Source of the DNA: Chlamydiales bacterium
GTDB taxonomy: Bacteria > Chlamydiota > Chlamydiia > Chlamydiales > JAAKFR01
Length of the DNA stretch: 64,000 nucleotides
Direction of reading: 5' to 3'
NCBI GenBank assembly: GCA_020831465.1
Contig: JAFIGI010000030.1
Span: 11,891 to 75,890 of the forward strand
Below, in pieces: positions 1-64,000 of this stretch. Numbering within the stretch: the stretch's first letter is position 1; each line of letters begins with the position of its first letter. The position numbers were made by a program, and so were the translations under genes. The notes beneath the pieces were generated by a model. That model ran no database searches. It was not told the origin of the DNA and worked only from the letters and a program-made list of their open reading frames with translations.

Positions 1-1457
1 CGGGTCATCCACCCCCTCTCTTCTCCACAATACCATCTCAACAACGGTCTGGGAAGTGTAGACAATGTCGGAGAGATATTAATGTATTTGCCGATCGTTG
101 TGGCCCCCTCCACAAACATCTGAACCGAACACTCTTTGAAAACTTCTCCATTAAACTGCCGGCTGGCGACATAACGCCATTCTGTAGGAGGCACTTGGTA
201 GATTCCGATCTTACGATCGAACAAATAGGAATCGACCTCATTGAGCGGTTCGGAATTCCCCTTCATGCACTCCCTAGGCGAGACAAACCAACGTTTGATT
301 TTCGCATACCATTGCGGATTGTTACACCCGTGCGGTCCTTCGTCTCCCGGCTTAACAACCAAGATCGTGCGTCCATGCCGGTCGCGCGCATAGCGGGCTC
401 CGCCCGATCCCCCGTCCCCGACTCGCTCCAGATCTAACCCCAATTTGTAGGCAAAGTTATATTCTTCAAGGACTAAATCCATAAACTTCGCTTCAAGCGT
501 CGCTTTGGCTTCTCTCTGTTCTAGGGCTCGGTAGGTCTTCATAGCCGTTTTGAGCGCATCTCTTTTCTCTTTAAGCTGCGAACCGAATGCCTCCGCTACC
601 ACCCCTTCAAGATAGGAACCCTCGACAATTGCGCCCCGGTCATAGATCCCTTTAACAACCTCCCTACCCTTTCGCATTTTGCGTATGACAGGCTTCATCC
701 GCATGAGAGGGCCTTCTGTAAAGATTTTGTTCAAGACGGCCTTGTGCGTCTTGGTCACTTTGGTTTTCTGCAATGCGCAATTTAATTGACTGAGCGTGCT
801 GGTCACGACATCTCGTACGTCTTTTTCTTGAGATTGCTGCTGGTACCAGTAGACCCCTTCCAGCTCCCCTTGCACATTGACGCGAAAATGCTCCCCTTCT
901 TTACGCTTGATCAGCCTTGCAAAGTTGGCATTGCCTTTATCATCCTCCAAATCCAATTCAAGAAATGGGGAATCCTCGGGTTTTAAATCCTCAACAGTAT
1001 AATCTTCATAAGTCTCTCCAACTTTTACACGGACTGTGTTAGGACTAAGGGAATATCTAGAAAGTTGATTATGACAGAAAAAGAGAGTGCGATCCAAAAC
1101 ACGCGGACTAAGATGTCCAATCCGTTGAAAAAGCATCCCGACGCAAAAACGATTCATCTTTTCATCACGGTTTCGTGAAAGATAGTCATTGTAATTTTTC
1201 AACGCCTCTGAAACGACCTCCTTTACCGCCTTCTGCTCTGCTTTGCGATTCCAAAAATAGGAAAGGCGGTTCCAAAATCCCTCAATAATTACGAGACGCC
1301 CTTCCTGATTCGCTCGAAAGAGAGTGCCCGGCTCTGTTCGATCGAAAAGGAGTTGAAGATTGTACCCATTATTCGCATTTGTTGGTGTTAGATAAAATAT
1401 CTCGCGCTGCTGGCGATGGTGGACTGTTACAGAGGTTGGGTAGTAAGCTTCGGTCAT
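1..1457 (-). CDS. Partial CDS (C-terminus lies beyond the window edge) with a type II phosphatidylinositol 4-kinase-like (PI3/PI4-kinase superfamily) domain
   Basis: Absent from the ORF track because there is no stop inside the window. Hand translation gives ATG at 1457-1455 with an in-frame TAA upstream, open for 485 codons down to position 3. Positions ~3-430 encode LERVGDGGSGGARYARDRHGRTILVVKPGDEGPHGCNNPQWYAKIKRWFVSPRECMKGNSEPLNEVDSYLFDRKIGIYQVPPTEWRYVASRQFNGEVFKECSVQMFVEG. This is colinear with the PI4K-II N-lobe as I recall it (GSSGSYF..G.IIAVFKP.NEEP.G..NPKW ... GYLSE.GASLVD.KL.LNIVP.T ... GSFQLFVEG). Confidence 0.7.
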   Translation of the reverse strand, partial: MTEAYYPTSVTVHHRQQREIFYLTPTNANNGYNLQLLFDRTEPGTLFRANQEGRLVIIEGFWNRLSYFWNRKAEQKAVKEVVSEALKNYNDYLSRNRDEKMNRFCVGMLFQRIGHLSPRVLDRTLFFCHNQLSRYSLSPNTVRVKVGETYEDYTVEDLKPEDSPFLELDLEDDKGNANFARLIKRKEGEHFRVNVQGELEGVYWYQQQSQEKDVRDVVTSTLSQLNCALQKTKVTKTHKAVLNKIFTEGPLMRMKPVIRKMRKGREVVKGIYDRGAIVEGSYLEGVVAEAFGSQLKEKRDALKTAMKTYRALEQREAKATLEAKFMDLVLEEYNFAYKLGLDLERVGDGGSGGARYARDRHGRTILVVKPGDEGPHGCNNPQWYAKIKRWFVSPRECMKGNSEPLNEVDSYLFDRKIGIYQVPPTEWRYVASRQFNGEVFKECSVQMFVEGATTIGKYINISPTLSTLPRPLLRWYCGEERGWMT

Positions 1458-1638
1458 GAGTTTAGTTAAAAATGACTCAAAAAATGCTAACAGAATAACA
1501 TTAATAGTTTATAAATTTCCAGCTTCGCAAAATTAAAATATAAATTTACATTCATGAGCGAGGAGAAAATGCGCACTTGTGAAAAAACCCAGGGATCTGT
1601 TGAATGTTTTTGTCAATAACCCCTATTAATGAGAAGTA

Positions 1639-4122
1639 ATGGGAAAATCTCTGATCATCGTGGAGTCTCCGGCAAAGATCAAAACTCTGAAAAAATTTTT
1701 GGGGAGCGGGTATGAATTTGCCTCTTCTGTAGGTCATGTCCGCGATCTCCCCCAAAAGGGGTTCGGGATCGATGTCGAGCATGATTTTGAGCCTCAATAT
1801 CAGGTCCTCCCTGATAAAAAGGAAGTGATCTCAAAGCTAAAAAAGGCGGCCAAAGAGTGCGATACGGTCTATCTCTCCCCCGATCCCGACCGTGAAGGAG
1901 AGGCGATCGCCTGGCATATTGCGTCACTGCTTCCCTCAAACACGAACATCAAAAGAGCTGCATTCAACGCGATCACCAAAGAGGCTGTTTTGGAGGCGTT
2001 GAACAATCCGGAAGAGATCAATATCGCTCTTGTAAATGCCCAGCAGGCACGTCGTCTTCTCGACCGCATCGTTGGATACAAAATTTCTCCCATTTTAGCC
2101 CGCAAACTCCAACAGCGCTCGGGTGTTTCCGCGGGCAGGGTACAATCAGCCGCTCTCAAACTCGTCGTCGACCGGGAAAAAGAGATTGAAGCTTTCAAGC
2201 CGGTCGAGTACTGGAATCTCGGCGCAATTCTGCAAGATGGGGAACCCTCCAAGAAATTTCTGGCCCGCCTCCATTCGATCGATGGGAAGAGATGGGAGAA
2301 AGAGGCTGTTGAGGGAAAGGACGTGGCGCTCATACCCGACGAAAAGAGCGCCCGCCAGGTTGCAGCACGCCTTCAAAAAGCGCAATACCGCGTCGAGAAA
2401 GTCGAGAAAAAAGAGAAGAAACGAAATCCCGAACCCCCATTTATTACCTCAACTCTTCAACAGGAAGCAAGCCGCCATTTTCGTTTCAATGCATCGAGAA
2501 CGATGAGCATCGCCCAATCGCTTTATGAGGGAGTCGACCTAGATAGCGAGGGTGCGGAAGGATTGATCACCTACATGCGTACCGATTCGGTCCGCCTCGA
2601 GCCGGTCGCTATGAATGAAGCTAGAAGCTTTATCTCCAGCCATTACGGCAAGGAATTCCTCCCGGAAAAGCCGCGCCTCTATTCTACAAAAAAAGCTGCG
2701 CAGGATGCCCATGAGGCAATCCGTCCTACTAATATCAACCATCCTCCTGAAGTGGTGAAGCCTTTTCTAACGCGTGATCAATATCTACTCTACGAACTGA
2801 TTTGGAAACGCTTTATCGCTTGTCAAATGGAACCGGCTATTTATGACACGATCTCAGCAGATATCGCGACCGATCAAAATATCATTCTGCGCGCTACGGG
2901 ATCAACGATCAAATTTAAGGGATTTTTAGTTATTTACGAGGAGAAAGAAGATGAAGAGAATGAAGAAGAGAACCCCACTCTTCCGCCGCTGAAAGCCGAT
3001 CTTCCCCTCCACCTGGTCGAGGTCACTTCTGAACAAGCCTTTACTAAACATCCTCCCCGCTTCACAGAAGCCTCTCTGGTCAAAGAGCTTGAAAAATCTG
3101 GAATCGGTCGTCCCTCAACCTATGCTTCTATTATGAACAAGATCCAGGGGCGCGATTACACCTTGAAAGAGAATCAGCGGCTCAGACCGACCGAGCTTGG
3201 ACGCGTGATCGCCCAATTCCTAGAAGATAATTTTAAACAGATCATGAATATCGGCTTTACCGCCGATATGGAAGATACTCTTGAACTTGTGGCTGCGAAC
3301 AAAAAAGAGTGGAAGGCAGTCATCCGTGAATTTTGGGAGCAGTTTATTCCAATTGTCGAGATCGCCGAAAAAGAGGCCTATGTTCCAAAGATCGATACCG
3401 ACATCCAATGTCCCAAGTGCAAAGAGGCGCATCTGCAGAAAATATGGTCTAAATCGCGTTATTTCTATGGTTGCTCAAACTATCCCGATTGCGATTACAC
3501 AGCGTCCATCGAAGAGTTGAATTTCAAAAAAGAGGATTATGCCCCAAATTTTGATTGGGATCAGCCCTGCCCGATTTGCGGCGGACCAACCAAGATTCGC
3601 CATGGACGCTACGGCCCTTTCCTCGGCTGTTCTAAGTATCCTGAGTGCAAAGGAATCGTCAATATCCCCAGAGAGGGCGAGAAGATTGAGGAGACGCCTC
3701 CCTGTCCTGCGCTAGAGTGTGACGGCAAGATTGTTTCCCGCCGCTCTCGCTTTGGCAAACTCTTCTATTCCTGCTCAAATTTCCCAGACTGCGACGTGAT
3801 TGTGAATGACCTCACTCAGCTGGAAGAGAAGTACTCCAACCATCCCAAAACCCCCTACCAGAAGAAAAAAGGGGGCGGCAAAGGGGGAGGGGGCGGCAAG
3901 CTCTCTCCTTCAAAAGAGCTCGCCGCGGTGATCGGAGAGGATTCCGTGACGCGCGGAGAGGCGATCAAAAAAGTCTGGGAGCACATCAAATCTCATGGCC
4001 TGCAGGATCCGGATGACAAACGACAAATCCTTCCCGACGAGAAGTTAGCTGCCGTTTTTGGGACTAAAGAACCTGTCAGCATGTTCCGCATTTCCGGTTT
4101 TCTGGGAAAACACCTCAGCTAA
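1639..4122 (+). CDS. topA: DNA topoisomerase I with C-terminal SWIB/MDM2 domain
   Basis: 827-aa ORF. Toprim N-terminus MGKSLIIVESPAKIKTL, topo IA core, and three C4 zinc ribbons (CPKC..C..C, CPIC..C..C, CPALEC..C..C). A Gly/Lys linker KKKGGGKGGGGGK precedes a ~74-aa SWIB-like tail (3898-4119). The TopA-SWIB fusion is a chlamydial hallmark. Confidence 0.95.
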   Translation: MGKSLIIVESPAKIKTLKKFLGSGYEFASSVGHVRDLPQKGFGIDVEHDFEPQYQVLPDKKEVISKLKKAAKECDTVYLSPDPDREGEAIAWHIASLLPSNTNIKRAAFNAITKEAVLEALNNPEEINIALVNAQQARRLLDRIVGYKISPILARKLQQRSGVSAGRVQSAALKLVVDREKEIEAFKPVEYWNLGAILQDGEPSKKFLARLHSIDGKRWEKEAVEGKDVALIPDEKSARQVAARLQKAQYRVEKVEKKEKKRNPEPPFITSTLQQEASRHFRFNASRTMSIAQSLYEGVDLDSEGAEGLITYMRTDSVRLEPVAMNEARSFISSHYGKEFLPEKPRLYSTKKAAQDAHEAIRPTNINHPPEVVKPFLTRDQYLLYELIWKRFIACQMEPAIYDTISADIATDQNIILRATGSTIKFKGFLVIYEEKEDEENEEENPTLPPLKADLPLHLVEVTSEQAFTKHPPRFTEASLVKELEKSGIGRPSTYASIMNKIQGRDYTLKENQRLRPTELGRVIAQFLEDNFKQIMNIGFTADMEDTLELVAANKKEWKAVIREFWEQFIPIVEIAEKEAYVPKIDTDIQCPKCKEAHLQKIWSKSRYFYGCSNYPDCDYTASIEELNFKKEDYAPNFDWDQPCPICGGPTKIRHGRYGPFLGCSKYPECKGIVNIPREGEKIEETPPCPALECDGKIVSRRSRFGKLFYSCSNFPDCDVIVNDLTQLEEKYSNHPKTPYQKKKGGGKGGGGGKLSPSKELAAVIGEDSVTRGEAIKKVWEHIKSHGLQDPDDKRQILPDEKLAAVFGTKEPVSMFRISGFLGKHLS

Positions 4123-4143
4123 CTTATTTTTGATTAATCGACT

Positions 4144-4194
4144 ATATAGCAGAATCAGGTGAAAATGTAAGTTTTTCAACTGGTTCCGCTATAT
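4144..4194. repeat. Palindromic intergenic repeat, full copy (two ~22-nt arms and a 6-nt loop)
   Basis: atatagcagaatcaggtgaaaa-tgtaag-tttttcaactggttccgctatat, with arms about 19/22 complementary. It lies between convergent topA and thyX, and the right arm overlaps the thyX stop codon. Confidence 0.9.
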
Positions 4195-5813
4195 CACTTT
4201 TTTTCGTGTTTTCTTTGTTCTTGAGCGAGGCGGCCGAGATCATGCCCCTCATAGTCGACAAACTTGAAGAAGGCTTCAAAGAGGGGAAGGGCTTCGCTCA
4301 CTTGGCGAGCCATCTCTTGCGCAGTATAGCGGTAGTTGGGATGGCCGGCAGCCTGAGAGCGGAGCTCGCACAACCATTGCAGAGCCCGCAGATTGACGTG
4401 GAAGTACCATCGGACATTGTAGGCCATAGGAACGACATATTGAGCTTCTTCAGGAAGTTCCTCAGAAATTAAATCAAAAACATCTTTGGCGATATCCATC
4501 GCCTCCCGGTAGCTCTTCTCCATCGGGGTGTCGAGGATCTCTTCGGGAATGTAGTAGCCGTAGTCGGTCGTCAGGAGCTGGCGCTCCTGGGTGAGCATGC
4601 GGTGGCGGTGAAGGTCGCGGTAAATGCCGAAATCCCCGATAATTTCAAAGGTAAATTGGGCGTGCTCAAGCGCACGGGGCGATTTTTGCCGCCGGTTCTC
4701 CCGCATCGACGAGGCAGCGTCGAATATCTTGGCGATCTCTTCATTGGAGAGTTCGCGACAATAGGCACGGAGCTCTTCCAAACTGTTGTTTCCTTGAGCA
4801 AAAAGGAGCGCTGCCGCTACTTTATGGACGCCCTCCGCATCGTAATCGATTAGCCGCACTCCCGCCCTAGATTCGCCAAGCGGTATCGTGTGGTGGGATG
4901 CGACATTTTTCAGCTGTTCCTGCATCGACTCGAAACATTGGGCAAAAGTTTCGTGATGACGGTGACTGCTCTCAGAACGTCGGACAAATGAAGGGATCAC
5001 TTTTGACAGCTCCTCATAAGACTGCTTCCCGATTTCCTGGAGCTCGGCTAGCATCTGACACTGAAGCTTGTGGATGAGGCTCTCCCAAAAACGGCCGTTC
5101 CCATAAACTCCCATATTAGTGAGAGTACCAGCAGGAAGAAGCCCCCGCAGACAGTCAAGAACTTTAGCGCGCAATGCAGCTGTATAGGCAGCCTTCGACT
5201 TTTCCTGCTCTTTCGGGAATTTTTTTTCCATCAACTCGGTCAAAGGGGGTATCAGCTTGGAATACGTTTCAAAGAGGTGGTCGCATGTTTTCAGGAAAGG
5301 TTCGCGATAAGCCGATGTCATCAAAATGGGCTCGCGGTAATAGAGGTAGTGATCGTTCACTTTTTGATCGAAATAGATGTATCGGGTCGATTTTTCAAGA
5401 GGGGAACCGCCGATGCGGCTGTCTTCGATCATTTTTGCGGCAAGCATGGAGACATTCTCAATGGCTAAATGGGCACCCCCAAGTTCGCCGATCGAATCGT
5501 CGCCGTAGCCGTCCAAAATACGGTCATAAAAATTTTGGGCCCGTTTAATGGCGACTACCTGGTCCTCGGGATTTTCAGCTTCATGCTCCTCCCGGCATCC
5601 AACTATAGCATCGAATGCGGTCTCTTCACCCTGAATAAATTCCTTCAAAAGGAGGGAGCGCAGACCCAAACTGGAGCGGGAATAGCGGGAAAAAAGAGCT
5701 CCCTTAATCACCTCGGGGAGATTGCGAAGAACGAAAATATTACTCGAAGTATTGGTGACAAATCGTTCAAGAATACGAATTTGGGTTTCGGTAAAATCTT
5801 CGTAATCTTCCAT
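4194..5813 (-). CDS. thyX: FAD-dependent thymidylate synthase, long chlamydial-type ThyX
   Basis: 539-aa ORF with ALFSRYSRS near the N-terminus and a ThyX-type RHR motif (YRDLHRHRMLTQERQ). Its size and position next to hemB match chlamydial ThyX (CT632-like) as I recall. Confidence 0.75.
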   Translation of the reverse strand: MEDYEDFTETQIRILERFVTNTSSNIFVLRNLPEVIKGALFSRYSRSSLGLRSLLLKEFIQGEETAFDAIVGCREEHEAENPEDQVVAIKRAQNFYDRILDGYGDDSIGELGGAHLAIENVSMLAAKMIEDSRIGGSPLEKSTRYIYFDQKVNDHYLYYREPILMTSAYREPFLKTCDHLFETYSKLIPPLTELMEKKFPKEQEKSKAAYTAALRAKVLDCLRGLLPAGTLTNMGVYGNGRFWESLIHKLQCQMLAELQEIGKQSYEELSKVIPSFVRRSESSHRHHETFAQCFESMQEQLKNVASHHTIPLGESRAGVRLIDYDAEGVHKVAAALLFAQGNNSLEELRAYCRELSNEEIAKIFDAASSMRENRRQKSPRALEHAQFTFEIIGDFGIYRDLHRHRMLTQERQLLTTDYGYYIPEEILDTPMEKSYREAMDIAKDVFDLISEELPEEAQYVVPMAYNVRWYFHVNLRALQWLCELRSQAAGHPNYRYTAQEMARQVSEALPLFEAFFKFVDYEGHDLGRLAQEQRKHEKK

Positions 5814-6101
5814 GGACGGCTACCTTTCTATGAGTTTGCAGAACGAGCGTGCCACAAACCTGATTGGACAATCAAGCGAAAATTCATTGTCGAAAAAGTG
5901 TTCATAAAGAGTCGAAATCATGTAGACAATTTGTTTGTTTTTTTTAAAATGTCGAAAACTTCGTTTTTTTCGACAGTTTATCGACAGGTTATTAACAATT
6001 CAGAGCTGAGAGAAAATAGGGGTTTACAAACATTCCCACAGTATATGAAGAAGAGGAGAAATAATAGATTTAAAGAATCTCTTCTTCACACGGAGTTGAA
6101 T
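5814..6101. other. Candidate replication origin / DnaA-box-like repeat cluster in the thyX-hemB spacer
   Basis: Four exact TTWTCGACA 9-mers: 5888-5896 and 5950-5958 (reverse), 5967-5975 and 5978-5986 (forward). One degenerate copy at 5910-5918, TTCTTCACA at 6082-6090, and an AT tract ttgtttgtttttttttaaaa at 5931-5950. Confidence 0.4.
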
Positions 6102-7118
6102 ATGACAATAAAGACGAACCTTACCCCTCTTCTCCTTTACAGGCCGCGGCGCAACAGAAAAAGTGCAGCCGTACGCGCTCTAGTCGAGGAAACGCGGCTT
6201 TCCACTTCCGATCTAATTTATCCTCAGTTTGTTGTAGAGGGATCTGGGATCAGAGATCCTATCTCCAGTATGCCGGGAATCTGCCGGCTGACTCTCGATC
6301 TGTTGATAAAGGAAGCCGAACGTCTTCTCGAATTCGGAATTCCTGGAATCGCGCTCTTTCCCATCATCCCTAAAGAGTTAAAAAACCCGGCAGCAAGCGA
6401 AGCACTCAATCCTCAAGGGATTCTACAGCAGGCTGTACGGGCGATTAAAAGGCACTTTCCACAGCTCTGTGTCATCACCGATATTGCTCTTGACCCTTAC
6501 ACCTCTCATGGCCATGACGGGCTTGTGAACTCGGAAATGGAGATTATGAACGACGAAACTGTGGAAATTTTGTCGCAAATGGCGCTCATTCAGGCTGAGG
6601 CAGGGGTTGATATGGTCGCTCCCAGCGACATGATGGATGGGCGCGTGGGAGCGATTAGGGCGGCGCTTGATCGGAATGGATTTTCCGATGTGGGGATCCA
6701 TGCCTATACCGCTAAATATGCTTCGGCGTTTTACGGTCCCTTTCGAGAGGCCCTTGGCTCAACCCCTTCATTTGGGGATAAAAAAACCTATCAAATGAAT
6801 CCCGCAAATAGCCGCGAAGCGTTGATCGAAGCGCGTTTGGATGAGATGGAGGGAGCCGATATCCTAATGGTAAAGCCTGCCTTGGCCTACTTGGACATAA
6901 TCGCCAAATTGCGCGCAGCAACTTCTCTCCCTATATCAGCCTATCATGTAAGCGGAGAATACGCGATGGTGATGGCAGCAGCGCAAAACGGCTGGCTGGA
7001 TGGCGATCGCGCCCTTTTGGAAAGCGTGCTCAGCATCAAGCGGGCAGGGGCCGACATGATCTTCACTTACGCGGCCCCCAAAATTGCCCAGCTCCTGATC
7101 ACCGACGCTCTCTGTTGA
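6102..7118 (+). CDS. hemB: Porphobilinogen synthase (delta-aminolevulinate dehydratase), Asp-rich (non-Zn) type
   Basis: The track ORF 5469..7118 is trimmed to ATG 6102, with GGAG 7 nt upstream, because the upstream part is antisense to thyX. Motifs seen: RPRRNR, DIALDPYTSHGHDG, active-site MVKPAL, YHVSGEYAM. Confidence 0.93.
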   Translation: MTIKTNLTPLLLYRPRRNRKSAAVRALVEETRLSTSDLIYPQFVVEGSGIRDPISSMPGICRLTLDLLIKEAERLLEFGIPGIALFPIIPKELKNPAASEALNPQGILQQAVRAIKRHFPQLCVITDIALDPYTSHGHDGLVNSEMEIMNDETVEILSQMALIQAEAGVDMVAPSDMMDGRVGAIRAALDRNGFSDVGIHAYTAKYASAFYGPFREALGSTPSFGDKKTYQMNPANSREALIEARLDEMEGADILMVKPALAYLDIIAKLRAATSLPISAYHVSGEYAMVMAAAQNGWLDGDRALLESVLSIKRAGADMIFTYAAPKIAQLLITDALC

Positions 7119-9213
7119 GAGTCTCGAAGAGCTCCCTTCCTGTTGAAATCGAGTAGCCGGCGTCGCGCAGCCATGCTGCCATTCCATAACTCCAAATCTT
7201 GCGGCTGCTGCACTTGAAGAAAAAATCGAATGGAATTTCGACAGCGATCCCGCGGTCGTAATAATTCCTCTCATGAATTTTGTCGTGGGCATCGGTATAG
7301 GTGATCCATCCCGTTAGCCGGATTCCATTCTCAAAATAGCGCGTAAGCTCGAGCCGAACCCCTTTGTCACCTGCTAGAAATTGTCCAAGGCTCGCCTTGA
7401 TAAAGATCCTTAGATCAGGAAACTCCATATAAAAATCGAGAAAATATTGCTGAAACGTTGTGCAGGGGCTGAAAACGGGTCTCTTTCCCTCGAAATGACG
7501 GATTTCCGATTGAAAGCCTAATCCTGTGTACTTCCGCTTTTTGACTATGGCTCCCTCCAACCCTATCGCGATATAACTGTGGGCCGGATACCAAAGAGCT
7601 TCAGCCGCAATCCCTGCGTAGTTCACTTGAAAATAGCCCCCCGAGAGACGTCCAAAATAGCCGCAACCGAAATTCCAGCTTTTCTGCAAGTAGAGCCTGT
7701 CCCAAGAGAGGGCGTGAGACTGGCGGTAGCGGATAAAGTCGGTCGCTACGTTGGGGAGTTGCGAGGGAAAGAAGAGATCGAAATCTCCCAAGTCGCGAAT
7801 ATTCGAGAAGAGGGTATTGCTCACCTGGATCTCGTAAAACCAATTGTAAGGTAAAAAACCTTCCAATTTTAGCTTAAGTCCAAAATCATACTTCCACTTT
7901 CCCTTGACGCTTCCGAAAAAGTTTTCCATGCGCGGGCTTAAATGCGCGCGCCACAAATCGCAGCGACGGTGAAAAATCAAATCGGCAGGAGGGCAGGGAG
8001 ATGCCTCTTCACGCGGCGAGAGGATCTCCATTTCAAACTGAGTCAAAGAATGATCCGCATAACGCAAAAGAAACTCTCTCTCATAAACATATTGTTGACA
8101 GAGAAGGCCGTTTGACTCAATTTGGACAACGACAGTCTGAATATTCGAGGGAGTCAGAGCGGCTAATATCTGCTGCAGGCGGCAGCGAACAACCTCTTCT
8201 TGGCGGTATCGGCAGACGATCAAACGCAACCAGAGTGTTGAGCAATCCACCCAAGCTCGAGTCAATTGAAACCCTTGGTCTTCTAGTGCATAACTCAAGC
8301 TCTGCACCATCACTTCGGGGGGGCGGAAGCACCCGAGAGGGTGGTGGTCGACAGGGGCGGAATAGATGCACGGATCGCCAAATTTGGGGATAAACCCCCG
8401 CGATTTCCCCCAATTGTAGTGAAGCGAACCTGCAGCGGCGAACGCGTCGCCCCTGATGCAGCTGGTTGATAGCTCGAAAATATTGGAAAAGTTGTATTTA
8501 GCTCCGAAGTTAATCGGGGTATGAGAGATCCTTCCTTTAGGATGTGGATCCTCGGAATAGTTTGTCGGGTCGATTTCGGCGGCCACTCCAAGCCCTTTGA
8601 TCCATTTGTTACATTGAATAAATGGAAACAAGTTGAAGCCACCAAAAAACCCTTTGGAGGGTCCATTTCTATAAGTGCCGCTGCCCCAGCCGAAGCTAAT
8701 CTCAAAGCCCCAGTCAGGCCAAACTTGCGTCCCTACAATGAAATAGTTGGTGAATTTTTTCGAGCCCATGAAATCGTCGATTCCAAAGGCAATTCCGGGA
8801 AGGCGGTAGAAGCTCTGCTCAGGTGTGACGATTGCCGCTTTGAAATTGGCGCCTCGGTCAGCGTAATCGCCGAAACCATACTTCCCGATGGAGGGGTCTT
8901 CGCATCCGCGAAAAATTCGATAGTTTGCAGTAAATTCAAGAAAAAAAAAGGGCTGTATCCGCCCATTTATGTTTAAGTAAGGGGGCGCGCGGGCCATTCC
9001 AATGCCCATCTCCCCTTCTTCTGTCATGCGCGCTGAATGGGTCACAAAATACCCTGTGGAGAGGATGTGGTTGAAGGTGGAGGGAAAGCGCTCTTCGAGC
9101 TTCCGGTCCCAATATGCCGCGATCTCAAGCGCGCGCAGAAGTTCGTCAAGCGACTGATCGGCTGGCAGAAGAGAGGGGAGCAAAAGTAAAAGAGGTAACA
9201 GAATCCTTCTCAT
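7099..9213 (-). CDS. YjbH/GfcD-family outer-membrane (exopolysaccharide-associated) protein
   Basis: 704 aa with signal peptide MRRILLPLLLLLPSLLPA. The C-terminus ASLGQFLAGDKGVRLELTRYFENGIRLTGW...DRGIAVEIPFDFFF parallels my recollection of the E. coli YjbH C-terminus ([30 protein letters not shown]...TKGVYVSVPLDLF). Confidence 0.6.
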   Translation of the reverse strand: MRRILLPLLLLLPSLLPADQSLDELLRALEIAAYWDRKLEERFPSTFNHILSTGYFVTHSARMTEEGEMGIGMARAPPYLNINGRIQPFFFLEFTANYRIFRGCEDPSIGKYGFGDYADRGANFKAAIVTPEQSFYRLPGIAFGIDDFMGSKKFTNYFIVGTQVWPDWGFEISFGWGSGTYRNGPSKGFFGGFNLFPFIQCNKWIKGLGVAAEIDPTNYSEDPHPKGRISHTPINFGAKYNFSNIFELSTSCIRGDAFAAAGSLHYNWGKSRGFIPKFGDPCIYSAPVDHHPLGCFRPPEVMVQSLSYALEDQGFQLTRAWVDCSTLWLRLIVCRYRQEEVVRCRLQQILAALTPSNIQTVVVQIESNGLLCQQYVYEREFLLRYADHSLTQFEMEILSPREEASPCPPADLIFHRRCDLWRAHLSPRMENFFGSVKGKWKYDFGLKLKLEGFLPYNWFYEIQVSNTLFSNIRDLGDFDLFFPSQLPNVATDFIRYRQSHALSWDRLYLQKSWNFGCGYFGRLSGGYFQVNYAGIAAEALWYPAHSYIAIGLEGAIVKKRKYTGLGFQSEIRHFEGKRPVFSPCTTFQQYFLDFYMEFPDLRIFIKASLGQFLAGDKGVRLELTRYFENGIRLTGWITYTDAHDKIHERNYYDRGIAVEIPFDFFFKCSSRKIWSYGMAAWLRDAGYSISTGRELFETLNRERR

Positions 9214-9230
9214 GAGAAGGGAAGAATGCC

Positions 9231-10589
9231 TTAATGCCCCATTTCTTTTGAATAGGCGTATAAGCCGTCCTTGACGATTTGAATCATTTCGATTTTGGAA
9301 GGACAGATAAAGGTGGGAAGGGCGAAGTCATCGGCTGTGACTTCCAGCAAACCCAAACTCTCGGCGAGCTCAAAATCTTCTGAGAGAATCGCTTTGATCA
9401 GATGCACGGTCGGAATCCGCATCGGCATCACGCGGTCGTAAACTCTACTATCGATAAAAGCACGCTCTTCTCCGTGTTGGTTCGTTGAGAAAGGATAGCC
9501 CTTTTCGGGAGGTTTTATGTGGCCGGTAAAATAGGCGCGCGTCGCGGTGAATTTATCAAAGCCGGGGCGGAGAAAATGAAAAGATTGCCTTTCGGTATTT
9601 TCCGGAATTACCGTGAACGCCGTTTGGTAAAATCCCACAAAATCATGCGTGTCGACTTTGGTCCCCGTAAGGGGGTCACCGGTGATAAAACGAAGAAGGT
9701 TGTTCGTCAGCCGATCTGCAATTAAAACATTGACTGGAAAGCCTGCACGTGCGCGGAAAAAACCAGTCTTTCCTTCGATGATTCCGTTTCCTCCGATGCC
9801 AAGAATCCTATCTGTAAAATAACGCCCCTCGAGCGCCATTTTTCCAACGGTCAAGACATCGACTGCAGACAAGGTCCACACACAATCGTTGGCATTTTTG
9901 ATTGGGTCGATTTTGTGTATATGAAGAGACGAGGTGCCTGCAGGATGAGGGCCGGAGACGGTGTGCTTTTCCACTCCTTGCGCCTGGCTAAAAGCCTTAC
10001 AATCTGAGTTTTCTTTATAAACAAGATGCAGCTTCCCTCTTGTCAGCTTTTTAAGCGTGTCAAGTCCGGCTTGAAAGTAAACTTCATTTCCCTCGACCTG
10101 CATCTCAGCGGAGGGGAGGAAGGGGAGCGTCTCGATTGCCCGTACAAAAATGGCGCGTGGTTCATATTTCGGATCGGCCACCAAATCAAAAGGACGCATT
10201 CGGATATGGGGAAAAATCCCCGAGCGCATAAAAAAGTCGAGAATCTCTTCACGAGAAGCGACCGGACTTAACTTCTCACGCTCGAAGTCAAGTTCATGCG
10301 GATCTAAGTCGATCACAATATCGAGAAGGCGCCGCTTCAAACCGCGCCGGATTTCGCTGACCACCCCTCCTGCCGGAGAGACAAACATTTGGCCGGGAAG
10401 GGATTTGCTCTCGACCAAAGGTTGACCGATCTTAACGCTTTCCCCTGCCTTCACATGCACTTTGAAACGCGTTTTATCGAACGGATCAAGGTTTAGGGCG
10501 ATTTGCTTTGGCTTGGGCAGGTCGCGAACAGGACCCTCAGGCTTCCCTTCCAAAGGCACGTCGAGCCCTTTTTTCACGACAATCTTCAT
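9231..10589 (-). CDS. nqrA: Na+-translocating NADH:quinone oxidoreductase subunit A
   Basis: 452 aa with N-terminus MKIVVKKGLDVPLEGKPEG typical of NqrA. It is an orphan gene away from nqrB-F, as in Chlamydia. Confidence 0.9.
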   Translation of the reverse strand: MKIVVKKGLDVPLEGKPEGPVRDLPKPKQIALNLDPFDKTRFKVHVKAGESVKIGQPLVESKSLPGQMFVSPAGGVVSEIRRGLKRRLLDIVIDLDPHELDFEREKLSPVASREEILDFFMRSGIFPHIRMRPFDLVADPKYEPRAIFVRAIETLPFLPSAEMQVEGNEVYFQAGLDTLKKLTRGKLHLVYKENSDCKAFSQAQGVEKHTVSGPHPAGTSSLHIHKIDPIKNANDCVWTLSAVDVLTVGKMALEGRYFTDRILGIGGNGIIEGKTGFFRARAGFPVNVLIADRLTNNLLRFITGDPLTGTKVDTHDFVGFYQTAFTVIPENTERQSFHFLRPGFDKFTATRAYFTGHIKPPEKGYPFSTNQHGEERAFIDSRVYDRVMPMRIPTVHLIKAILSEDFELAESLGLLEVTADDFALPTFICPSKIEMIQIVKDGLYAYSKEMGH

Positions 10590-10610
10590 GTTGGGGGATT
10601 ATAACCAAAA

Positions 10611-11027
10611 TCAAAGCGGGATCCAGTGTTTTTTCTTTGCGAAACGGCCGGGCTGTTTTTTCCTTGGCTTTTCCGCTCTCTTCTCAAATTGCTCCTCTCC
10701 GATTCGCGCGCGAGCCTCTCTTTTGTATTTTTCACACGCATCTTTGACTTTCTGAAGCGCTTCCCACTGCTCTTTCGAGAAATTGTTCGGATTCGAAGCG
10801 TAAGCTTCCAACTGTTCGCGGTTCATCCCTGTACGTTGGTAGATCTCTTCGGCTTTTTCATTTAGTTCATCGAGGCGTTTCTGCGTCTTGTTGATGATCT
10901 CGGAATAGTCGCCAAAGCGCTCTTGTTTAGCATCCTCTTCCGACTCAGGCTCCTCTTCAAGCTTTATATCGTACATGGTAAGAACATCTTCCAAAGCTTT
11001 GCGCACTTCCTCTTCACTCTCTGACAT
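10611..11027 (-). CDS. Acidic/basic hypothetical protein in the position of the conserved chlamydial gene between nqrA and greA
   Basis: 138-aa ORF with coherent charged coiled-coil-like composition and a syntenic position. No recognised domain. Confidence 0.6.
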   Translation of the reverse strand: MSESEEEVRKALEDVLTMYDIKLEEEPESEEDAKQERFGDYSEIINKTQKRLDELNEKAEEIYQRTGMNREQLEAYASNPNNFSKEQWEALQKVKDACEKYKREARARIGEEQFEKRAEKPRKKQPGRFAKKKHWIPL

Positions 11028-11213
11028 TGCTCCCCCGATTCGTTAACTTTTTTGGGATAGGTTCATACTATCTCCATTCTACAGCGAAAATTTTAATTTG
11101 TAAGCCCATTATTCCAACTTCATATAAAAAAACATTTATCAAGTTTTTATTGCTCTTTTTTTCTGAGAGATGTATATTTTTCATCAAAAACTGCATAAAT
11201 TAGGGACATAAGA

Positions 11214-13379
11214 ATGAGTTACTTAGAGGAGTTTACCCTTCTCATTGAGGACGCAAAGCTGGCAAATTTCCTGCGCCTCTGGGAAGAATATTGTATGGCT
11301 GACCATACCGACGCTGATGAGCTGAATCATATTTTAAGAGTGATTAAAAATTCGACTCTTTCACAAACGTTCGGTCAGTTCGCAGAAACCGTTCTTACTC
11401 TATGGCAAAAGATTGAAGACCCCGTCAAATCAGGAGAAACCCTCCGCCTCGTGCTCGATCTGCAGACCACCAATAGCCCCCTCCTCGCCGATCTTGCAAC
11501 CGATTTTCTCAAACGCCGCTACGGAGAAGACAAACATTTTAACGAAAAACTCCGCATTGTGGGATTGCTTACCCGCCGCTCTTTTCAGGGAGCCATCTCC
11601 AACTATGAACTTCTAACTCATATGGATATAGGCAAATTCGTCTTCCACTCGGGCGGATGGGGTGTTGGAGAAGTCATGGATATCTCTATCTTACGCGAAC
11701 ACGTAGTCCTTGAGTTCGAGGGAATTACAGCTTTAAAAGATCTCTCTTTTGATAACGCTTTCAAAAACCTAATTCCCCTTCCTTCAGAACATTTCCTCTC
11801 ACGCCGCTTCGGCAATCCCGACGCGCTTGAAAAGGAGGGAAAAGAAGATCCTATTTTTCTAATCAGACTTCTTTTAAAGGACTTAGGGCCAAAAACCGCC
11901 CAAGAGATCAAAGAGGAACTTTGCGAGCTTGTAATCCCCGAGAGCGACTGGCAGAAATGGTGGGGAGCCGCACGGGCGAAAATCAAAAAAGATGTGAAAA
12001 TCAAATCCCCAAAAACAGCGAGAGAAGCCTTTATCCTCCGCGAGGAAGGGGTCCCGCACGAAGTCCGCTTCAAAGATGCCTTGAAAGAGACCAAAGGGAT
12101 CGATGAGCAGATCCAGGTGATCTATAATTTTACGCGTGATTTCCCCGAAGTTCTGAAAAACTTGGAACTCAAGCAGCAGATAAAAACACTTTTACTGGAG
12201 GGGCTGGAAGAAGATGACAGAGCTCCTGATATGAGCATCAGCAGGAAAATTCAGATCACCTACCTTCTGGAAGAGATCTTTCCGAGCGAATTCCCTGATG
12301 CTTCGGCCAGTTTAATCAAGCAAATTGAAAACATCGAAACGATTTTGAACTTAATCGAAATCGTCGCTTTCAAAAAACGGACGTTGACAGTTCTCCGTGC
12401 GCACCGCTCAGACTGGGGTACTATTTTTCTCCACCTCCTTTTTACCATTTCACAAGGGCCGATCCGAGATTATATTTTTAAAGAGCTCGACTCTGACTCC
12501 GGTACACAAGGCCTCTTGAAAGAGAAGATCCATGAGTTACTAAATAAAATGACACTCTATCCGGAAGCCTTTTTCTGGTATTTCCAAAAAATTGCCTCGG
12601 GAGACGAAGTTCCTTATTCCGATCAAATCGGCCGGTACCATTTTTTCGAAGCGTTGCTGATTATGCTCCATTTCGTCGAAGATAAACCCGAACAGAGAGA
12701 ACTCGCAAAGAAGATACACCAGCTTCTTCTCGCAAAACGCTACGCCGTCGTACGCAAAATGATCGAGGGGGCAAGCGTGGAGTATTTGAGGGAATTTCTT
12801 CTCTTAGCAAGCAAATGTCAAAGTTTCACCAAGCATGATTTGCGGATTTTTCAAAATCTCGCCGAAGTCGTGCGTCCGGAGCTAGGCAAAAAGAAAAAAG
12901 AAAAAAAAGAAGAAGTTGAAGTGATTTGGACCACTCAGGAGGGATATCAGAAAATTCAAGAACGGATCCAGCACATCGGGACTGTCGAGACTGTCGACAA
13001 TGCGCGTGAGATCGAGGCCGCTCGTGCACTTGGGGATTTACGGGAAAATGCCGAATACAAATACGCTCTGGAAAGGCGCTCCCGTCTTCAGGCTGAGCTC
13101 AAAACCCTTACCCAGCAGCTTAACAAGGCGCGGATTCTCACTAGAGAAGATATCGCCACTGATAAGGTTAGCGTTGGCGCTATTGTCAACCTTATGGATT
13201 CCAAAGGGAAAAAGATTACCTATACATTGCTAGGGCCTTGGGATGCCGATCCTGACCAACACGTCCTCTCTTTCCAATCGAAACTTGCACAAGCCATGAT
13301 TGGCCACAAGGAGGGAGAATCATTTGACTTTCAAGGCGAACACTATACAGTTAAAGGGATTAAAAGTTATTTAAGTTAG
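11214..13379 (+). CDS. greA: Transcript cleavage factor GreA, long chlamydial form
   Basis: 721 aa. The C-terminal ~155 aa form a GreA domain (ARALGDLRENAEYKYALERRSRLQAELKTLTQQL..). The ~560-aa N-terminal extension matches chlamydial GreA. Confidence 0.9.
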   Translation: MSYLEEFTLLIEDAKLANFLRLWEEYCMADHTDADELNHILRVIKNSTLSQTFGQFAETVLTLWQKIEDPVKSGETLRLVLDLQTTNSPLLADLATDFLKRRYGEDKHFNEKLRIVGLLTRRSFQGAISNYELLTHMDIGKFVFHSGGWGVGEVMDISILREHVVLEFEGITALKDLSFDNAFKNLIPLPSEHFLSRRFGNPDALEKEGKEDPIFLIRLLLKDLGPKTAQEIKEELCELVIPESDWQKWWGAARAKIKKDVKIKSPKTAREAFILREEGVPHEVRFKDALKETKGIDEQIQVIYNFTRDFPEVLKNLELKQQIKTLLLEGLEEDDRAPDMSISRKIQITYLLEEIFPSEFPDASASLIKQIENIETILNLIEIVAFKKRTLTVLRAHRSDWGTIFLHLLFTISQGPIRDYIFKELDSDSGTQGLLKEKIHELLNKMTLYPEAFFWYFQKIASGDEVPYSDQIGRYHFFEALLIMLHFVEDKPEQRELAKKIHQLLLAKRYAVVRKMIEGASVEYLREFLLLASKCQSFTKHDLRIFQNLAEVVRPELGKKKKEKKEEVEVIWTTQEGYQKIQERIQHIGTVETVDNAREIEAARALGDLRENAEYKYALERRSRLQAELKTLTQQLNKARILTREDIATDKVSVGAIVNLMDSKGKKITYTLLGPWDADPDQHVLSFQSKLAQAMIGHKEGESFDFQGEHYTVKGIKSYLS

Positions 13380-14003
13380 ATGGATTTAGTCGTCGCAACA
13401 CAAAACGGACATAAGATCCGGGAAATCCGCACACTCTTGAAACACTTGAAGGAGTACGATATCTACTCTCTCTTGGATTTTCCCGATTATGCTCCCCCTC
13501 CGGAAACAGGAGAAACCTTTGAAGCGAATGCCCACTTGAAAGCCGAGAGAGCCGCAAAGGCTTTTGGAAAATGGACGCTAGCAGATGATTCCGGGCTTGT
13601 TGTTCCCGCCCTTGGCGGGGCGCCGGGAATTTATTCCGCGCGTTACGCAGGCGAAGGGGCTTCCGATAAAGATAACCGAAAGAAGCTGCTAAAAGAAATG
13701 GAGGGTCTTAAAGGGGAAAGACGTTTCGCCTACTTCGAGTGCTGCATCGTCCTAGCCTCTCCTGAAGGCGTCCGAAAGACCGTCACAGGGTATTGCGAAG
13801 GGATGGTGACTGAAGAAGAGAGGGGCGGAAACGGGTTCGGGTACGACTCCCTTTTTATCAAACACGACTACAATCAAACTTTTGCCGAACTAGGTGAGCT
13901 GCTAAAAAACCAAGTCTCCCATCGAGCAAAGGCGCTCGAAAAAATGTTAATCACCTTTGAAAGCCTCGCGCAGAAAGAAACAGAGTCTATGAAAGATCTC
14001 TAA
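13380..14003 (+). CDS. rdgB: dITP/XTP pyrophosphatase (Ham1/RdgB)
   Basis: 207 aa with LVVATQNGHKIREI, ADDSGL.V.ALGGAPGIYSARY, GFGYD and SHRAKA. It starts immediately after the greA stop. Confidence 0.9.
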   Translation: MDLVVATQNGHKIREIRTLLKHLKEYDIYSLLDFPDYAPPPETGETFEANAHLKAERAAKAFGKWTLADDSGLVVPALGGAPGIYSARYAGEGASDKDNRKKLLKEMEGLKGERRFAYFECCIVLASPEGVRKTVTGYCEGMVTEEERGGNGFGYDSLFIKHDYNQTFAELGELLKNQVSHRAKALEKMLITFESLAQKETESMKDL

Positions 14004-14088
14004 GAAGCTGTACTAAAGATCATTCTTTCCTTAGGTAGACTAAACGACCTCGAACAGGTATTTTTTCAGGAAAATCAAGTCTTTCAAT

Positions 14089-14223
14089 TTTTTCAACTGA
14101 TTCTGCTATACATCGAGATAGACCGCTCTTAAATTTGGCGTAACCGCACCCAATAATGCCCTTTGAAGGGATAATTTCGCATGTACTATAGGTACCATAG
14201 TTATAGCAGAATCTGTTGAAAAA
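14089..14223. repeat. Palindromic-repeat arms in inverted order enclosing 90 nt
   Basis: tttttcaactgattctgctata (14089-14110), then 90 nt, then ttatagcagaatctgttgaaaaa (14201-14223). The arms match the family consensus but in the opposite order to the compact copies. Decayed partner arms are faintly visible at ~14062-14088 and ~14224-14245. Confidence 0.8.
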
Positions 14224-14250
14224 TATTTTATCAAAACATAGACTTTTGAG

Positions 14251-15102
14251 ATGCATTCTGTAAATACTAATTGGTCACCTTTTCCTTCCGATAAGGAAAC
14301 AGTTGAAGAAATTAAAGATAGAGATTTATTTAGTCAACAGCCTCTAGATATTATTATTAAAATATTTACCTACTTAAGTGTTGTTGAACTGGCAAAATGT
14401 GGCGAGATTAGTAGAAAATTTAGAAGATTAGCATCTGACAGCTGCCTATGGAATGCTTTCGATTTAAAGAGAATTTCTCCCTTACTAAAAGTTTTTGATG
14501 AATCAGATTGGGTCACCCATTTCGATATCTCTTCCTTTGGACTTGATGTTACAGATGCTCCTTCACTTGATAAACGTAAAACGATTCCGAACCTAAAAAG
14601 ACACCTTTCATCTCTTCCGATAGAAGGAGATGCAGGAATTACATTATTGACAATTCCAAAAGGTCTTACACTTAAAAAGCTTTTGGAGCTTGCAAGATCG
14701 ACATCTAAAATGGAGGAGAGAACTCAGTTTAGAAATATTTCAGATCATATTATAAGAGAAATAGGAGATATTTCAATTGATAAAACGTATCGAATAATAA
14801 TCACAAATAACATATTAAAAAAAAGTCGAAATTTATCTATTGATGAACATATAGCTCTTGTAATTAAAATCGGTTGTGAGATGCCGAAGGTATTAGAAGC
14901 GTCCGTTCTTCTCGTTGTAACTTTTATGATCTCTGGAGAAAGCCTATATAGCAATATCCCCGTAACTTATACGCGTTGTTCAGAGCAAATTTCTGATTAT
15001 CAATTGGCTGTTGGAGGCTTCATGCGCGATGGCGTCTTCGTGACCCGCTGTGCCTCCAACTACGAAACCCTTGGCGTCGCAGCTGTGCTACACAAGTTCT
15101 AG
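14251..15102 (+). CDS. F-box domain protein (eukaryote-like)
   Basis: 283 aa. The F-box signature is LPLDIIIKIFTYLSVVELAKCGEISRKFRRLASDSCLWN (aa ~31-69). The gene is visibly much more AT-rich than its neighbours. The C-terminal ~200 aa are unrecognised. Confidence 0.8.
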   Translation: MHSVNTNWSPFPSDKETVEEIKDRDLFSQQPLDIIIKIFTYLSVVELAKCGEISRKFRRLASDSCLWNAFDLKRISPLLKVFDESDWVTHFDISSFGLDVTDAPSLDKRKTIPNLKRHLSSLPIEGDAGITLLTIPKGLTLKKLLELARSTSKMEERTQFRNISDHIIREIGDISIDKTYRIIITNNILKKSRNLSIDEHIALVIKIGCEMPKVLEASVLLVVTFMISGESLYSNIPVTYTRCSEQISDYQLAVGGFMRDGVFVTRCASNYETLGVAAVLHKF

Positions 15103-15165
15103 GTCCTTCGCTTTTGGAAATTTTGTTTTTCGCCAAGTTGAGGATATGCGGATTAGCTGATCTTT

Positions 15166-15187
15166 TTAGCAGAATCAGTTGAAAAAA
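15166..15187. repeat. Palindromic repeat, single (left-type) arm
   Basis: tttagcagaatcagttgaaaaa, located between the F-box gene end and the convergent small ORF. Confidence 0.75.
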
Positions 15188-15193
15188 CAAACT

Positions 15194-15412
15194 CTATGAA
15201 AGATCTCTGAGGGCCTTCTCGAGCGAGTTGCGGATTTCTTTGACTAGGGCAAAACCGCGGCTGATCTGCTCCATCTCAACTTCGAATTGCTTTAATTCAC
15301 CTAATTCTTTAGAAGATTCGATCCCTTTCGGCTGCTCGGCCGCTTTCATTGAAGCGCGCGGTTTTGAAGTCAATCTGCTGGAACTTGGAAGACCGGATAT
15401 TTCTTGATTCAT
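15194..15412 (-). CDS. Hypothetical small protein, translationally coupled downstream of ung
   Basis: 72-aa ORF whose start overlaps the ung stop by 4 nt. No recognised motif. Confidence 0.45.
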
Positions 15413-16098
15413 GACAGTGCCCAGTTGATAGGTTGCTTTCCTTGCTTTTTAAGCAGTTCGTTAATTTTTGAAAAGTGGCGGCATCCAAAAAAACCGCTAT
15501 GCGCAGAATAGGGAGAGGGATGAGAAGCGGTCAAAACATAGTGGTGGGAAGCAAGCGCTCCGCATTTATCCTGAGCCGATTTTCCCCACAAGACAAAGAT
15601 TACAGGATCAAGGCGCGCGTTTAAGACCTGTACAACCCCGTCGGTGAATTCTTCCCACCCCTTCCCATGGTGGGAGCGCGGCTCCCCGGCACGAACGGTT
15701 AAAATCGCATTCAGCATCAATACGCCCTGCTTGGCCCACTCTTCCAAGTTGCCATGGTTGGGAGGCTCAATTCCAAGATCATCTTGAAGCTCTTTAAAAA
15801 TGTTTTTGAGAGAGGGAGGTTGACGCACACCGCGTGGCACACTGAAGCTCAATCCATGCGCTTGGCCCTGCCCATGGTAGGGGTCTTGCCCGATGATCAC
15901 GACCCGCACTCCTTCCAACGACGTCTGGTTGAAAGCGTTAAACACATCCTGTTTAGGTGGATAGACAGAAGCTCCAGAGCTCCGTTCTCTTGCAAGGAAC
16001 TGAGCTAAGTTATCCATATAGGGCTTTTTCCACTCCTCCTGAAGCGCTTCGGCCCAGCTCTTTTCGATTTGCGGCGGTGGTTTCATAAAAAACACCAT
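15409..16098 (-). CDS. ung: Uracil-DNA glycosylase
   Basis: Motifs [22 protein letters not shown] and HPSPYSA. An alternative ATG lies at 16086. Confidence 0.95.
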
Positions 16099-16142
16099 AC
16101 ACCCTTGTCAGGTATAAGTCAAAGTGGTAGACTTCTGAACCT

Positions 16143-16397
16143 ATGAAAGATCTAGCTGAAAATAATCTCGTTCGTTTTAAAAATATTTCCAAAAATAAAG
16201 AGGGCATTTTTGCCAACTTCAAGGTGAAAGGCATCCGTAACGGCACGACGTTCACTGCAACCATAGCCGTCGATTTGGACGCAGCCGACGTCGACCCCGG
16301 CGACCCTCTTGAGAATATCATTGAGGCTTGCGCGCGAATCGGCGTGGAAGAGTTTCAAAAGAGCGAATTTCAATTTGAAGGATTGACCTCGATCTGA
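16143..16397 (+). CDS. Hypothetical protein
   Basis: 84-aa ORF with an ATG start, ending 4 nt before the tRNA. No recognised domain. Confidence 0.45.
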
Positions 16398-16401
16398 GAA
16401 C

Positions 16402-16475
16402 CTGGGTGTAGCGCAGCCTGGTAGCGCACTTGCATGGGGTGCAAGGGGGCGGAGGTTCGAATCCTCTCACCCAGA
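16402..16475 (+). tRNA. tRNA-Pro (anticodon GGG)
   Basis: Hand-folded cloverleaf. Acceptor CTGGGTG/CACCCAG, D arm GCGC-AGCCTGGTA-GCGC, anticodon arm CTTGC-ATGGGGT-GCAAG (GGG at 34-36, G37). Variable loop GGGGC, T arm GGAGG-TTCGAAT-CCTCT, discriminator A. CCA is not encoded. Confidence 0.9.
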
Positions 16476-16657
16476 TTCCTTTACCTTGAGAAAAGGAACC
16501 CGAAATGGACTATAGTGTTGAAACCCAAAAAAAGAAATTTTTCATTGGAGTCGAGCTGAGGACAAATAATGAAGAATGTTCTTTCTTGTAAATCTAGCCG
16601 ATTCTCCAACCTTAATTTAAGCATTTATTTTCGATTATTGGTATAAAAAGCCCGAAG

Positions 16658-17854
16658 CTACCACTGAATGATGTTCAAAAGGCCGACGCCTTGGATATAA
16701 AAGAAAAAAGCCGTCAATATCATGAGAGAGACTATGAGTTTTTTGTTGCTGTAAACCTTGTTCGCGGCCGGATTTTTGTGGATATAGCGCGCTGACCAGA
16801 AAAATAAAAGGGGTATCGCAGCCCCTAAGGCGACCTCTCCAAAATTCTCATACCCAGTGATTATTTTCCTAATAAGCTCTTCAGGAAGCATGCTTAAAAG
16901 GGCAGGAGGAAAGGCAATAAGAACTGAAATTAGGGCTCTTTTTCTCCAAGGCGCCTTCATTTCTAGCTTACGAAAAAGATCGGAAAAAAAATGGAAACTT
17001 GAAAGGCCCGTTGTCAAGAGCCCGGCGCAAAATCCGAAAAAGGGAATCAGTTCCAGACCTCGTCTTGCCATAAAATGGGTATAAAAATTTCTCAGATCGT
17101 CGATGAAGGGTTCATAATTTTCAAATGCTTGTATGAATCCAAGTTCCACCTCTGGAGTGACGATCAACCAAACCCATAACCAATAGAGCACAAGTGGAAT
17201 AAGCGTTCCGATCCATATCGCAACTTTCGCGTGTTTCCAGTTTCCTTTAAGCAAAGAGAGGACCAGAGGGACTACACTTTGGTAGAAAAAAATGTCGTAC
17301 AACCCGGAAAACCCCAAAAAAAGATAGATCCAGTTGGTAAACAGAATCTCATGTGGAGAAGGAAGACTTCCAAATGAGAAAAATAAGATCAGAGATCCAA
17401 TCAGACCGCATGCAAATAGAAAATTAGCAAAGACAGAAAAACGAAAACCCAAGAAAAGGAATGAGCCGTAGAGAAGAAAGAGAGCTAAGTTTTTCTGGTA
17501 GACAGGGATATCTCCAATCAGAGGCTGGAGATTTCCAAATATAAGCGAAGCACCGAAAATGAAATACATGGTGCTATATCCATAATGAAGCAAGAGAAAG
17601 ATCGTCGAACTTGCAGCCCCACCAATCGGCCCAAAATATTTCCTAGAAAGAGACGGAATATTTGCACCTAAAGGCTCTAGCGCACAAACTTCAAGAAATA
17701 TAAGGCCTGTATAAAGAACATAAGCCCAAATTAAGATCGAGCCGATCATAGCAGGCAAAAATCCGATCGAAGCGACAACAACGCCTAGATAAATAAACCC
17801 TAGTGCCGCTATATAGCCGACCAAAATTCCAATCGCTAAAAGAAGGCGTATCAA
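16658..17854 (-). CDS. Divergent HAAAP-family (TyrP-like) amino-acid permease paralogue
   Basis: 398-aa polytopic membrane protein with a TTG start. The N-terminal third aligns by eye with the two tyrP genes at 29-31.5 kb (..GFLP..W......L.FLEV......N..S......G), but the GAGMLALP motif is degenerate. Confidence 0.5.
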   Translation of the reverse strand: MIRLLLAIGILVGYIAALGFIYLGVVVASIGFLPAMIGSILIWAYVLYTGLIFLEVCALEPLGANIPSLSRKYFGPIGGAASSTIFLLLHYGYSTMYFIFGASLIFGNLQPLIGDIPVYQKNLALFLLYGSFLFLGFRFSVFANFLFACGLIGSLILFFSFGSLPSPHEILFTNWIYLFLGFSGLYDIFFYQSVVPLVLSLLKGNWKHAKVAIWIGTLIPLVLYWLWVWLIVTPEVELGFIQAFENYEPFIDDLRNFYTHFMARRGLELIPFFGFCAGLLTTGLSSFHFFSDLFRKLEMKAPWRKRALISVLIAFPPALLSMLPEELIRKIITGYENFGEVALGAAIPLLFFWSARYIHKNPAANKVYSNKKLIVSLMILTAFFFYIQGVGLLNIIQW

Positions 17855-17922
17855 TGGAACCTCAATTTCTTCTCATTGAAATTCCGATCAAACAGAAAAA
17901 TGAAAATTCTAACCAGAGTTTT

Positions 17923-18753
17923 TTAGATTTTTGTCCAAAATCCAACTGTTTTATCAGTGACCTGGTACGGGTTCTCGTTAGCTATAGTGAGGAGCTGTTG
18001 TTTAAAAGCAGAAACCTCTTGCTCAAAGCCCATCAGATTCATGAAATTGAGAATGCGTGTGATGCGCAGGTAATTATGATTCCCTGAAGTTACCCAGTTC
18101 TTTTTTCGCTCTTCCCAGTTTTCACTCCTAACTATACCCTCCTCGCTGCACTGAAGCCCGTAAAAGGTAAGCATTCTGTCAAATGCGCGTAGGACATTTT
18201 TTATTATGGTTCCATCGGATTTCATCCTTCCAAGGAGCTCTGTAGTCAACAAGGGCGCTTTGGAGTTAAATTTACTAGGTTCGAACGCCGGAAAAAGCCA
18301 CTGAATAAAGTTGTGTGTAGCTTCCAGCCACGGATCGGTTTGACTAAGAATAAACTCCAAATTCCTCCCTTCAGCATCCTCTCCTTTTCCTGAATAGAAA
18401 GGAATCAGAGCACTTGCGGAGTCCTTACCTACCACCTCTTTTGTGAAAATAGGAGGAGGAGGAGTCGATACTGTAGTTGAATTTTTGCGCCGATGAGTAG
18501 GGTCTAAGAGGACAACGGGCTTTGGATCCGACTTGCAGTGAAATAGGGCTGCAAGCACGACCAATCCTAAGGCGAGAGCGCCGAACCCTGCATATGTTGC
18601 GTAGGCCGGAAGCCATCCGATCCCGCCGGCAACCATAGCGCCAATAGAGGCGATGATCCAAAGCGCGCAGGCGATTTCCCCTGCTGTGCGCTTTGAGCTC
18701 TTCGCCTGCTGCATAAAAAAATTGTTACAATCAACTCTTTTATTATGAAACAT
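17923..18753 (-). CDS. Membrane protein with a bilobed hydrophobic segment (Inc-like) and a C-terminal OGFr-N-like domain
   Basis: 276 aa. Two adjacent hydrophobic helices lie at aa ~25-72 (IACALWIIASIGAMVAGGIGWLPAYATYAGFGALALGLVVLAALF). The C-terminal THNFIQWLFPAFEPSKFNSKAPLLT...MLTFYGL...NHNYLRITRILNFM matches the opioid-growth-factor-receptor conserved-region pattern as I recall it. Confidence 0.6.
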   Translation of the reverse strand: MFHNKRVDCNNFFMQQAKSSKRTAGEIACALWIIASIGAMVAGGIGWLPAYATYAGFGALALGLVVLAALFHCKSDPKPVVLLDPTHRRKNSTTVSTPPPPIFTKEVVGKDSASALIPFYSGKGEDAEGRNLEFILSQTDPWLEATHNFIQWLFPAFEPSKFNSKAPLLTTELLGRMKSDGTIIKNVLRAFDRMLTFYGLQCSEEGIVRSENWEERKKNWVTSGNHNYLRITRILNFMNLMGFEQEVSAFKQQLLTIANENPYQVTDKTVGFWTKI

Positions 18754-19006
18754 ATCCTTATTTTACTATTAATGTGGAAATAGTGTCGATACATAGGTTG
18801 ATAACGGGTTGATAACTTTGTCGAAAACTGCCCCCTGTTGATGAAGGGAGCGTTATGTTAAAGGGATCAACAGAGTGTAAACAAGGCTTTCCTCCCTCAA
18901 GAAGCAAGGTTTATCAACATTCCCACAACACTCTATGAAGAAGAAGGCTAAATAGACCTATATTCTCCTTTTCCGCAATTGAGGGATGCCTGTATAAGTT
19001 AAGGTT

Positions 19007-19687
19007 ATGCACGATTACGGCCCCTCGTTATTCTTCGATCTCGCCTATTTTAAACACGCCTCCATCTTCGATGTGGAGGCTCCCGTTTGGGAAGCGCTTA
19101 AAAAAATCGGAGACTATCTCATTACGTGCCCTCTGGGAAAAATCGAGGGGTTCGTCGAAACCGGCGCCTTTTTGATTAATCCCGAGAAAATTTCGATAGG
19201 GAAAGGGACGATTGTAGAGGCCGGAGCGTATATCAAGGGTCCCTGCATAATCGGTGAAAAATGCGAAATCCGGCACGGAGCATATATCCGCGGAAATCTG
19301 ATCGCCGGGAACGGATGCATAATCGGCCATGCCACCGAAGTCAAAAACGCCATCTTTCTTGACAAGGCCAAAGCGGGGCACTTTGCCTATGTGGGTGATT
19401 CAATTTTAGGGAATAGGGCAAATCTCGGTGCCGGAACCAAGTGTGCCAACCTCCGTTTTGACGGGAAAACCGTTCCAATAATCGATGGGGAAAAAAGATT
19501 TGATAGCGGCCTCAGGAAGTTCGGGGCGATTTTTGGAGACGGCGCACAAACGGGATGCAATTCCGTGACCAATCCCGGGACACTCATGGGACCAGCAAGC
19601 GCCCTTGGGCCTTGCGCTGCTATACGCGGGGTGGTCCCAAAAAGTTGTGTTGTGAAAGCTCCCGAGAATGTTATGATGGTTCACTGA
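19007..19687 (+). CDS. Hexapeptide-repeat (left-handed beta-helix) transferase, GlmU C-terminal-like
   Basis: 226 aa with repeated [LIV]-G-x4 hexads (GAYIKGPCIIGEKCEIRHGAYIRGNLIAGNGCIIGHATEVKN...GDSILGNRANLGAGT). Confidence 0.7.
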   Translation: MHDYGPSLFFDLAYFKHASIFDVEAPVWEALKKIGDYLITCPLGKIEGFVETGAFLINPEKISIGKGTIVEAGAYIKGPCIIGEKCEIRHGAYIRGNLIAGNGCIIGHATEVKNAIFLDKAKAGHFAYVGDSILGNRANLGAGTKCANLRFDGKTVPIIDGEKRFDSGLRKFGAIFGDGAQTGCNSVTNPGTLMGPASALGPCAAIRGVVPKSCVVKAPENVMMVH

Positions 19688-20550
19688 TGGAATCATTCAC
19701 CGAAATTTTAGCCCGTTATCAACATCCTATTAATGAGGCTCTTTTCGAGAGCGTCTCTACGTTCGGCCCTAAAACCCTTTTGCGCGACGCGATCGAATAT
19801 GCCTTCAAAAACGGAGGAAAGCGCTTTCGTCCCACAATCGTCCATATTGTCGCCGACTCTCTTGACCGTAGATGGGATGTGACCGATGCGGCTTTGGCTG
19901 TGGAATATTTTCACACAGCATCTTTGATAGCGGACGACCTCCCCTGCATGGATGATGACGATATGCGGCGTGAAAGCCCCTCCGTTCATAAAGCCTATGG
20001 GGAAGCGACGGCAATCCTTGCCACCTACGCGCTGATCGCTGCCGGATATGATCGGATCCGCCTAAACGGCCAAAAGCTCAACCAAGAGCATTTAATCCCC
20101 CTTGCCCTTGAAAACGTGGCCTTCAATACAGGAATTTTTGGGGCAACCGGTGGGCAGTACTGCGATCTCTTTCCCTCGGAACTCAGCGAGGCTGCTGTTT
20201 TAGAGATAATCGATAAAAAAACGGGAACTCTCTTCGAGATCTCGTTTGTTTTCGGCTGGCTTTTCGGGGGGGGAGACCCCGGCCTTCTCGAATGGGTCAA
20301 ACGGGCAGCCCGTCATTTCGGAAGGGCCTTTCAGATTAGCGACGATTTTCTCGACATCCGCCAAGATGAGGGCAAAGTCAACTTTCCGGGTGTGGTGGGG
20401 TGTGAAAAAGCTCTCCGCCTCCTCTCAGAGGAGCTTAGCGCAGTCAAGGTTGCATTAAAAAAGCTCCGGCTCGATTCGCCGGAGCTCCTATCGCTCATCG
20501 CTCTAATCGAAAATCGCGTCGCTCAAACGCCCACAGGCTCTTTCTTCTGA
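19687..20550 (+). CDS. Polyprenyl diphosphate synthase (FPP/GGPP synthase family)
   Basis: The track ORF is trimmed to ATG 19687, which overlaps the upstream TGA by 1 nt. First Asp-rich motif is [15 protein letters not shown] and the second is QISDDFLD. Confidence 0.88.
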
Positions 20551-21605
20551 GCCATCTCGGCCGCTTTTTTATCTGCCGCCGCTTTAGCCGCCTCTTGTGG
20601 AGGGAGCATGCCGTAGCAGGCTAGAACCTTTCTTTCGATCTCCGAGCAGAGCTGGGGGTTTTTCTTCAACTCCTCTCGCGCCGCATCGCGCCCCTGCCCT
20701 AAGCGGTTGTTATCATAGCTGTACCAAGCCCCCTTCTTGTCCACAATTCCTTTCTCGGCCGCCAGGTCTAGGACCGTCCCTTCATAAGAGATTCCTTCGT
20801 TGAAGAGAATATCGAACTCGGCCGTGCGGAAAGGAGGTGCCAGCTTGTTTTTCGCGACTTTCACCTTCACGCGGTTCCCCATGTCATCAGTGGAGTCGCT
20901 TCCTTTAATCCCTCCGATGCGGCGGATATCGAGGCGGACCGAGGAGTAAAACTTGAGCGCACGGCCCCCGGTCGTCGTTTCGGGATTGCCGAACATCACG
21001 CCGATTTTCTCCCTTATCTGGTTGATGAAAATGGCGCAGGTTTTTGAGCGTGAAAGAGTGGCTGTTAGTTTGCGCAGAGCTTGAGACATCATACGGGCTT
21101 GTAGGCCGACATGCGTATCGCCCATCTCCCCTTCAAGCTCGCTTTTAGGTACAAGAGCGGCAACAGAGTCGACGACAATCAGGTCGACGGCACCCGAGCG
21201 GGCAAGCATCTCAGCGATATTGAGGGCATCCTCTCCGCAATCGGGTTGGGAGATCATCAGCTCATTTATATTGACGCCGATCCGCGCGGCATAAGCCGGA
21301 TCAAGAGCGTGCTCCGCGTCGATATAGGCGCACAAGCCACCCTTTTTTTGGGCGTTTGCGACGATGTGGGTCGCCAGCGTCGATTTACCTGAGGACTCGG
21401 GGCCATAGACTTCGATAACTCTTCCTCGTGGAACGCCTCCGATTCCGAGAGCGATATCCAGAGTGAGGGCTCCTGTGCGGATAACGGAGATTTCTCGAGT
21501 TGCCGAATGTTTGCCGAGGGTCATGATCGAGCCTTCGCCAAACTGCTTTTCGATGTGTGCGACGGCAGCTTCGAGCGCCTTTTTTCGTTCATCAGAAGAT
21601 TCCAT
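20523..21605 (-). CDS. recA: Recombinase RecA
   Basis: 360 aa with Walker [12 protein letters not shown] and a typical RecA core ([17 protein letters not shown]). Its 3' end overlaps the convergent polyprenyl synthase gene by 28 nt. Confidence 0.97.
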
Positions 21606-21748
21606 AATTTAACTCCTCTTTGGTTTTTGGCGGATGATAGCAAAAGCGGAAAATAGTCTTAAGGAAATTCGATCTAGAAAATATTTAAAAATTAGCTTAG
21701 GGTTTTAGTTTTTTTAGTTTTCGTTTAAAATATTAGGTTGCTTTTAGT

Positions 21749-22339
21749 GTGAGGAGTAGTTTGCGTTCAAAAGAAATAGAACCTATTTTAAATTCAGTTC
21801 AAAATGAGGGTTCCTGCTGTCAAAAATCTGTGAATCATATCCAAAGAGCGATGGTGATCGTTGCGATCGCCTGTTCGGTTATTTCCCTAATTCCACCCAT
21901 AAGCTGGCACGCCAGCCTTTCCCTTCATCTTGCAGCATGTCTCATCATTTCGACTCAATGTGTCAACAGTGCCGATAAAAATGAGAAGCTGCTTCCGCTC
22001 TTGATAATGCGGCTTGCCTTCGAGGTTTTAGGATTAGCCGGAATAGGAATAGGGTGTGATCCTTTTGTTGTCATTTCACTGGCTGCCGATATCGGTTTTC
22101 AATTCGTTGAGTTGGGAATAGGGATCAAACAAAAAGACTCGATTAAATCATTAGCCGCTTTCAATTTCATTCTGATCGACGCATTAGCAATAGCCGGGAT
22201 TGCTTCGGGAATATGGCCTCTGCTCGCCGTAGCGGGAGTCGTGAATGCGATTGCGATGTCAGCCTTTGGGATAAAAGCTTGCGTTGAAGGAGCTCTCAAA
22301 AAAGATCCCGAAGTCTTTTGGCAGGCGCTCGCAGTTTAA
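21749..22339 (+). CDS. Hypothetical multi-pass membrane protein (possibly Inc-like)
   Basis: 196 aa with a GTG start. Paired hydrophobic helices near the N-terminus (AMVIVAIACSVISLIPPISWHASLSLHLAACLIIS) are followed by further Gly/Ala/Ile-rich helices. Confidence 0.5.
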   Translation: MRSSLRSKEIEPILNSVQNEGSCCQKSVNHIQRAMVIVAIACSVISLIPPISWHASLSLHLAACLIISTQCVNSADKNEKLLPLLIMRLAFEVLGLAGIGIGCDPFVVISLAADIGFQFVELGIGIKQKDSIKSLAAFNFILIDALAIAGIASGIWPLLAVAGVVNAIAMSAFGIKACVEGALKKDPEVFWQALAV

Positions 22340-22357
22340 AACTCAGCTGATAGCCGA

Positions 22358-22993
22358 TTAAAAAAGGGCGACGTGTGTTAGAGGAATATCAGTCGGTTCG
22401 GTAGGTAGAGAGTCGATTAGCTGCTCTTTAAAGCCAATCCCAATCACCGGACAGTTGAGAGTGGAAAGAAAACGGTCGTAATACCCTTTCCCATATCCGA
22501 TCCGATGGTTGGCGCGGTCAAAGCCTAATGCAGGGACGAGCGCAATTTCGATTTTAGATGCTTCTTCGCATTTTGAGGGGATCGGTTCGTAAAGACCAAA
22601 GGCTCCTTTCTTAAGTTGATCCTGCAAACTTCTCACATGATAGATTTTAAGAGAGCCCTTTTCTGTTTTGGGAAGAAGGAGCTTGCTCTTCGAAGCTAAA
22701 AAGAGGTTTAGCCGTGAGGTATCAATTTCCGTTGTAAGGCTTGCGAAAGAGAGCACAGAGCTATAGGAGGCGAGAAAAGGAAGGAGGGTATCGCGGAGGT
22801 CTTGGGCAGCCTCTTCGCGCCGAAAGTGCGAAAGTCCGGCGCGAATCTTTTTCAGCTCTTCCCGCAGAGTCTTTTTACTCGATCGGTTTTCCGTCTTGAT
22901 AATAGACCTTCCTTGAAAAAGTTCCTTCAGGGGTAAAAAGTGTTGCAATCCCGCTCCCCCTTTCAATTTTGGAAACCGGAACACTCTCGCCAA
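22358..22993 (-). CDS. ygfA: 5-formyltetrahydrofolate cyclo-ligase
   Basis: LREELKKIR near the N-terminus and ALVPALGFDRANHRIGYGKGYYDRFL near the C-terminus. The start is uncertain: TTG 22993 overlaps the upstream gene by ~118 nt, and a later GTG or TTG is possible. Confidence 0.8.
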   Translation of the reverse strand: MARVFRFPKLKGGAGLQHFLPLKELFQGRSIIKTENRSSKKTLREELKKIRAGLSHFRREEAAQDLRDTLLPFLASYSSVLSFASLTTEIDTSRLNLFLASKSKLLLPKTEKGSLKIYHVRSLQDQLKKGAFGLYEPIPSKCEEASKIEIALVPALGFDRANHRIGYGKGYYDRFLSTLNCPVIGIGFKEQLIDSLPTEPTDIPLTHVALF

Positions 22994-24143
22994 GGCGATA
23001 GTATTCCCCTTTCAAAAGCTTGTCATTGTCGTACTCTTCGACAAGCATAAGGGCGCCATTTCGGTACCAGCCGGTGAGAAGCCCATTTTTTTTGTTGGCG
23101 CTGATCTCGCGTTGGCTTTCGGGGTTGCCGTTCTCATACCATGTTTTGATGCATCCCTGCAAAACTCCATCGTTCCAGGAGAGAAGGAGTTTGGTTTGGG
23201 TGGTATTAGGAAAATAATCGATCTCTTCACCATGTTTAACGCTGTTTTTCACATGGTAAACGCGGATTAGCTGCTCCAATTCATCGAAAACGCGCACTTC
23301 GCCCTCTTGGATGCCGTTCTCGTACTCCTGCAGCTCCTGCAGCTCGTTTTTCCCGAAAACGGCACGCACTCCTTTTCCGCCCCGAATTTCAGAGACCTTC
23401 CTCCCATATGCATCGAAGTATTGGGCCTCCATCAGAAGGTCATCAGTATACTCTTCTTGATAAGCGACTTGCATGCTTCCCCAATAACGCACGGAAAAGC
23501 CTTCTTTTTTGCCGCTTCTATAATCGACTGTTTGAAAAGGGGTGCCATTATCGAGAAAGATTTGTTGAGTTCCGTGGAGAAGCCCATTATAGTAGGGTGT
23601 AACTTTCCAAACGGATCCGTTATCGTGGTAGTATAGGGCTTGCCCGTGAAGCTCACCTCTATAGTAGGGAATTTCAGCGATCAAAATACCATCTTCATTC
23701 CATACGCGGTTGCGCCCTTCGAAAAGCCAGCTCTGCTCTGCACTCGTATTTAAATCGGCGTTTCCGCCAATCACCCAAGCATCGATTTTAAGCTGGCCGT
23801 TTGGAAACCATTCGCGGTAGCCTCCAAAAGCGCGGTTGTTTAGGGCGTCGAGATATTGCTTGGGCTGTCCATTGGGGTGATAGCTTGTAATACAGGAGCG
23901 AACATCCCCTTTTTTATTTCTTCCAAAGACACGGAGGACTTTTTGGTAGGGTTGCGGTGAGAGAAAGTCGGTTTTCTCAAATGCGCTCAAGCGCTCTTTT
24001 GAGCTGATTGTCTCGGACATTCCGTTGCGATCAATGATGTTGATGCTCGTCATTTTGTTCGGGTCTGCTTTCACTCTACAAAATCCGGTTCCGCAGAGGG
24101 AAAGGGCGATGCAGAGAGCAAGAGTAGAGAGCTTTAGGTTCAT
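22875..24143 (-). CDS. MORN-variant (YwqK-like) repeat lipoprotein
   Basis: 422 aa. Signal/lipobox-like MNLKLSTLALCIALSLCGTGFC, then many repeats of the Y..NG.....Y.NG..HG type. Confidence 0.65.
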   Translation of the reverse strand: MNLKLSTLALCIALSLCGTGFCRVKADPNKMTSINIIDRNGMSETISSKERLSAFEKTDFLSPQPYQKVLRVFGRNKKGDVRSCITSYHPNGQPKQYLDALNNRAFGGYREWFPNGQLKIDAWVIGGNADLNTSAEQSWLFEGRNRVWNEDGILIAEIPYYRGELHGQALYYHDNGSVWKVTPYYNGLLHGTQQIFLDNGTPFQTVDYRSGKKEGFSVRYWGSMQVAYQEEYTDDLLMEAQYFDAYGRKVSEIRGGKGVRAVFGKNELQELQEYENGIQEGEVRVFDELEQLIRVYHVKNSVKHGEEIDYFPNTTQTKLLLSWNDGVLQGCIKTWYENGNPESQREISANKKNGLLTGWYRNGALMLVEEYDNDKLLKGEYYRLGESVPVSKIERGSGIATLFTPEGTFSRKVYYQDGKPIE

Positions 24144-24754
24144 TGGACGAACTCACGTTTTAAAAGTTTTAAATTAAGCTCGAAAACTTGATTTCCATTC
24201 GGGTGTGCTTTTTTGTTTAACTTGAAATCCGTGATCAGGAGGAGCGGTTTGCCCGGACGGTTTCCTTCAATGCGTGCTAAAATTTCTTTGAGATCGGATG
24301 TGTCGACTTCCACGGGGTGGGCTTGAATTTCGGCCGTCTCTTGCACCCCCTCCCATGAATGGACTGATCCCTCAGTAAACCTGAGTCGGTTGGCCTCTCC
24401 CAAAAGAAAAGCATAGCGTCTCTCGGCCCCCTCGTTGCCCGTGAAAGAGGGGGTTTGAATCAAGTTCTCGAGCGCTTCGCGCTCTTTTTTCAAAAAGAGT
24501 AGCGGCTCTATCTCGTTGTCAAGGTAGAGATAGTCGGCATCTCTATATTTTTTCCGCACAGCTTTGTTGAGCGACTGTTTACGCGCTTTTTGTTCGGATA
24601 GGTTGTGGACCTCTATAATTCGGTCAGCTACCGCATTCCATTCATTTTTCTCTCTTGTGTATAAATAACCTGTGAAAAAGAGCGGAAGGATTCCCGTCAG
24701 GACGATGTAGAGAACAAGGCGTGAGAAGGGGATGGAGTGAGCGAATTTCTTCAT
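24140..24754 (-). CDS. Hypothetical N-terminally anchored protein (GspM-like topology)
   Basis: 204 aa with a single N-terminal TM (LVLYIVLTGILPLFFTGYLY). Coupled to both neighbouring genes by 1- to 4-nt overlaps. Confidence 0.5.
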   Translation of the reverse strand: MKKFAHSIPFSRLVLYIVLTGILPLFFTGYLYTREKNEWNAVADRIIEVHNLSEQKARKQSLNKAVRKKYRDADYLYLDNEIEPLLFLKKEREALENLIQTPSFTGNEGAERRYAFLLGEANRLRFTEGSVHSWEGVQETAEIQAHPVEVDTSDLKEILARIEGNRPGKPLLLITDFKLNKKAHPNGNQVFELNLKLLKREFVQ

Positions 24755-26139
24755 CAGGTATACCGCGTTTTGTCTTTTAAATAAAAGGTGGTCCTATAGC
24801 GCCCTTTCATGGTCGTCCATTGAACCTCTTCTTTTGGGTCGACGAATTTACTAGGGGAGAGAAGCAGGTCGTGAAAGGCGTTGGCGGCCCGGATATCTCT
24901 TGCTGAAAACTCCAGCTCGACCTTGACCTTGTAGCGCTCATTTTTGTGTGAGAAATCGGGACGTTTTACCATTGCGTAATTCATCGATTCAACTTCGATC
25001 GATTGTTGATCGGAAAGCCAGGCTAAGAGCTCCCTCACTTTTGGAACACCGGGAAGAAGCGCGTAGATATCGGGCCGGGATCCCACCTCTTTTTCAAGTT
25101 GATTCAAGGAGAGCAGATAGTCGATAGGGGCTTTAGGCGCTTCTTCCCGGTTAAAGAGCTTTCCTTCCCCTTCAAGCAGAGAGAAGTAGGCGCGCTCAAC
25201 AGCCTCTTTTTGTTGTTTAAGAGCGATTTGTCCGAATCCAAATAGCGAGCCGACGAGAATAGCGGAGAGAGCGAGGTATGCCAGCAGCGGTTTTTTCACG
25301 CGGCGCCAACGGTGCGGATAGGCGAATTCGCCCTGCCTAAAATCGAGCCCCTCTCCTGCAAGCGCGGCTCCGATTGAAAGCCCATAGCGAACGAGCTCTT
25401 CTTCCGAAAGGGAGAGAGTTGAGGTTGAGGGGAATAAAACTGTTTTTCCCGTTGCCTTTTGAATCTCGTCATTCTCTTTGCCAAGCAAAAGAATCGTTTC
25501 AAACTCCTTTGTCTTATGCGAGGAGGAGAAACTGAGAATGGTTTTCTCGACTTCTCTTCCTAATTCGCATTTCTTATCGAAGGCGCGTGCCGCTAGAAGT
25601 TTTCCTTTTTCGACCAAAATACATGTGACCTCCTCTTCTCCTTCATGGACGAGAAATTGCGGAGAGGCGGTTTGTGGAAAAAGGGTTGTTAAGGCAGCCA
25701 AGGCATAAGGCGCGCAAGTCACGATTTCAGGCTCGACTCCTTTTTCATGGAGAGATTCCAATCGAGCTTGAAGATGATCCTTACGGACAGCAAAAGCGGT
25801 TAAGAGCGTGCGATCGGGTTTTTTTTCTATTGTCTGTGCTTGAATTACCGCTTTTTCCGCTGAGTAGGGAAGCTGGGGTTCGAGTTGAAAGGCTAGGGCC
25901 GCTTTGATGTCCTTTTCATTTTTGATCTGAAGTTCACAAGAGCGCACAAGCGTCTCTCGAGAAGAGATCGGGGCGACGCTCATCCCGATGTCAAGCGGAT
26001 TGACAAGTTCTTCGGGTAGATAGGTTTTCAAACCCGCCACTTCCCAGCCTTTGCGTGTTTTACGCATGCGTGCGATATGCACTGAGCTGCCGTTGACGTC
26101 GATTCCGGCGTATAGAGGAGAAGAGGGTAAAAAAGACAT
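24754..26139 (-). CDS. PilM/GspL-like bitopic protein (actin-like N-terminal domain, one TM, C-terminal domain)
   Basis: 461 aa. The N-terminus YAGIDVNGSSVHIARM resembles the PilM/FtsA-type phosphate-1 motif. A single TM (LLAYLALSAILVGSLFGFGQIAL) lies ~170 aa from the C-terminus. Confidence 0.4.
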   Translation of the reverse strand: MSFLPSSPLYAGIDVNGSSVHIARMRKTRKGWEVAGLKTYLPEELVNPLDIGMSVAPISSRETLVRSCELQIKNEKDIKAALAFQLEPQLPYSAEKAVIQAQTIEKKPDRTLLTAFAVRKDHLQARLESLHEKGVEPEIVTCAPYALAALTTLFPQTASPQFLVHEGEEEVTCILVEKGKLLAARAFDKKCELGREVEKTILSFSSSHKTKEFETILLLGKENDEIQKATGKTVLFPSTSTLSLSEEELVRYGLSIGAALAGEGLDFRQGEFAYPHRWRRVKKPLLAYLALSAILVGSLFGFGQIALKQQKEAVERAYFSLLEGEGKLFNREEAPKAPIDYLLSLNQLEKEVGSRPDIYALLPGVPKVRELLAWLSDQQSIEVESMNYAMVKRPDFSHKNERYKVKVELEFSARDIRAANAFHDLLLSPSKFVDPKEEVQWTTMKGRYRTTFYLKDKTRYT

Positions 26140-26258
26140 ACTAAATCAAATAAATTGTGATGTTTGAGGAAGGATTATAAACTAACAAATACGATTTTTC
26201 AACTGGAAAAGAATGGGAAGATCTGTATAATTGAAGAGAATTTCTTTGAGAATTACTC

Positions 26259-26507
26259 GTGCTGCTCTATTTCTTAAACATTCTTTTTACATCCTATACC
26301 TTCATGCTCCTTACGCGGGTGATCGGCTCGTGGTTTCCGCGCTTTGCCCAGAGCCGGTTTATGCAATTCATCGCCTTTTATACCGACCCCTATCTAAATA
26401 TTTTTCGACGAATCATTCCTCCGCTAGGGATGCTCGATATTAGCCCCATGGTCGCCTTTTTTGCCCTCCAGATGATCCAAGGGGTACTATTTACAATGCT
26501 GCGATGA
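26259..26507 (+). CDS. yggT: YggT-family membrane protein
   Basis: 82 aa with LTRVIGSWFP ... PYLNIFRRIIPPLGMLDISPMVAFFALQ. Confidence 0.75.
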   Translation: MLLYFLNILFTSYTFMLLTRVIGSWFPRFAQSRFMQFIAFYTDPYLNIFRRIIPPLGMLDISPMVAFFALQMIQGVLFTMLR

Positions 26508-27445
26508 AAGATTTTCCTAAAATAGTATACGCTCCCCTGGCCGGTTGCTCCGATTATCCCTTTAGAAGGATGTCTGCACGTTATCTTCCCGACCTGATGT
26601 TTTGCGAAATGGTCAAGATGGAACCCCTTCTGCGCAACCTCCCAGGCACCTACAGGATGCTCGATTATACGGACGAGATGCGTCCAATTGGGGGGCAGAT
26701 TTGTGGAAGCGATCCCAAGCTAGCCGGACCCGCAGCCAAAATTATTGAAGACCTCGGGTTTGATGTTGTCGATCTCAACTGCGGCTGTCCCGTCGACAAG
26801 GTAACGAAAGATGGCAGCGGGTCGGCGATGCTTAAAGATCCTGGGAGGATCGGTGAGATTATCTCGAACATGGTTGCTGCCGTCAAAATCCCTGTTACCC
26901 TAAAAGTGCGTGTCGGTTGGGATGAGAAGAGTATCAATGCTGAAGCAGTCACCCAAATCGCTGAGAGAGCGGGGGCGCAAACTATATATGTTCATGGAAG
27001 AACCCGCGAGCAGGCCTACCGCGGGCCGGCTAATTGGGCTCACATCAAGGCATGCAAAGAAGCGGCACGGAAGATCAAAGTGATTGGGAACGGCGATATC
27101 TTTAGCGCCGAGGCGGCGCTACGCATCCTAGACGAGACCGGCTGCGACGGTGTATTAGTTGCGAGAGGCACGATGGGACAGCCCTGGATTGCAGAGGATA
27201 TCCGTCGTGCTTTAAAGAGCGAATCTCCCCTAGAGCATTCGCCTGAGGAATATAGACAAGCTCTTCTCGATCATTTCACCTTCTCAAAGCAGTATAAGTC
27301 CGAGCATGGCGCGCTTATCGATATGCGCAGAGTCTGCTGTTGGTATTTAAAAGACCTTCCAGGCGTTCGCGAGTTGCGAAAGAAAGTCAGTCATGCTACT
27401 TCTTTAGATGAAGTGTATGAATTGATACTCGCATTTTCATGGTAA
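26504..27445 (+). CDS. dus: tRNA-dihydrouridine synthase
   Basis: 313 aa with APLAGCSDYPFR, DLNCGCPVDKVTKDGSGSAML and HGRTREQ. Confidence 0.9.
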   Translation: MKDFPKIVYAPLAGCSDYPFRRMSARYLPDLMFCEMVKMEPLLRNLPGTYRMLDYTDEMRPIGGQICGSDPKLAGPAAKIIEDLGFDVVDLNCGCPVDKVTKDGSGSAMLKDPGRIGEIISNMVAAVKIPVTLKVRVGWDEKSINAEAVTQIAERAGAQTIYVHGRTREQAYRGPANWAHIKACKEAARKIKVIGNGDIFSAEAALRILDETGCDGVLVARGTMGQPWIAEDIRRALKSESPLEHSPEEYRQALLDHFTFSKQYKSEHGALIDMRRVCCWYLKDLPGVRELRKKVSHATSLDEVYELILAFSW

Positions 27446-27711
27446 AAGAATTGCATGCGATTATTCGCGGGCGCGTTCAAGGAGTCGGATTTCGGTGGAC
27501 GGTCGTCGATTACGCCGAGAGCCACCGGCTGACTGGAACGACGAAAAACTTGCCTGACGGGACGGTTGAAATCTATGCCCAAGGCCCCAAAGAATCTTTG
27601 GAGGCCCTTCTTGAGGACTTAAAAAATGATTCCGGTTTTGCGCGGATCGAATCGATAAAATCAGAGTATAGAGACCCCAGCAGATCCTTCAAGGGATTTA
27701 AGATCATCTAG
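27439..27711 (+). CDS. acyP: Acylphosphatase
   Basis: 90 aa with IRGRVQGVGFRW and GTTKNLPDGTVEIYAQG. Confidence 0.9.
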   Translation: MVKELHAIIRGRVQGVGFRWTVVDYAESHRLTGTTKNLPDGTVEIYAQGPKESLEALLEDLKNDSGFARIESIKSEYRDPSRSFKGFKII

Positions 27712-27780
27712 TCTGAAGTTCGCTTTTTTTCTTTACAAATCACACCTATCATTATATTTATTGAGATCTCTTAGTGTTAC

Positions 27781-28731
27781 ATGGACGATTCAATGAAGAA
27801 GATATTTTTGCTTGCTCTGCTTTCAGTTTCGACTTTGTTTGCGCAGACCGCTCCCTTTGGGTCTCAGAGCGACCTGACGGCCGACTTATCAGATGCAGTC
27901 CTTAACGGCATCTACCATCATCGATTAAGTGCTACACGCTATCAGAGTGAAAGAAGCGTGTGGATCGAAGGTTTTGGAAGCTATCGGAAGAGAAAATCCT
28001 GTGGGGAACGCAGTCGTTATGAAAACGGATTCGGGGGAATTCTGGGAGGGGTGAATTACGCGCTCTCATGCGATGCCTATCTCAACTTTTTCATCGGAGG
28101 TTCCTGGGGAGGGATCAACATCGCAGAAGAATCGAATTTTGATACCAATAGCATTTTCTTCGGAACAACATGGGAGCGTATTTGCGACGGCAGCTTTTAT
28201 GGGTTCGCGTTTTTAGCGGGCTATTTGAAAGAAGAACGCCGTTTTCGGGACGTTCATGAAGAACCTCGTGGTGTATTTCTCTCACCAGAAATTACTTACG
28301 CCCGTCAATTGGACTATTTTTGCGGACACCCGATTTTCACCTCCACCCTGCGTTATGCCGGCTTCTTTCCACGCGACTATCAGTATCGAGAGATTGGCGG
28401 CACCCTATATGTCCGGGAGCGCTCCGTCCAGCTTTTCACTTTACGCGGGGAGCTTGCCTTTCCTCTTTGCTTATGCGAAAGAATTTTCGAACCCTATATA
28501 GGTGCAGCCGGACGCTTTCAATTCGACGGGAACCGTGTCAAAGGACAACTTCTTCTCGATCAAGTGCGTTTTTCCGACGGAATTGACAACATTATTGTTT
28601 ATGGTTTGGGTGGAGTACGCTTTTCCAAGCAATGGAATTGCATTGATTTGCAAGCGAACGTCGAGGGGAGCTACGACAGCGATTTGAGCTGGAGGATTCT
28701 TGGGGAGCTTAGCTTGAATTATAGGTATTGA
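27781..28731 (+). CDS. Outer-membrane beta-barrel protein (autotransporter beta-domain-like)
   Basis: 316 aa. Signal peptide KKIFLLALLSVSTLFAQ, alternating aromatic/Gly beta-strand pattern (WIEGFGSY, GFGGILGGVNYAL), and aromatic C-terminus LSLNYRY. Confidence 0.6.
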   Translation: MDDSMKKIFLLALLSVSTLFAQTAPFGSQSDLTADLSDAVLNGIYHHRLSATRYQSERSVWIEGFGSYRKRKSCGERSRYENGFGGILGGVNYALSCDAYLNFFIGGSWGGINIAEESNFDTNSIFFGTTWERICDGSFYGFAFLAGYLKEERRFRDVHEEPRGVFLSPEITYARQLDYFCGHPIFTSTLRYAGFFPRDYQYREIGGTLYVRERSVQLFTLRGELAFPLCLCERIFEPYIGAAGRFQFDGNRVKGQLLLDQVRFSDGIDNIIVYGLGGVRFSKQWNCIDLQANVEGSYDSDLSWRILGELSLNYRY

Positions 28732-29044
28732 TTATGAGGCTAAGATATATTTTTTTAACGGTTGCGGAAAATACTTCCCAAGACCTGCTGCCTAAACTCC
28801 TCTGAATGCAAAGAAGACTTTAATGTTGAGACGAGCTTTGACCCGCAAAAGGCATGAGAGTTCTTCAAGAAGAGGAAATGGTTGGAAATTAGTGTTTTGC
28901 CATGAAGAAAAAAATTAAAGATGGTATGCTTTTTATCATGAAATCAAGCAACTTCTTTTTTTCTCGATTCGTCTATTTTTGGTGCATCTAGCGCCAAATT
29001 CCTCTATTCTATTCCTTTTTATTAATTTTTTTAGGAAAAAATAA

Positions 29045-30301
29045 ATGAGCGCAGCAATTCATTCTCAACTTAAAGAGGGAAGCGTACTGGGGGGTATTCT
29101 TCTGATCGCCGGCAGCTGCATCGGAGCAGGAATGTTGGCTCTCCCTGTCATCACAGGGGTTGGAGGATTCACGCCCTCTCTTTTCATGTTTCTCCTCGCA
29201 TGGGCTTTCATGACTTCAACTGGGCTTCTCCTTCTTGAGGCAAACCTAGCCATCGGGCATGACCTTAGCCTGATTTCCATTGCCGAAAGAACATTGGGAA
29301 AAGGGGGGAAAGTCCTCTGTTGGATCCTCTTTCTTTTCCTCTTCTACTCGCTAAGCATCGCCTATATCGCAGCAAGCGGATCTATTTTGCAGTCGATTAC
29401 CGCCGACCTCTTCGGAATGGACTTTCCGATCTGGGCCGGAAGCCTCTTGTTCACAGGAATTTTTGCCTTCGTGCTTTATATCGGAACGCGCCCGGTCGAC
29501 TACGTTAATCGATTTCTGATGATCGGGCTTGTTGCGGCCTATTTCATTCTCGTCCTGCTCGGTAGCCTACATATCAATCCGGAAAATCTGGCCGTAAAGC
29601 AGTGGAGATACGCATTTGCAGCCCTTCCTGTGCTCATCATCTCCTTCGGTTTCCACAATATGATCCCCTCTATTGCGATGTATATGAAGGGGGATGTCAA
29701 GCGTTTGCGCATCACGGTATTGGCTGGAAGCGTCATCCCGCTTCTGATTTATTTGGTTTGGGAAGCCGTTATGCTCGGAATCATCCCCTTGAAAGGGCGC
29801 GAAGGGCTGATGCATGCACTTGATCACGGCGAAGCCGCGACCGAGGCGCTTCGCGCTGTCGTCGGAAGATCGTGGATTAATACTATCGCGCAAGCCTTCG
29901 CCCTCTTCGCAATCATCACCTCTTTTCTCGCTCAATCACTCAGCCTGGTCGATTTTCTAGCTGACGGGCTTAAAATATCGAAAGTCGGATTAGGGAGGGC
30001 TTTTCTCGTTCTTTTGACATTGGCCCCTCCCTTCGCGTTCGCATTTGCCTACCCGGGAATTTTTATTGAAGCGCTCAATATGGCTGGAGGATTTTCGGCT
30101 GTGGTTCTATTTGGTGCAATGCCTGTGATGATGGTCTGGGTTTTGCGCTATAAACGGAATCAGGTAACGGCGCATATCCTCCCTTTTGGACGTTTTGTTC
30201 TTGCCTGCGTCATGCTGATTGCGGTCGCTATTTTTCTGCTCGAAACAGCTCAAGAGCTTGGTCTCTCGCTTCTCCCTAAACATGTCGAGGCGATTCCATG
30301 A
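29045..30301 (+). CDS. tyrP: Aromatic amino-acid (Tyr/Trp) permease, HAAAP family, copy 1
   Basis: 418 aa, about 11 TM, with N-terminal [17 protein letters not shown]. Confidence 0.85.
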   Translation: MSAAIHSQLKEGSVLGGILLIAGSCIGAGMLALPVITGVGGFTPSLFMFLLAWAFMTSTGLLLLEANLAIGHDLSLISIAERTLGKGGKVLCWILFLFLFYSLSIAYIAASGSILQSITADLFGMDFPIWAGSLLFTGIFAFVLYIGTRPVDYVNRFLMIGLVAAYFILVLLGSLHINPENLAVKQWRYAFAALPVLIISFGFHNMIPSIAMYMKGDVKRLRITVLAGSVIPLLIYLVWEAVMLGIIPLKGREGLMHALDHGEAATEALRAVVGRSWINTIAQAFALFAIITSFLAQSLSLVDFLADGLKISKVGLGRAFLVLLTLAPPFAFAFAYPGIFIEALNMAGGFSAVVLFGAMPVMMVWVLRYKRNQVTAHILPFGRFVLACVMLIAVAIFLLETAQELGLSLLPKHVEAIP

Positions 30302-31503
30302 TCGGTAAAAAAAATCGCATGGTCGGGGCGATTCTCCTTGTCTCAGGGACGACAATCGGAGCCGGGATGCTTGCGCTGCCTGTAACTACCGGACTTGCCG
30401 GTTTTATTCCCTCTCTGGTCATCATGACCGCGATCTGGCTTTTTATGATGCTCACCGCTTTCTATCTTCTCGAGGTGAATTTGCGCCTCAAAGGAGAGAG
30501 CAACCTCATTTCAATGACCCGTACCACCCTTGGAAGGCCTGGTGAGGTTGTTTCGTGGATCACCTATTTGCTCCTTCTCTACTCCCTCGCGGCGGCCTAT
30601 ATGGTCGGATGTAGCCAGATCCTAGAGGATGTTTTAGGAGGATTTCTTCCCTTCGCGATACCTGATTGGGTATGGCCCTTCTCGATTTTTTTGATTTTCG
30701 GGGTTTTTGTTTACTTCGGGACTGAGGTTGTCGATATGCTCAACCGCGTGCTGATGGGCGGCTTGGCGGTCGCCTATTTCAGCCTGATCGGCCTTGGATG
30801 CTGCAGAGTCGCCCCCCCTATGCTCACCTACTTCGATTGGAACTTTCTCCTCCCCTCCGTCTCAGTAGTCCTGACTACATTCGGTTATCACATTATTATT
30901 CCGACCCTTACGACCTACTTGGAACACGATGGTAAGCTTTTAAAGCGGGCAATTATTATCGGAAGTTTGATTCCCTTTTTTATCTATCTCGTCTGGCAGT
31001 TTCTTGTTATGAGTGTTGTCCCCATACATGGCGATTACAGCCTCACCGAGGCGGCACAAAAAGGACTTCAGGTCACTCTCTTTTTGACTATTCTTTTGGA
31101 TAGCCCTTGGATCGGAATCGCCGTCCGCGCCTTCGCCTTTTTCGCGATCGTTACCTCTCTTCTTGGGGTTTCTCTGAGCCTCTCCGATTTTTTGGCCGAC
31201 GGCTTGAAAATCAAAAAAACCCAAAGGGGGAAGTTCTTTTTGATCATGCTTACCTTCGCACCGCCCCTTTTATTCGCCCTCTTTTATCCGCAAGGGTTTA
31301 TCACCGCCCTAAATTATGCAGGAATCTTCGTTGTCATCCTCCTTGCTCTGCTACCGAGTTTGATGGCATGGTGCGAACGCTATGGCCCCGAAACCGATCG
31401 ATCGTTTATAAAATCAGACTTTAAGGTCTTTGGCGGAAAAGGGCTTCTCATTTTCACGATTCTTTTTTCCGTCTTCTTAATGGGAGTTGAAATTTTTTCA
31501 TGA
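30298..31503 (+). CDS. tyrP: Aromatic amino-acid (Tyr/Trp) permease, HAAAP family, copy 2
   Basis: 401 aa with [17 protein letters not shown]. It is a tandem paralogue, with an ATGA overlap to copy 1 and another to trpS. Confidence 0.85.
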
Positions 31504-32537
31504 AAAAACGCGTTTTAACAGGCGACCGTCCAACAGGAAAACTCCATTTGGGGCACTGGGTCGGGTCGATTCGCAACCGGGTCGCCTTACAAGATGAATA
31601 TGAGTGCTATTTTTTGATCGCCGATTTGCACACCCTCACGACGAAACCACAAAAAAACGAGATCATCGAGTTACGCACCCTTGTAAGGGAGGCCCTCCTC
31701 GACTGGCTGAGCTGCGGTATCGACCCGCGAAAATCGACGATCTACCTTCAATCGGCTATTCCCGAGATCTACGAGATGAATCTCATCTTCGAAATGCTTG
31801 TCTCGATCAACCGCCTCACGGGACTTCCCAGCATTAAAGAGATGGCCCGCAACGCTCACATCCCTGAGGAGAGCATCCCTTTTGGCTTGATCGGCTACCC
31901 CGTGCTCCAGAGCGCCGACATCTTGATGCCGCGTGCCCATCTCGTTCCGGTCGGTAAGGATAATGAGTCCCACGTGGAACTCGCACGTGATATTGCCAGG
32001 AGGTTCAACCAGTACTACGGCGAAGTTTTCCCCCAGCCTGAAGTGCTTTTGAGCGAAACACCAACGCTGATCGGCATCGACGGCAAGGGGAAGATGAGCA
32101 AATCGGCTGGTAACGCAATCTACCTCTCCGACACGCCTAAAGAGGTTGAGAAAAAGGTGCGGGGGATGTTTACAGATCCCAACCGGACCCACGCAAACGT
32201 CCCCGGCAAGGTTGAAGGGAACCCTCTTTTTATCTTCCACGATACCTTCAACCCGAATAAGGAGGAGGTTGAAGAGTTTAAGAGGCGCTATCGCGAAGGG
32301 GCGATTGGAGATGTTGAAATCAAGGCGCGCCTTGCTGAGGAGCTTAACCGTTTTCTGGAGCCAATGCGCGAGCGGCGCAAAGAGTATGAGGGGGAGAAAG
32401 GGGCGATCGAAAAGATTATCTATGAAGGGACAATGAAAATGCGCGAGGTTGCCAAGGAGAGCGTGAAAGAGATGCGGAGCGCCATGGGCTTGACCGGCTG
32501 TTGGAATAAAATCTCACGAATCGCGCGAGATGTTTAA
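31500..32537 (+). CDS. trpS: Tryptophan--tRNA ligase
   Basis: 345 aa with the HIGH-type motif GKLHLGHW and KMSKS. Confidence 0.95.
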
Positions 32538-34527
32538 GCTAAAGACCGATTTTAGCCCTTGCGGAGACCAACCTGCCGCGATCGAAAAGCTTGTTTCAGG
32601 TATAATCGAAGGCAAGCCCGCCCAGGTTCTATTGGGCGTTACAGGTTCCGGTAAAACCTACACTATGGCGAATATTATCGAGAGGACCGGCAAACCTGCC
32701 CTTATCCTTGCCCATAACAAAACCCTTGCCGCTCAACTCTATCAGGAGTTCAAAAACTTTTTCCCCGACAATGCCGTCGAATATTTCGTTTCCTACTACG
32801 ACTATTACCAGCCGGAGGCCTATCTCCCCCGCACAGATACCTACATAGAAAAGGATCTTTCGATCAACGACGAAATTGACAAGATGCGCCTCTCTGCAAC
32901 CCGCTCGCTCATCGAAAGAGAGGATGTGCTGATTGTTGCCTCTGTATCCTGTATCTACGGCCTCGGCCTTCCCGAGTACTATGCCCAGATGAACCTCACC
33001 TTTCGCCTAGGCGAAAAGCGGAGAAGGGACGAGGTTTTGCTCCATCTCGTCGAAATGCATTACAAGCGCAACGATATCGACTTTTTCCGCGGCATCTTCC
33101 GCGTTAGGGGCGACATTCTCGAAATCTATCCTGCGTATGAGGAAGACCTTGCCTATCGGATCGAATTTTTTGACGACGATGTCGAACGGATCAGCGAGAT
33201 CGAGCCTCTTACAGGAAAGGTGCGGAAACGCCTCGAAAGCGTGACACTCTACCCCGGATCGCACCACGTGACGCCGCACGCCGTGCGCCTTCGCGCTCTT
33301 GAGACAATCCGCGCCGAGCTCGAAGAGAGGATCGCCTATTTAGAAGCTGAGGGCAAGGTCGTAGAGTGTGAACGGATTCGTCAGCGGACTCTCTACGACC
33401 TTGAAATGATCAAAGAGGTTGGGTTTTGCAAAGGAATTGAGAACTATTCGCGCCACTTTTCCGGGCGTGGACCAGGTGACCCCCCTCCCTGCCTGCTCGA
33501 CTATTTTCCGGAAGACTACCTCTTGTTTGTCGACGAATCGCACCAGACGATCCCACAGCTTCACGCGATGTACAACGGCGATCGCGCTCGTAAAAAAGCG
33601 CTTGTCGATTTCGGATTCCGCCTTCCCTCTGCCTATGACAACCGTCCTTTAAAGTTTCGCGAGACTCTCGAGCGGATTCATCAAGTTGTCTACGTCTCCG
33701 CTACGCCCGGAAAATGGGAGATCGAGGAAGCGGAAGGAGAGTGGGTGGAGCAGATCATTCGCCCCACGGGGCTTCTCGATCCCCGGATAGAAGTCCGTCC
33801 TGCGACCGGTCAGGTCGACGACGTTTTGGAAGAGATCCGCACTCACACAGAAAAGGGGGGACGCGTGCTTGTCACCACACTAACCAAGCGCCTTTCCGAA
33901 GACCTAACCAGCTACCTTCTTGAGCTCGGGGTGAAAGCGAAGTACCTTCACTCCGATATTGACACTCTTGAGCGGGTACAGATTTTACGCGATTTGCGGA
34001 TCGGCACATTCGATGTTCTTGTTGGAATCAACCTTCTTAGAGAGGGTCTTGATCTACCCGAAGTCTCGCTCGTCGCGATACTGGATGCCGACAAGCAAGG
34101 TTTTTTGCGTAGTCAAACAGCGTTGGTCCAGACCTGTGGCAGGGCAGCGCGCAATGCCGAAGGGCGTGTCATTATGTACGCAGATATCGAAACTGAGGCG
34201 ATCCGCAATACGATTGCCATCACGGAGGAGCGCCGCGCCCGCCAGATCGCCTACAACAAAAAGCATGGTATCGTCCCTAAAACCATCAAGCGCGACCTCG
34301 GCGTCGAAATGGGCCTTCCAAAAGACGCGTGGGAGCCTAAGGACGAGCCTGTCCTGACCCTTCACGAGAAGAGGCACGAATACCTCACCCCCAAGGATTT
34401 GGAAAAGAAAATCAAAGAGTACGAGCGGCTTATGCGTCAAGCTGCCAAAGAATTCCGCTTCGAAGATGCTGCGAAATACCGCGACCTTATGCGCAAGTAC
34501 AAGAACATGGAAATGCGTATCGGATGA
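32530..34527 (+). CDS. uvrB: Excinuclease ABC subunit B
   Basis: 665 aa with [15 protein letters not shown] and a C-terminal UVR motif ([14 protein letters not shown]). It overlaps trpS by 8 nt. Confidence 0.97.
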
Positions 34528-34557
34528 TTTTTTTCTTGCCTTTACGAAGAGTTCTCG

Positions 34558-34591
34558 CATATAGCTAAGTTTTTCAACTGATTCTGCTATA
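34558..34591. repeat. Palindromic repeat, internally deleted copy
   Basis: catatagc-taag-tttttcaactgattctgctata. It keeps the outer 7 nt of the left arm, part of the loop and a full right arm. Confidence 0.8.
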
Positions 34592-34629
34592 AATAAGAAT
34601 AAAACCCAAAAAGGTTTACCGGACTTTTA

Positions 34630-35100
34630 GTGAAAAAATATTATGTTCTGATCCTTTTCATCGCTCTTGTCCTACTCATTCAGTGGGCGGGGTCGCTCTT
34701 TACCTTTAGCTCGGTTCAAGATTGGTATCCGGAGCTTCGTAAACCTCAATGGACTCCGCCCGCCTGGGTTTTCGGACCCGTATGGACCATTTTGTACCTC
34801 ACAATTGCAGTCTCGGGCTGGCTTGTCTACATGAAAGCTCCCTCTGAAACAGAAAGGAGAGGAGGCCTCATTATCTACGGGATCCAACTCTTTTTCAATT
34901 TTTTCTGGTCCTTTTTTTTCTTTTACTTACGAAGTCCCGGCCTAGGATTGCTCAATATTCTCGTATTGGTTGTATTGATTTTAGCTAACATTGTGGTCTT
35001 TTGTAAGATATATAAACCTGCTGCTCTTCTTTTGATTCCCTATTTCTTATGGGTCTTTTACGCCGCAACATTAAATATGGCGATTTGGAGCTTGAATTGA
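34630..35100 (+). CDS. tspO: TspO/MBR tryptophan-rich sensory protein
   Basis: 156 aa, 5 TM, GTG start. Motifs WYPELRKPQWTPPAWVFGPVWTILY and FFWSFFFF. Confidence 0.88.
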   Translation: MKKYYVLILFIALVLLIQWAGSLFTFSSVQDWYPELRKPQWTPPAWVFGPVWTILYLTIAVSGWLVYMKAPSETERRGGLIIYGIQLFFNFFWSFFFFYLRSPGLGLLNILVLVVLILANIVVFCKIYKPAALLLIPYFLWVFYAATLNMAIWSLN

Positions 35101-35102
35101 TA

Positions 35103-36548
35103 ATGAGTCGAATTATTGTGACAGGCGCCACAGGATTTATCGGAAAAAGGCTGGTCGGGGAATTACTCGACAAGGGCCATACAGTTTATGCTCTTTGCCG
35201 TATCCGCGGGACGAAGCTCGGTTCGCTAACCCACCCCAATCTACATATCCTTTACGGAGATCTTGAAGAGCCCGAAAAAATGGAACCTCTTCCGAAAGAG
35301 ATCGATGCCGCCTACTATCTGATTCATTCAATGGCGAAGAAATTGAAAGATTTAAAGGAAAAAGAGGTAGAAGTTGCCCAAAACTTCGTCCATCTTGTTG
35401 ATCAAACAGAGTGCAAACAAATCCTCTATTTAGGAGGAATCATCGAACCCGGCTCCCAACTCTCTCCTCATTTGCTTTCACGCAAAGCTGTGGAGGAGGT
35501 CCTCAATAAAGCCAAAGCTCCCCTGACCGTTTTGCGCGCGAGCATCATTATTGGCTCCGGAGGAGCCTCATTCGAGATCATTCGAGATCTTGTGGAAAAA
35601 ATTCCTTTGATGGTTGCTCCCCGCTGGGTAAAAACCCTTTGCCAACCGATCGCAATTCGCGACGTGCTTTTTTATCTAGAAGAGAGCCTTTTAAATCCGG
35701 CAATGTTCGAACAAACGCTTGACATAGGTGGCCCGGAAGCGATCTCCTTTAGAGATATTCTATTGCGTTACGCGGCATTTCGAAAGCTTAAACGCTATAT
35801 TATTGACGTTCCGGTATTGACTCCCAAACTCTCAAGTTACTGGCTTGTATTCACGACTTCCGTACGCTTTTCCCTTTGCAGTTACCTAGTTGAGAGCATG
35901 AAAAGCAATAGCGTCTGCCTTAATGCAAAGATACAAGAGCTGCTTCCTCACAAATGCCTCAATTTTGAAGAATCGCTTGAATACGCTTTTTCGAGCATAG
36001 AGAAAAATGAGCTGAAGTCAACCTGGATGGATGCTTGGCTTGTTGAAGGGAAGAGCCCCGACATTGCGAAATTTACGGAAATTCCTGCGGAAGGCTGCTT
36101 TAAGGAGGTTATGAAAGAATCTATTCGCGACTCGCGTGAAGCAGCGATAAACCGTGTTTGGAGTTTGGGAGGGGATCATGGCTGGTATAGTTTAGATTGG
36201 GCTTGGAAGATTCGAGGGTTTATCGACAAATTGACCGGCGGCCCCGGTATGAACCGAGGGAGGCGCCATCCCACGGAGCTCGATGTTGAGGATCCTGTCG
36301 ATTTCTGGCGCGTCATTAAAGCAGATAAAGTTAAGGGGGACTTAATACTTTACGCCGAGATGAATTTGCCCGGAGAGGCGTGGCTCAAGTTTGAAGTCGA
36401 TGGCGAGAACGTCTACCAAATCGTGGTCTTTCGTCCGAAAGGACTCTTTGGCAGGCTTTATTGGTATGCTATGCTCCCTTTTCATGCGATTATTTTTCGA
36501 AATATGGTTAAGGGTTTGGCCGGGGCTTTCACGCAGGTAAAAATGTAA
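35103..36548 (+). CDS. NAD(P)-binding SDR/epimerase-family protein with a C-terminal DUF2867-like domain
   Basis: Trimmed to ATG 35103, 2 nt after the tspO stop. Rossmann motif IIVTGATGFIGKRLV. The C-terminal GGDHGWYSLDWAWKIRGFIDKLTGGPGMNRGRR...DFWRV resembles DUF2867 as I recall it. Confidence 0.75.
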   Translation: MSRIIVTGATGFIGKRLVGELLDKGHTVYALCRIRGTKLGSLTHPNLHILYGDLEEPEKMEPLPKEIDAAYYLIHSMAKKLKDLKEKEVEVAQNFVHLVDQTECKQILYLGGIIEPGSQLSPHLLSRKAVEEVLNKAKAPLTVLRASIIIGSGGASFEIIRDLVEKIPLMVAPRWVKTLCQPIAIRDVLFYLEESLLNPAMFEQTLDIGGPEAISFRDILLRYAAFRKLKRYIIDVPVLTPKLSSYWLVFTTSVRFSLCSYLVESMKSNSVCLNAKIQELLPHKCLNFEESLEYAFSSIEKNELKSTWMDAWLVEGKSPDIAKFTEIPAEGCFKEVMKESIRDSREAAINRVWSLGGDHGWYSLDWAWKIRGFIDKLTGGPGMNRGRRHPTELDVEDPVDFWRVIKADKVKGDLILYAEMNLPGEAWLKFEVDGENVYQIVVFRPKGLFGRLYWYAMLPFHAIIFRNMVKGLAGAFTQVKM

Positions 36549-36573
36549 ATTTTTCAACTGTTTCTGCTATATA
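36540..36573. repeat. Palindromic repeat, loop plus right arm
   Basis: aaaatgtaaatttttcaactgtttctgctatata. The stop codon (and last codons) of the SDR gene lie inside the element loop. Confidence 0.8.
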
Positions 36574-37925
36574 GATTTGTAATTCGCAAGCGCCTTTTTC
36601 GACTCTATAGCATGATCGACAATCGGTAGAGGATACTCCTCCTCTTTTTCTTCTTTGTACCACTCATGGATTCTCTTAGGATCTTTATCAAGGAGCTCCG
36701 GAATCCATTTTTTGATATAGTGGCATTCACTATCAAACTTAATCTGCTGCCTCCAAGGGTTGAATATACGAAAATAGGGTTGTGCATCGCATCCTGTACT
36801 TGCAGCCCACTGCCAATTGCCGTTATTCACAGCAGGATCATAGTCTAGAAGATGTTGGGCGAAATACTTTTCCCCTTTTTTCCAATCAAGATGAAGATCT
36901 TTAACGAAAAAAGAGGCAACTATCATACGGACGCGGTTGTGCATGTATCCGGTTTGATTGAGCTCGCGCATACCGGCATCTACAATCGGGAAACCCGTTC
37001 TCCCCTCGCACCAACTTTTGAAGTGCGAAGAGCTTTTAGACCAATTGAGACGATCATATTTCTCATGAAAAGCTCCTCCAAAGACGTAGGGGAAGTAGAA
37101 AGCAATACTCGAGAAAAAATCCCTCCAATAGAGCGAGCGTGAAAGTGGTGTATTCGGACCAAGGGCCTCTTCTATCTTGTAATAAACTTCTCTTGGCGAA
37201 ACAGTTGTAAATTTAAGGTGGGGGGAAAGATGAGTAGTCGCCTCCATGAAGGGGTAGTCTCTCTCCGGTTCATAACGAGAAAAGCGGTGAAGGTTCTTTA
37301 AAATTCTAAGCGCCTCTTTGCGCCCCCCCTTTTGCGCAACATGGCGGTTCGCTAAAATCTTCTTAAAAGGGGAAGCTTCCTTAGCAAAATCGATCCGGCG
37401 GTTCGAGTAGTTTTTATAGAGATTTTTCCGGGGAGAATCGACAGGGAGTTTTACGGCATTTTTGTAAAAAGGGGTAAAGACCGTATAGGGATTACCATCG
37501 CTTTTCAGCAGATTTTCGGGAGGATGAAGCAAAACGTCGTCAAAGCTTTTGAAAACAACCTCTTTATCTTTGCATACTTTTTGAATTGTTTTATCGCGCT
37601 GAATGCTATAGGGAGTGTAATCTCTGTTCACAACCACCAAGTCAACACCTAGCTTGGTGATGCACTTTTCAACCGCTTTTTGAGGGCTTTCAAAAAAATA
37701 GGAGAGACGCCCTTTCTTTTTTGCGATTTCTTCTTCCAAATCTTCGAGAGATTCGAGCATGAATTGCAAACAAAAATCGCTACGATAGGGGTTGTCGCTG
37801 ATTTGTTCAGGAGTAAAAATGAAGATGCAGAAGACCTCTTCGGCATTTTCCAAGGCATAAATCAACCCTCTATTGTCATGAATCCTTAAATCACGGCGGA
37901 AAATAAAAAGGCCTTTTCCAAACAT
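36567..37925 (-). CDS. phr: Deoxyribodipyrimidine photolyase / cryptochrome family
   Basis: 452 aa with FRRDLRIHDN, TSHLSPHLKFT, GYMHNRVRM and NNGNWQWAASTGCDAQPYFRIFNP. Confidence 0.9.
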   Translation of the reverse strand: MFGKGLFIFRRDLRIHDNRGLIYALENAEEVFCIFIFTPEQISDNPYRSDFCLQFMLESLEDLEEEIAKKKGRLSYFFESPQKAVEKCITKLGVDLVVVNRDYTPYSIQRDKTIQKVCKDKEVVFKSFDDVLLHPPENLLKSDGNPYTVFTPFYKNAVKLPVDSPRKNLYKNYSNRRIDFAKEASPFKKILANRHVAQKGGRKEALRILKNLHRFSRYEPERDYPFMEATTHLSPHLKFTTVSPREVYYKIEEALGPNTPLSRSLYWRDFFSSIAFYFPYVFGGAFHEKYDRLNWSKSSSHFKSWCEGRTGFPIVDAGMRELNQTGYMHNRVRMIVASFFVKDLHLDWKKGEKYFAQHLLDYDPAVNNGNWQWAASTGCDAQPYFRIFNPWRQQIKFDSECHYIKKWIPELLDKDPKRIHEWYKEEKEEEYPLPIVDHAIESKKALANYKSI

Positions 37926-37934
37926 CTACATTCA

Positions 37935-37956
37935 CTCTCAACTGATTCTGTTATAT
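37935..37956. repeat. Palindromic repeat, degenerate right arm
   Basis: ctctcaactgattctgttatat, located between the phr start and the GT2 gene end. Confidence 0.65.
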
Positions 37957-37986
37957 AACATCTTTCGCAAAAAATAACGATAAGCC

Positions 37987-39381
37987 CTAGCTTTTGAAGC
38001 CCTCTTTTTTCATCGTTTTCCATTTTCCTGATTTCCGGAATAGGTAAAGAAATCCTCTTAGCCGCCAATAGACAGAGAGCTGCCTGTATCCAAATGTTTC
38101 AAAAAAACTGTAGGAAATCATTTTCAGAATATGGGAAAAAGTATGGTACTTCCTAAAAAAGATAACTTCCATTAGACAACAGCTGACGTTTAAGAGGTAG
38201 GTAAGCCCTAGTGTAAGAACAATAAATGTGAGAATGAATGGTAAAGTGCTGATCTTCAAAAACCAAGATAAAAGAATAATGACATATCCGATCACTTCGA
38301 TCGCGGGAGAGAGCATCTCTCCGAAAAGAAAATAGGGATAAGACAGAAGTCCGGCAAGCCCGTACTTGGGGTTAAAGCAGATCGATTTGTTGAACCATAA
38401 GGCTTGTATAACCCCTTTGTGCCACCTGCTTCGTTGCCGACCTAGAATCGTGAGATTTTCCGGAACCTCGGTCCAACAAACCGGCTCGGCAATGAAGCCA
38501 GTTGAAGCTTCTTTTTTTTCCCGGATGAGCTCTCTTTTGAGGCGCACGACAATCTCCATATCCTCCCCTTCAATTTTCGTGCGGTACCCATTTATCTTTT
38601 TCAACGCCTCCGTTTTAAATAAGCTGAATGCTCCTGAAATAATTAGGGAGCCTTTTAAAGGCTCCCATCCCATGCGTCCTAAGTAAAAAGCCCTTAAATA
38701 CTCTACAGCTTGGACTCTTCCCAAAAAGCTTTTAGGAAAATCGACCTTTCTGATCCCTTCAGGCCTGATTGTGCATCCATTTGCGACCCGGACGCTCGCT
38801 CCAAAAGCCTGCTTGTCGGGTTGCACGGCCATGAAACGGAGCATGCGGCTCAACTCAAAGTTATCCACCAGTGTATCGGCATCTATCACTAGAAGAAGCT
38901 CGGTTGTACAGGCGTTGATGCCGGCATTAATCGCGTCGGATTTCCCGCCATTCTCCTTGTCTATTACGATCAGATTCGGGTGGGATATACTTTGATAATA
39001 GCCGACTACTCTTTCGGTTTTGATTTCTGGGATGTAGATATTGTGTACCGTTTTTAATTGAAACTGCGTTTTCAATAAGCTGAGGGTTTCATCCGTTGAA
39101 CCATCGTTAACCACGATGATAGTTTTGTTGCTGTATTGAAGGTTTAGAATGGAGTTGATTGAAAAGGTAAGCCCTTGAGCTTCGTTATACGCCGGAACAA
39201 GGATTGTCAAATTCGGAAGACCTTCCGACTGCAAAAATACATCCATTCGTCCCAACTCAATTTTGCGTGAGCGGAAGAAAATAAAGACGATGCCGCAAAG
39301 AAGAAGAAGGAGATAAAGGGCGTTTAACCCCCAAAAATAAAAAAGAACAATGTCTTGCAAATAGATAATGAAATGAGTCAT
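37987..39381 (-). CDS. Processive family-2 glycosyltransferase (PgaC/IcaA/NfrB/cellulose-synthase-like polysaccharide synthase)
   Basis: 464 aa. N-terminal TM(s), then LTILVPAYNE, VVNDGSTDET, GGKSDAINAG, VIDADT, ISGAFSLF, GEDME and QRSRWHKG (the Q-x-x-R-W motif). The C-terminus has 3-4 TM. Confidence 0.85.
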   Translation of the reverse strand: MTHFIIYLQDIVLFYFWGLNALYLLLLLCGIVFIFFRSRKIELGRMDVFLQSEGLPNLTILVPAYNEAQGLTFSINSILNLQYSNKTIIVVNDGSTDETLSLLKTQFQLKTVHNIYIPEIKTERVVGYYQSISHPNLIVIDKENGGKSDAINAGINACTTELLLVIDADTLVDNFELSRMLRFMAVQPDKQAFGASVRVANGCTIRPEGIRKVDFPKSFLGRVQAVEYLRAFYLGRMGWEPLKGSLIISGAFSLFKTEALKKINGYRTKIEGEDMEIVVRLKRELIREKKEASTGFIAEPVCWTEVPENLTILGRQRSRWHKGVIQALWFNKSICFNPKYGLAGLLSYPYFLFGEMLSPAIEVIGYVIILLSWFLKISTLPFILTFIVLTLGLTYLLNVSCCLMEVIFFRKYHTFSHILKMISYSFFETFGYRQLSVYWRLRGFLYLFRKSGKWKTMKKEGFKS

Positions 39382-40406
39382 GGCAAAGTCAACGCGTAGC
39401 GAGCCGCATGATACGCATCTGGCTCAAAATCCCAATCCTGAAATTCAAGAAATTGCCGTCCCTTTTTTCCGAAACTCTTGAGAGCTAAAGCGGCTTCAAT
39501 CCGCACAAGCCCTTCAGGATCATTTAATAAAGAAGCGAGCTTTTCAAAACTTTTCTCTGACCGTATCCTCTTCAAAGCGCGTATCGCTTCGATCCGTACT
39601 TTAGGAGCAGGGTCGTCTAAAAATGTGATTAGATCGTGAATCGATTGGTCGGAAGTTAGGTTACCTAGCGTTTTGACGACAAAAATCCGGATTTGTGTGT
39701 TATCGGAGCGATAATCTTTTGAAAGATGGGGGTAGAAGTTTAGAAAATAGACACGGCTTAGAATGTCCAGACATGCGAGACGCATCTCTTCTACCTCTGA
39801 TTTTTGATAAATTCCTACGACGTGCTTAAGAGAAGCGGAGGACATCTTTAAAATGGCATGCCGATAGGGGAACCGTGCGGGCTCTACCTCTTTTACCATT
39901 GAAGAGAGTAGAATTTCAATATGTTGATAAGTCGGGGCTTTCGAAAGGACTGAGACGGCAAGCATGCGAATAAAAAAATCGGAATCTTGAAGCAGCTGAT
40001 AGATCGAGTTAAAGTCGGAATCTTCAAATGACAAGAGAAAGATACGCGCGGCCCTGCTTTTTCTCATCCAAAAGGCGCTTTTGTATTGTTTTCTTGCTAG
40101 GGGGAGCAACTCTTTGTCACAAAAATAGTTTTTGATCGCCTTCCAATCTTCCCCTTCAAACCGTTGTTCAAAAGTCTCTAAAATCCGGAGCAAACGATTC
40201 GGCGGAATTCCCGATTTTATCGAATTAAGAAGATGTCTCTTTTTTAGAATCTCCTTGATCAAATGTTCGAGCCTCTGCTCGCGTCGAGTTAATGATCGAT
40301 TAATGGCAAGATTAAGGATGTTGAATAAAAAAATAAAGGCGATACATGCGAACGTTGCTGCATACTCAATGATAAGAATCCAAAATAATATGAAAGTAAA
40401 TCTCAT
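39378..40406 (-). CDS. Membrane-anchored HEAT-repeat protein
   Basis: 342 aa with an N-terminal TM and HEAT-like repeats (DDPAPKVRIEAIRALKRI, NDPEGLVRIEAALALKSFG). ATGA overlaps on both sides. Confidence 0.7.
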   Translation of the reverse strand: MRFTFILFWILIIEYAATFACIAFIFLFNILNLAINRSLTRREQRLEHLIKEILKKRHLLNSIKSGIPPNRLLRILETFEQRFEGEDWKAIKNYFCDKELLPLARKQYKSAFWMRKSRAARIFLLSFEDSDFNSIYQLLQDSDFFIRMLAVSVLSKAPTYQHIEILLSSMVKEVEPARFPYRHAILKMSSASLKHVVGIYQKSEVEEMRLACLDILSRVYFLNFYPHLSKDYRSDNTQIRIFVVKTLGNLTSDQSIHDLITFLDDPAPKVRIEAIRALKRIRSEKSFEKLASLLNDPEGLVRIEAALALKSFGKKGRQFLEFQDWDFEPDAYHAARYALTLP

Positions 40407-42814
40407 CTGTTCAGAAATATAGATACTTTTTCTAACAGCACTTCGATGCTGAAGGGTTTAACTAAATAATCCAATGCCCCTGCTCTAAGGGCATCTAAAA
40501 TTTCCTGTTCATTTGAAACCGATGAGAGAAAGATCGCTTTAAGCCGGGGAAATTTATCATAAATCTTTCTCAATAGATCCAAGCCGTCCCCATCGGGAAG
40601 ACGGCGATCTAAGATGACCAATGTATCCTTTTCAACTTGGGGCAATCCCGCAAAAAAAAGGAGGGAATCTCTTAAGTTATGAAATTTTGTAACATGATAA
40701 CCATATTTTTCGAACGCAAACTCGAGGATCTCGCATAGATCGAGGTCGTCATCCACAAGGATAATCTGTTTTCCATAGTCAGGTTTTGTTGAGAACTCTC
40801 CAAAACGGGAGATTTTGCAGGTGTTAATCCCCTGTCGAATCGCCTCCAATAACCCTTTTCCACATACTTTTGCAATCTCTTCCAGTTTCGCATCTTTTGC
40901 GGAGAAAAGAACGGCGGAAGCAACAGCGCTAAGCTGAAGATCGGTTCTTGAAGGGAGCATCATTTTCGATTGGATTTTTTCAAAGAATGAAGAGAGTAAA
41001 AATTCAATCTCGCTCCCTGACAAACGTTTAAAAAGCAAACAGAAATAGCCTGGCGAAAGAGTTCCCATGCATACACTCGTCGAGAAATGCGTTTTCATAT
41101 TCTCCGAAAAGAGAATCTGGACTTGCTTTGCTTCTAGGGGGGTCAATACTTTCTCAAGCTCTTCCCAGATGGAGATTTTTAAATAGATAAGGCTCCACCG
41201 AAGATCATTTGAAGAGTAAGCCACATAGGTTTCGATCTGATCGAATAAGAGTTTTTTTGTCATAAGTCCGGTGACCGGATCGATTTCGCTTTTTGGAATG
41301 CTGGAACGTTTTCTCTCGAAGAGATTGAGAAGACGCGAGAGAAAAATATGAGGAATAAGAGGTTTATGTACAACGGCATCGCACCCTTCCGTATATGCGG
41401 ATTCGTCTGCTTCCTCTATCGGCAAGGCGGTGCATATGACGATCAACAAATCTCGGTATCGACTATCTTTGCGCAAGGCTCTCAGTAGAATTTTTCCGTT
41501 AAATGATTTGAGCATAATATCGAGGATCAACATATCGGGGTTAAATTCATCTAGCGCCCTAAGTAATTCTCTTTCGTCGGATATATAGAGTGGATTGAAG
41601 TTGGCTGAGCGCAAAACTTCTGAGACCAAAGAGCCGAAATCGGGATCGTCGTCAACAACAAGGATTTTAGCAGGAAAACTTATCCGGTTTTGAAGGGAAT
41701 GATTGATCATCTCTTCGACATCCCTATTCGTAACCGGCTTAACAATGATAAAATCGACTCCCGATTCCATCAACTCGATCCGTTTTGCCAGGTCTTCTTT
41801 ATCGCTTATAATACAGAATAAAGGGGGAGATTCCTTTATTATATCTTTCATCTTTTTAATTAGGTCGATCCCCGTCAATTTTGTATAGGGGAAGTACTCA
41901 TCCGAAATGACAAGCTTGAGATCGGCCTCATTCAGAGCATCAGATTCAAACAAAACCTGAGGGTTGTCATCTATCCGGATTGTAACGGAACGTTTAGCGG
42001 CCAGTGATTGGAGAAAAAAGGCTAAGTTAAAATCGGACGTGACCGCTCGAATCAGAGTCTTGGCGTTAACTGAGCCCTCTTTGATCCTATCGGATCTTTC
42101 GATCGAAGGGATAATTTCCTGTGGTATAGACCTTATCCTGAGTAGGATGTGTTGAAAGAGAAGCTTTAATTTTCTAAAAAAGCTCCGGTTTTCTCTCACA
42201 ATATTCTCAAGCGCTTGATAGGATTTTCCTGAGTAAATATTGTAAAGGTACATTTCATGCGCGGCGCACAATTTTCCTGCTTCCGGGTATCCATAGGTAG
42301 CCGCGGTTCCTGTTATCTTGTGTATCTCGTTTCGAATTTCCAATAAATTGGCGTTTAACGTCTCTGCTTTTTGCGTTTGGTGCATCAGCGATTCGATTCT
42401 CTCGAGCTTATCAAAAATGGCCTCATCGTACTTCTTGATCAGCTGGTGCGGGATAAATTCAGAAACCTCGATGCGAGGCATTTCTCGCAAGATCGTTCTT
42501 AATAGAGCAGCGACTTCATCTTCGATAATGGGTAATTCAAGAACGTAATCGACTCCATAGTTACATTTAAGTTGGCGAAAACGACTCTGCTTTTTTGTCG
42601 CTTCCTCAAAATAGATAATCTTCACCCCCTTGCCTGTAAAACGCTTTACAAAATCGAGAGTTTGATTCTCCTCTTCGACTAAAAATAGAGCTTTTGCAGA
42701 AGTCCAATCGTTTTCAAAACTGTAGGAGAAGTTGAATATTTCATGAAACTGCTCGAATATAGGCTTTAGAAGCTGCTGCCGATCGTAGGCGACGATATGT
42801 ACCGAATCCGTCAT
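40403..42814 (-). CDS. Multidomain signalling protein: REC-like, HPt, REC-like, REC, degenerate GGDEF, REC
   Basis: 803 aa. HPt-like IRNEIHKITGTAATYGYPEAG. Canonical REC at aa ~385-500 (KILVVDDDPDF...MLILDIML...VHKP). GGDEF-like block DPVTGLMTKK...GTLSPGYFCLLF, with SPGYF in place of GGDEF and no RxxD. C-terminal REC IILVDDDLD...LVILDRRLPDGDG...LVKPF. Confidence 0.75.
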   Translation of the reverse strand: MTDSVHIVAYDRQQLLKPIFEQFHEIFNFSYSFENDWTSAKALFLVEEENQTLDFVKRFTGKGVKIIYFEEATKKQSRFRQLKCNYGVDYVLELPIIEDEVAALLRTILREMPRIEVSEFIPHQLIKKYDEAIFDKLERIESLMHQTQKAETLNANLLEIRNEIHKITGTAATYGYPEAGKLCAAHEMYLYNIYSGKSYQALENIVRENRSFFRKLKLLFQHILLRIRSIPQEIIPSIERSDRIKEGSVNAKTLIRAVTSDFNLAFFLQSLAAKRSVTIRIDDNPQVLFESDALNEADLKLVISDEYFPYTKLTGIDLIKKMKDIIKESPPLFCIISDKEDLAKRIELMESGVDFIIVKPVTNRDVEEMINHSLQNRISFPAKILVVDDDPDFGSLVSEVLRSANFNPLYISDERELLRALDEFNPDMLILDIMLKSFNGKILLRALRKDSRYRDLLIVICTALPIEEADESAYTEGCDAVVHKPLIPHIFLSRLLNLFERKRSSIPKSEIDPVTGLMTKKLLFDQIETYVAYSSNDLRWSLIYLKISIWEELEKVLTPLEAKQVQILFSENMKTHFSTSVCMGTLSPGYFCLLFKRLSGSEIEFLLSSFFEKIQSKMMLPSRTDLQLSAVASAVLFSAKDAKLEEIAKVCGKGLLEAIRQGINTCKISRFGEFSTKPDYGKQIILVDDDLDLCEILEFAFEKYGYHVTKFHNLRDSLLFFAGLPQVEKDTLVILDRRLPDGDGLDLLRKIYDKFPRLKAIFLSSVSNEQEILDALRAGALDYLVKPFSIEVLLEKVSIFLNR

Positions 42815-42861
42815 GTGATTTTGAGTTCAATTTATCTAGTGATTTATTTACATATAATATT

Positions 42862-45042
42862 ATGAAAATAAAATCAGTAGTCTGCCTTGCGGTTATCGTA
42901 TTTTTACAGAGTTCAGGCCACGCAGACCCTCTCGTTTTTCTTGAGCATACAGAGCCATACTGGGAGCATCTTCTTAAGCAGGAACCGGATAATCCCTACT
43001 ACTTATATCGCCTGGGAAAAATGTATGCGCAAAAGGAGGATTACCAAGAAGCGGAACCTCTTTTAAGCCGTTCTCTAGAGCTCAATCCTGAGGATGCCGA
43101 CGTCAAACTGAGTCTTGCCTATCTATACTTATGGACAGATAGGGTTGATAAAGCGCGAACGCTCTTTCAGGAAATTCTTGAGGCTTTTCCGGAATATGAA
43201 GAGGCGCAAACCGGATTGAAAAGAGCACAAGAAGGGGAAGTGAAAGCTTGGGCAGAAGTTTGGAAAAAAACGGTCTTCGAGCAGGAAGCGACTCTACTTC
43301 TTGAGCTCCTTATAAAAATTGAGCCTAAAAACGCGCACTACCTTTTTAAGTTAGGTAGAAAGTTCGCACAAGAGGGAAAATACAAAAGAGGTGAAGAGCT
43401 TTTAAAACGCTCTCTAGAGCTCAATCCCAAAGATGCCGACGTTAAACTGGCGCTTGCATATTTATATTTATGGGACGAGCGGCCGAAAGAGGCGGAAGAA
43501 CTTTTTACCGAAATTCTCAGAGAGTTTCCCGATTATAAAGAGGCCGAAGAGGGGCTGAAGAGGGCTAGAGAAAGCCTTGCCGAGAAAAAGAAAGACCCTA
43601 CCCTTCTTCCCTGGCAGAAAGAGTGGATCAAAATCGCAGAGAAACTTGAGGGCTGCTATCAATACGACAAGGCAATGGCGATTTGGCACTATCTCTTTTG
43701 CACTTCGTCGCAAGATAACCGCCATCTCTTCGCCGCGCGAATCGGTCAGCTGCTTTCTTGGAAGGGAAGATGGAGAGAGGCTCTTTGCTATTTAAACCTC
43801 TCTCTTAGTCTCGATCCGGAGTATCACTTGGCCAAACTCCGTTTAGCCTATGTTTACTTGTTCACGGGCCGCCTGGATTGCTCCCGCTATCTTTTTTGCT
43901 CCCTTGTTCGCAAGGACTCCAAAGATTCCGATGCATGGGAAGGGTATGCAAGAGCTTCGGCAGCTCTTTTGTGCAATTGCGAAGCGAAAGAGGCCTTTTG
44001 CTGCAGGCTTGGGTTAGCAAAGCCTACGTATGATCTCTATAAACAATTCCACTTTCTTTTAAAATGGACCAATCCTTGGCTGGAGATTGGCGGCCTATAT
44101 GCTCAGGAGAGAGAGACCGACCTAATTACAAAAGTCCGCTCGGCTCAAAGAAATACTGCCTTTGGCGAGGTTAAAATTCACTACCCTCTTACTTCGACAA
44201 GCCGCCTGCATGCGTTTGCGCATTATGGTTTTGACAAGGAGATCAACTTAATCCAGGGAATCGATAATTTTGCACTCAATATTTGGAAATTTGGTTTCGG
44301 ATATGACTCTCAATTGAGCCCGCGGCTAACTTTTCGCTCTTGGGCTGTCGTAAAAGAGGGAGAGGATCCCCTCGACAACGCGATTTTTCCCCTTGGCAGG
44401 CGGAGAAGATTTGAGCCCGGGGCGGTTGTACTCTATAACTGGAGAAATCTGAACGCTTCATTTTCCGCAGCACGCGATTCGTTTATCGTAAAAAATTTCC
44501 AGAATTTTAACAGCACCCTTTTGGTGAGAGATACCTGTCTTGGAGAGGCTTCATATGGTCTTGGCAATAACCAAGGTTATTTTGGCCTATCGGGATTTAC
44601 GCGTTTCTATCATGAGTTCAAACCGAATAGGCAATGGGAGGGAAGTGGATGGCTCGGGTGGGGCTTTCCAAAATATAAGCCCTGCCTTTATATCCAATAC
44701 AGAGGCAGGATTGGAGGTTTCAGATTTACCGATACAAATTACTACTCCTATTCGACCCAGTGGGAGCATTTCGGGCAATTCTATTACCGGCGGCAGGGGA
44801 TATTGTATTGTGATTATGAATTTGGCTATATGCGTTCGTGGCAATGGAGTCGTGATTTGAACCAGCCGATCGACACGGTTATTTTTGTCCCCAGCCTCTT
44901 TAGGATCACAAACAGGGGATACGCTGAATTAAGCCGTTTATTCAGCCCCCGTTTTTGGGTGAAAGCAAGAGGGGAATACTACCATGATACGACCGAATAT
45001 ACTGCATGGATTGTGAGAGGTGAGGTGAACATTGTATTTTAA
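42862..45042 (+). CDS. TPR-repeat plus C-terminal beta-barrel outer-membrane protein (PgaA/NfrA/BcsC-like polysaccharide export porin)
   Basis: 726 aa with signal peptide MKIKSVVCLAVIVFLQSSGHA. About 380 aa of TPR-like helices include an internal duplication. The C-terminal ~330 aa are rich in alternating aromatic strands and end in ..RGEVNIVF. Confidence 0.65.
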   Translation: MKIKSVVCLAVIVFLQSSGHADPLVFLEHTEPYWEHLLKQEPDNPYYLYRLGKMYAQKEDYQEAEPLLSRSLELNPEDADVKLSLAYLYLWTDRVDKARTLFQEILEAFPEYEEAQTGLKRAQEGEVKAWAEVWKKTVFEQEATLLLELLIKIEPKNAHYLFKLGRKFAQEGKYKRGEELLKRSLELNPKDADVKLALAYLYLWDERPKEAEELFTEILREFPDYKEAEEGLKRARESLAEKKKDPTLLPWQKEWIKIAEKLEGCYQYDKAMAIWHYLFCTSSQDNRHLFAARIGQLLSWKGRWREALCYLNLSLSLDPEYHLAKLRLAYVYLFTGRLDCSRYLFCSLVRKDSKDSDAWEGYARASAALLCNCEAKEAFCCRLGLAKPTYDLYKQFHFLLKWTNPWLEIGGLYAQERETDLITKVRSAQRNTAFGEVKIHYPLTSTSRLHAFAHYGFDKEINLIQGIDNFALNIWKFGFGYDSQLSPRLTFRSWAVVKEGEDPLDNAIFPLGRRRRFEPGAVVLYNWRNLNASFSAARDSFIVKNFQNFNSTLLVRDTCLGEASYGLGNNQGYFGLSGFTRFYHEFKPNRQWEGSGWLGWGFPKYKPCLYIQYRGRIGGFRFTDTNYYSYSTQWEHFGQFYYRRQGILYCDYEFGYMRSWQWSRDLNQPIDTVIFVPSLFRITNRGYAELSRLFSPRFWVKARGEYYHDTTEYTAWIVRGEVNIVF

Positions 45043-47164
45043 AGCTTTTCCTGGAGCTGAGACTTTCTATTTCAGCAAAGTCCAGAAGTCTTTCTCCCTG
45101 ATGATCGGCATTCTGATTTGCCTCCTCGCGACAGCCAGGCTCTACAAGCTATTTACATTGGATAGAGAGCAAGTGTTGTTATGGCCGATTATTTTGCTAA
45201 CGACATTATCGCTACTTTCATTAGGTCTTGTTTTTATCCTACTTTCACTTGGGCGGAAGAGAGAAGCAATCGGCACCTCACTCATTGCAATCCTATTCGC
45301 TGCAGTAGAAATCTTTCTTGATACTTTTCTCTTCCCTGAGACCGATTTGATCTCCGTTGGAATTAAATTTTGGGGCATTTTCTCTTCGAGCTTAGCTTTG
45401 CTTAGCCTTGCAACAGCAGTGCTGCTCATCTCGTTGCTTCCGCTGAAGCAACTCTTTCTTTGGATTACAATTATTTTGGCAGGGCTCAATTTCGGTTATG
45501 CCCTTTTCATTATGGTATCCTACGTAAGCGGATTGGGTCACTTACTTTTCCGCGTAGACACCTCTCTGCTCGTGGCATTTGCTGTGACACTTGTCACCAT
45601 TGGAGTTTTAACAGAAGCACTCTCTTTTTTCGCTGCCTTTTATCCTAGGGTGTTTGGGGGAAGTATCGCCACGATTTGGGGAACTGCGGCTCTCCTATTA
45701 ACCATTAGCACATGGTCGGCTTTTCAAATTCGCGAAAGACAGCTGATTTCAGAAATCAGCGAAGAGAGAGCAACGACGCTTCAAGAGAGCATTGAAATAA
45801 GAGGAAGCGCAGCTATTTTTGCTCTGAGCCGGATGAAAGAACGCTGGATACATCTTAAAGATGATCATGAAGAAGACCTTCACCAGATAGACGCTCTCTT
45901 ATACCTTGAATACTTTCCTTGGGTAGAAGAAATAGGCTTTGTTAAGGATGGGGTAGTGATCGATACAATTTTGTCAAAACTTCCATCCGGCCTGCTTCAA
46001 ACTCTTATTCAAGAAATTCCCTACAGTGCCGAGGAATTCGAGATACCGAGAATTATTTTCAAAAAAGCGGATGACCGTGTTTATATGATTGTTTACTATG
46101 GGTATGACGAGAAGGAGAGCTCCCATCTTTTTTCCGTCAGCGATGCTCTCCAATATTTCACCTATCTGGTCCCTAATTTTCTTCGCAAGGAAAACGGAAT
46201 TCTCATTTACTCGCAAAACGATCTTCTCTTCCAAGTCAATCAAGAAGAGATAGCATACAAAGACCGCTTTTCTTCCTCTCTATCTTTTATGTTTCATCAG
46301 GCACGGATATCGATCGAGATATGGCCTATACCTGCCTATATAGAAAAGATAACTTCTCCTGCCTCAACCTATCACCTTATCATCGGCATCATCCTTTCTT
46401 TGACCATTTTTTTCGCGCTCTATTTTGCTTATCTCGCCACGAAAAAAAAGAAGGAGGCCTACGAAGCAAATAAAGAGAAATCGATGTTTTTAGCAAATAT
46501 GAGTCATGAGATACGCACTCCCTTGAACGGCATCATCGGCAGTTGCTCGATTTTAGAAATTACACAACTTCAGGAAGATCAAAAAAAATGGGTCGCGGGG
46601 ATAAAAAAATCCGGAAAGGCGCTTTTAGAATTGATTGATGATATCCTGGATATTTCGAAAATTGAAACCGCAGGTATGAAAATCTCCTATGCTGAAATCG
46701 ATTTAAAGCAATTATTGGAGGAAACGATGGGCTTTCTGACTCAAAAAGCTAAAGCGAAAAACCTCGAATTGTTTTTCGAATACGATCCTGATCTTGCGCC
46801 GATCCAGATTGTAGATGGAAAAAGAGTGAGGCAAATCGTCGTGAATCTTGTAGACAACGGTATTAAATATACGCGCGAAGGGTATGTGAAACTATCTCTC
46901 TTTGAATCAAATGGATTTATCGTATTCCGTGTAGAGGATTCGGGGAGAGGAATTGCCGAACATGATATGGATAAGCTTTTTAAAAAATATATTCGTTTAG
47001 ATATTCGGGCTGAAGAGGGAAGTGGATTGGGGCTGGCGCTTGTTAAAAAGCTACTCGAAAAGATGAACGGAAGCATCGAGGTTAAAAGTGCGACTGGACG
47101 AGGGTCGGTCTTTACGGCTAGATTGCCGATTATCAAGAAAGAAGAAATCAGAAATCAGGAGTGA
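45032..47164 (+). CDS. Sensor histidine kinase with a multi-TM N-terminal sensor region
   Basis: 710 aa with a TTG start; an alternative ATG lies at 45101. About 6-8 TM precede an H-box MSHEIRTPLNGI, N-box VDNGIKYT, G1 DSGRGI and G2 GSGLGLALV. Confidence 0.88.
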   Translation: MYFKAFPGAETFYFSKVQKSFSLMIGILICLLATARLYKLFTLDREQVLLWPIILLTTLSLLSLGLVFILLSLGRKREAIGTSLIAILFAAVEIFLDTFLFPETDLISVGIKFWGIFSSSLALLSLATAVLLISLLPLKQLFLWITIILAGLNFGYALFIMVSYVSGLGHLLFRVDTSLLVAFAVTLVTIGVLTEALSFFAAFYPRVFGGSIATIWGTAALLLTISTWSAFQIRERQLISEISEERATTLQESIEIRGSAAIFALSRMKERWIHLKDDHEEDLHQIDALLYLEYFPWVEEIGFVKDGVVIDTILSKLPSGLLQTLIQEIPYSAEEFEIPRIIFKKADDRVYMIVYYGYDEKESSHLFSVSDALQYFTYLVPNFLRKENGILIYSQNDLLFQVNQEEIAYKDRFSSSLSFMFHQARISIEIWPIPAYIEKITSPASTYHLIIGIILSLTIFFALYFAYLATKKKKEAYEANKEKSMFLANMSHEIRTPLNGIIGSCSILEITQLQEDQKKWVAGIKKSGKALLELIDDILDISKIETAGMKISYAEIDLKQLLEETMGFLTQKAKAKNLELFFEYDPDLAPIQIVDGKRVRQIVVNLVDNGIKYTREGYVKLSLFESNGFIVFRVEDSGRGIAEHDMDKLFKKYIRLDIRAEEGSGLGLALVKKLLEKMNGSIEVKSATGRGSVFTARLPIIKKEEIRNQE

Positions 47165-47168
47165 GAAT

Positions 47169-47564
47169 ATGGAAATCAACCCCCCGGCATTTCCGGACAA
47201 AAAGATTTTAATCGCAGAGGACGATCCTTTAAGCATGGAAATTTTGAAACATATGCTGGGGCTCTGTGCGATCACTCCGGATGCGGCTTCCGATGGAGAG
47301 GCTGCCTTGAGATTTGCCCTCGAAAAGAGATATGACATGATCATTTTAGATATTCATATGCCCAATAAAACGGGATTTGAAGTCGTTCAAGAAATTCGGA
47401 ACAAAATCAAAGACCACCCAATAGTCGTTGCCCTGACGGCAAGCGTCATTCCTGCGGAATTACAACAGATTAAAGTTGCGGGATTTGACAGCTACGTCCG
47501 CAAACCCATTGAGATCGAGGATATTTTTCAGCTGTTGGAAAAATACTTTGCCGCTAAAACGTAA
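47169..47564 (+). CDS. Single-domain (CheY-like) response regulator
   Basis: Trimmed to ATG 47169, 4 nt after the HK stop. Motifs KILIAEDD, MIILDIHMP, LTAS and VRKP. Confidence 0.88.
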   Translation: MEINPPAFPDKKILIAEDDPLSMEILKHMLGLCAITPDAASDGEAALRFALEKRYDMIILDIHMPNKTGFEVVQEIRNKIKDHPIVVALTASVIPAELQQIKVAGFDSYVRKPIEIEDIFQLLEKYFAAKT

Positions 47565-47598
47565 GTGCCGGCAGCAGCTCCCACAACAAGAGCGGACT

Positions 47599-47648
47599 TA
47601 TAGTAGAATCAGTTGAAAATGTAAATTTTTCAACTGATTCTGCTATAT
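47599..47648. repeat. Palindromic intergenic repeat, full copy
   Basis: ttatagtagaatcagttgaaaa-tgtaaa-tttttcaactgattctgctatat, with arms complementary except for one G-T pair. It lies between the convergent RR gene and the P-type ATPase. Confidence 0.92.
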
Positions 47649-47653
47649 CATTG

Positions 47654-50347
47654 TTAGCTCTTTTTCACTTTTCCTTTGCTGAAAAGAGATGGGGATATCC
47701 TCTTTCTAAGATCCTCGATTATGAGGATGACTATCGGGGGAATGAGAAGGATCCCCCAATGACGGAAGGTCAAATGCTCTATCTGAAAAGGAATATTTAC
47801 ATAAGGAATGTAGAGGAGCGCTATTTGTGCGGCAAGTGCAATGCAAATAGAATAGATTAAATATCTATTTTTGAAGAGCCCTAGTTTAAAAAGGGGGATT
47901 TCATCGGAACGCATTTGGAGCGCGACCAGCATTTTAAAAATCACAACGGCTGAAAATACCATCGTTCTTGCCAATTCCAAGTTGTAATTGTTGAGCCCCC
48001 AGAGAAATAAAAAGTATATGCTGAAGCCAAGCATAAGAGATAAGTAAAGAATCCTATGTACCATTCCCCTATATAAAAGCCCTACTCTAGGATCTCGTGG
48101 AGGCATTTTCAATTCGTTGCCGATTTTCGGCTCTAATCCTAAGGGAACCGCTAAGATAACTCCTGTCACTAAATTGATCCAAAGAATTTGAAGGGGTAAA
48201 AGCGGAGGGAGGCCGAGGAGTGCAACACAGGAGATCAGGCCTAAAAGTTCTCCAAAGCATGTTGTAAGAAGAAAAGCGGCGACGTTTCTCAACCGGTTAA
48301 AAATGGCCCTTCCCTCTTCTACGGCAGCGACGATGGAGGCAAAATTATCATCGGCCAGAACCATGTCTGAAGATTCTTTCGCCACTTCGGTGCCCATTAT
48401 TCCCATTGCGATGCCGATATCCGCCGCCTCCAGAGCCGGCGCGTCGTTCACTCCATCTCCTGTCATGGCAACGATGTGGCGGAGTTTTTGAAAAGCTTGG
48501 ACAATACGTAATTTATGCTTCGGTTCGATGCGGGCAAAGACTCCAACGGTTTTTATCTTTTTTTCGAGCTCGTCGTCGCTCATTTTGGCCAACTCTTCTC
48601 CGGTTACGGCCTCTTTCGATTCGATTCCCAACTGATCGGCAATTGCTGCTGCTGTCAACTTATTGTCTCCCGTCGCCATCACAACGCGCATTCCCGCTTG
48701 CTTGCACAGTTCTATCGAACGTACTGCCTCTTTTCGTGGGGGGTCGTACATAGCGAAAACCCCCACATAGATCAATTTCTCCTTAAAGTCCTCTTCTTTC
48801 AAATGATCCGTTCCGGAAATCGGCGTATAGGCGACGGCAATCAGGCGGAAGGTCTTTTTGGCCAACGCCTCAAAATCGGCTTTGATTTTCTCCCGCATCG
48901 ACGCATCCAGTTCGACCACTTCGCTTCCCTTTAGATAGGAAGAACTGAAATGGAGCAGCTTCTCCGGCGATCCTTTTACCAGAACAGTTTTTTCATTTTC
49001 AAATAGATGGAGCGTCGCCATGTAGAGGTTTTCGCTTTGAAAAGGAATTTCTCCGATCCTCGGGTGTTCGGTATTGATATGCTCTATGTTGATTTTTGCC
49101 TTGGCTGCTGCGACGAGGAGAGCACCCTCTGTGGGATCGCCTATCACCTCGCAACGCTCTTCGGATTCCTTTGAGATAAGAGCGTCATTGCACAAGCTTC
49201 CAATCACCAGCATTTTTTTAACCGCAAAATCTTCGTTAGGGTCAAAGATTTTTTCTTCTTCGCTAAATTCTCCGGAAATGGAGTTTCCTTCGCCTGAAAG
49301 ATGCGCCCTTTTTTGCGCCGTGTAGAGCTCTCTCACAGTCATTAGATTTTCGGTCAATGTCCCGGTCTTATCGGAGCAAATGATGGTGGTCGATCCCAAC
49401 GTTTCGACTGCCATCATCCTTCGAATCACGGCGTATCTTTTTGCCATAATCGTCATGCCTGTCGCGAGCACAACTGTTACGGCAACAGGAAGTCCCTCCG
49501 GGATGGCTGCCACTGCGGCAGAGACGCTGAGCATGAAAATTTCGATTAAGTCCAAATCGTGATAGAAGCTTATACCGATAAAAATAAGAATGGCGAAAAA
49601 GACGATCAGAAGCATCCAGTTTCCCAGAGTATGGATGCTCTTTTGAAGAGGAGTTTTAACCGGCTTGGTTTCGCCTATCGCTTGTGCGATCTTTCCGATT
49701 TGAGTCTTCATCCCCGTTTCGACGACAAGCGCCGTTCCTTTACCGTAAGCAACGCTTGTTCCGCGAAAAACCATGTTCCTTCTATCGGCTATCGTAAGCG
49801 TTTCATCCATCCTATTCGTGTGCTTTTGAATGGGAAATGATTCTCCTGTTAAGGAAGATTCATTGATCTTAAGATTAGAAACTTCGATTAACCTTGAGTC
49901 TGCGGAAATAAAATCTCCCGATTCAAAGATGATAATGTCGCCCGGAACGACAAGCTCCGATGAAATGACCGCTATTTTCCCATCTCTCCTAACTCTCGAC
50001 TTGGGAGAGGTCATTTTTTTCAGTGCTTCCATCGCCTGAGCCGCTCTCGATTCTTGAAAAAAACCGATCAGGGTCATGATCACGATCGTTCCTGCTAAAA
50101 CGCTGCCGTCCAGTATGTTTCCTACCAAGAATTTGACAAGGGAAGAGAAAACCAGGATATAAACAAGAGGATTGATAAACTGACGGGCAAAAATTTTAAG
50201 GAACGAGGCCTTACCTTTCTCTACGATTTGATTGAGTCCGAATCTTTCCAGCCTTGCTTTTGCTTCCGCTTCAGAGATTCCACCCCGGTTGGATTTCAAT
50301 TCTTCCAAAGCTTCGTCGATAGAATCCGCGTGCCATTTTTTTTCCAT
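47654..50347 (-). CDS. Cation-transporting P-type ATPase (type II, Ca2+/Mg2+-like)
   Basis: 897 aa with LTGES, ICSDKTGTLT and MTGDGVNDAPAL, and a 10-TM layout. Confidence 0.9.
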   Translation of the reverse strand: MEKKWHADSIDEALEELKSNRGGISEAEAKARLERFGLNQIVEKGKASFLKIFARQFINPLVYILVFSSLVKFLVGNILDGSVLAGTIVIMTLIGFFQESRAAQAMEALKKMTSPKSRVRRDGKIAVISSELVVPGDIIIFESGDFISADSRLIEVSNLKINESSLTGESFPIQKHTNRMDETLTIADRRNMVFRGTSVAYGKGTALVVETGMKTQIGKIAQAIGETKPVKTPLQKSIHTLGNWMLLIVFFAILIFIGISFYHDLDLIEIFMLSVSAAVAAIPEGLPVAVTVVLATGMTIMAKRYAVIRRMMAVETLGSTTIICSDKTGTLTENLMTVRELYTAQKRAHLSGEGNSISGEFSEEEKIFDPNEDFAVKKMLVIGSLCNDALISKESEERCEVIGDPTEGALLVAAAKAKINIEHINTEHPRIGEIPFQSENLYMATLHLFENEKTVLVKGSPEKLLHFSSSYLKGSEVVELDASMREKIKADFEALAKKTFRLIAVAYTPISGTDHLKEEDFKEKLIYVGVFAMYDPPRKEAVRSIELCKQAGMRVVMATGDNKLTAAAIADQLGIESKEAVTGEELAKMSDDELEKKIKTVGVFARIEPKHKLRIVQAFQKLRHIVAMTGDGVNDAPALEAADIGIAMGIMGTEVAKESSDMVLADDNFASIVAAVEEGRAIFNRLRNVAAFLLTTCFGELLGLISCVALLGLPPLLPLQILWINLVTGVILAVPLGLEPKIGNELKMPPRDPRVGLLYRGMVHRILYLSLMLGFSIYFLFLWGLNNYNLELARTMVFSAVVIFKMLVALQMRSDEIPLFKLGLFKNRYLIYSICIALAAQIALLYIPYVNIPFQIEHLTFRHWGILLIPPIVILIIEDLRKRISPSLFSKGKVKKS

Positions 50348-50397
50348 GATGAGACTATCTCAATTTTTTTGTATGGTGAGTTAGAATCTACCTATAC

Positions 50398-51720
50398 ATG
50401 ATGCCATCCAAAATCGAAATATTTTATTCCGTCATCTTCTTCTGCGCGGTTGTTCACACCTTTTTAACATCCTATTTTTATTCCCTTCACACAAAGTTTC
50501 AAATCAAGTCGAAGAGAGATTTAAAGAAGGAAAATTTCTACCGGTTGCTTTCGGAAGTTTTTTATTTCCTAAGCGAAATTGAATTGGTTTTCGGCTTTTG
50601 GATTATTCCCTTGATTATTGGCCTTTTATTCGCTTCCAGATTGGAAGGAACCCTTCGATATCTTGAGAGCCGTGACTATACTTACGCGCTATATATGGCG
50701 GTTGTCGTTGCTTTCGCAAGCACTAAGCCGATTATCCTATTTGCGGAAAATATGTTGGAGCGGATCTCCCGTTTAGGAGGGAACAACGCCAAGTCTTGGT
50801 GGTGGACGATACTAACCGTCGGGCCTTTTTTGGATATTTTTTTAAAAGAGCCGGGGGCGATGACCATTGCATCGATTCTTCTGGCAAAAACTTGCTTTAA
50901 TTATATCGAAAGCAGACGCTTCAGCTACGGGACCCTGGCTCTACTTTTCATCAATATTTCGCTGGGAGGCCTTTTTGCACCCCATACATCGCGTTCGCTC
51001 TTTCTAGTCGCACAAGAGGAGAATTGGGACCTGGCCTATACGCTCTTGCGCTTCGGCTGGAAGGCGCTGCTTATTATCTTAGTAAACAACAGTTTTTACT
51101 ACTTACTTTTCAGAAAGGATTTTGCGAAGGATTCTTCGGGAATTTCCGCATTTTTAGAAAAAGAGAAGAGAATCAGTCCGCCGGTATGGCTCACATGTAT
51201 CCATCTTCTCTTCTTTCTGGCAATCATCGTCTCAAGCGAATATCCCCCCGTTTTTTTAGGGGTCTTCTTTCTCTTCCTTGGTGTGCATAGAGTCACCTTT
51301 CATTATCAGGGAGAAGGGCAAGGGCCGTTGCATATCATGCCGGCGATTTTAGTCGGCTTTTTCTTTGCCAGTTTGTTGATCCACGGGGAACTGCAAAGCT
51401 GGTGGGTGACCTATTTACTAGAGAGACTTGACTTTATGAAAGGATTGGCCATTTCAGGCATTCTCTCTGCCTTTATCGACAATGCGGTTGTTCTTTACTT
51501 TTTAGATCAAGTCCAACCCCTTCCGGAAGCAGCCTTGTACGCGATAGTAGCCGGGGCTTTGTCTTCCGGTTCTCTAACTCTGATGGCAAACGGTCCGAAT
51601 TTGATCGGCTATACAAATTTGAAACTATTCTTCGGAGGCACGATTTCGCTGGTCTATCTCTTCTTAGCCGCTTTGCCCCTTACGGTCGTTTCAATCCTGA
51701 TTTTTTGGATTTTCGCCTAG
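50398..51720 (+). CDS. Polytopic membrane protein, possibly DUF1504 / putative Na+/H+ antiporter family
   Basis: 440 aa, about 11 TM. The N-terminal FFCAVVHTF is reminiscent of that family. The family assignment is tentative. Confidence 0.6.
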   Translation: MMPSKIEIFYSVIFFCAVVHTFLTSYFYSLHTKFQIKSKRDLKKENFYRLLSEVFYFLSEIELVFGFWIIPLIIGLLFASRLEGTLRYLESRDYTYALYMAVVVAFASTKPIILFAENMLERISRLGGNNAKSWWWTILTVGPFLDIFLKEPGAMTIASILLAKTCFNYIESRRFSYGTLALLFINISLGGLFAPHTSRSLFLVAQEENWDLAYTLLRFGWKALLIILVNNSFYYLLFRKDFAKDSSGISAFLEKEKRISPPVWLTCIHLLFFLAIIVSSEYPPVFLGVFFLFLGVHRVTFHYQGEGQGPLHIMPAILVGFFFASLLIHGELQSWWVTYLLERLDFMKGLAISGILSAFIDNAVVLYFLDQVQPLPEAALYAIVAGALSSGSLTLMANGPNLIGYTNLKLFFGGTISLVYLFLAALPLTVVSILIFWIFA

Positions 51721-51833
51721 CCCGCATTTCTCACCAGATCTCTAGTTCGTCTGGCCTTTGTGCGTATAGAGAAAGAGGTGGCAGAGAATCAGATAGTTAT
51801 ACACTGAGGAGGCAGAGAGGCTAAAACGCAGAG

Positions 51834-51872
51834 AATCGCCCCTCTTTGAGCCGAGCTCAAAGAGGGGCGATT
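51834..51872 (+). terminator. Rho-independent terminator candidate
   Basis: Perfect 18-bp stem aatcgcccctctttgagc / gctcaaagaggggcgatt with a 3-nt loop, followed by ttttcttcc. It lies 113 nt after the 50398..51720 gene. Confidence 0.75.
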
Positions 51873-51924
51873 TTTCTTCCTCAGCGCCTTGGTGTCTCAG
51901 CTCCCTCTGTGATCGTCAATTTCT

Positions 51925-52392
51925 CTATGACTCTCCAGTTCGGTTGCTTTTTTTTTGCAACGAAGCGACGAGAACGAGAGCGCCTGCTACCAGTATTAAG
52001 TTCTTAAAGATATACTGCCCTTCAAGAGTCAGGCCAAAAGGACAAATCGTAAAACACTCTTCGGGGTCTGTGAATAAAGGAAAAAATGTTCCCGGGATCT
52101 TTAAGAAGAACATCAACAAGGCAAGCCGATTCAACTTCCTGATTGCAAAGAAAATGCCAATCAGGACTTCCCAAATACCCAAGTAGGTAACGAAGTAAGG
52201 AAACTGGAGCCAGCGCGTAGAACGGAAAACGAGTTCGTCGGCTGGACTGATTCCCAATACTTTAAGCCATCCGAACCAAAAGTATATGAGGGCAAACGAA
52301 TAGCGCAGTAAGGGCAGCGAATGCCTTTCTGCCCACCGGCAGATTTTCGCTTCTATTTTGAAGTATTTTTTTAAAATGTTTTTAGTACCCAT
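51925..52392 (-). CDS. Small 4-TM membrane protein (DoxX/DUF417-like)
   Basis: The track ORF 51925..52428 is trimmed to the internal ATG at 52392. Motif LRYSFALIYFWFGWLK. The start still overlaps the upstream gene end by 22 nt. Confidence 0.55.
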   Translation of the reverse strand: MGTKNILKKYFKIEAKICRWAERHSLPLLRYSFALIYFWFGWLKVLGISPADELVFRSTRWLQFPYFVTYLGIWEVLIGIFFAIRKLNRLALLMFFLKIPGTFFPLFTDPEECFTICPFGLTLEGQYIFKNLILVAGALVLVASLQKKSNRTGES

Positions 52393-53243
52393 GCCAAAAC
52401 TGCAATTAGTATTCCTGTTCCTAGGCAAATAAGGGAGAGTAGGAGAACAAGGCCCTTTTCTTTAGCCGTAGGCTTAGGCGTTTCGTGGTGTTTATGGACA
52501 AGATGCGCCTGCTCCATTTCCATCGGCTCTTCTCCCGCTTTGCGTACGGTCATCATCCCGTGTTTGAGGCCGGTTTTGACAAGCCATCTGTTCATCGGGT
52601 AGGCGAGGATCCCTGAGATAATGGTCGCCAAACTGATCTTTCCCCAAAAATGGATGGAGGTAGCAACGGCTGCCGAGGGCTCGAGCAAATTCCAGATGAC
52701 CATCGTGGGAATCATTCCCGTCATGATCATGTTCATCGAGGTAAACTCGGGATAAAACGATCTGCGGAGCGCGTTGAAATAGGAGCCGCCCATCATATCC
52801 TTCATAAAAAGCGCTTGGAAGATGAAGAGGCCGAAAAAGAAGCCCGCTAAGTACTCAATGGTCAATTCGAGAGGCAGGGAGATTGCAAAAAAGGTGATCA
52901 CGATCGCAGCGATGACGATCCCCGTCACATCTCCGGCGAGGCAATGAACCATCGATCCAAGCGATTGTTTCCAAAGCGGTTCGATAAACTTCTCATGGGT
53001 TCCCGGCATCGGCTCCTTGCAGGAAATGAGGTAGAAAAACAAGCCGACAGGTCCCGTATAGAGGGTGACGAGCCACCAGCCGACTTTCATCACCTTAGCC
53101 TCGGGCGTGATCACAAGCAGATCATAAGTCATATAAATCAAGGAGAGTCCGGTCAGGACAAACCAAAAGATTAAAATTCCGTCGATCACTCTTTGCCTCG
53201 CAAAGTAAATTTTGCTATTGTCATCTAGCATGAGTGATGCCAA
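52371..53243 (-). CDS. Integral membrane protein (possibly DUF4396-like)
   Basis: 290 aa, about 6 TM, with MVHCLAGDVTG. The TTG at 53243 or, more likely, the ATG at 53231 is the start. Confidence 0.6.
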   Translation of the reverse strand: MASLMLDDNSKIYFARQRVIDGILIFWFVLTGLSLIYMTYDLLVITPEAKVMKVGWWLVTLYTGPVGLFFYLISCKEPMPGTHEKFIEPLWKQSLGSMVHCLAGDVTGIVIAAIVITFFAISLPLELTIEYLAGFFFGLFIFQALFMKDMMGGSYFNALRRSFYPEFTSMNMIMTGMIPTMVIWNLLEPSAAVATSIHFWGKISLATIISGILAYPMNRWLVKTGLKHGMMTVRKAGEEPMEMEQAHLVHKHHETPKPTAKEKGLVLLLSLICLGTGILIAVLAWVLKTF

Positions 53244-55059
53244 AAACGCTTATCGCGAGCTTTATGATGTAGTCATTCCAGATCTGGATTACTTTATCCG
53301 TCAGATCGACTGCCGCGACGGATGTCCGGTCAATACGGACGGCCGGGGCTACATGCTCGCGATACAGAGGGGAGATCTTCTAGAAGGGTATAAAATTGCC
53401 CGCGGCCCCAACCCCTTCGCTTCGATCTGCGGGATAATTTGCGGCGCTCCCTGCGAAATGGCATGCCGGCGCGACAGGGTCGATAAAACGCTGACGATCC
53501 GCGCTCAGAAACGCTATCTGGACGAGTGGTTCGGCCTCGATAAGGAAGCTCATATTAAATCACTTGAGTATAGTTATTCACGTGGAACGCTCAATCCCCG
53601 CCCTAATGGGCTGCGTGTAGCATGCGTCGGAGCGGGGGTCGCCTCTCTCACCTGCTCTCATGACCTGCTGCGTTTGGGATACCAAGTCGATCTCTATGAG
53701 CAGATGCCCCTTCCGGGAGGGATGCTGGTTTACGGCGTTCCAAATTATCGGTTAAAGAACGCGATTCCCCGAAATGAGTGCTCGGCAATCGAGTATCTTG
53801 GCGCCAAGATCTTTTATAACACGAAAGTTGGACGCGACATCACCCTGACTGAATTGCAGGAGCGGTACGATGCCGTTTTTATCGGGAATGGGCTTTGGAG
53901 ATCGCGCGGCCTTCCCCTTCCCGGTTTCGATGCTCCCGATATCATCCGCGGCGTCGAGTATTTACGTGTCCTTTGCGCCGAAGAGCGATGGAAGATCGGC
54001 AAGCAAGTGGTCGTGGTTGGCGGAGGGAACGTCGCCTTCGACGTCGGCCGCACCTCAGTCCGCAACGGGGCCGAAAAGGTGACGATGGTCTGTTTGGAGT
54101 CGCGCGACGAGCAGACGGCCGACGAGTTCGAGATCGAAGACGGGAGAGAATAGGGGATTGAAATCATTAACCGCGTCGGACCACTCTCGGTTGAGCGGAA
54201 TGCTAAAGGAAAAATCGTAGGATTGAAAGTGCAGCGGATTCGCTCCCTTCTCGATGCCGACGGTAAATTCGCACCCGATTTCATCCCCGACACGGAGTTT
54301 ATCATCCCGTGCGACACGATTGCGCTTGCAATCGGACAGACGATGGACATGAGTCTTTTCGACGGATGGGATAAGCGCGACGAGCTTCAATTCGATCGCG
54401 GCGTCATCAAAACTGAGCGTGAAACAGGGCGTACTTCAGTTAAAAACGTCTACGCCGGGGGAGATGCGGCCTTTGGGGCGGCATTGTTTATTACGGCGAT
54501 CCGCCACGGGCAAAACGCCGCTCGGGCGATTGATGCGGACTTGCGCGGAACCAAGCCCTATCAGGAGTTCGTCGGGATGTTCGCGACGATTCCCCCCATG
54601 CGCGACAAAACCTATTTGCGAACGGAGTGGGGGCTACCAACCCTCCAGCCTGCTGCTGTCCGGGTCCGTAATTTTAACATGGTGGAGAATAATTACACGC
54701 CACAGGAGGTTCAAAGTCAAGCGAGTAGATGCTTGCAATGCCATGTTTCACCGGTTTTCGATGGTTCACTCTGCATCAAGTGCAACGGGTGCGTCGACGT
54801 CTGCCCGACAAACTGTTTGAAGCAGGTCCCCCTTTCCAAGATTAATCTCGACCTAGCTGAAGGGAAGATGCGCCGGGCTGTCGACAATTATTATGGAATC
54901 GATTCGGCGCATATGGACGATGAAGATTTAGATAGAATGGGGTCAGCAATGTTAAAAGATGAAGACCTTTGCATCCGCTGCGGTCTTTGCGCAGAGAAGT
55001 GTCCCACGCAGGCGGTGACGATGGACGCAATGAACTATTCATATCGTTGGATCGGTTAA
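53230..55059 (+). pseudogene. GltD-like NAD(P)H/FAD oxidoreductase fused to a 2x[4Fe-4S] ferredoxin domain, interrupted by one in-frame TAG (54151-54153)
   Basis: Track ORFs 53212..54153 and 54223..55059 are in the same frame. The read-through text is ..ADEFEIEDGRE*GIEIINRVGPLSVERNAKGKIVGLKVQR.. and is colinear with the GltD ..NAREEGVEF.. region, so the TAG sits where Glu (GAG) is expected. N-terminal Cys clusters CRDGCP / CGIICGAPCEMAC. Two Rossmann motifs, VGAGVASL and VVVVGGGNVAFD. C-terminal CLQC..CIKCNGCVDVCP and CIRCGLCAEKCP. Confidence 0.75.
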
Positions 55060-55062
55060 AGG

Positions 55063-55200
55063 ATGGAGATTTTCTGGTTTCTTTTGCTCTCGCTAATCGG
55101 AGGTTTGGCAGGAGTCGCCGTCTTCGTCTATCAAATGCGGAAGGGACAGTTTCAGGATCCTGAGGATCCAAAATACCAAATGTTTAGGGATGAGGAATAA
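55063..55200 (+). CDS. ccoS: cbb3 oxidase maturation protein CcoS/FixS (45 aa, below the ORF-track cutoff)
   Basis: MEIFWFLLLSLIGGLAGVAVFVYQMRKGQFQDPEDPKYQMFRDEE has one TM followed by the K.GQF.D...... motif and an acidic tail, as in CcoS. AAGG lies just upstream, and the gene starts 3 nt after the preceding stop. Confidence 0.7.
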   Translation: MEIFWFLLLSLIGGLAGVAVFVYQMRKGQFQDPEDPKYQMFRDEE

Positions 55201-55362
55201 TGAGGCTATCCAACTATTCGAATAATTTGCTTTTTGAGTCTTTTTCCACATATTTTATAACCGCTTCTTGGCCTACTTGTCTAAGTATGTCCTGCGAAGC
55301 GGTTCTAAAACCTGTGAAAAAATCCAACAAAAATCAAATCACTCGAATAGTGAGATAGCCTC

Positions 55363-55872
55363 ATGCCTAAGTATCGGAACAGCTTGAATGTGGTGAATAA
55401 GGGAAAGGACCCGAAAATTTCGCGCCGCCGCTTTCTTTCCCTTGTGGGGTGGGGAGCGGTCGCCGGCGTCAGTGGCGCTTTAGGGGCAGCCATGCTCGGA
55501 TATCTCTATCCCAACGCGTTGAAGATTCCTCCCAGCCTCTTTTCTCTCGGCCGTCCGGAAGATGTGCTCGCTTCGGAAGGGAGGGTCTTTAATCCGAAGC
55601 AAAAGGTCTTCGTGGAAGTCTCGCGCGGACGTGTCCGCTGCATGACGGCGATTTGCACCCATTTGGGATGCACAGTGAATGCCGTCGAAACCGGCTACAA
55701 ATGTCCCTGCCATGGATCGACCTACGACCTTAGCGGTAATAATACGGGAGGGCCGGCTCCGCTCCCCTTAGTTTATTTTCTAATCTACAAAGGCGCCTCG
55801 GGCGAACTGCTTGTCGACAAGAGCCGTAGGATCGAAATCCCATCGGAGGGGTGGTACTCACCAACTGCATAA
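55363..55872 (+). CDS. Rieske [2Fe-2S] subunit of a cytochrome b complex
   Basis: 169 aa with Tat motif [14 protein letters not shown] and cluster boxes CTHLGCTV and CPCHGSTY. Confidence 0.92.
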
Positions 55873-57201
55873 ATGGCTAAATTCACAGGAAAAAAGAAGC
55901 CGAGCTTCTTAGAGATGATTGAACATTTTCCGGCCAACTTTCTCCGGTCGATCTTCCGGCACAACTATCCGAATAACGATGTCGACCGTTCCGAGGTTGT
56001 CTTCAAGAACTTCTTCCTTCACATCCATCCCGTGAAGTGCCATAAAGCCGTGCTCGACCCCTTCCATACGCTTGGCCTCGGAACGATCACCGCGTCGCTC
56101 TTTTTCCTTCTGGTGATTACAGGGGTCGTCCTGATGTTCTTCTACATCCCGGCCGTCGACCGGGCCTACACGATTTTAGTCGACTGGCTTGACACCACAC
56201 CCTTCGCCATGATGTGGCGCAATATCCACAGATGGTCGGCGCAGCTGATGGTTCTCTTCGTCTTCTTGCACATGAGCCGCGTCTTTTACATGGGATCCTA
56301 CAAGGGTGAGAGAAAATTCAACTGGGTTGTGGGAGTGATGCTGCTAGTCGTCACTCTTTTGCTCTCGTTTACGGGTTATCTCCTTCCATGGGATCAACTC
56401 GCCTTTTGGGCGATTACCGTAGGGGCCGAGATCGCCGGCTATGTGCCAAGCATTCCGGGTATGCAATACAATATCAACAAACTCATGCTTTTGGGTTCAA
56501 CGACTGTGGGCCAGGATGCTCTGATCCGCTTCTATGTCCTTCATGTCATGGTCCTGCCCCTGCTTGCCGGGACGCTGGTCGGCGTCCATTTCTGGCGGAT
56601 ACGGAAAGATGGCGGACTGGCACGGCCTCCCGATAAATGGCGCCCCGATCCCTACCGGGTTGTGCAACGCTCCGATACGAAAGAGTCGTTTGCTCCCGGC
56701 GTGCGCCGTACCTATGGGTTGATGGAGCTTGTGCGCGGCTCCTGCCCCACTGTCGACAGAGGCCCCGAAAATTATATCTTCACCTGGCCCCATCTCCTGC
56801 GCGCCGAGTTGGCCGTTTTCTTGGGAACGGCTGCGTTGACGATCCTCCTCTCGCTCTTCATCGATGCTCCGCTCGAAGAGATCGCTAACCCTTCCAAGCC
56901 GACCAATCCTGCGAAAGCGCCCTGGTATTTTCTCGGCTTGCAGGAAATGGTTGCCTATAATGCCTTTTGGGGCGGCGTCGCGATTCCCACTTTGATCGTC
57001 GTCGGGTTGGCGCTTATCCCCTATTTCGACCGCAACCCCTATGGGGAGGGAGTCTGGTTCCATAGAACCCGCTATCTGGCGATTTTCCTCTATACTGCCT
57101 TTATGACCTTCCAGGGAATCCTGGTCATTATCGGCGTCTTTTTTCGCGGGCCGAACTGGAGTTGGATTTGGCCTTGGACCGAAAATTTTGCGAGGCATTA
57201 G
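55873..57201 (+). CDS. Cytochrome b (fused b6-like plus subunit IV-like)
   Basis: 442 aa. Helix B His pair is H-x13-H (IHRWSAQLMVLFVFLH). Helix D pair is H-x14-H (HVMVLPLLAGTLVGVH), which is b6-type spacing. A PEWY-equivalent APWYFLGLQE sits in the C-terminal half. GLGTIT replaces the b6 CLGGIT, so there is no haem ci cysteine. Confidence 0.9.
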   Translation: MAKFTGKKKPSFLEMIEHFPANFLRSIFRHNYPNNDVDRSEVVFKNFFLHIHPVKCHKAVLDPFHTLGLGTITASLFFLLVITGVVLMFFYIPAVDRAYTILVDWLDTTPFAMMWRNIHRWSAQLMVLFVFLHMSRVFYMGSYKGERKFNWVVGVMLLVVTLLLSFTGYLLPWDQLAFWAITVGAEIAGYVPSIPGMQYNINKLMLLGSTTVGQDALIRFYVLHVMVLPLLAGTLVGVHFWRIRKDGGLARPPDKWRPDPYRVVQRSDTKESFAPGVRRTYGLMELVRGSCPTVDRGPENYIFTWPHLLRAELAVFLGTAALTILLSLFIDAPLEEIANPSKPTNPAKAPWYFLGLQEMVAYNAFWGGVAIPTLIVVGLALIPYFDRNPYGEGVWFHRTRYLAIFLYTAFMTFQGILVIIGVFFRGPNWSWIWPWTENFARH

Positions 57202-57204
57202 CGT

Positions 57205-60200
57205 TTGAAATATCAAGATTTCTACCAGTTATCGCTCCTTTTTTTTGCGCTCCTTTCGGTCTTTGGTGTCGGCTATTTTGCCTACAAAGAATTTTTTCCC
57301 GAATACAAGACCTATCAACATGCCTACATTGACCTCGAGAGATTCCGGTCGAGCTATACAGGCGAAAAACCTGCACCCTTTTCCACGGGGATCAAGCAGA
57401 TCCTGATTGCGGATGAGAAGAACGGTCCCGAAATCATCGACCGGTGCATCTCCTGCCATGTCGCAATCGACCTTCCCCATTTTTCGCCTCTGCGTGTTGC
57501 CAGGGATGTGAATGATCAGGTGATTTACTCCGCGGACGGGAAGGCCGAACTCGAAACAAATCCCGATTATATATGGGACCGTCTCGAAATGCGGATCGAC
57601 GAGTTGAAGCACCCTGCCTATCATGCGGAGCTTGGAGAGGGCAAAGATAAGTGGCTTGCCGAGGCGGAATTTCTGGAGGGGCTCAGGACGCAGATCATCG
57701 ATGGGCGCAGGATCGATATGGCAAAAGTTCTTAGGATGCACCCCTTGATCGGTTCGGAAACGCGGCCGTTCGAATACCACCCCATGGAGGAGTATGGGTG
57801 CACTTCGTGCCATAGTGGAAACGGACGCTCACTTTGCGCCAAACGGGCGCATGGGCCTCTTTACGACGAAGACTACGAGCCTGCTTACGAGATAAAAAAG
57901 CCGCAGTTTACCGAAAAAGATGAAGAAAACGATCCCCCCTTTTCCCGGATGTACAACCACAAGCCCGGTCATGAACTCGTCTTCCAAACCACTCCGCTTC
58001 TGGGAGGCGATTTGATCGTAGCCAAGTGTGTACAGTGCCATCAATCCTCTTCAACCCGTGTGAAAGAAACGGTTGATAAAGCTGCCTATTTCGCCGACCG
58101 GAAAAAAGAGCGGATTGATCGGATTCGCGAGGGGTTGGAGAATGACAAAGAAGCTCTTGTCAGCCTCATGGGTTTGCAGCGTTCTTTGGCCAAACGAGGG
58201 AGGGAAGGAACGATCGATTGGCTAAAAGAAGAGCTCGGAAATGATCATGTCTCACTGAAGGAGAAAGAGGCGTTGGAGGGGCAACTTACCTTTCTCCAGA
58301 GTCATGAGAAGCCCGATTCCGCGATTAAGGAGGAATTGATTCGCCTCACCGGATCTGAGGAGGGCGGAGGATCGATCGCGGAGAAAAAGGCGGCCCTCGT
58401 AAAAGAAAAAAAGATCCTCGAGCGCTTTCAAAATAGCGCGGAGTCTCTCACTTTCGTCGAGCAGGATCCCGATCTTTTGTCCAAGATCGGCACTGAAGTC
58501 GATCAGTTGATTGTATCTTATAACCGCGGCAAAGAGCTTTTTGTCTCCCAGGCTTGTTATGCCTGCCACCGTATCGCCGGCTATTCGCGCGCGAGCATCG
58601 GTCCCGAATTAACCTACGCGGGCACTAGCTATCCCTGGTTCATCAAAGAATCGATCGTCTGGCCGCAGGCCGATCTTCCCTCTTCGACAATGCCCAATTT
58701 CCGCCTTGACCATGAAGAGATTGAAAATTTGATGACCTTTCTGATGGCGCAAACGGGCTGCACCAAGGCCGTTTCCGAAGTCGATTATCACATTTCGCTC
58801 AAGGATTGGGAAGCGGGCGGGAAGCTCCCTTGGGAAAAGCCGGTCGCGCCGACTAAGATCAAGGACGCACGCGCGGGAATGCACGTTTTCGTCACCGAAG
58901 GGTGCGCTTCTTGCCATAAGCTCGAAGGGTTCGAATCGAATGTCGGATTTGTCAAAGGAGGGACTTTAGAGGAGCGTGAGTGGTTTTATAGATTGATCCC
59001 CGAGCAGGCAGCAGGGTCGCGCATCGCCGAGATCGTGGAGACGAAAGCCGAAGAGATCGACGCGCGCATTGTCGAAGGGGTGCGCCAAGACGGGATTATC
59101 GAAGAGATCCGGGCGAAATATCCCGGACTTGTCGAGGGCTTTTACTCGAATTTCAAGTATCCGTCGCGGGCAATGAATACCGCTTATAAGGATGATCCGG
59201 AAAAATTGAAGGCTTATCAGGAGCGCCTCAACCGCGTCCTTATGATCTACATTCAGCTCTACGGGATGGGGCGCGACATCGCTCCCCACTTGAACTGGTC
59301 CGGAATATACCGGGATGACGCTTGGTTGCTTGGCCATTTCCATAATCCGAGTGCCTACACGGCGCGCTCAATCATGCCTGTGATGCCCTTTGACGATACG
59401 AAATTTTACATGCTCAACAACATGCTCCGACAGCTTGGGGCGAAAAACCGCGATCGGCTGCGGGAAATTTGGCGCGAGCAAGGATTTGATCCGCCACTTG
59501 CTTACCATTTGCTTTGCAGCTCCTGTCACGGGGTGCAGCGGCAAGGAAACGGAATTATCTCCGAATGGATTTATCCGATTCCGAAAAACTTGCGCAACCC
59601 CGTCTTCTTGCGCAACTTAACCAAAGAGCGCGCAATCGATTCGATCAAGCACGGGGTTAGGGGAACACCGATGCCGCCGTGGGGTGAAGCGGCCTCCGCG
59701 ACCGATCCTGATCCTGTGCTTACGCATCCAGAGATCGTGCAGTTGGTCGACTGGCTCTATCAAGGGCTTCCCGAAGAGCACCGCAGGGAGAGAAAAGAGG
59801 ATTACGAAAAATGGAGCTACTCCCCCCATGATGTTGTCAAAGAGATGAGAAGAGAGCGCGACTTCCTTGAACCCGCACCCCCTAAGAATGAAAACTTGGC
59901 CGAGCTTGCTTCAGACTACTTCGAATCCCGCCCCAATCCGGTGCCGGGCCCTGACAAAGAGCTCTATTACATCCGGGATCAATACTTCACGGATTCTAAT
60001 CTTAAAGAGGCTGAGAAGTTCTATCTCGTGAATTGCGCGACATGCCACGGAAAGGAGGGCGGCGGAACGGGTTTGCGCGCCACTTCGATGGTAGAAGCGA
60101 AACCCCGCATGCTGACCAACCTCCCTTGGCTGCGCACCCGCGACGATCTACGCTTGCTCCGTTCGATCAAATATGGCGTTCCGGGCACCGGAATGATCCC

Positions 60201-60939
60201 CTGGGGCGATATGACCACATCCGCCCAACGGATGCAGCTGGTGATCTTCATCCGGGAATTGACCCGCACCCAGATGTTGAATGATGAGTTTGAAGAGGTG
60301 CTTTACGACGCTTTCGACCGCCAGATTCAAACAATCGAAGAGGCCCGCGTTTCGGAGTATGCACGCCTTGAAGCAGATGAAGCCGCGCTTAAAAGCGCTC
60401 AAGAGAAGCTCTACGAAGGGGGCGGTCTCTCTCCCGAAGAAGCGGGAAGGCTCTATGTCAAGATCGCGAAGTTGAAAAAAGAGGCTGCGGAAGGTGAAGC
60501 GCAAGACGACCGGTTTAAAGCCTTGATCGAACTTGTGAAAGAGCAAAAAGAATCTTTCCGCGGGGCGGGGGGTCAACTAATTGGGACCCAGCTTCCCGAT
60601 CGGACTCTTCGCGATTTCTTTGAGATGGTGCGCGGCGAAGCGCTTCGCTTTCATTTTGAAAAGGGAAAGCTTGAAATCAAAGAGAATCGCGAAGCGCCTA
60701 CGCCGAATAGCCTGATCGATAATCTGAATCTAAAGATCGCCGAGATCCGGGAGAGAATTAAAATCGAAGAAGCGAGAATTCCTTCTCCAGAGAGGGGAAA
60801 AACCATTCAAAACTTGATGGAAGAAGAAGGAACCTATATCAATTTAAGGACGAAGCTCGCCTATCAGTTCGCGGAGGCGAAAAAAATGCGCAACAAGCAA
60901 CGGGAAATATATGAGACTCTCTACCAAAGTCATCCATGA
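57205..60939 (+). CDS. Membrane-anchored heptahaem c-type cytochrome (1244 aa)
   Basis: TTG start 3 nt after the cyt b stop, then an N-terminal TM. Seven CxxCH motifs: CISCH, CTSCH, CVQCH, CYACH, CASCH, CSSCH, CATCH. Modules 4-5 look FixO-like (..GPEL..W..H..P....MP.F) and modules 6-7 look FixP/class-I-like (CxxCHG..G.G......GxxGTxMPxWG). The C-terminal ~200 aa are charged and coiled-coil-like. Confidence 0.85.
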   Translation: MKYQDFYQLSLLFFALLSVFGVGYFAYKEFFPEYKTYQHAYIDLERFRSSYTGEKPAPFSTGIKQILIADEKNGPEIIDRCISCHVAIDLPHFSPLRVARDVNDQVIYSADGKAELETNPDYIWDRLEMRIDELKHPAYHAELGEGKDKWLAEAEFLEGLRTQIIDGRRIDMAKVLRMHPLIGSETRPFEYHPMEEYGCTSCHSGNGRSLCAKRAHGPLYDEDYEPAYEIKKPQFTEKDEENDPPFSRMYNHKPGHELVFQTTPLLGGDLIVAKCVQCHQSSSTRVKETVDKAAYFADRKKERIDRIREGLENDKEALVSLMGLQRSLAKRGREGTIDWLKEELGNDHVSLKEKEALEGQLTFLQSHEKPDSAIKEELIRLTGSEEGGGSIAEKKAALVKEKKILERFQNSAESLTFVEQDPDLLSKIGTEVDQLIVSYNRGKELFVSQACYACHRIAGYSRASIGPELTYAGTSYPWFIKESIVWPQADLPSSTMPNFRLDHEEIENLMTFLMAQTGCTKAVSEVDYHISLKDWEAGGKLPWEKPVAPTKIKDARAGMHVFVTEGCASCHKLEGFESNVGFVKGGTLEEREWFYRLIPEQAAGSRIAEIVETKAEEIDARIVEGVRQDGIIEEIRAKYPGLVEGFYSNFKYPSRAMNTAYKDDPEKLKAYQERLNRVLMIYIQLYGMGRDIAPHLNWSGIYRDDAWLLGHFHNPSAYTARSIMPVMPFDDTKFYMLNNMLRQLGAKNRDRLREIWREQGFDPPLAYHLLCSSCHGVQRQGNGIISEWIYPIPKNLRNPVFLRNLTKERAIDSIKHGVRGTPMPPWGEAASATDPDPVLTHPEIVQLVDWLYQGLPEEHRRERKEDYEKWSYSPHDVVKEMRRERDFLEPAPPKNENLAELASDYFESRPNPVPGPDKELYYIRDQYFTDSNLKEAEKFYLVNCATCHGKEGGGTGLRATSMVEAKPRMLTNLPWLRTRDDLRLLRSIKYGVPGTGMIPWGDMTTSAQRMQLVIFIRELTRTQMLNDEFEEVLYDAFDRQIQTIEEARVSEYARLEADEAALKSAQEKLYEGGGLSPEEAGRLYVKIAKLKKEAAEGEAQDDRFKALIELVKEQKESFRGAGGQLIGTQLPDRTLRDFFEMVRGEALRFHFEKGKLEIKENREAPTPNSLIDNLNLKIAEIRERIKIEEARIPSPERGKTIQNLMEEEGTYINLRTKLAYQFAEAKKMRNKQREIYETLYQSHP

Positions 60940-62341
60940 CGACAGACCTGTAAAGCAGATGCTCTACCCCGCTCTCTTCTTTTTGGTCATCGGCCTTTTC
61001 ATCGGCGTTTTCATCTCCTACAACGGCTTTTTGGTTCCCGACTACTTCAAGGGGCAGTATATCCATTTCGGGCGGGTACGGCCTGTCCATGTGACCGTTG
61101 TCACCCTTCTCTGGCTGTTATCCGCGAACATGGGGCTGATGTATTTTTTTGTCCCCCGATTGTGCGGATCGCCCCTTTGGAGCGTCAAACTCGCCACTGT
61201 TACAAACTTCACGTGGTGGATCAGTGTGATTATCGGAGCCTTTTCCTTCCCTCTAGGGACGAATTTCGGGTGGGAATACGCCGAGCTTCCCATGACGATC
61301 GGGCTGATTCCCATCAAATTGTTCGTTTCCTTAGCCTGGGTCCTCTTTGCGACCAATATATTCATGACGATTCTCAACCGGCGCCATAAGCAGATGTACG
61401 TCTCGCTTTGGTATGTCATGGGAACGCTGATCTGGACCTCTTTCACTTTCATCGTGGGAAATTTCGCCATTCAGTGGGTTCCCCAGGGCATCTCGAGGGT
61501 GAATACGAGCTTCTTTTACGTTCACAACCTCGTCGGGCTGATTTTTACCCCCATGGGTTTGGCCGCTGCCTACTATTTTATCCCCAAAATTTCGGGATCG
61601 CCGATTTTCAGCCACCGCCTCTCGATGATCGGCTTTTGGGGGATCGCGTTTGTCTATGCCTGGATCGGAGCCCACCATATGCTGCACGGCCCCGAGTCGC
61701 AATGGCTCCAAACGACCAGCATTATCTTTTCGATGTGGCTGATCATCCCCGTCTGGACGGTTGTCGCGAATCTTTTGGGAACGGTCAAATCGCAATGGGA
61801 GATGTACAGCAAAAGCGCCCCTTTGCGTTTTTTGACGATGGGCGTCGTCTTCTACCTGATCGTCTGCTTTCAAGGATCTGTTCAAGCTCTGCGCAACGTC
61901 AACGAGGTCATCTCCAAGACCGACTGGATCATCGGCCATGCCCACATGTCACTTCTTGGGACATTTACCTTTTTTGCCATCGGAGGGGTCTACTACGCCA
62001 TCCCGAAGATTACTGGAAAGCCGCTCTGGTCGGAGAGGCTAGCCGATTGGCACTTCACATTCACCCTTTTCGGCTCTGTCTTAATGTTTGCCTCCCTCTG
62101 GCTGGGCGGCTTCAACCAGGGACTTCAATGGGCCAATTGGGGAACCGGGAATACATATGCCCAATTTCACGAAAACATCAGTCGCATGCCCTTTCTAACA
62201 ACTCTTGAGCTGATGTGGTGGTGGTGGTTTGCGCGGACGATTTCGGGAATCCTCATCCTGGGGGGGAATGCCATTTTTCTCTTAAACATGATGAATACCG
62301 TTGTTCTTGAAAGCCAAAAGGAGCCTGCAGCAGCCACATGA
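60911..62341 (+). CDS. ccoN: cbb3-type haem-copper oxidase subunit I
   Basis: 476 aa, 12 TM, with FGRVRPVHVTVV, WIGAHHMLHG and IIGHAHMSLLG. It overlaps the upstream gene by 29 nt. Confidence 0.88.
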   Translation: MRLSTKVIHDDRPVKQMLYPALFFLVIGLFIGVFISYNGFLVPDYFKGQYIHFGRVRPVHVTVVTLLWLLSANMGLMYFFVPRLCGSPLWSVKLATVTNFTWWISVIIGAFSFPLGTNFGWEYAELPMTIGLIPIKLFVSLAWVLFATNIFMTILNRRHKQMYVSLWYVMGTLIWTSFTFIVGNFAIQWVPQGISRVNTSFFYVHNLVGLIFTPMGLAAAYYFIPKISGSPIFSHRLSMIGFWGIAFVYAWIGAHHMLHGPESQWLQTTSIIFSMWLIIPVWTVVANLLGTVKSQWEMYSKSAPLRFLTMGVVFYLIVCFQGSVQALRNVNEVISKTDWIIGHAHMSLLGTFTFFAIGGVYYAIPKITGKPLWSERLADWHFTFTLFGSVLMFASLWLGGFNQGLQWANWGTGNTYAQFHENISRMPFLTTLELMWWWWFARTISGILILGGNAIFLLNMMNTVVLESQKEPAAAT

Positions 62342-63564
62342 GCGACCAAAAGAAAGGGATAAATCGTCTCGAATGGTCTGCCGCTCTGACGGTCATCGGA
62401 GTGATCGTGCTTTTCTCTTCGGCGATCGCCGTTACCTTGATCGCTCCCGAGTTCATCGATCCCAGTTGGAAGCAGGCTTCGAGCACCTATCAGGTACAGA
62501 TGTATGAAGTCTCCGATCCGAACGTCTATGTGAGCACATCGAATCCCGGCGGGTGGGGCCTTCAGTATGTCTACCACTTGCAGGAGGGATTTACGCTCCA
62601 TGCCTATCAGGAGAGCGAGATCGTCCGCATCATCGCTCCCGAAGAGCTTGAGAGATATGTGACGCGCCGCGGCGGCTCGGAGCAGATTTTGACCACACGC
62701 GTTCTTTTGCTCCGTCCCGCCCAAAACGCGCAGGAGGTTCAAAAAAGACTGCAAGCCGAGTGGAAAGCGGGCCAAACCGAAGAGAGGTTTCCTCCCCATT
62801 TCGAAATTTTGGAACTCTTCGATCCGCAAAAAAGAGAAGCCTTTGCCATTACCGAGACCGACGGCGTCGTCGAAAACTGGGTCGACGAGAACTTCACAAT
62901 CCTTGATAAAACGCCCCCTTACGCGACTGAGAAGGGAGTGATCTATATCAACAATCCAAAAGAATACCGGATCTCCTCAACAAATTATCTAGGAAGCCCT
63001 TACTGGGTCTATGACGAGAACGGGGAACCGGTCAAAGATTTGACTGAGCTCAAAGAGGGGAAGCTCCGCTTTCTATCCCGCGAGGCGCTCATTAGGCTTG
63101 GAGAAGAGATCTATCGGATTGAAGGGTGCTGGTATTGCCATACAGACCAAACGCGCACCCTTGTCCAGGATACCGTTTTAAACGGGTCGGCCGACTACCC
63201 TGCTCCCCCCTCCTCCGCCAACGAATACATCTATCAACGGGTTACCTTTCCCGGAACGCGCCGCATTGGCCCCGACCTCTCTCGCGTCGGAATCAAGCGC
63301 CCACACCGCGATTGGCACATGTCCCATTTTTGGTCCCCCACATCGGAAAGCAAGGGGAGCATCATGCCCTCCTTTGGCCACTTCTTCGACGACGACCCCG
63401 CCGGGACATTCGCAAGTCCATACAGCGTGCCGAACTACAAATTCGAGGCGATTTTTCAGTACCTCATGACAAAAGGAACGCGCATCACTCCGCCTAACAA
63501 GGCGTGGTGGCTCGGACTCGACCCCATTCAAACCCTCGACATCATCGAAGGGAGGAAAAAATGA
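62338..63564 (+). CDS. ccoO: cbb3 oxidase monohaem subunit II (CcoO/FixO) with a ~200-aa insertion
   Basis: 408 aa. N-terminal TM, CWYCH at aa 264-268, then RRIGPDLSRVG..W...HF..P......SIMPSF. Typical CcoO proteins are roughly half this length. Confidence 0.8.
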   Translation: MSDQKKGINRLEWSAALTVIGVIVLFSSAIAVTLIAPEFIDPSWKQASSTYQVQMYEVSDPNVYVSTSNPGGWGLQYVYHLQEGFTLHAYQESEIVRIIAPEELERYVTRRGGSEQILTTRVLLLRPAQNAQEVQKRLQAEWKAGQTEERFPPHFEILELFDPQKREAFAITETDGVVENWVDENFTILDKTPPYATEKGVIYINNPKEYRISSTNYLGSPYWVYDENGEPVKDLTELKEGKLRFLSREALIRLGEEIYRIEGCWYCHTDQTRTLVQDTVLNGSADYPAPPSSANEYIYQRVTFPGTRRIGPDLSRVGIKRPHRDWHMSHFWSPTSESKGSIMPSFGHFFDDDPAGTFASPYSVPNYKFEAIFQYLMTKGTRITPPNKAWWLGLDPIQTLDIIEGRKK

Positions 63565-63719
63565 CCGACGGAGAAGGGCTTTACGGATTCATCTTGCATT
63601 ACGCCCTTCTCTTCGCGTTTTTTGGAAGCGCCTTCATCGTCTTTCTCTATTTGTGGAAAAAAAAGAGGCTCGATATGGATGAAGAGCCAAAATATTTTCT
63701 TTTTAATGATGAGGATTAA
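63561..63719 (+). CDS. ccoQ: CcoQ/FixQ-like single-TM subunit
   Basis: 52 aa: MTDGEGLYGFILHYALLFAFFGSAFIVFLYLWKKKRLDMDEEPKYFLFNDED. ATGA overlap with the ccoO stop. One TM with an acidic tail. Confidence 0.6.
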   Translation: MTDGEGLYGFILHYALLFAFFGSAFIVFLYLWKKKRLDMDEEPKYFLFNDED

Positions 63720-63721
63720 AG

Positions 63722-63940
63722 ATGGAAGAAGAAGTTCCGGCTACGGAAGACCATAAAGTCCCGAAATTTCTCTACGCGGCCTACCTGATCGTGTTTGTGT
63801 GGGGCATTTGGGCCTTTATTGCCTATTGGAACGGTTCGAGTGGATGGTTCGATAGAGGGAACTGGAAGCAGCTCCAGGAAGCAGCCCATACAACCTATCC
63901 CTTCGAAGAGAAGGAATCCTACTTAGAAGGTGGAAAATAA
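63722..63940 (+). CDS. FixP_N-like single-TM protein without any haem-binding domain
   Basis: 72 aa. VPKFLYAAYLIVFVWGIWAFIAYW resembles the N-terminal anchor of CcoP (..P.WW...F..TI.....Y..). There is no CxxCH. Confidence 0.5.
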   Translation: MEEEVPATEDHKVPKFLYAAYLIVFVWGIWAFIAYWNGSSGWFDRGNWKQLQEAAHTTYPFEEKESYLEGGK

Positions 63941-64000
63941 GGGTTGTAGTGGTTGCGCGAATGCGTGAAGTGGCGCGCAGGCCGCTCGGCAGTCTCGAAT

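Follow-up and report, generated by a model that had tools for sequence, protein, structure and literature searches.

We identified a cluster of six genes in a chlamydial genome that, from gene content and predicted structure, we are modestly inclined to read as a system for synthase-dependent polysaccharide synthesis and export, gated post-translationally by a phosphorelay through a HEAT-repeat adaptor. Its core, a receiver (REC) gene followed by genes for a membrane-anchored HEAT protein and a GT2 synthase, is a cross-phylum module and not specific to chlamydiae, and this reach beyond the chlamydiae is what is new here. The six open reading frames described in an earlier note on this DNA were all found again in place within the 64-kb stretch analyzed (hereafter, the window). 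They form two divergent operons, with genes for a multi-domain response regulator, the HEAT protein, and the synthase on the minus strand and genes for a TPR/beta-barrel protein, a histidine kinase, and a stand-alone REC on the plus strand. The AT-rich region between the two start codons spans 47 nt (42815-42861), as the note had it, and a sigma-70 consensus scan found no more sites there than in shuffled sequence. Stop and start codons on the minus strand overlap by 4 nt at both junctions (regulator/HEAT at 40403-40406; HEAT/GT2 at 39378-39381), which suggests that the three proteins are co-translated. A hairpin with a 20-bp stem (47600..47646), located between the end of the stand-alone REC gene and a convergent P-type ATPase gene, is likely a bidirectional terminator bounding the cluster.

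Two further genes in the window, a TopA-SWIB fusion (1430 bits against a cut-off of 868) and a long GreA fusion (927 bits against 697), indicate that this DNA is of chlamydial origin. The gene set and its divergent layout recur in three chlamydial relatives (L001, L087, and L089), and a fourth, L013, carries the same set rearranged; the cluster is thus no chance arrangement. The cultured species Criblamydia sequanensis encodes a TPR protein of the same barrel family, and a contig with a near-identical copy of that protein shows a four-gene core. The suggestion that this is a chlamydial system therefore stands as far as the window is concerned and falls where it would make the system peculiar to chlamydiae, since the REC-HEAT-GT2 core spans phyla.

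The HEAT protein (342 aa; 39378..40406, minus strand) matches HEAT_2 with 67 bits and begins with a hydrophobic segment (aa 1-39) that forms one transmembrane (TM) helix and is followed by a basic stretch. Helix and basic stretch are present in all 80 HEAT proteins examined, and by the positive-inside rule the repeats are predicted to be cytoplasmic. Membrane anchoring, as previously proposed, is borne out. Among 79 related loci with enough upstream flank, 77 have a HEAT-family gene directly upstream of the GT2 gene, and only four of 90 HEAT-profile matches lie anywhere else. A REC gene directly precedes the HEAT gene in 63 of the 77 loci with flank. These counts refer to stop-to-stop open reading frames in MAG contigs, a few of which are duplicates of one another (L002/L003, L087/L088, and the window/L086). 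The phyla carrying the module include Gemmatimonadota, Marinimicrobia, Nitrospinota, Bacteroidota, Firmicutes, Actinobacteria, Elusimicrobia, Margulisbacteria, Proteobacteria, and Chlamydiota. Parts of a multi-step relay are found around the module in other phyla too, one example being Marinimicrobia loci with a hybrid histidine kinase and extra REC genes. The 61 response regulator genes found upstream of HEAT all encode a REC domain, 21 encode an Hpt domain, and 14 a GGDEF domain. DNA-binding (HTH) domains occur in only a handful of them, so their output is unlikely to be transcriptional.

In the window, the regulator upstream of HEAT is a phosphorelay protein of 803 aa (40403..42814, minus strand). 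It comprises a degenerate REC (aa 1-110; nt 42485-42814), an Hpt domain (aa ~120-235; nt 42110-42457) with His165 in an HKxxG motif, a REC-like domain (aa ~250-378; nt 41681-42067), a REC (aa 382-500; nt 41315-41671), a degenerate GGDEF domain (aa ~505-680; nt 40775-41302), and a C-terminal REC (aa 683-803; nt 40406-40768), the last being the domain common to all 61 linked regulators. Pfam finds three REC stretches in this protein and an Hpt match of 21-22 bits, slightly under the gathering score of 24.6; the excised GGDEF-like segment gives a marginal match (E = 0.28). The orthologue in L013 has four REC stretches and scores above threshold for both Hpt (29 bits) and GGDEF (37 bits), and together with the orthologue alignment it confirms the REC/HPt/REC/REC/pseudo-GGDEF/REC order read earlier from the translation. 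The Hpt motif His165-K-x-x-G169 and the receiver residues D388-390/D432/K484 and D688-690/D736/K786 are invariant in four orthologues. The prefix "pseudo" is also correct, as the GG(D/E)EF position reads SPGYF and RxxD is missing; we accordingly rejected a diguanylate cyclase identity for the protein.

The remaining relay components are encoded on the plus strand. The sensor histidine kinase (710 aa; 45032..47164; HisKA 71 bits, HATPase_c 90 bits) has about eight N-terminal TM segments, in keeping with its earlier description as multi-TM, then a domain of about 210 aa of no known type, another TM segment (aa 443-471), HisKA, and HATPase_c. Its H-box reads SHEIRTPLN, the N and G boxes are visible in the translation, and its core resembles hybrid kinases of the TorS/BarA/ArcB type in NCBIfam. 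The stand-alone REC (about 131 aa; 47169..47564; Response_reg 78 bits), likewise recognized before, has its best NCBIfam matches in the receiver parts of ArcB, TorS, and BarA and retains the DD/D/T/K residues. Its reading frame also opens at GTG 47088; ATG 47169, 4 nt past the kinase stop codon, is the more likely start. All parts of a His-Asp-His-Asp relay are thus present: the kinase boxes, a receiver, an Hpt domain with its histidine, and a terminal receiver with its aspartate. Gene context and domain content suggest that the synthase is controlled by phosphorylation, and we propose that the HEAT protein is the adaptor between receiver domain and synthase. Gene adjacency is also compatible with a HEAT protein that is a mere scaffold or localization factor.

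The signaling genes might instead share no more than location or regulation with the synthase, while the relay acts elsewhere or through an unlinked transcription regulator and the HEAT protein serves as a structural or localization partner blind to phosphorylation. HEAT repeats are generic scaffolds, 14 of the 77 loci with flank have no REC gene directly upstream of HEAT, and the Criblamydia-like locus L089 has no kinase gene adjoining the cluster, all of which would fit such an arrangement. We nevertheless regard it as unlikely, given that the REC-HEAT-GT2 unit keeps its order and single strand, often with overlapping codons, across 63 loci in about a dozen phyla, that DNA-binding domains are very rare among the linked regulators, and that several loci without an adjoining REC (L032, L055, and L074) have one a gene away.

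The synthase (464 aa; 37987..39381, minus strand) is a processive-type GT2 enzyme by its Pfam families, motifs, and TM segments. It matches Glycos_transf_2 (87 bits), Glyco_tranf_2_3 (84 bits), and Glyco_trans_2_3 (52 bits), and its GT-A domain carries D93, D167-A-D169, G-E273-D274, and Q316-R-S-R-W320 (QRSRW, aa 316-320), motifs conserved in 118-120 of 120 homologues. An N-terminal hydrophobic TM region (aa 10-41) and C-terminal TM helices (aa ~340-445, with a hydrophobic segment computed at aa 351-409) flank this domain, and in a PDB search BcsA aligns over aa 50-411. These features uphold the initial view of a processive enzyme with TM segments at both ends. The best NCBIfam match is PgaC_IcaA, and the nearest characterized synthase is PgaC (24% identity over 310 aa, E = 4e-25); with 125 bits against a cut-off of 422 for PgaC_IcaA, a PgaC-like polymer is no more than a possibility. 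Scores against the NCBIfam models for PgaC, CelA, and NodC all lie far under their cut-offs.

The gene divergent from the regulator (42862..45042, plus strand) encodes a predicted outer-membrane export protein of 726 aa, with a signal peptide (aa 1-21), a TPR superhelix (aa 23-403; nt 42928-44070; Pfam TPR matches cover aa 30-240), and a 16-strand beta-barrel (aa 406-725; nt 44077-45036). No Pfam family matches the C-terminal 340 aa. An AlphaFold2 model built on a 60-sequence alignment (pLDDT 91.5) predicts the barrel, with pLDDT above 90 in this C-terminal part, and the protein ends in ...VNIVF, an OMP-type C-terminal signal (...V-F) whose phenylalanine is terminal in 77 of 79 barrel-family members; the TPR-plus-barrel architecture first guessed from the letters is thereby supported. 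In structural comparison, the architecture as a whole comes closest to E. coli BcsC (9b8a; TMt 0.52, 565 columns), and the barrel profile found no sequence match among PDB barrels. The family is rare, with 111 representatives in 1.84 billion sequences, and the barrel is always C-terminal. All eight barrel-family loci examined (the window, L001, L013, L087, L089, L094, L095, and L096) also encode a GT2, a HEAT protein, and a multi-REC response regulator. YaiO, a small outer-membrane barrel linked to yaiP in E. coli, was considered as a relative and rejected, as HMM searches against it found nothing. Kinship with the extension of the Gemmatimonadales GT2 fusions, which bears the name YaiO at JGI, was also rejected (hhalign probability 0.2%).

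A GT2 enzyme of this kind might instead make an oligosaccharide or a membrane glycoconjugate, as NodC or a glycolipid enzyme would, with no exported high-molecular-weight polymer and with another envelope role for the TPR/barrel protein. The synthase has weak NCBIfam matches to NodC and to non-processive GT2 families, the cluster encodes no periplasmic partner or modifying enzyme, and monoderm relatives (L053, L068, L073, and L082) keep REC-HEAT-GT2 without any TPR protein. We consider this reading decidedly unlikely. A QRxRW motif with C-terminal TM helices after it marks the processive synthases that form a pore. Each of the eight loci examined has its TPR/barrel gene beside or close to the GT2 gene, the GT2s that accompany the barrel fall into a single clade, and Gemmatimonadales fuse a beta-rich OMP-like domain of another type to this same GT2 or encode it alongside.

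The results above show which genes and domains are present, which catalytic and phospho-acceptor residues they carry, how the barrel folds, and how the genes are linked across phyla. On these we build a scheme in which the polymer, its export, the order of phosphotransfer, and the REC-HEAT-GT2 contacts are what we infer. The inner-membrane GT2 would polymerize a UDP-sugar, possibly UDP-GlcNAc by its distant similarity to PgaC, and thread the chain through its own TM pore. The TPR arm of the 726-aa protein would take up the polymer in the periplasm and pass it through the 16-strand barrel in the outer membrane. The polytopic kinase may phosphorylate the stand-alone REC, the first aspartate of the relay; from there the 803-aa protein would accept the phosphoryl group, first on its Hpt domain and then on its receivers. 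The phosphorylated C-terminal receiver would then dock onto the cytoplasmic HEAT solenoid, tethered beside the synthase by its single TM helix, and so switch the synthase on or off after translation.

In the Bcs, Pga, Alg, Pel, and Nfr systems, this switching role is played by c-di-GMP receptors. The cluster shares with the synthase-dependent class a processive GT2 with a TM pore and a predicted outer-membrane TPR-plus-barrel protein; as to the c-di-GMP receptors of that class (PilZ, the PgaD interface, Alg44, PelD, and MshEN), the six proteins gave no PilZ or MshEN match, PgaD similarity was absent, and the single GGDEF-fold domain has lost GGDEF and RxxD alike. The chlamydial regulators do retain a GGDEF-fold domain, degenerate GGDEF receptors are known in Pel-type systems, and the GGDEF domains of 14 of the 61 related regulators score well (best E = 2.7e-46); c-di-GMP could still be the effector in the organisms with these 14. 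We give very little weight to the idea that such control persists in the cluster, with the GGDEF-like domain, the HEAT protein, or the GT2 binding c-di-GMP made elsewhere and the receivers only tuning the response, in the manner of PleD/WspR-type regulators or the degenerate-GGDEF receptors PelD and YdaK: none of the four chlamydial orthologues (the window, L087, L001, and L013) retains GG(D/E)EF or, at the I-site, RxxD, 47 of the 61 modules keep REC-HEAT-GT2 without any GGDEF, and Pfam and NCBIfam searches of the six proteins found neither PilZ nor MshEN.

The phosphorelay-gated reading also sets the cluster apart from the systems that it most resembles. Like PgaABCD of E. coli, it pairs an inner-membrane GT2 of similar size and topology with an outer-membrane protein of TPR repeats and a 16-strand barrel, whereas the barrel has no sequence similarity to PgaA and no deacetylase (PgaB) or PgaD-like open reading frame lies in or beside the cluster. 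In Pga, the interface between PgaC and PgaD is where c-di-GMP exerts control; here that place is taken by a phosphorelay and a HEAT protein. A PgaABCD (PNAG) identity was rejected on these absences and on the scores for TIGR03937 (125 against 422 bits) and TIGR03939 (36 against 367 bits). With Bcs the cluster shares a processive GT2 with QxxRW and a structural resemblance to BcsC over the whole TPR-plus-barrel protein, and differs in having no PilZ domain, no BcsB, and an xED motif with G/V instead of TED. The GT2 and BcsA align poorly by BLASTP (E = 0.009), and a cellulose synthase identity was rejected (CelA 32 against 699 bits, BcsC 20 against 858 bits), the resemblance to BcsC being at the level of the fold only. 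NfrA/NfrB of E. coli is a similarly minimal pair of inner-membrane GT2 and outer-membrane TPR/barrel protein encoded side by side; NfrB is activated by c-di-GMP through its C-terminal domain according to the MG1655 annotation, and this identity was rejected as well (BLASTP E = 0.39 against NfrB; barrel not significant against NfrA). Overall, E. coli NfrB, NfrA, YaiO, PgaD, and BcsB show little or no similarity to the cluster proteins. Most characterized synthase-dependent systems have a periplasmic partner or a modifying enzyme, and that the cluster has neither counts against our reading. The earlier remark that PilZ, a deacetylase, and PgaD are absent is sustained by profile searches, the open reading frames of the cluster, and the E. 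coli comparison. Its suggestion of an undescribed system is also consistent with our results, as NCBIfam scores fall far under the cut-offs for PgaC, CelA, NodC, PgaA, and BcsC and neither the profile libraries nor the literature searched held a characterized name for the cluster.

Two further comparisons concern regulation. PleD/WspR and PelD also join a REC to a GGDEF-fold domain and are encoded beside a polysaccharide synthase, whereas the chlamydial proteins have lost the GGDEF motif and I-site and carry, in addition, an Hpt domain together with as many as four RECs. EpsW of Myxococcus xanthus is a receiver protein without DNA-binding output that controls an EPS enzyme post-translationally by contact (PMC12802240). 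EpsW and its partner EpsZ belong to a Wzx/Wzy pathway, where a phosphoglycosyl transferase is the direct target of the regulator (PMC12802240), while the cluster is predicted to be synthase-dependent and to interpose a HEAT adaptor.

Post-translational control of synthase-dependent exopolysaccharides has been described mainly through c-di-GMP (PMC12802240). The conserved, translationally coupled REC-HEAT-GT2 unit in many phyla suggests a second control principle, based on phosphorylation. We tentatively suggest, while rating it at somewhat less than an even chance, that REC, TM-anchored HEAT, and GT2 make up an undescribed cross-phylum class in which a phosphorylated receiver gates a processive synthase post-translationally via a HEAT adaptor. 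If so, two-component signaling would offer an alternative to the paradigm of c-di-GMP control, and the contribution of the chlamydial clade would be a separate family of TPR/16-strand export porins along with a relay of four steps. The barrel domain, a rare family outside Pfam, widens the set of known export porins. Experiments are feasible, because the cultured Criblamydia sequanensis encodes a barrel-family TPR protein and the core cluster is present on the contig with its near-identical copy. The chlamydial literature searched contained no polysaccharide synthase system of this type. The proposed class would give organisms without evident c-di-GMP signaling a switchable surface polymer for use, for example, in the developmental cycle or in extracellular survival, and an exported polymer would matter for the biology of the chlamydial envelope, for life outside the host, and for how environmental lineages pass through their developmental cycle.

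The cluster comprises the six open reading frames proposed in the earlier note, and their coordinates confirm two divergent operons. The minus strand carries genes for a family 2 glycosyltransferase (GT2; 37987-39381), a HEAT-repeat protein (39378-40406) and an 803-aa signalling protein (40403-42814), with a 4-nt overlap at each of the two junctions, the usual sign of translational coupling. Facing them on the plus strand are genes for a TPR protein (42862-45042), a histidine kinase (45032-47164) and a receiver-domain ORF (47088-47564). Only AT-rich sequence, 47 nt long as the earlier note states, separates the divergent start codons, and a promoter scan of it gave nothing above shuffled sequence.

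The GT2 has the hallmarks of a membrane-embedded synthase. It matches the Pfam models Glycos_transf_2, Glyco_tranf_2_3 and Glyco_trans_2_3, with a weak match to Chitin_synth_2, and has hydrophobic segments on both sides of its catalytic domain. Its motif residues are D93, D167-A-D169, E273-D274 and Q316-R-S-R-W320, and the motifs are kept in 118-120 of 120 homologues. In a PDB search, BcsA aligned to residues 50-411, and PgaC scores best among named relatives, its 125 bits falling far short of the equivalog cut-off (422). Among E. coli proteins, PgaC is the nearest (24% identity, E = 4e-25), followed by YaiP (E = 8e-13) and, marginally, BcsA (E = 0.009), while NfrB gave no match. The similarity to YaiP is confined to the GT-A domain and YaiO shows none, so we rejected E. 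coli yaiO-yaiP as an equivalent of the cluster. Homologues of the GT2 number in the thousands at 37-45% identity, with 7,994 collected here, and are spread over Gemmatimonadota, Marinimicrobia, Nitrospinota, Bacteroidota/Rhodothermota, Acidobacteria, Aminicenantes, Elusimicrobia and Margulisbacteria, as well as Proteobacteria, Firmicutes, Actinobacteria and a few MAGs labelled archaeal. In a rough neighbour-joining tree, the GT2s linked to a chlamydial-type barrel form one clade, with E. coli PgaC as a long outgroup branch.

The predicted beta-barrel in the C-terminal part of the TPR protein holds, and the domain belongs to a rare family. No Pfam family matched the C-terminal 340 aa, and a word-indexed homologue search with this domain returned a single relative; HMMER, run exhaustively over 1.84 billion cluster representatives, recovered only 111. 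The domain is C-terminal in 111 of 111 relatives, in proteins of 340-1780 aa, and TPR repeats are present in 58 of the 60 best. When 60 full-length members were scanned against Pfam, each of the 25 commonest of 76 families was a TPR or ARM repeat model. A terminal phenylalanine following an alternating hydrophobic strand is an assembly signal of outer-membrane proteins, and this arrangement is found in 77 of 79 full-length barrel domains. AlphaFold2 reached a pLDDT of only 28 for the barrel domain from a two-sequence alignment. With 60 sequences from the exhaustive search the pLDDT was 91.5, and this model places a TPR superhelix at aa 23-403, behind a signal peptide, and sixteen long strands at aa 406-725. 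Of the top Foldseek matches in the PDB, only E. coli BcsC (9b8a) spans both TPR and barrel, over 565 columns and with TM scores of 0.41 (query) and 0.52 (target). At the sequence level, a barrel profile matched only a residual TPR repeat among all PDB sequences, and the barrel had no match to PgaA, BcsC, NfrA or YaiO. By sequence, the chlamydial barrel is a separate family.

The signalling proteins bear the marks of a phosphorelay. The kinase has HisKA and HATPase_c domains, about eight N-terminal transmembrane segments and a further transmembrane helix ahead of the catalytic core. The small receiver is closest to those of the hybrid kinases ArcB, TorS and BarA, and its start is probably the ATG at 47169, right behind the kinase stop codon. 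For the 803-aa protein, Pfam alone recovers three REC stretches, with Hpt below threshold and the GGDEF-like segment marginal when taken alone (E = 0.28). An orthologue in another Chlamydiales MAG (locus L013) shows four REC stretches, Hpt at 29 bits and GGDEF at 37 bits, and the two proteins are collinear in a four-way alignment. Together, these results bear out the proposed REC/Hpt/REC/REC/pseudo-GGDEF/REC layout. The alignment shows that the N-terminal REC no longer has its acidic pocket or its Asp, and that the two strong receivers retain DDD/D/K. The Hpt histidine H165 (H-K-x-x-G) is invariant, while none of the four proteins keeps an intact GG(D/E)EF motif (the window has SPGYF) or an RxxD I-site.

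The HEAT protein matches HEAT_2 at 67 bits and begins with a hydrophobic helix followed by basic residues. In the public gene call (P0121, 294 aa) the start lies 48 codons further in, which cuts off the transmembrane helix. Orthologues measure 345-346 aa and the helix is kept in 80 of 80 family members, which at the level of sequence comparison show the longer ORF to be the real one. In all 80 HEAT proteins examined, a basic stretch follows the helix, and the positive-inside rule predicts that the HEAT repeats are cytoplasmic.

To place these genes in a wider context, all ORFs in 89 loci were translated and searched with profiles. Upstream sequence of at least 1.2 kb is available for the GT2 in 79 loci; in 77 of these the ORF next to the GT2 on its upstream side, in the same orientation, belongs to the HEAT family, and in the two exceptions (L013 and L038) the HEAT gene lies nearby; HEAT-profile matches elsewhere in the loci were rare (4/90). 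A REC-containing ORF sits directly upstream of the HEAT gene in 63 of 77 loci with sufficient flank. The regulators in this position carry REC in 61 of 61 cases, Hpt in 21 and GGDEF in 14, with a DNA-binding domain in very few, and the REC common to all 61 aligns with the C-terminal REC of the window's 803-aa protein. Four monoderm carriers (L053, L068, L073 and L082) have no TPR gene; many diderm carriers have one nearby. Marinimicrobia loci hold an extra hybrid kinase and more REC genes, so extended relays recur around the core. One such variant recurs, all on one strand, in L029, L037, L040, L079 and L081, in the order REC, hybrid kinase (870-1190 aa), response regulator of ~510-630 aa, small REC, HEAT, GT2 and a TPR protein of 426-485 aa.

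The divergent layout itself is shared with three chlamydial relatives. In L001 (GCA_024233495.1), a kinase and a 1253-aa TPR protein face Hpt, an 803-aa response regulator, HEAT and GT2. In L087, an ENA metagenome contig, two kinases, a REC and a TPR protein face the response regulator, HEAT and GT2, the last being the closest homologue of the window GT2 (68% identity). In L089, the TPR protein faces the response regulator, HEAT and GT2, and falls in one 90% cluster with WP_079978007.1 from the cultured Criblamydia sequanensis CRIB-18. Locus L013 has the same genes as the window cluster in a different order. Three distant barrel-family members at 23-27% identity (L094, L095 and L096), picked without regard to gene context, also adjoin a GT2, a HEAT protein and a multi-REC regulator.

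Several of these loci hold additional genes. A UDPGP-family gene (PF01704, the UDP-sugar pyrophosphorylase family) at L095:1457-2716 ends an operon of HK-like, response regulator and HEAT genes and hints at the sugar donor; together with the PgaC affinity of the GT2, it hints that this may be a UDP-hexose or UDP-GlcNAc. In L096, two tandem paralogous GT2 genes follow the HEAT gene (56-2909), and an unannotated 969-aa protein is encoded between a 1631-aa TPR/barrel gene and an Hpt-REC-GGDEF-REC gene. In the Criblamydia-like L089 (231-3431), a 568-aa sulfatase-superfamily protein and a GNAT acetyltransferase adjoin the TPR/barrel gene. In Bcs systems, cellulose is modified by sulfatase/alkaline-phosphatase superfamily enzymes (BcsG), so that these two could, by analogy, be polymer-modifying enzymes.

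In many Gemmatimonadales the arrangement differs: the GT2 carries an in-frame extension of ~240 aa, as in P0069 (L002:8001-10145) and about 50 other proteins of ~711 aa. The extension has a signal-peptide-like segment (...LLVMCLAASGLSAQ) at its start, beyond which it is a beta-rich domain with F or L as the last residue, and it appears as a separate ORF directly downstream of the GT2 at L009:2258-3040 and L010:11065-12153. Such a fusion joins an inner-membrane synthase to what looks like the precursor of an outer-membrane barrel, an odd combination that suggests cleavage by signal peptidase within the protein. JGI labels the extension a 'YaiO family outer membrane protein'; we found no similarity to E. 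coli YaiO and no Pfam match for the P0069 extension. Homology between this extension and the chlamydial barrel was rejected (hhalign probability 0.2%).

TopA-SWIB and GreA fusions are typical of Chlamydiae, and the window carries both, at 1639-4122 and 11214-13379. The TopA-SWIB fusion (PRK06319, 1430 bits versus 868) and the ~720-aa GreA fusion (PRK06330, 927 bits versus 697) exceed their NCBIfam equivalog cut-offs, and on these genes the window is placed in Chlamydiota. The closest homologues of the cluster proteins come from Chlamydiales MAGs. GC content is 0.41-0.45 in the cluster (38000-48000) and 0.46-0.53 in most of the window, a difference too small to argue for recent horizontal transfer, and the cluster's neighbours are likewise low. 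Adjoining the cluster (34630-37925) are genes for a TspO/MBR protein, an SDR/NmrA-DUF2867 protein and a DNA photolyase, light- or stress-related functions that are perhaps unexpected in an obligate intracellular bacterium. Further along (55873-60939), a cytochrome b gene (ExtP/b6-like) precedes a 1244-aa ORF weakly matching cytochrome c/cbb3 subunit II; the two could belong to a respiratory complex of this chlamydia.

Enzyme type, the modelled fold of the export protein, relay residues and tight gene linkage are all established by the analysis. What the earlier note observed stands, and its interpretation as an exopolysaccharide secretion module wired to a phosphorelay is supported as far as sequence analysis reaches. 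The evidence best fits a synthase-dependent secretion system in which phosphorylation would gate the GT2 synthase through the HEAT adaptor; the identity of the polymer, the sequence of phosphotransfer steps and the contacts among REC, HEAT and GT2 are what we infer. The M. xanthus EpsW-EpsZ pair shows that a receiver domain can directly activate an EPS enzyme, synthase-dependent control being otherwise known to involve c-di-GMP (PMC12802240). Rubrivivax EmbRS is no parallel, as it belongs to an unrelated Wzy-type cluster, and papers on Xanthomonas xagABCD, a candidate named equivalent, gave no domain data matching a HEAT protein. In the mainly non-subscription full-text literature searched, neither a REC-HEAT-GT2 unit nor a chlamydial polysaccharide synthase system is described, and source annotations are generic ('glycosyltransferase family 2 protein', 'HEAT repeat domain-containing protein', 'tetratricopeptide repeat protein'). 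The system is best read as synthase-dependent secretion, which is known, with a regulatory module and a porin family that are probably new. The main value of the finding lies in the widely conserved REC-HEAT-GT2 core, more than in its chlamydial setting, and this core offers a testable alternative to control by c-di-GMP.

Follow-up and report, generated by a model that had tools for sequence, protein, structure and literature searches.

Gene content of the operon

Nine ORFs, all on the + strand, occupy positions 53212–63940 of the window, by which we mean the whole 64-kb stretch of environmental chlamydial DNA that was analysed. The spacers between them are, in order, 3, 162, 0, 3, −29, −4, −4 and 2 nt, where the −4 nt between ccoO and the following gene presupposes an ATG at 63561; gaps of 0–3 nt and overlaps of 4–29 nt indicate translational coupling. 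An earlier description made from the letters alone (hereafter, the sequence-only reading) had given the same coordinates, and its nine tightly packed same-strand genes hold as to coordinates, strand and spacings, but not as to the integrity of the first gene, which is broken by an in-frame TAG. Pfam, NCBIfam and PDB searches supported a GltD/NfnB-like protein, CcoS, a Rieske protein, cytochrome b, a heptahaem cytochrome c, CcoN and CcoO, and the Pfam domains matched were Fer4_20, Pyr_redox_2, two Fer4, FixS, Rieske, Cytochrome_B, COX1 and FixO. Its link between a Rieske/cytochrome b pair and a C-family (cbb3) oxidase was also borne out: c1 and CcoP genes are absent here, and every orthologous locus examined likewise carries no canonical ccoP or c1 gene. 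No further c-type cytochrome gene was found in the 64-kb window, where CxxCH motifs among real genes occur only in the heptahaem protein and CcoO.

The first gene (53212–55059, +; likely start, the ATG at 53230) encodes a GltD/NfnB-like NAD(H)-binding protein with FAD and two [4Fe-4S] clusters, fused at its C-terminus to a 2×[4Fe-4S] ferredoxin (Pfam Fer4_20, Pyr_redox_2 and two Fer4 domains). Neither a TM helix nor a signal peptide was predicted in it. Its best PDB matches are of the NfnB/Stn type (9bov, 8oh5, 9n5u, 4ylf_B and 5jca_L), and GltD ranks behind them. The flavin/FeS oxidoreductase placed at the head of the cluster is present as a GltD-like protein plus ferredoxin, but not as one intact ORF: it consists of two same-frame ORFs (53212–54153 and 54223–55059) with a TAG (54151–54153, +) between them and the frame unchanged on both sides. 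In the alignment, this TAG lies opposite a Glu codon of relatives (GAG in locus L003, GAA in Waddlia), and the orthologues in L001, L003, L084 and L085 are single unbroken ORFs of 610–617 aa. TAG is an ordinary stop that ends 7 of the 40 ORFs in the window, and the one at 54151–54153 reflects either a nonsense mutation or an error in sequencing. This premature TAG may leave the present genome without a working NAD module.

The next gene (55063–55200, +) encodes a CcoS/FixS-like protein of 45 aa with one TM helix (Pfam FixS, 2.3e-9, 37.3 bits against a cutoff of 23.1); its NCBIfam ccoS score, 22.2 bits, lies under the cutoff of 28.35. The position of ccoS is constant in Waddlia, L003 and the acidobacterial loci. 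Downstream lies a MITE-like palindromic (hairpin) insertion of 163 nt, a duplicated ATG included (55203–55365, +), as judged from the MFE and the L003 junction. The 162-nt gap is structured, as had been proposed (MFE −65.4 kcal/mol, z = −11.55). The insertion site is the ancestral TAATG overlap of the ccoS stop and the Rieske start, which in L003 is gapless (...GATAATGCCTAAG), and the insertion is lineage-specific. The element is single-copy in the window, and an Rfam search over it gave no match.

The TAG and the hairpin might mark a cluster that is decaying in this genome under relaxed selection in a host-dependent bacterium. The TAG falls at a conserved Glu codon, the insertion is missing from related loci, and respiratory complexes have been lost repeatedly across Chlamydiae (PMC5826181; PMC9816063). 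However, the other eight genes are all intact, the GltD-like protein and its L003 orthologue share 86% identity, in keeping with the 70–93% of its neighbours, and no further lesions are present in it, the insertion leaves both reading frames whole and regenerates the Rieske ATG, and the single G>T could be an assembly or sequencing error. We consider decay unlikely.

Redox subunits from the Rieske protein to the oxidase

The Rieske [2Fe-2S] protein (55363–55872, +; 169 aa; Pfam Rieske, 3e-10) carries a twin-arginine signal/anchor (NCBIfam TAT signal). Its best PDB matches are 9rk3_A (9e-17), b6f Rieske proteins and 9rk4_A, and both 9rk3 and 9rk4, its best solved relatives, are Kuenenia proteins. 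The box II motif, CPCHGSTY, is of the SY type found in all chlamydial loci; SY and SF motifs occur across the family with or without a GltD-like gene and are not discriminating.

Cytochrome b (55873–57201, +; 442 aa, ~7 TM helices; Pfam Cytochrome_B, 3e-37) is a fusion of a b6-like N half and a subunit-IV-like C half. It matched cytochrome b6 in the PDB at 1e-37, versus 1e-26 for bc1 cytochrome b, and ExtP (2e-69) and ExtQ (1e-18) in NCBIfam. The Qo motif is APWY, the four haem His and the His of an N-terminal LHIHP motif are kept, and the haem-cn Cys of the CxGG motif is absent. The N-terminal His might ligate the additional haem b that models of the anammox complexes contain; it is not diagnostic, because it is also kept in relatives without a GltD-like neighbour. 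In an NJ tree, the chlamydial cytochrome b is sister to the cbb3-linked acidobacterial cytochrome b.

A membrane-anchored heptahaem cytochrome c of 1244 aa (57205–60939, +) holds the position of cytochrome c1/f. It comprises one N-terminal TM helix, four His/Met class-I domains, helical insertions and a ~220-aa helical tail, and three of its haems are probably bis-His. Across 39 homologues the seven CxxCH motifs are invariant, except for the motif-4 His, which is kept in 38, and Met 496, 724, 823 and 997 and His 179, 192 and 216 are likewise invariant. The seven motifs also align column for column with the seven of ~600-aa acidobacterial proteins. This conserved family has hundreds of full-length homologues, and the same nine genes recur in Waddlia chondrophila and other chlamydial genomes; the large ORF is therefore not an assembly chimera, a possibility raised in the sequence-only reading. 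The FixO-like module ascribed to it is marginal in Pfam, at 30.4 bits where the cutoff is 29.6, and what had been read as "FixP-like" modules matched PF13442, which describes class-I cytochrome c domains in general. Matches to ccoP (E 7.5e-10) and ccoO (9e-11) in NCBIfam are weak, far under the family cutoffs, and a Foldseek search with the AF2 monomer model (pLDDT 69.6) retrieved only generic class-I c-type domains, with no CcoP-like or c1-like match.

The ccoN start lies 29 nt inside the end of the heptahaem gene. CcoN (60911–62341, +; Pfam COX1, 5e-86), the catalytic subunit of a C-family (cbb3) haem-copper oxidase, matched 3mk7_A over its full length (5e-60) and keeps H60, H207, H257, H258, H345, H347, Y251, E122 and E125 (P. 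stutzeri numbering), with substitutions of E323 by Q and H337 by S; its NCBIfam ccoN score of 268 bits is under the cutoff of 583. CcoO (62338–63564, +; 408 aa) consists of a TM anchor, a ~200-aa insertion and a monohaem CWYCH domain. Pfam FixO (6e-22) spans only residues 254–352, PDB CcoO chains were matched at 1e-9, and the acidobacterial orthologues, at 189–200 aa, are of canonical size.

Two small single-TM proteins close the operon: one of 52 aa in the ccoQ position (63561–63719, +), which resembles the CcoS of the same window (pairwise BLASTP, E = 4e-7), and one of 72 aa in the ccoP position (63722–63940, +), which is conserved, lacks a haem motif and has its own stop codon. Both are kept in chlamydial and acidobacterial clusters. 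Neither matched any Pfam or NCBIfam profile, FixQ and FixP_N included, even at E ≤ 10, and in a PDB profile search the 72-aa protein hit CcoP N-termini only non-significantly (E = 1.3 and 6.1), so that the earlier labels "ccoQ" and "FixP_N" are positional and have no profile support.

Distribution and proposed electron flow

The nine-gene set is also present in Waddlia chondrophila, L003, L023, L033, L056, L085 and other chlamydial loci. Contiguity of the heptahaem gene and ccoN is not obligatory, since three unrelated genes lie between them in L084. The full bc-heptahaem-cbb3-GltD set occurs in four acidobacterial loci (L026–L029). Because the same gene set recurs in Waddlia and Acidobacteria, the operon, judged at the sequence level, is a conserved variant of the unusual anammox-type bc complexes. 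The anammox parallel drawn earlier is upheld by the Kuenenia Rieske structures, by an anammox-like planctomycete locus in which a homologous GltD-like gene lies between the Rieske and cytochrome b genes, and by published cytochrome b trees that place Waddlia and Parachlamydia with Kuenenia complexes 1 and 2 in group A2 (PMC3509893). A restriction of the pairing to anammox bacteria and Chlamydiae is contradicted by Acidobacteria and by the 54 of 80 related loci, from ~14 phyla, that have a GltD-like gene beside Rieske/cytochrome b. Co-occurrence of an NAD(P)-oxidoreductase with cytochrome b had been noted "in many other cases" (PMC5600118). Chlamydial bc and cbb3 genes are also on record, and the cbb3-linked architecture combining GltD-like, bc, heptahaem and cbb3 genes appears undescribed in the literature.

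The neighbours of the GltD-like gene could suggest that its product is not a bc subunit but an accessory reductase for oxidase maturation, which would act like CcoG as an electron donor in copper or haem handling and would be co-transcribed with CcoS. CcoS is an assembly factor in canonical systems; the GltD-like gene adjoins ccoS in Chlamydiae and the assembly genes DsbD_2 and CcoG/FixG in Acidobacteria. We regard this role as highly improbable. At ~45 non-chlamydial loci the GltD-like gene is directly upstream of Rieske-cytochrome b without cbb3 genes nearby, and some such loci have other terminal modules, for example a molybdoenzyme-like gene (L004) or an anammox-like layout (L060). The pairing mostly occurs without cbb3 genes, and the module is therefore tied to the bc core, not to the oxidase. 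In addition, a homologous protein co-migrates with the Kuenenia bc complexes, according to a complexome study as cited in PMC12954380 and PMC5600118.

The operon instead probably encodes one dedicated quinol-to-O2 respiratory chain joined to a flavin/iron-sulfur module that binds NAD(H) in the cytoplasm. Its core is a fused b6/subunit-IV cytochrome b without haem cn and an SY-type Rieske protein; CcoN and CcoO have every C-family metal ligand. Menaquinol would be oxidized at Qo, and one electron would pass from the Rieske protein through the seven-haem wire to the CcoO haem c, CcoN and O2, bypassing soluble cytochrome c within a bc-cbb3 assembly that would be dedicated, if not hard-wired. On the cytoplasmic side, cytochrome b would be the docking site of the GltD-like protein, and electrons would move between that protein and the chain of low-potential b haems, as in models of the anammox complexes. 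By analogy, NADH oxidation might feed the n-side, as is thought for ferredoxin:NADP+ reductase (FNR) and b6f, a direction that we propose only tentatively; the assembly would then be a self-contained NADH-to-O2 chain. FNR is mentioned as co-purifying with b6f (PMC5600118).

In the opposite direction, the one to which the sequence-only reading pointed by way of the anammox proposal, the assembly would be an O2-driven quinol:NAD(P)+ reductase that bifurcates in the anammox style: one Qo electron would run downhill via the heptahaem protein and cbb3 to O2, and the other uphill via very low-potential b haems and FeS/FAD to NAD(P)+. For the homologous anammox module, AF3 models, a bifurcation proposal and measured Rieske potentials above +300 mV have been published (PMC12954380). 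The chlamydial Rieske protein shares its SY motif with Kuste4569, and, among solved structures, the flavoprotein is closest to bifurcating NfnB/Stn-type enzymes. The missing haem-cn Cys, together with the n-side motif HFWRIRKDGG, which is b6-like and not bc1-like, means that a canonical Qn/Qi site is not evident. However, as heterotrophs, Chlamydiae and Acidobacteria have NADH in ample supply, chlamydiae have Nqr, and SY/SF motifs are family-wide whether or not a GltD-like gene is present. The nucleotide site of the chlamydial and acidobacterial clade has an NAD(H)-type "VCLE" in place of the NADPH-type "YRR" kept by the anammox-like and Chloroflexi homologues, which argues against a role in supplying biosynthetic reductant, and the anammox direction of electron flow is therefore not simply transferable. 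Bifurcation reducing NAD+ seems rather unlikely to us.

Several observations count against a dedicated chain: the gene separation in L084, the premature stop in the GltD-like gene of the window, and the acidobacterial GltD-like gene beside DsbD_2/CcoG. The non-diagnostic N-terminal His of cytochrome b, the non-discriminating SY/SF motifs and the AF2/Foldseek result without a CcoP-like or c1-like match belong with them.

Comparison with known systems

Canonical CcoNOQP oxidases (P. stutzeri 3mk7/5djq, R. capsulatus) share with the chlamydial operon a full-length CcoN with the six His ligands, Tyr251 and the Ca-site Glu, and a monohaem CcoO domain with CxxCH and the SIMP Met. Unlike them, the operon lacks CcoP, its small subunits are unmatched to FixQ/FixP_N, its CcoO has a 200-aa insertion, residues 323 and 337 of CcoN are Q and S instead of E and H, and its scores fall under the NCBIfam equivalog cutoffs.

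The actinobacterial bcc-aa3 (with dihaem QcrC) and R. capsulatus CIII2-cbb3 supercomplexes follow the same logic, in which a membrane-anchored multihaem c replaces c1 and soluble cytochrome c between Rieske protein and oxidase; for the products of the operon, such a physical association is putative. The operon differs in having seven haems instead of two, a C-family instead of an A-family oxidase and an added NAD(H) module, and its QcrC matches are weak (NCBIfam, 2e-8; Foldseek 7q21_C, E = 0.2). Cytochrome b6f with bound FNR offers a further analogy, as a b6-type core whose n-side flavoprotein could feed quinone reduction, although FNR is unrelated to GltD/NfnB-type proteins and haem cn, present in b6f, is absent from the chlamydial cytochrome b.

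The acidobacterial clusters have the order FixS-Rieske-cytochrome b-heptahaem c-CcoN-CcoO-small1-small2-GltD, the same set with only the GltD-like gene moved downstream. Their CcoN is 45–49% identical to the chlamydial one, and their heptahaem protein (~600 aa) and CcoO (~190 aa) are exceeded by the chlamydial ones by ~600 and ~200 residues, respectively, through insertions and a tail.

In the anammox Kuenenia gene clusters (Kuste4569–4574 and Kustd1480–1485), a GltD/NfnB-type FAD/FeS protein is encoded with Rieske and b6-type cytochrome b, as here, and a multihaem cytochrome c substitutes for c1/f in both systems. The Kuenenia and chlamydial Rieske proteins are mutual closest solved relatives with a common SY motif. 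In contrast to Kuenenia, the chlamydial cytochrome b is fused to subunit IV, with seven TM helices and no CxGG haem-cn Cys, the c subunit has seven haems, the nucleotide site is of the NAD type (LE; YRR in an anammox-like homologue), the high-potential partner is a cbb3 oxidase instead of an HAO-like octahaem protein, and the organism is a heterotrophic endosymbiont.

Layout and conservation of the nine-gene cluster

All of the open reading frames listed in the sequence-only reading are present on the + strand at 53212-63940, in the order GltD-like flavoprotein, ccoS, Rieske protein, cytochrome b, heptahaem cytochrome c, ccoN, ccoO and two small ORFs (63561-63719, 52 a.a., and 63722-63940, 72 a.a.). 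The intergenic distances are 3, 162, 0, 3, -29, -4, -4 and 2 nt when the first small ORF is taken to start at ATG 63561, which has a GGAGG before it and shares the sequence ATGA with the ccoO stop. Pfam identified Fer4_20, Pyr_redox_2 and two Fer4 domains in the GltD-like protein, and FixS (2e-9), Rieske (3e-10), Cytochrome_B (3e-37), COX1 (5e-86) and FixO (6e-22) in CcoS, Rieske, cytochrome b, CcoN and CcoO, respectively. The CcoS/FixS-like protein scored 37.3 bits with Pfam FixS (cutoff 23.1) and 22.2 bits with the NCBIfam ccoS model (cutoff 28.35).

The same nine genes occur in the same order in the complete Waddlia chondrophila genome and in a 270-kb contig of the closest chlamydial relative, and further chlamydial loci agree with this gene set. 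At one of them (L084, 11555-16573), the heptahaem gene and ccoN are parted by three opposite-strand genes, encoding an aconitase and two unknown proteins, showing that the bc and cbb3 halves are not strictly contiguous in every genome. Among the real genes of the 64-kb window, CxxCH motifs are found only in the heptahaem protein and CcoO, and thus no c1-like or CcoP-like gene lies nearby. The claim that the cluster has neither a separate cytochrome c1 nor CcoP was borne out in the window, and dihaem CcoP is also absent from the orthologous loci.

Upstream of the cluster, three chlamydial lineages, but not Waddlia, have a divergently oriented gene for a DUF4396 membrane protein (window 52371-53243, - strand; 5332-6150 in the closest relative, L003; 3430-4083 in a further chlamydial locus, L085), which may be functionally linked to the cluster. 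The window also encodes a Na+/H+ antiporter (50398-51720), a P-type cation ATPase (47654-50347), a photolyase (36567-37925) and two-component regulators.

A GltD-like gene with ferredoxin domains does head the cluster, as proposed, but its reading frame is broken by an in-frame TAG (54151-54153). In relatives a Glu codon aligns at this place (Waddlia, GAA; closest relative, GAG), and TAG ends 7 of the 40 ORFs in the window, including cytochrome b. Since TAG is an ordinary stop in the window and its counterpart in the relatives encodes Glu, the interruption reflects a nonsense mutation, which would be very recent, or else an error in sequencing; the use of TAG as a stop ruled out a reassigned or readthrough code. 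The gene is otherwise free of lesions and shares 86% identity with its orthologue, and the GltD-like/ferredoxin gene is intact (611-617 a.a.) in both Waddlia and the closest relative.

The 162-nt gap between ccoS and the Rieske gene, noted earlier as structured, folds into one long, almost perfect hairpin (MFE -65.4 kcal/mol, z = -11.6). A 163-nt palindromic element (55203-55365) is inserted exactly at the ancestral TAATG overlap of the ccoS stop and Rieske start that is seen in the closest relative, with duplication of the ATG. The element is single-copy, with no further copies in the window or in the related loci, and Rfam at gathering thresholds assigned it to no family; the only match in the window was a tRNA gene (16402-16475). 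The hairpin could attenuate or stabilise the polycistronic mRNA.

Heptahaem protein, oxidase subunits and small ORFs

The 1244-a.a. ORF between cytochrome b and ccoN (57205-60939) has exactly seven CxxCH motifs and one N-terminal hydrophobic helix. Hundreds of full-length homologues with 41-77% identity were found (Chlamydiales, Parachlamydiaceae, Waddlia chondrophila), one of them in the complete Waddlia genome, ruling out an assembly chimera. Across 39 homologues, the CxxCH motifs show no variation except in the motif-4 His, which is kept in 38; equally invariant are the candidate Met ligands 496, 724, 823 and 997 and, in the N-terminal trihaem part, three His residues. The sole exception is Waddlia (L001, 10001-13876), in which motif 4 reads CYACL, with His replaced by Leu.

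In this protein, to which FixO-like and FixP-like modules had been ascribed, NCBIfam detected matches that were weak yet significant: to the CcoO haem domain at residues 690-744 (9e-11), to the second haem domain of CcoP at residues 439-512 (7.5e-10), and to QcrC (2e-8). A Foldseek search of the PDB with an AF2 model of residues 1-1041 (pLDDT 69.6) returned generic class-I cytochrome c domains only, with nothing CcoP-like or c1-like.

CcoN aligns full-length to Pseudomonas stutzeri CcoN (3mk7_A), with conservation of H60, H207, H257, H258, H345 and H347, the ligands of haem b, haem b3 and CuB, as well as the helix-7 cross-link Tyr (Y251) and the Glu residues of the Ca site. These conserved residues mark CcoN, as judged from the alignment, as a genuine but divergent C-family oxidase. 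Both ccoN (268 vs 583 bits) and ccoO (60 vs 200 bits) missed the NCBIfam equivalog cutoffs, and we classify the two predicted products as divergent family members. CcoO (62338-63564), whose gene overlaps ccoN by 4 nt, has an N-terminal TM helix, a canonical haem domain and a CWYCH motif, with an atypical insertion of ~200 a.a. between the TM anchor and the haem domain; the acidobacterial CcoO is of canonical size. The heptahaem protein differs likewise, since its acidobacterial counterparts are only 601-634 a.a. long, yet all seven motifs align column for column with the chlamydial ones. The ~600 extra residues of the chlamydial protein form helical insertions at 95-170, 281-420 and 588-691 plus a C-terminal helical tail, and the periplasmic haem subunits are both expanded in the chlamydial lineage (compared with the acidobacterial loci L026-L028).

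A canonical CcoNOQP oxidase includes a dihaem CcoP and a CcoQ, whereas the window contains no gene for a dihaem CcoP. The ccoQ and FixP_N labels previously given to the two small ORFs are positional: neither ORF had a Pfam or NCBIfam match even at E = 10, and their Waddlia, L003 and acidobacterial counterparts likewise lacked FixQ and FixP_N matches at this threshold in both libraries. The first small ORF resembles the window's own CcoS (E = 4e-7). The second is conserved, and a PDB profile search linked it to the CcoP N-terminus at E = 1.3 and 6.1, which is not significant.

Rieske/cytochrome b and its flavoprotein across phyla

The Rieske protein carries the CxH and CxxH boxes (CTHLGC and CPCHGS), and its best solved relatives in the PDB search were 9rk3 and 9rk4, along with b6f Rieske proteins. 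Their molecule names and PMC12954380 lead us to regard 9rk3 and 9rk4 as the Kuenenia structures of 2025. Cytochrome b is a fused protein of 442 a.a. with ~7 hydrophobic segments, combining a b6-like N half (PDB b6, 1e-37, vs bc1, 1e-26) with a subunit-IV-like C half; its NCBIfam matches are ExtP and ExtQ. All four haem-ligand His residues (H124, H138, H237 and H252 in alignment numbering) are conserved, and the Qo motif is APWY. The CxGG Cys of haem cn is absent from the chlamydial proteins, which read TLGLG, whereas the Chloroflexi relatives keep FCLGG. The n-side motif HPVKCHK contains C56, which is Cys in all chlamydial sequences and Val, Ile, Thr, Leu or Ala in nearly all other relatives. 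When a 50%-identity representative library was searched with cytochrome b, the top clusters bore names indicating Acidobacteria and Planctomycetota, the nearest representatives being Solibacter/Acidobacteria and Planctomycetota. The motifs, the similarity to b6 and this grouping fit membership of the predicted chlamydial Rieske/cytochrome b complex in the b6f-like clade (group A2 of Baymann, subfamily G of Dibrova), whereas the missing haem cn Cys does not.

The GltD-like protein gave PDB matches of 1e-82 to 1e-47, the nearest being NfnB/Stn-type members of the GltD family, and it has the features of the GltD/NfnB/SudA family of FAD + 2x[4Fe-4S] NAD(P)H oxidoreductases, an N-terminal Fer4_20 dicluster domain followed by Pyr_redox_2 FAD/NAD(P) domains. 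Its match to NCBIfam PRK12771 (2e-116) fell below the family cutoff. It has no signal peptide or TM helix, and over residues 28-596 it is homologous to the GltD-like gene product of the anammox-like planctomycete locus L060. This homology and the proximity of the Rieske protein to 9rk3 and 9rk4 uphold the parallel with anammox bacteria drawn in the sequence-only reading. The complexes nevertheless differ, since L060 shows the Kuenenia-like order of Rieske, GltD-like, short cytochrome b, subunit IV and multihaem genes, and the anammox-type complex has a split short cytochrome b, a 5-TM subunit IV and haem cn, whereas cytochrome b in the window is fused and lacks CxGG.

Scanning one genome per species yielded 80 related loci, which were compared with the window proteins by tblastn; gene calls at high-GC loci were restricted to the + strand. 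The combination of an NAD(P)H-oxidoreductase with Rieske/cytochrome b, which the sequence-only reading took to have been discussed only for anammox Planctomycetes, turned out to be widespread: a GltD-like/ferredoxin gene adjoins Rieske/cytochrome b on the same strand at 54 or more of the 80 loci, a lower bound because several contigs are incomplete, from about 14 phyla. The source taxa are Acidobacteriota, Planctomycetota, Verrucomicrobiae, Chlamydiota, Omnitrophota, Calditrichaceae, Nitrospirota, Zixiibacteriota, Chloroflexota, Gemmatimonas, Kryptoniota, Ignavibacteriaceae, Acidimicrobiia, a deltaproteobacterium and Abyssobacteria. cbb3 genes are absent from most such loci, which have other multihaem or terminal modules instead, and the same NAD-linked bc module appears to have been joined to different terminal enzymes in different phyla. 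In the Abyssobacteria locus (L004, 11392-18516), GltD-like/Rieske/cytochrome b genes are followed by those for a 9-haem cytochrome, a 1166-a.a. protein with a TAT signal and an FeS protein, the latter two of which look like a molybdoenzyme.

Four acidobacterial loci harbor the full set, comprising FixS-like, Rieske, cytochrome b, a seven-CxxCH protein, CcoN, CcoO, homologues of both small ORFs and the GltD-like gene, with DsbD_2 and CcoG after the latter. In a neighbor-joining tree (without support values), chlamydial cytochrome b is sister to the four acidobacterial sequences.

Previous work had recognised parts of this family. The chlamydial respiratory complexes listed by Dharamshi et al. 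(2023) include CcoNO and a bc complex of the PetBD type (PMC9816063), and Baymann et al. (2012) grouped cytochrome b of Waddlia and of Parachlamydia with that of Kuenenia complexes 1 and 2, as group A2 (PMC3509893). Dibrova et al. (2017) noted genes for NAD(P)-binding FeS oxidoreductases together with those for subfamily G cytochrome b "in many other cases", and also long cytochrome b genes within large conserved operons whose function is not known (PMC5600118). The literature searched gave no account of the cbb3-linked, heptahaem architecture without CcoP, or of its sharing by Chlamydiae and Acidobacteria, although an earlier description may exist. Taken together, the cluster is real and the core of its original interpretation is reasonable, but several labels were over-read, and the cluster belongs to a widespread, partly recognised family rather than being a PVC-specific oddity: that of NAD(P)-oxidoreductase-bearing Rieske/cytochrome b complexes, here putatively coupled to O2 reduction.

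Possible electron path and relation to known systems

From the observed gene content, cofactor motifs and conservation of the whole set, we infer the following electron path. In the outward branch, quinol would be oxidised at Qo, and electrons would pass through the Rieske protein, the heptahaem wire and CcoO to CcoN and O2, with no soluble cytochrome c involved, which is the same logic as in the actinobacterial bcc-aa3 supercomplex. The flavoprotein, lacking a signal peptide or TM helix and accompanying this bc clade whatever the terminal module, would be a partner of cytochrome b on the cytoplasmic side and not a factor for assembling the oxidase. Work cited in PMC12954380 and PMC5600118 found its Kuenenia homologue to co-migrate with the bc complex. 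We consider the general model, a quinol-to-O2 chain with NAD(H) attached, to be rather probable.

The direction of electron flow through the flavoprotein allows two readings within this model. The end of the nucleotide-binding beta-2 strand (window residues ~260-310, compared across L001-L079) shows two motif types: an acidic VCLE in the chlamydial, acidobacterial and most planctomycete GltD-like proteins, and a basic YRR, as in GltD/NfnB, kept in Chloroflexi and the anammox-like L060. By the Rossmann rule, VCLE is predicted to be NAD-type and YRR NADPH-type, and this split suggests that nucleotide specificity has switched within the family. The replacement of YRR by VCLE, along with the heterotrophy of Chlamydiae and Acidobacteria, is consistent with NADH input, in which the flavoprotein would oxidise NADH and feed electrons into the bc core; we rate this tentatively, at somewhat less than an even chance. 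Bifurcation towards NAD(P)+, which we think rather unlikely, would draw on the NfnB-like affinities of the flavoprotein, the lack of an evident canonical Qn site and the SY-type Rieske motif, shared with the Kuenenia Rieske protein Kuste4569, for which +303 mV was measured. Two candidate discriminators of electron direction both failed. The N-terminal His of cytochrome b, which by its position is probably the extra-haem ligand proposed in anammox models, is invariant in all 83 loci and does not track the GltD-like neighbour, and SY/SF Rieske motifs occur in all relatives, with no tracking between SY and the presence of GltD. On balance, we lean towards NADH input.

The role of NAD(P)-oxidoreductase-bearing Rieske/cytochrome b complexes has been a question since the anammox proposal, and anammox bacteria are, to our knowledge, hard to grow and not genetically manipulable. 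The present analysis adds a close variant whose partner, O2 reached via cbb3, is defined and strongly exergonic; this variant is conserved in Acidobacteria and in Chlamydiae, among them the cultured Waddlia chondrophila. It also adds a flavoprotein module that goes with the bc clade across at least 14 phyla. Unlike anammox bacteria, these organisms are cultivable, Waddlia in host cells and Acidobacteria in pure culture, and such tractable systems, combined with the comparison of NAD-type and NADPH-type sites, offer a means to test the mechanism. For environmental chlamydiae, "complex III" and "cbb3" would be one atypical unit, not two textbook complexes, with no c1, no CcoP and, within the sequence examined, no separate cytochrome c; this bears on models of their oxygen physiology and energy parasitism.

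More speculatively, and with considerable doubt on our part, the chlamydial and acidobacterial clusters might encode a single membrane machine built around a Rieske/cytochrome b Q-cycle core, connected on the outside to O2 via the heptahaem protein and cbb3 and on the inside to NAD(H) via FeS/FAD, which would act either as an O2-driven quinol bifurcase making NADH or as a complete NADH-to-O2 respirasome. Either reading, if true, would represent a mode of respiratory coupling new to biochemistry: the respirasome would operate without a complex I-type or Nqr-type entry point, and the bifurcase would do under aerobic conditions what has long been proposed for anammox bacteria.
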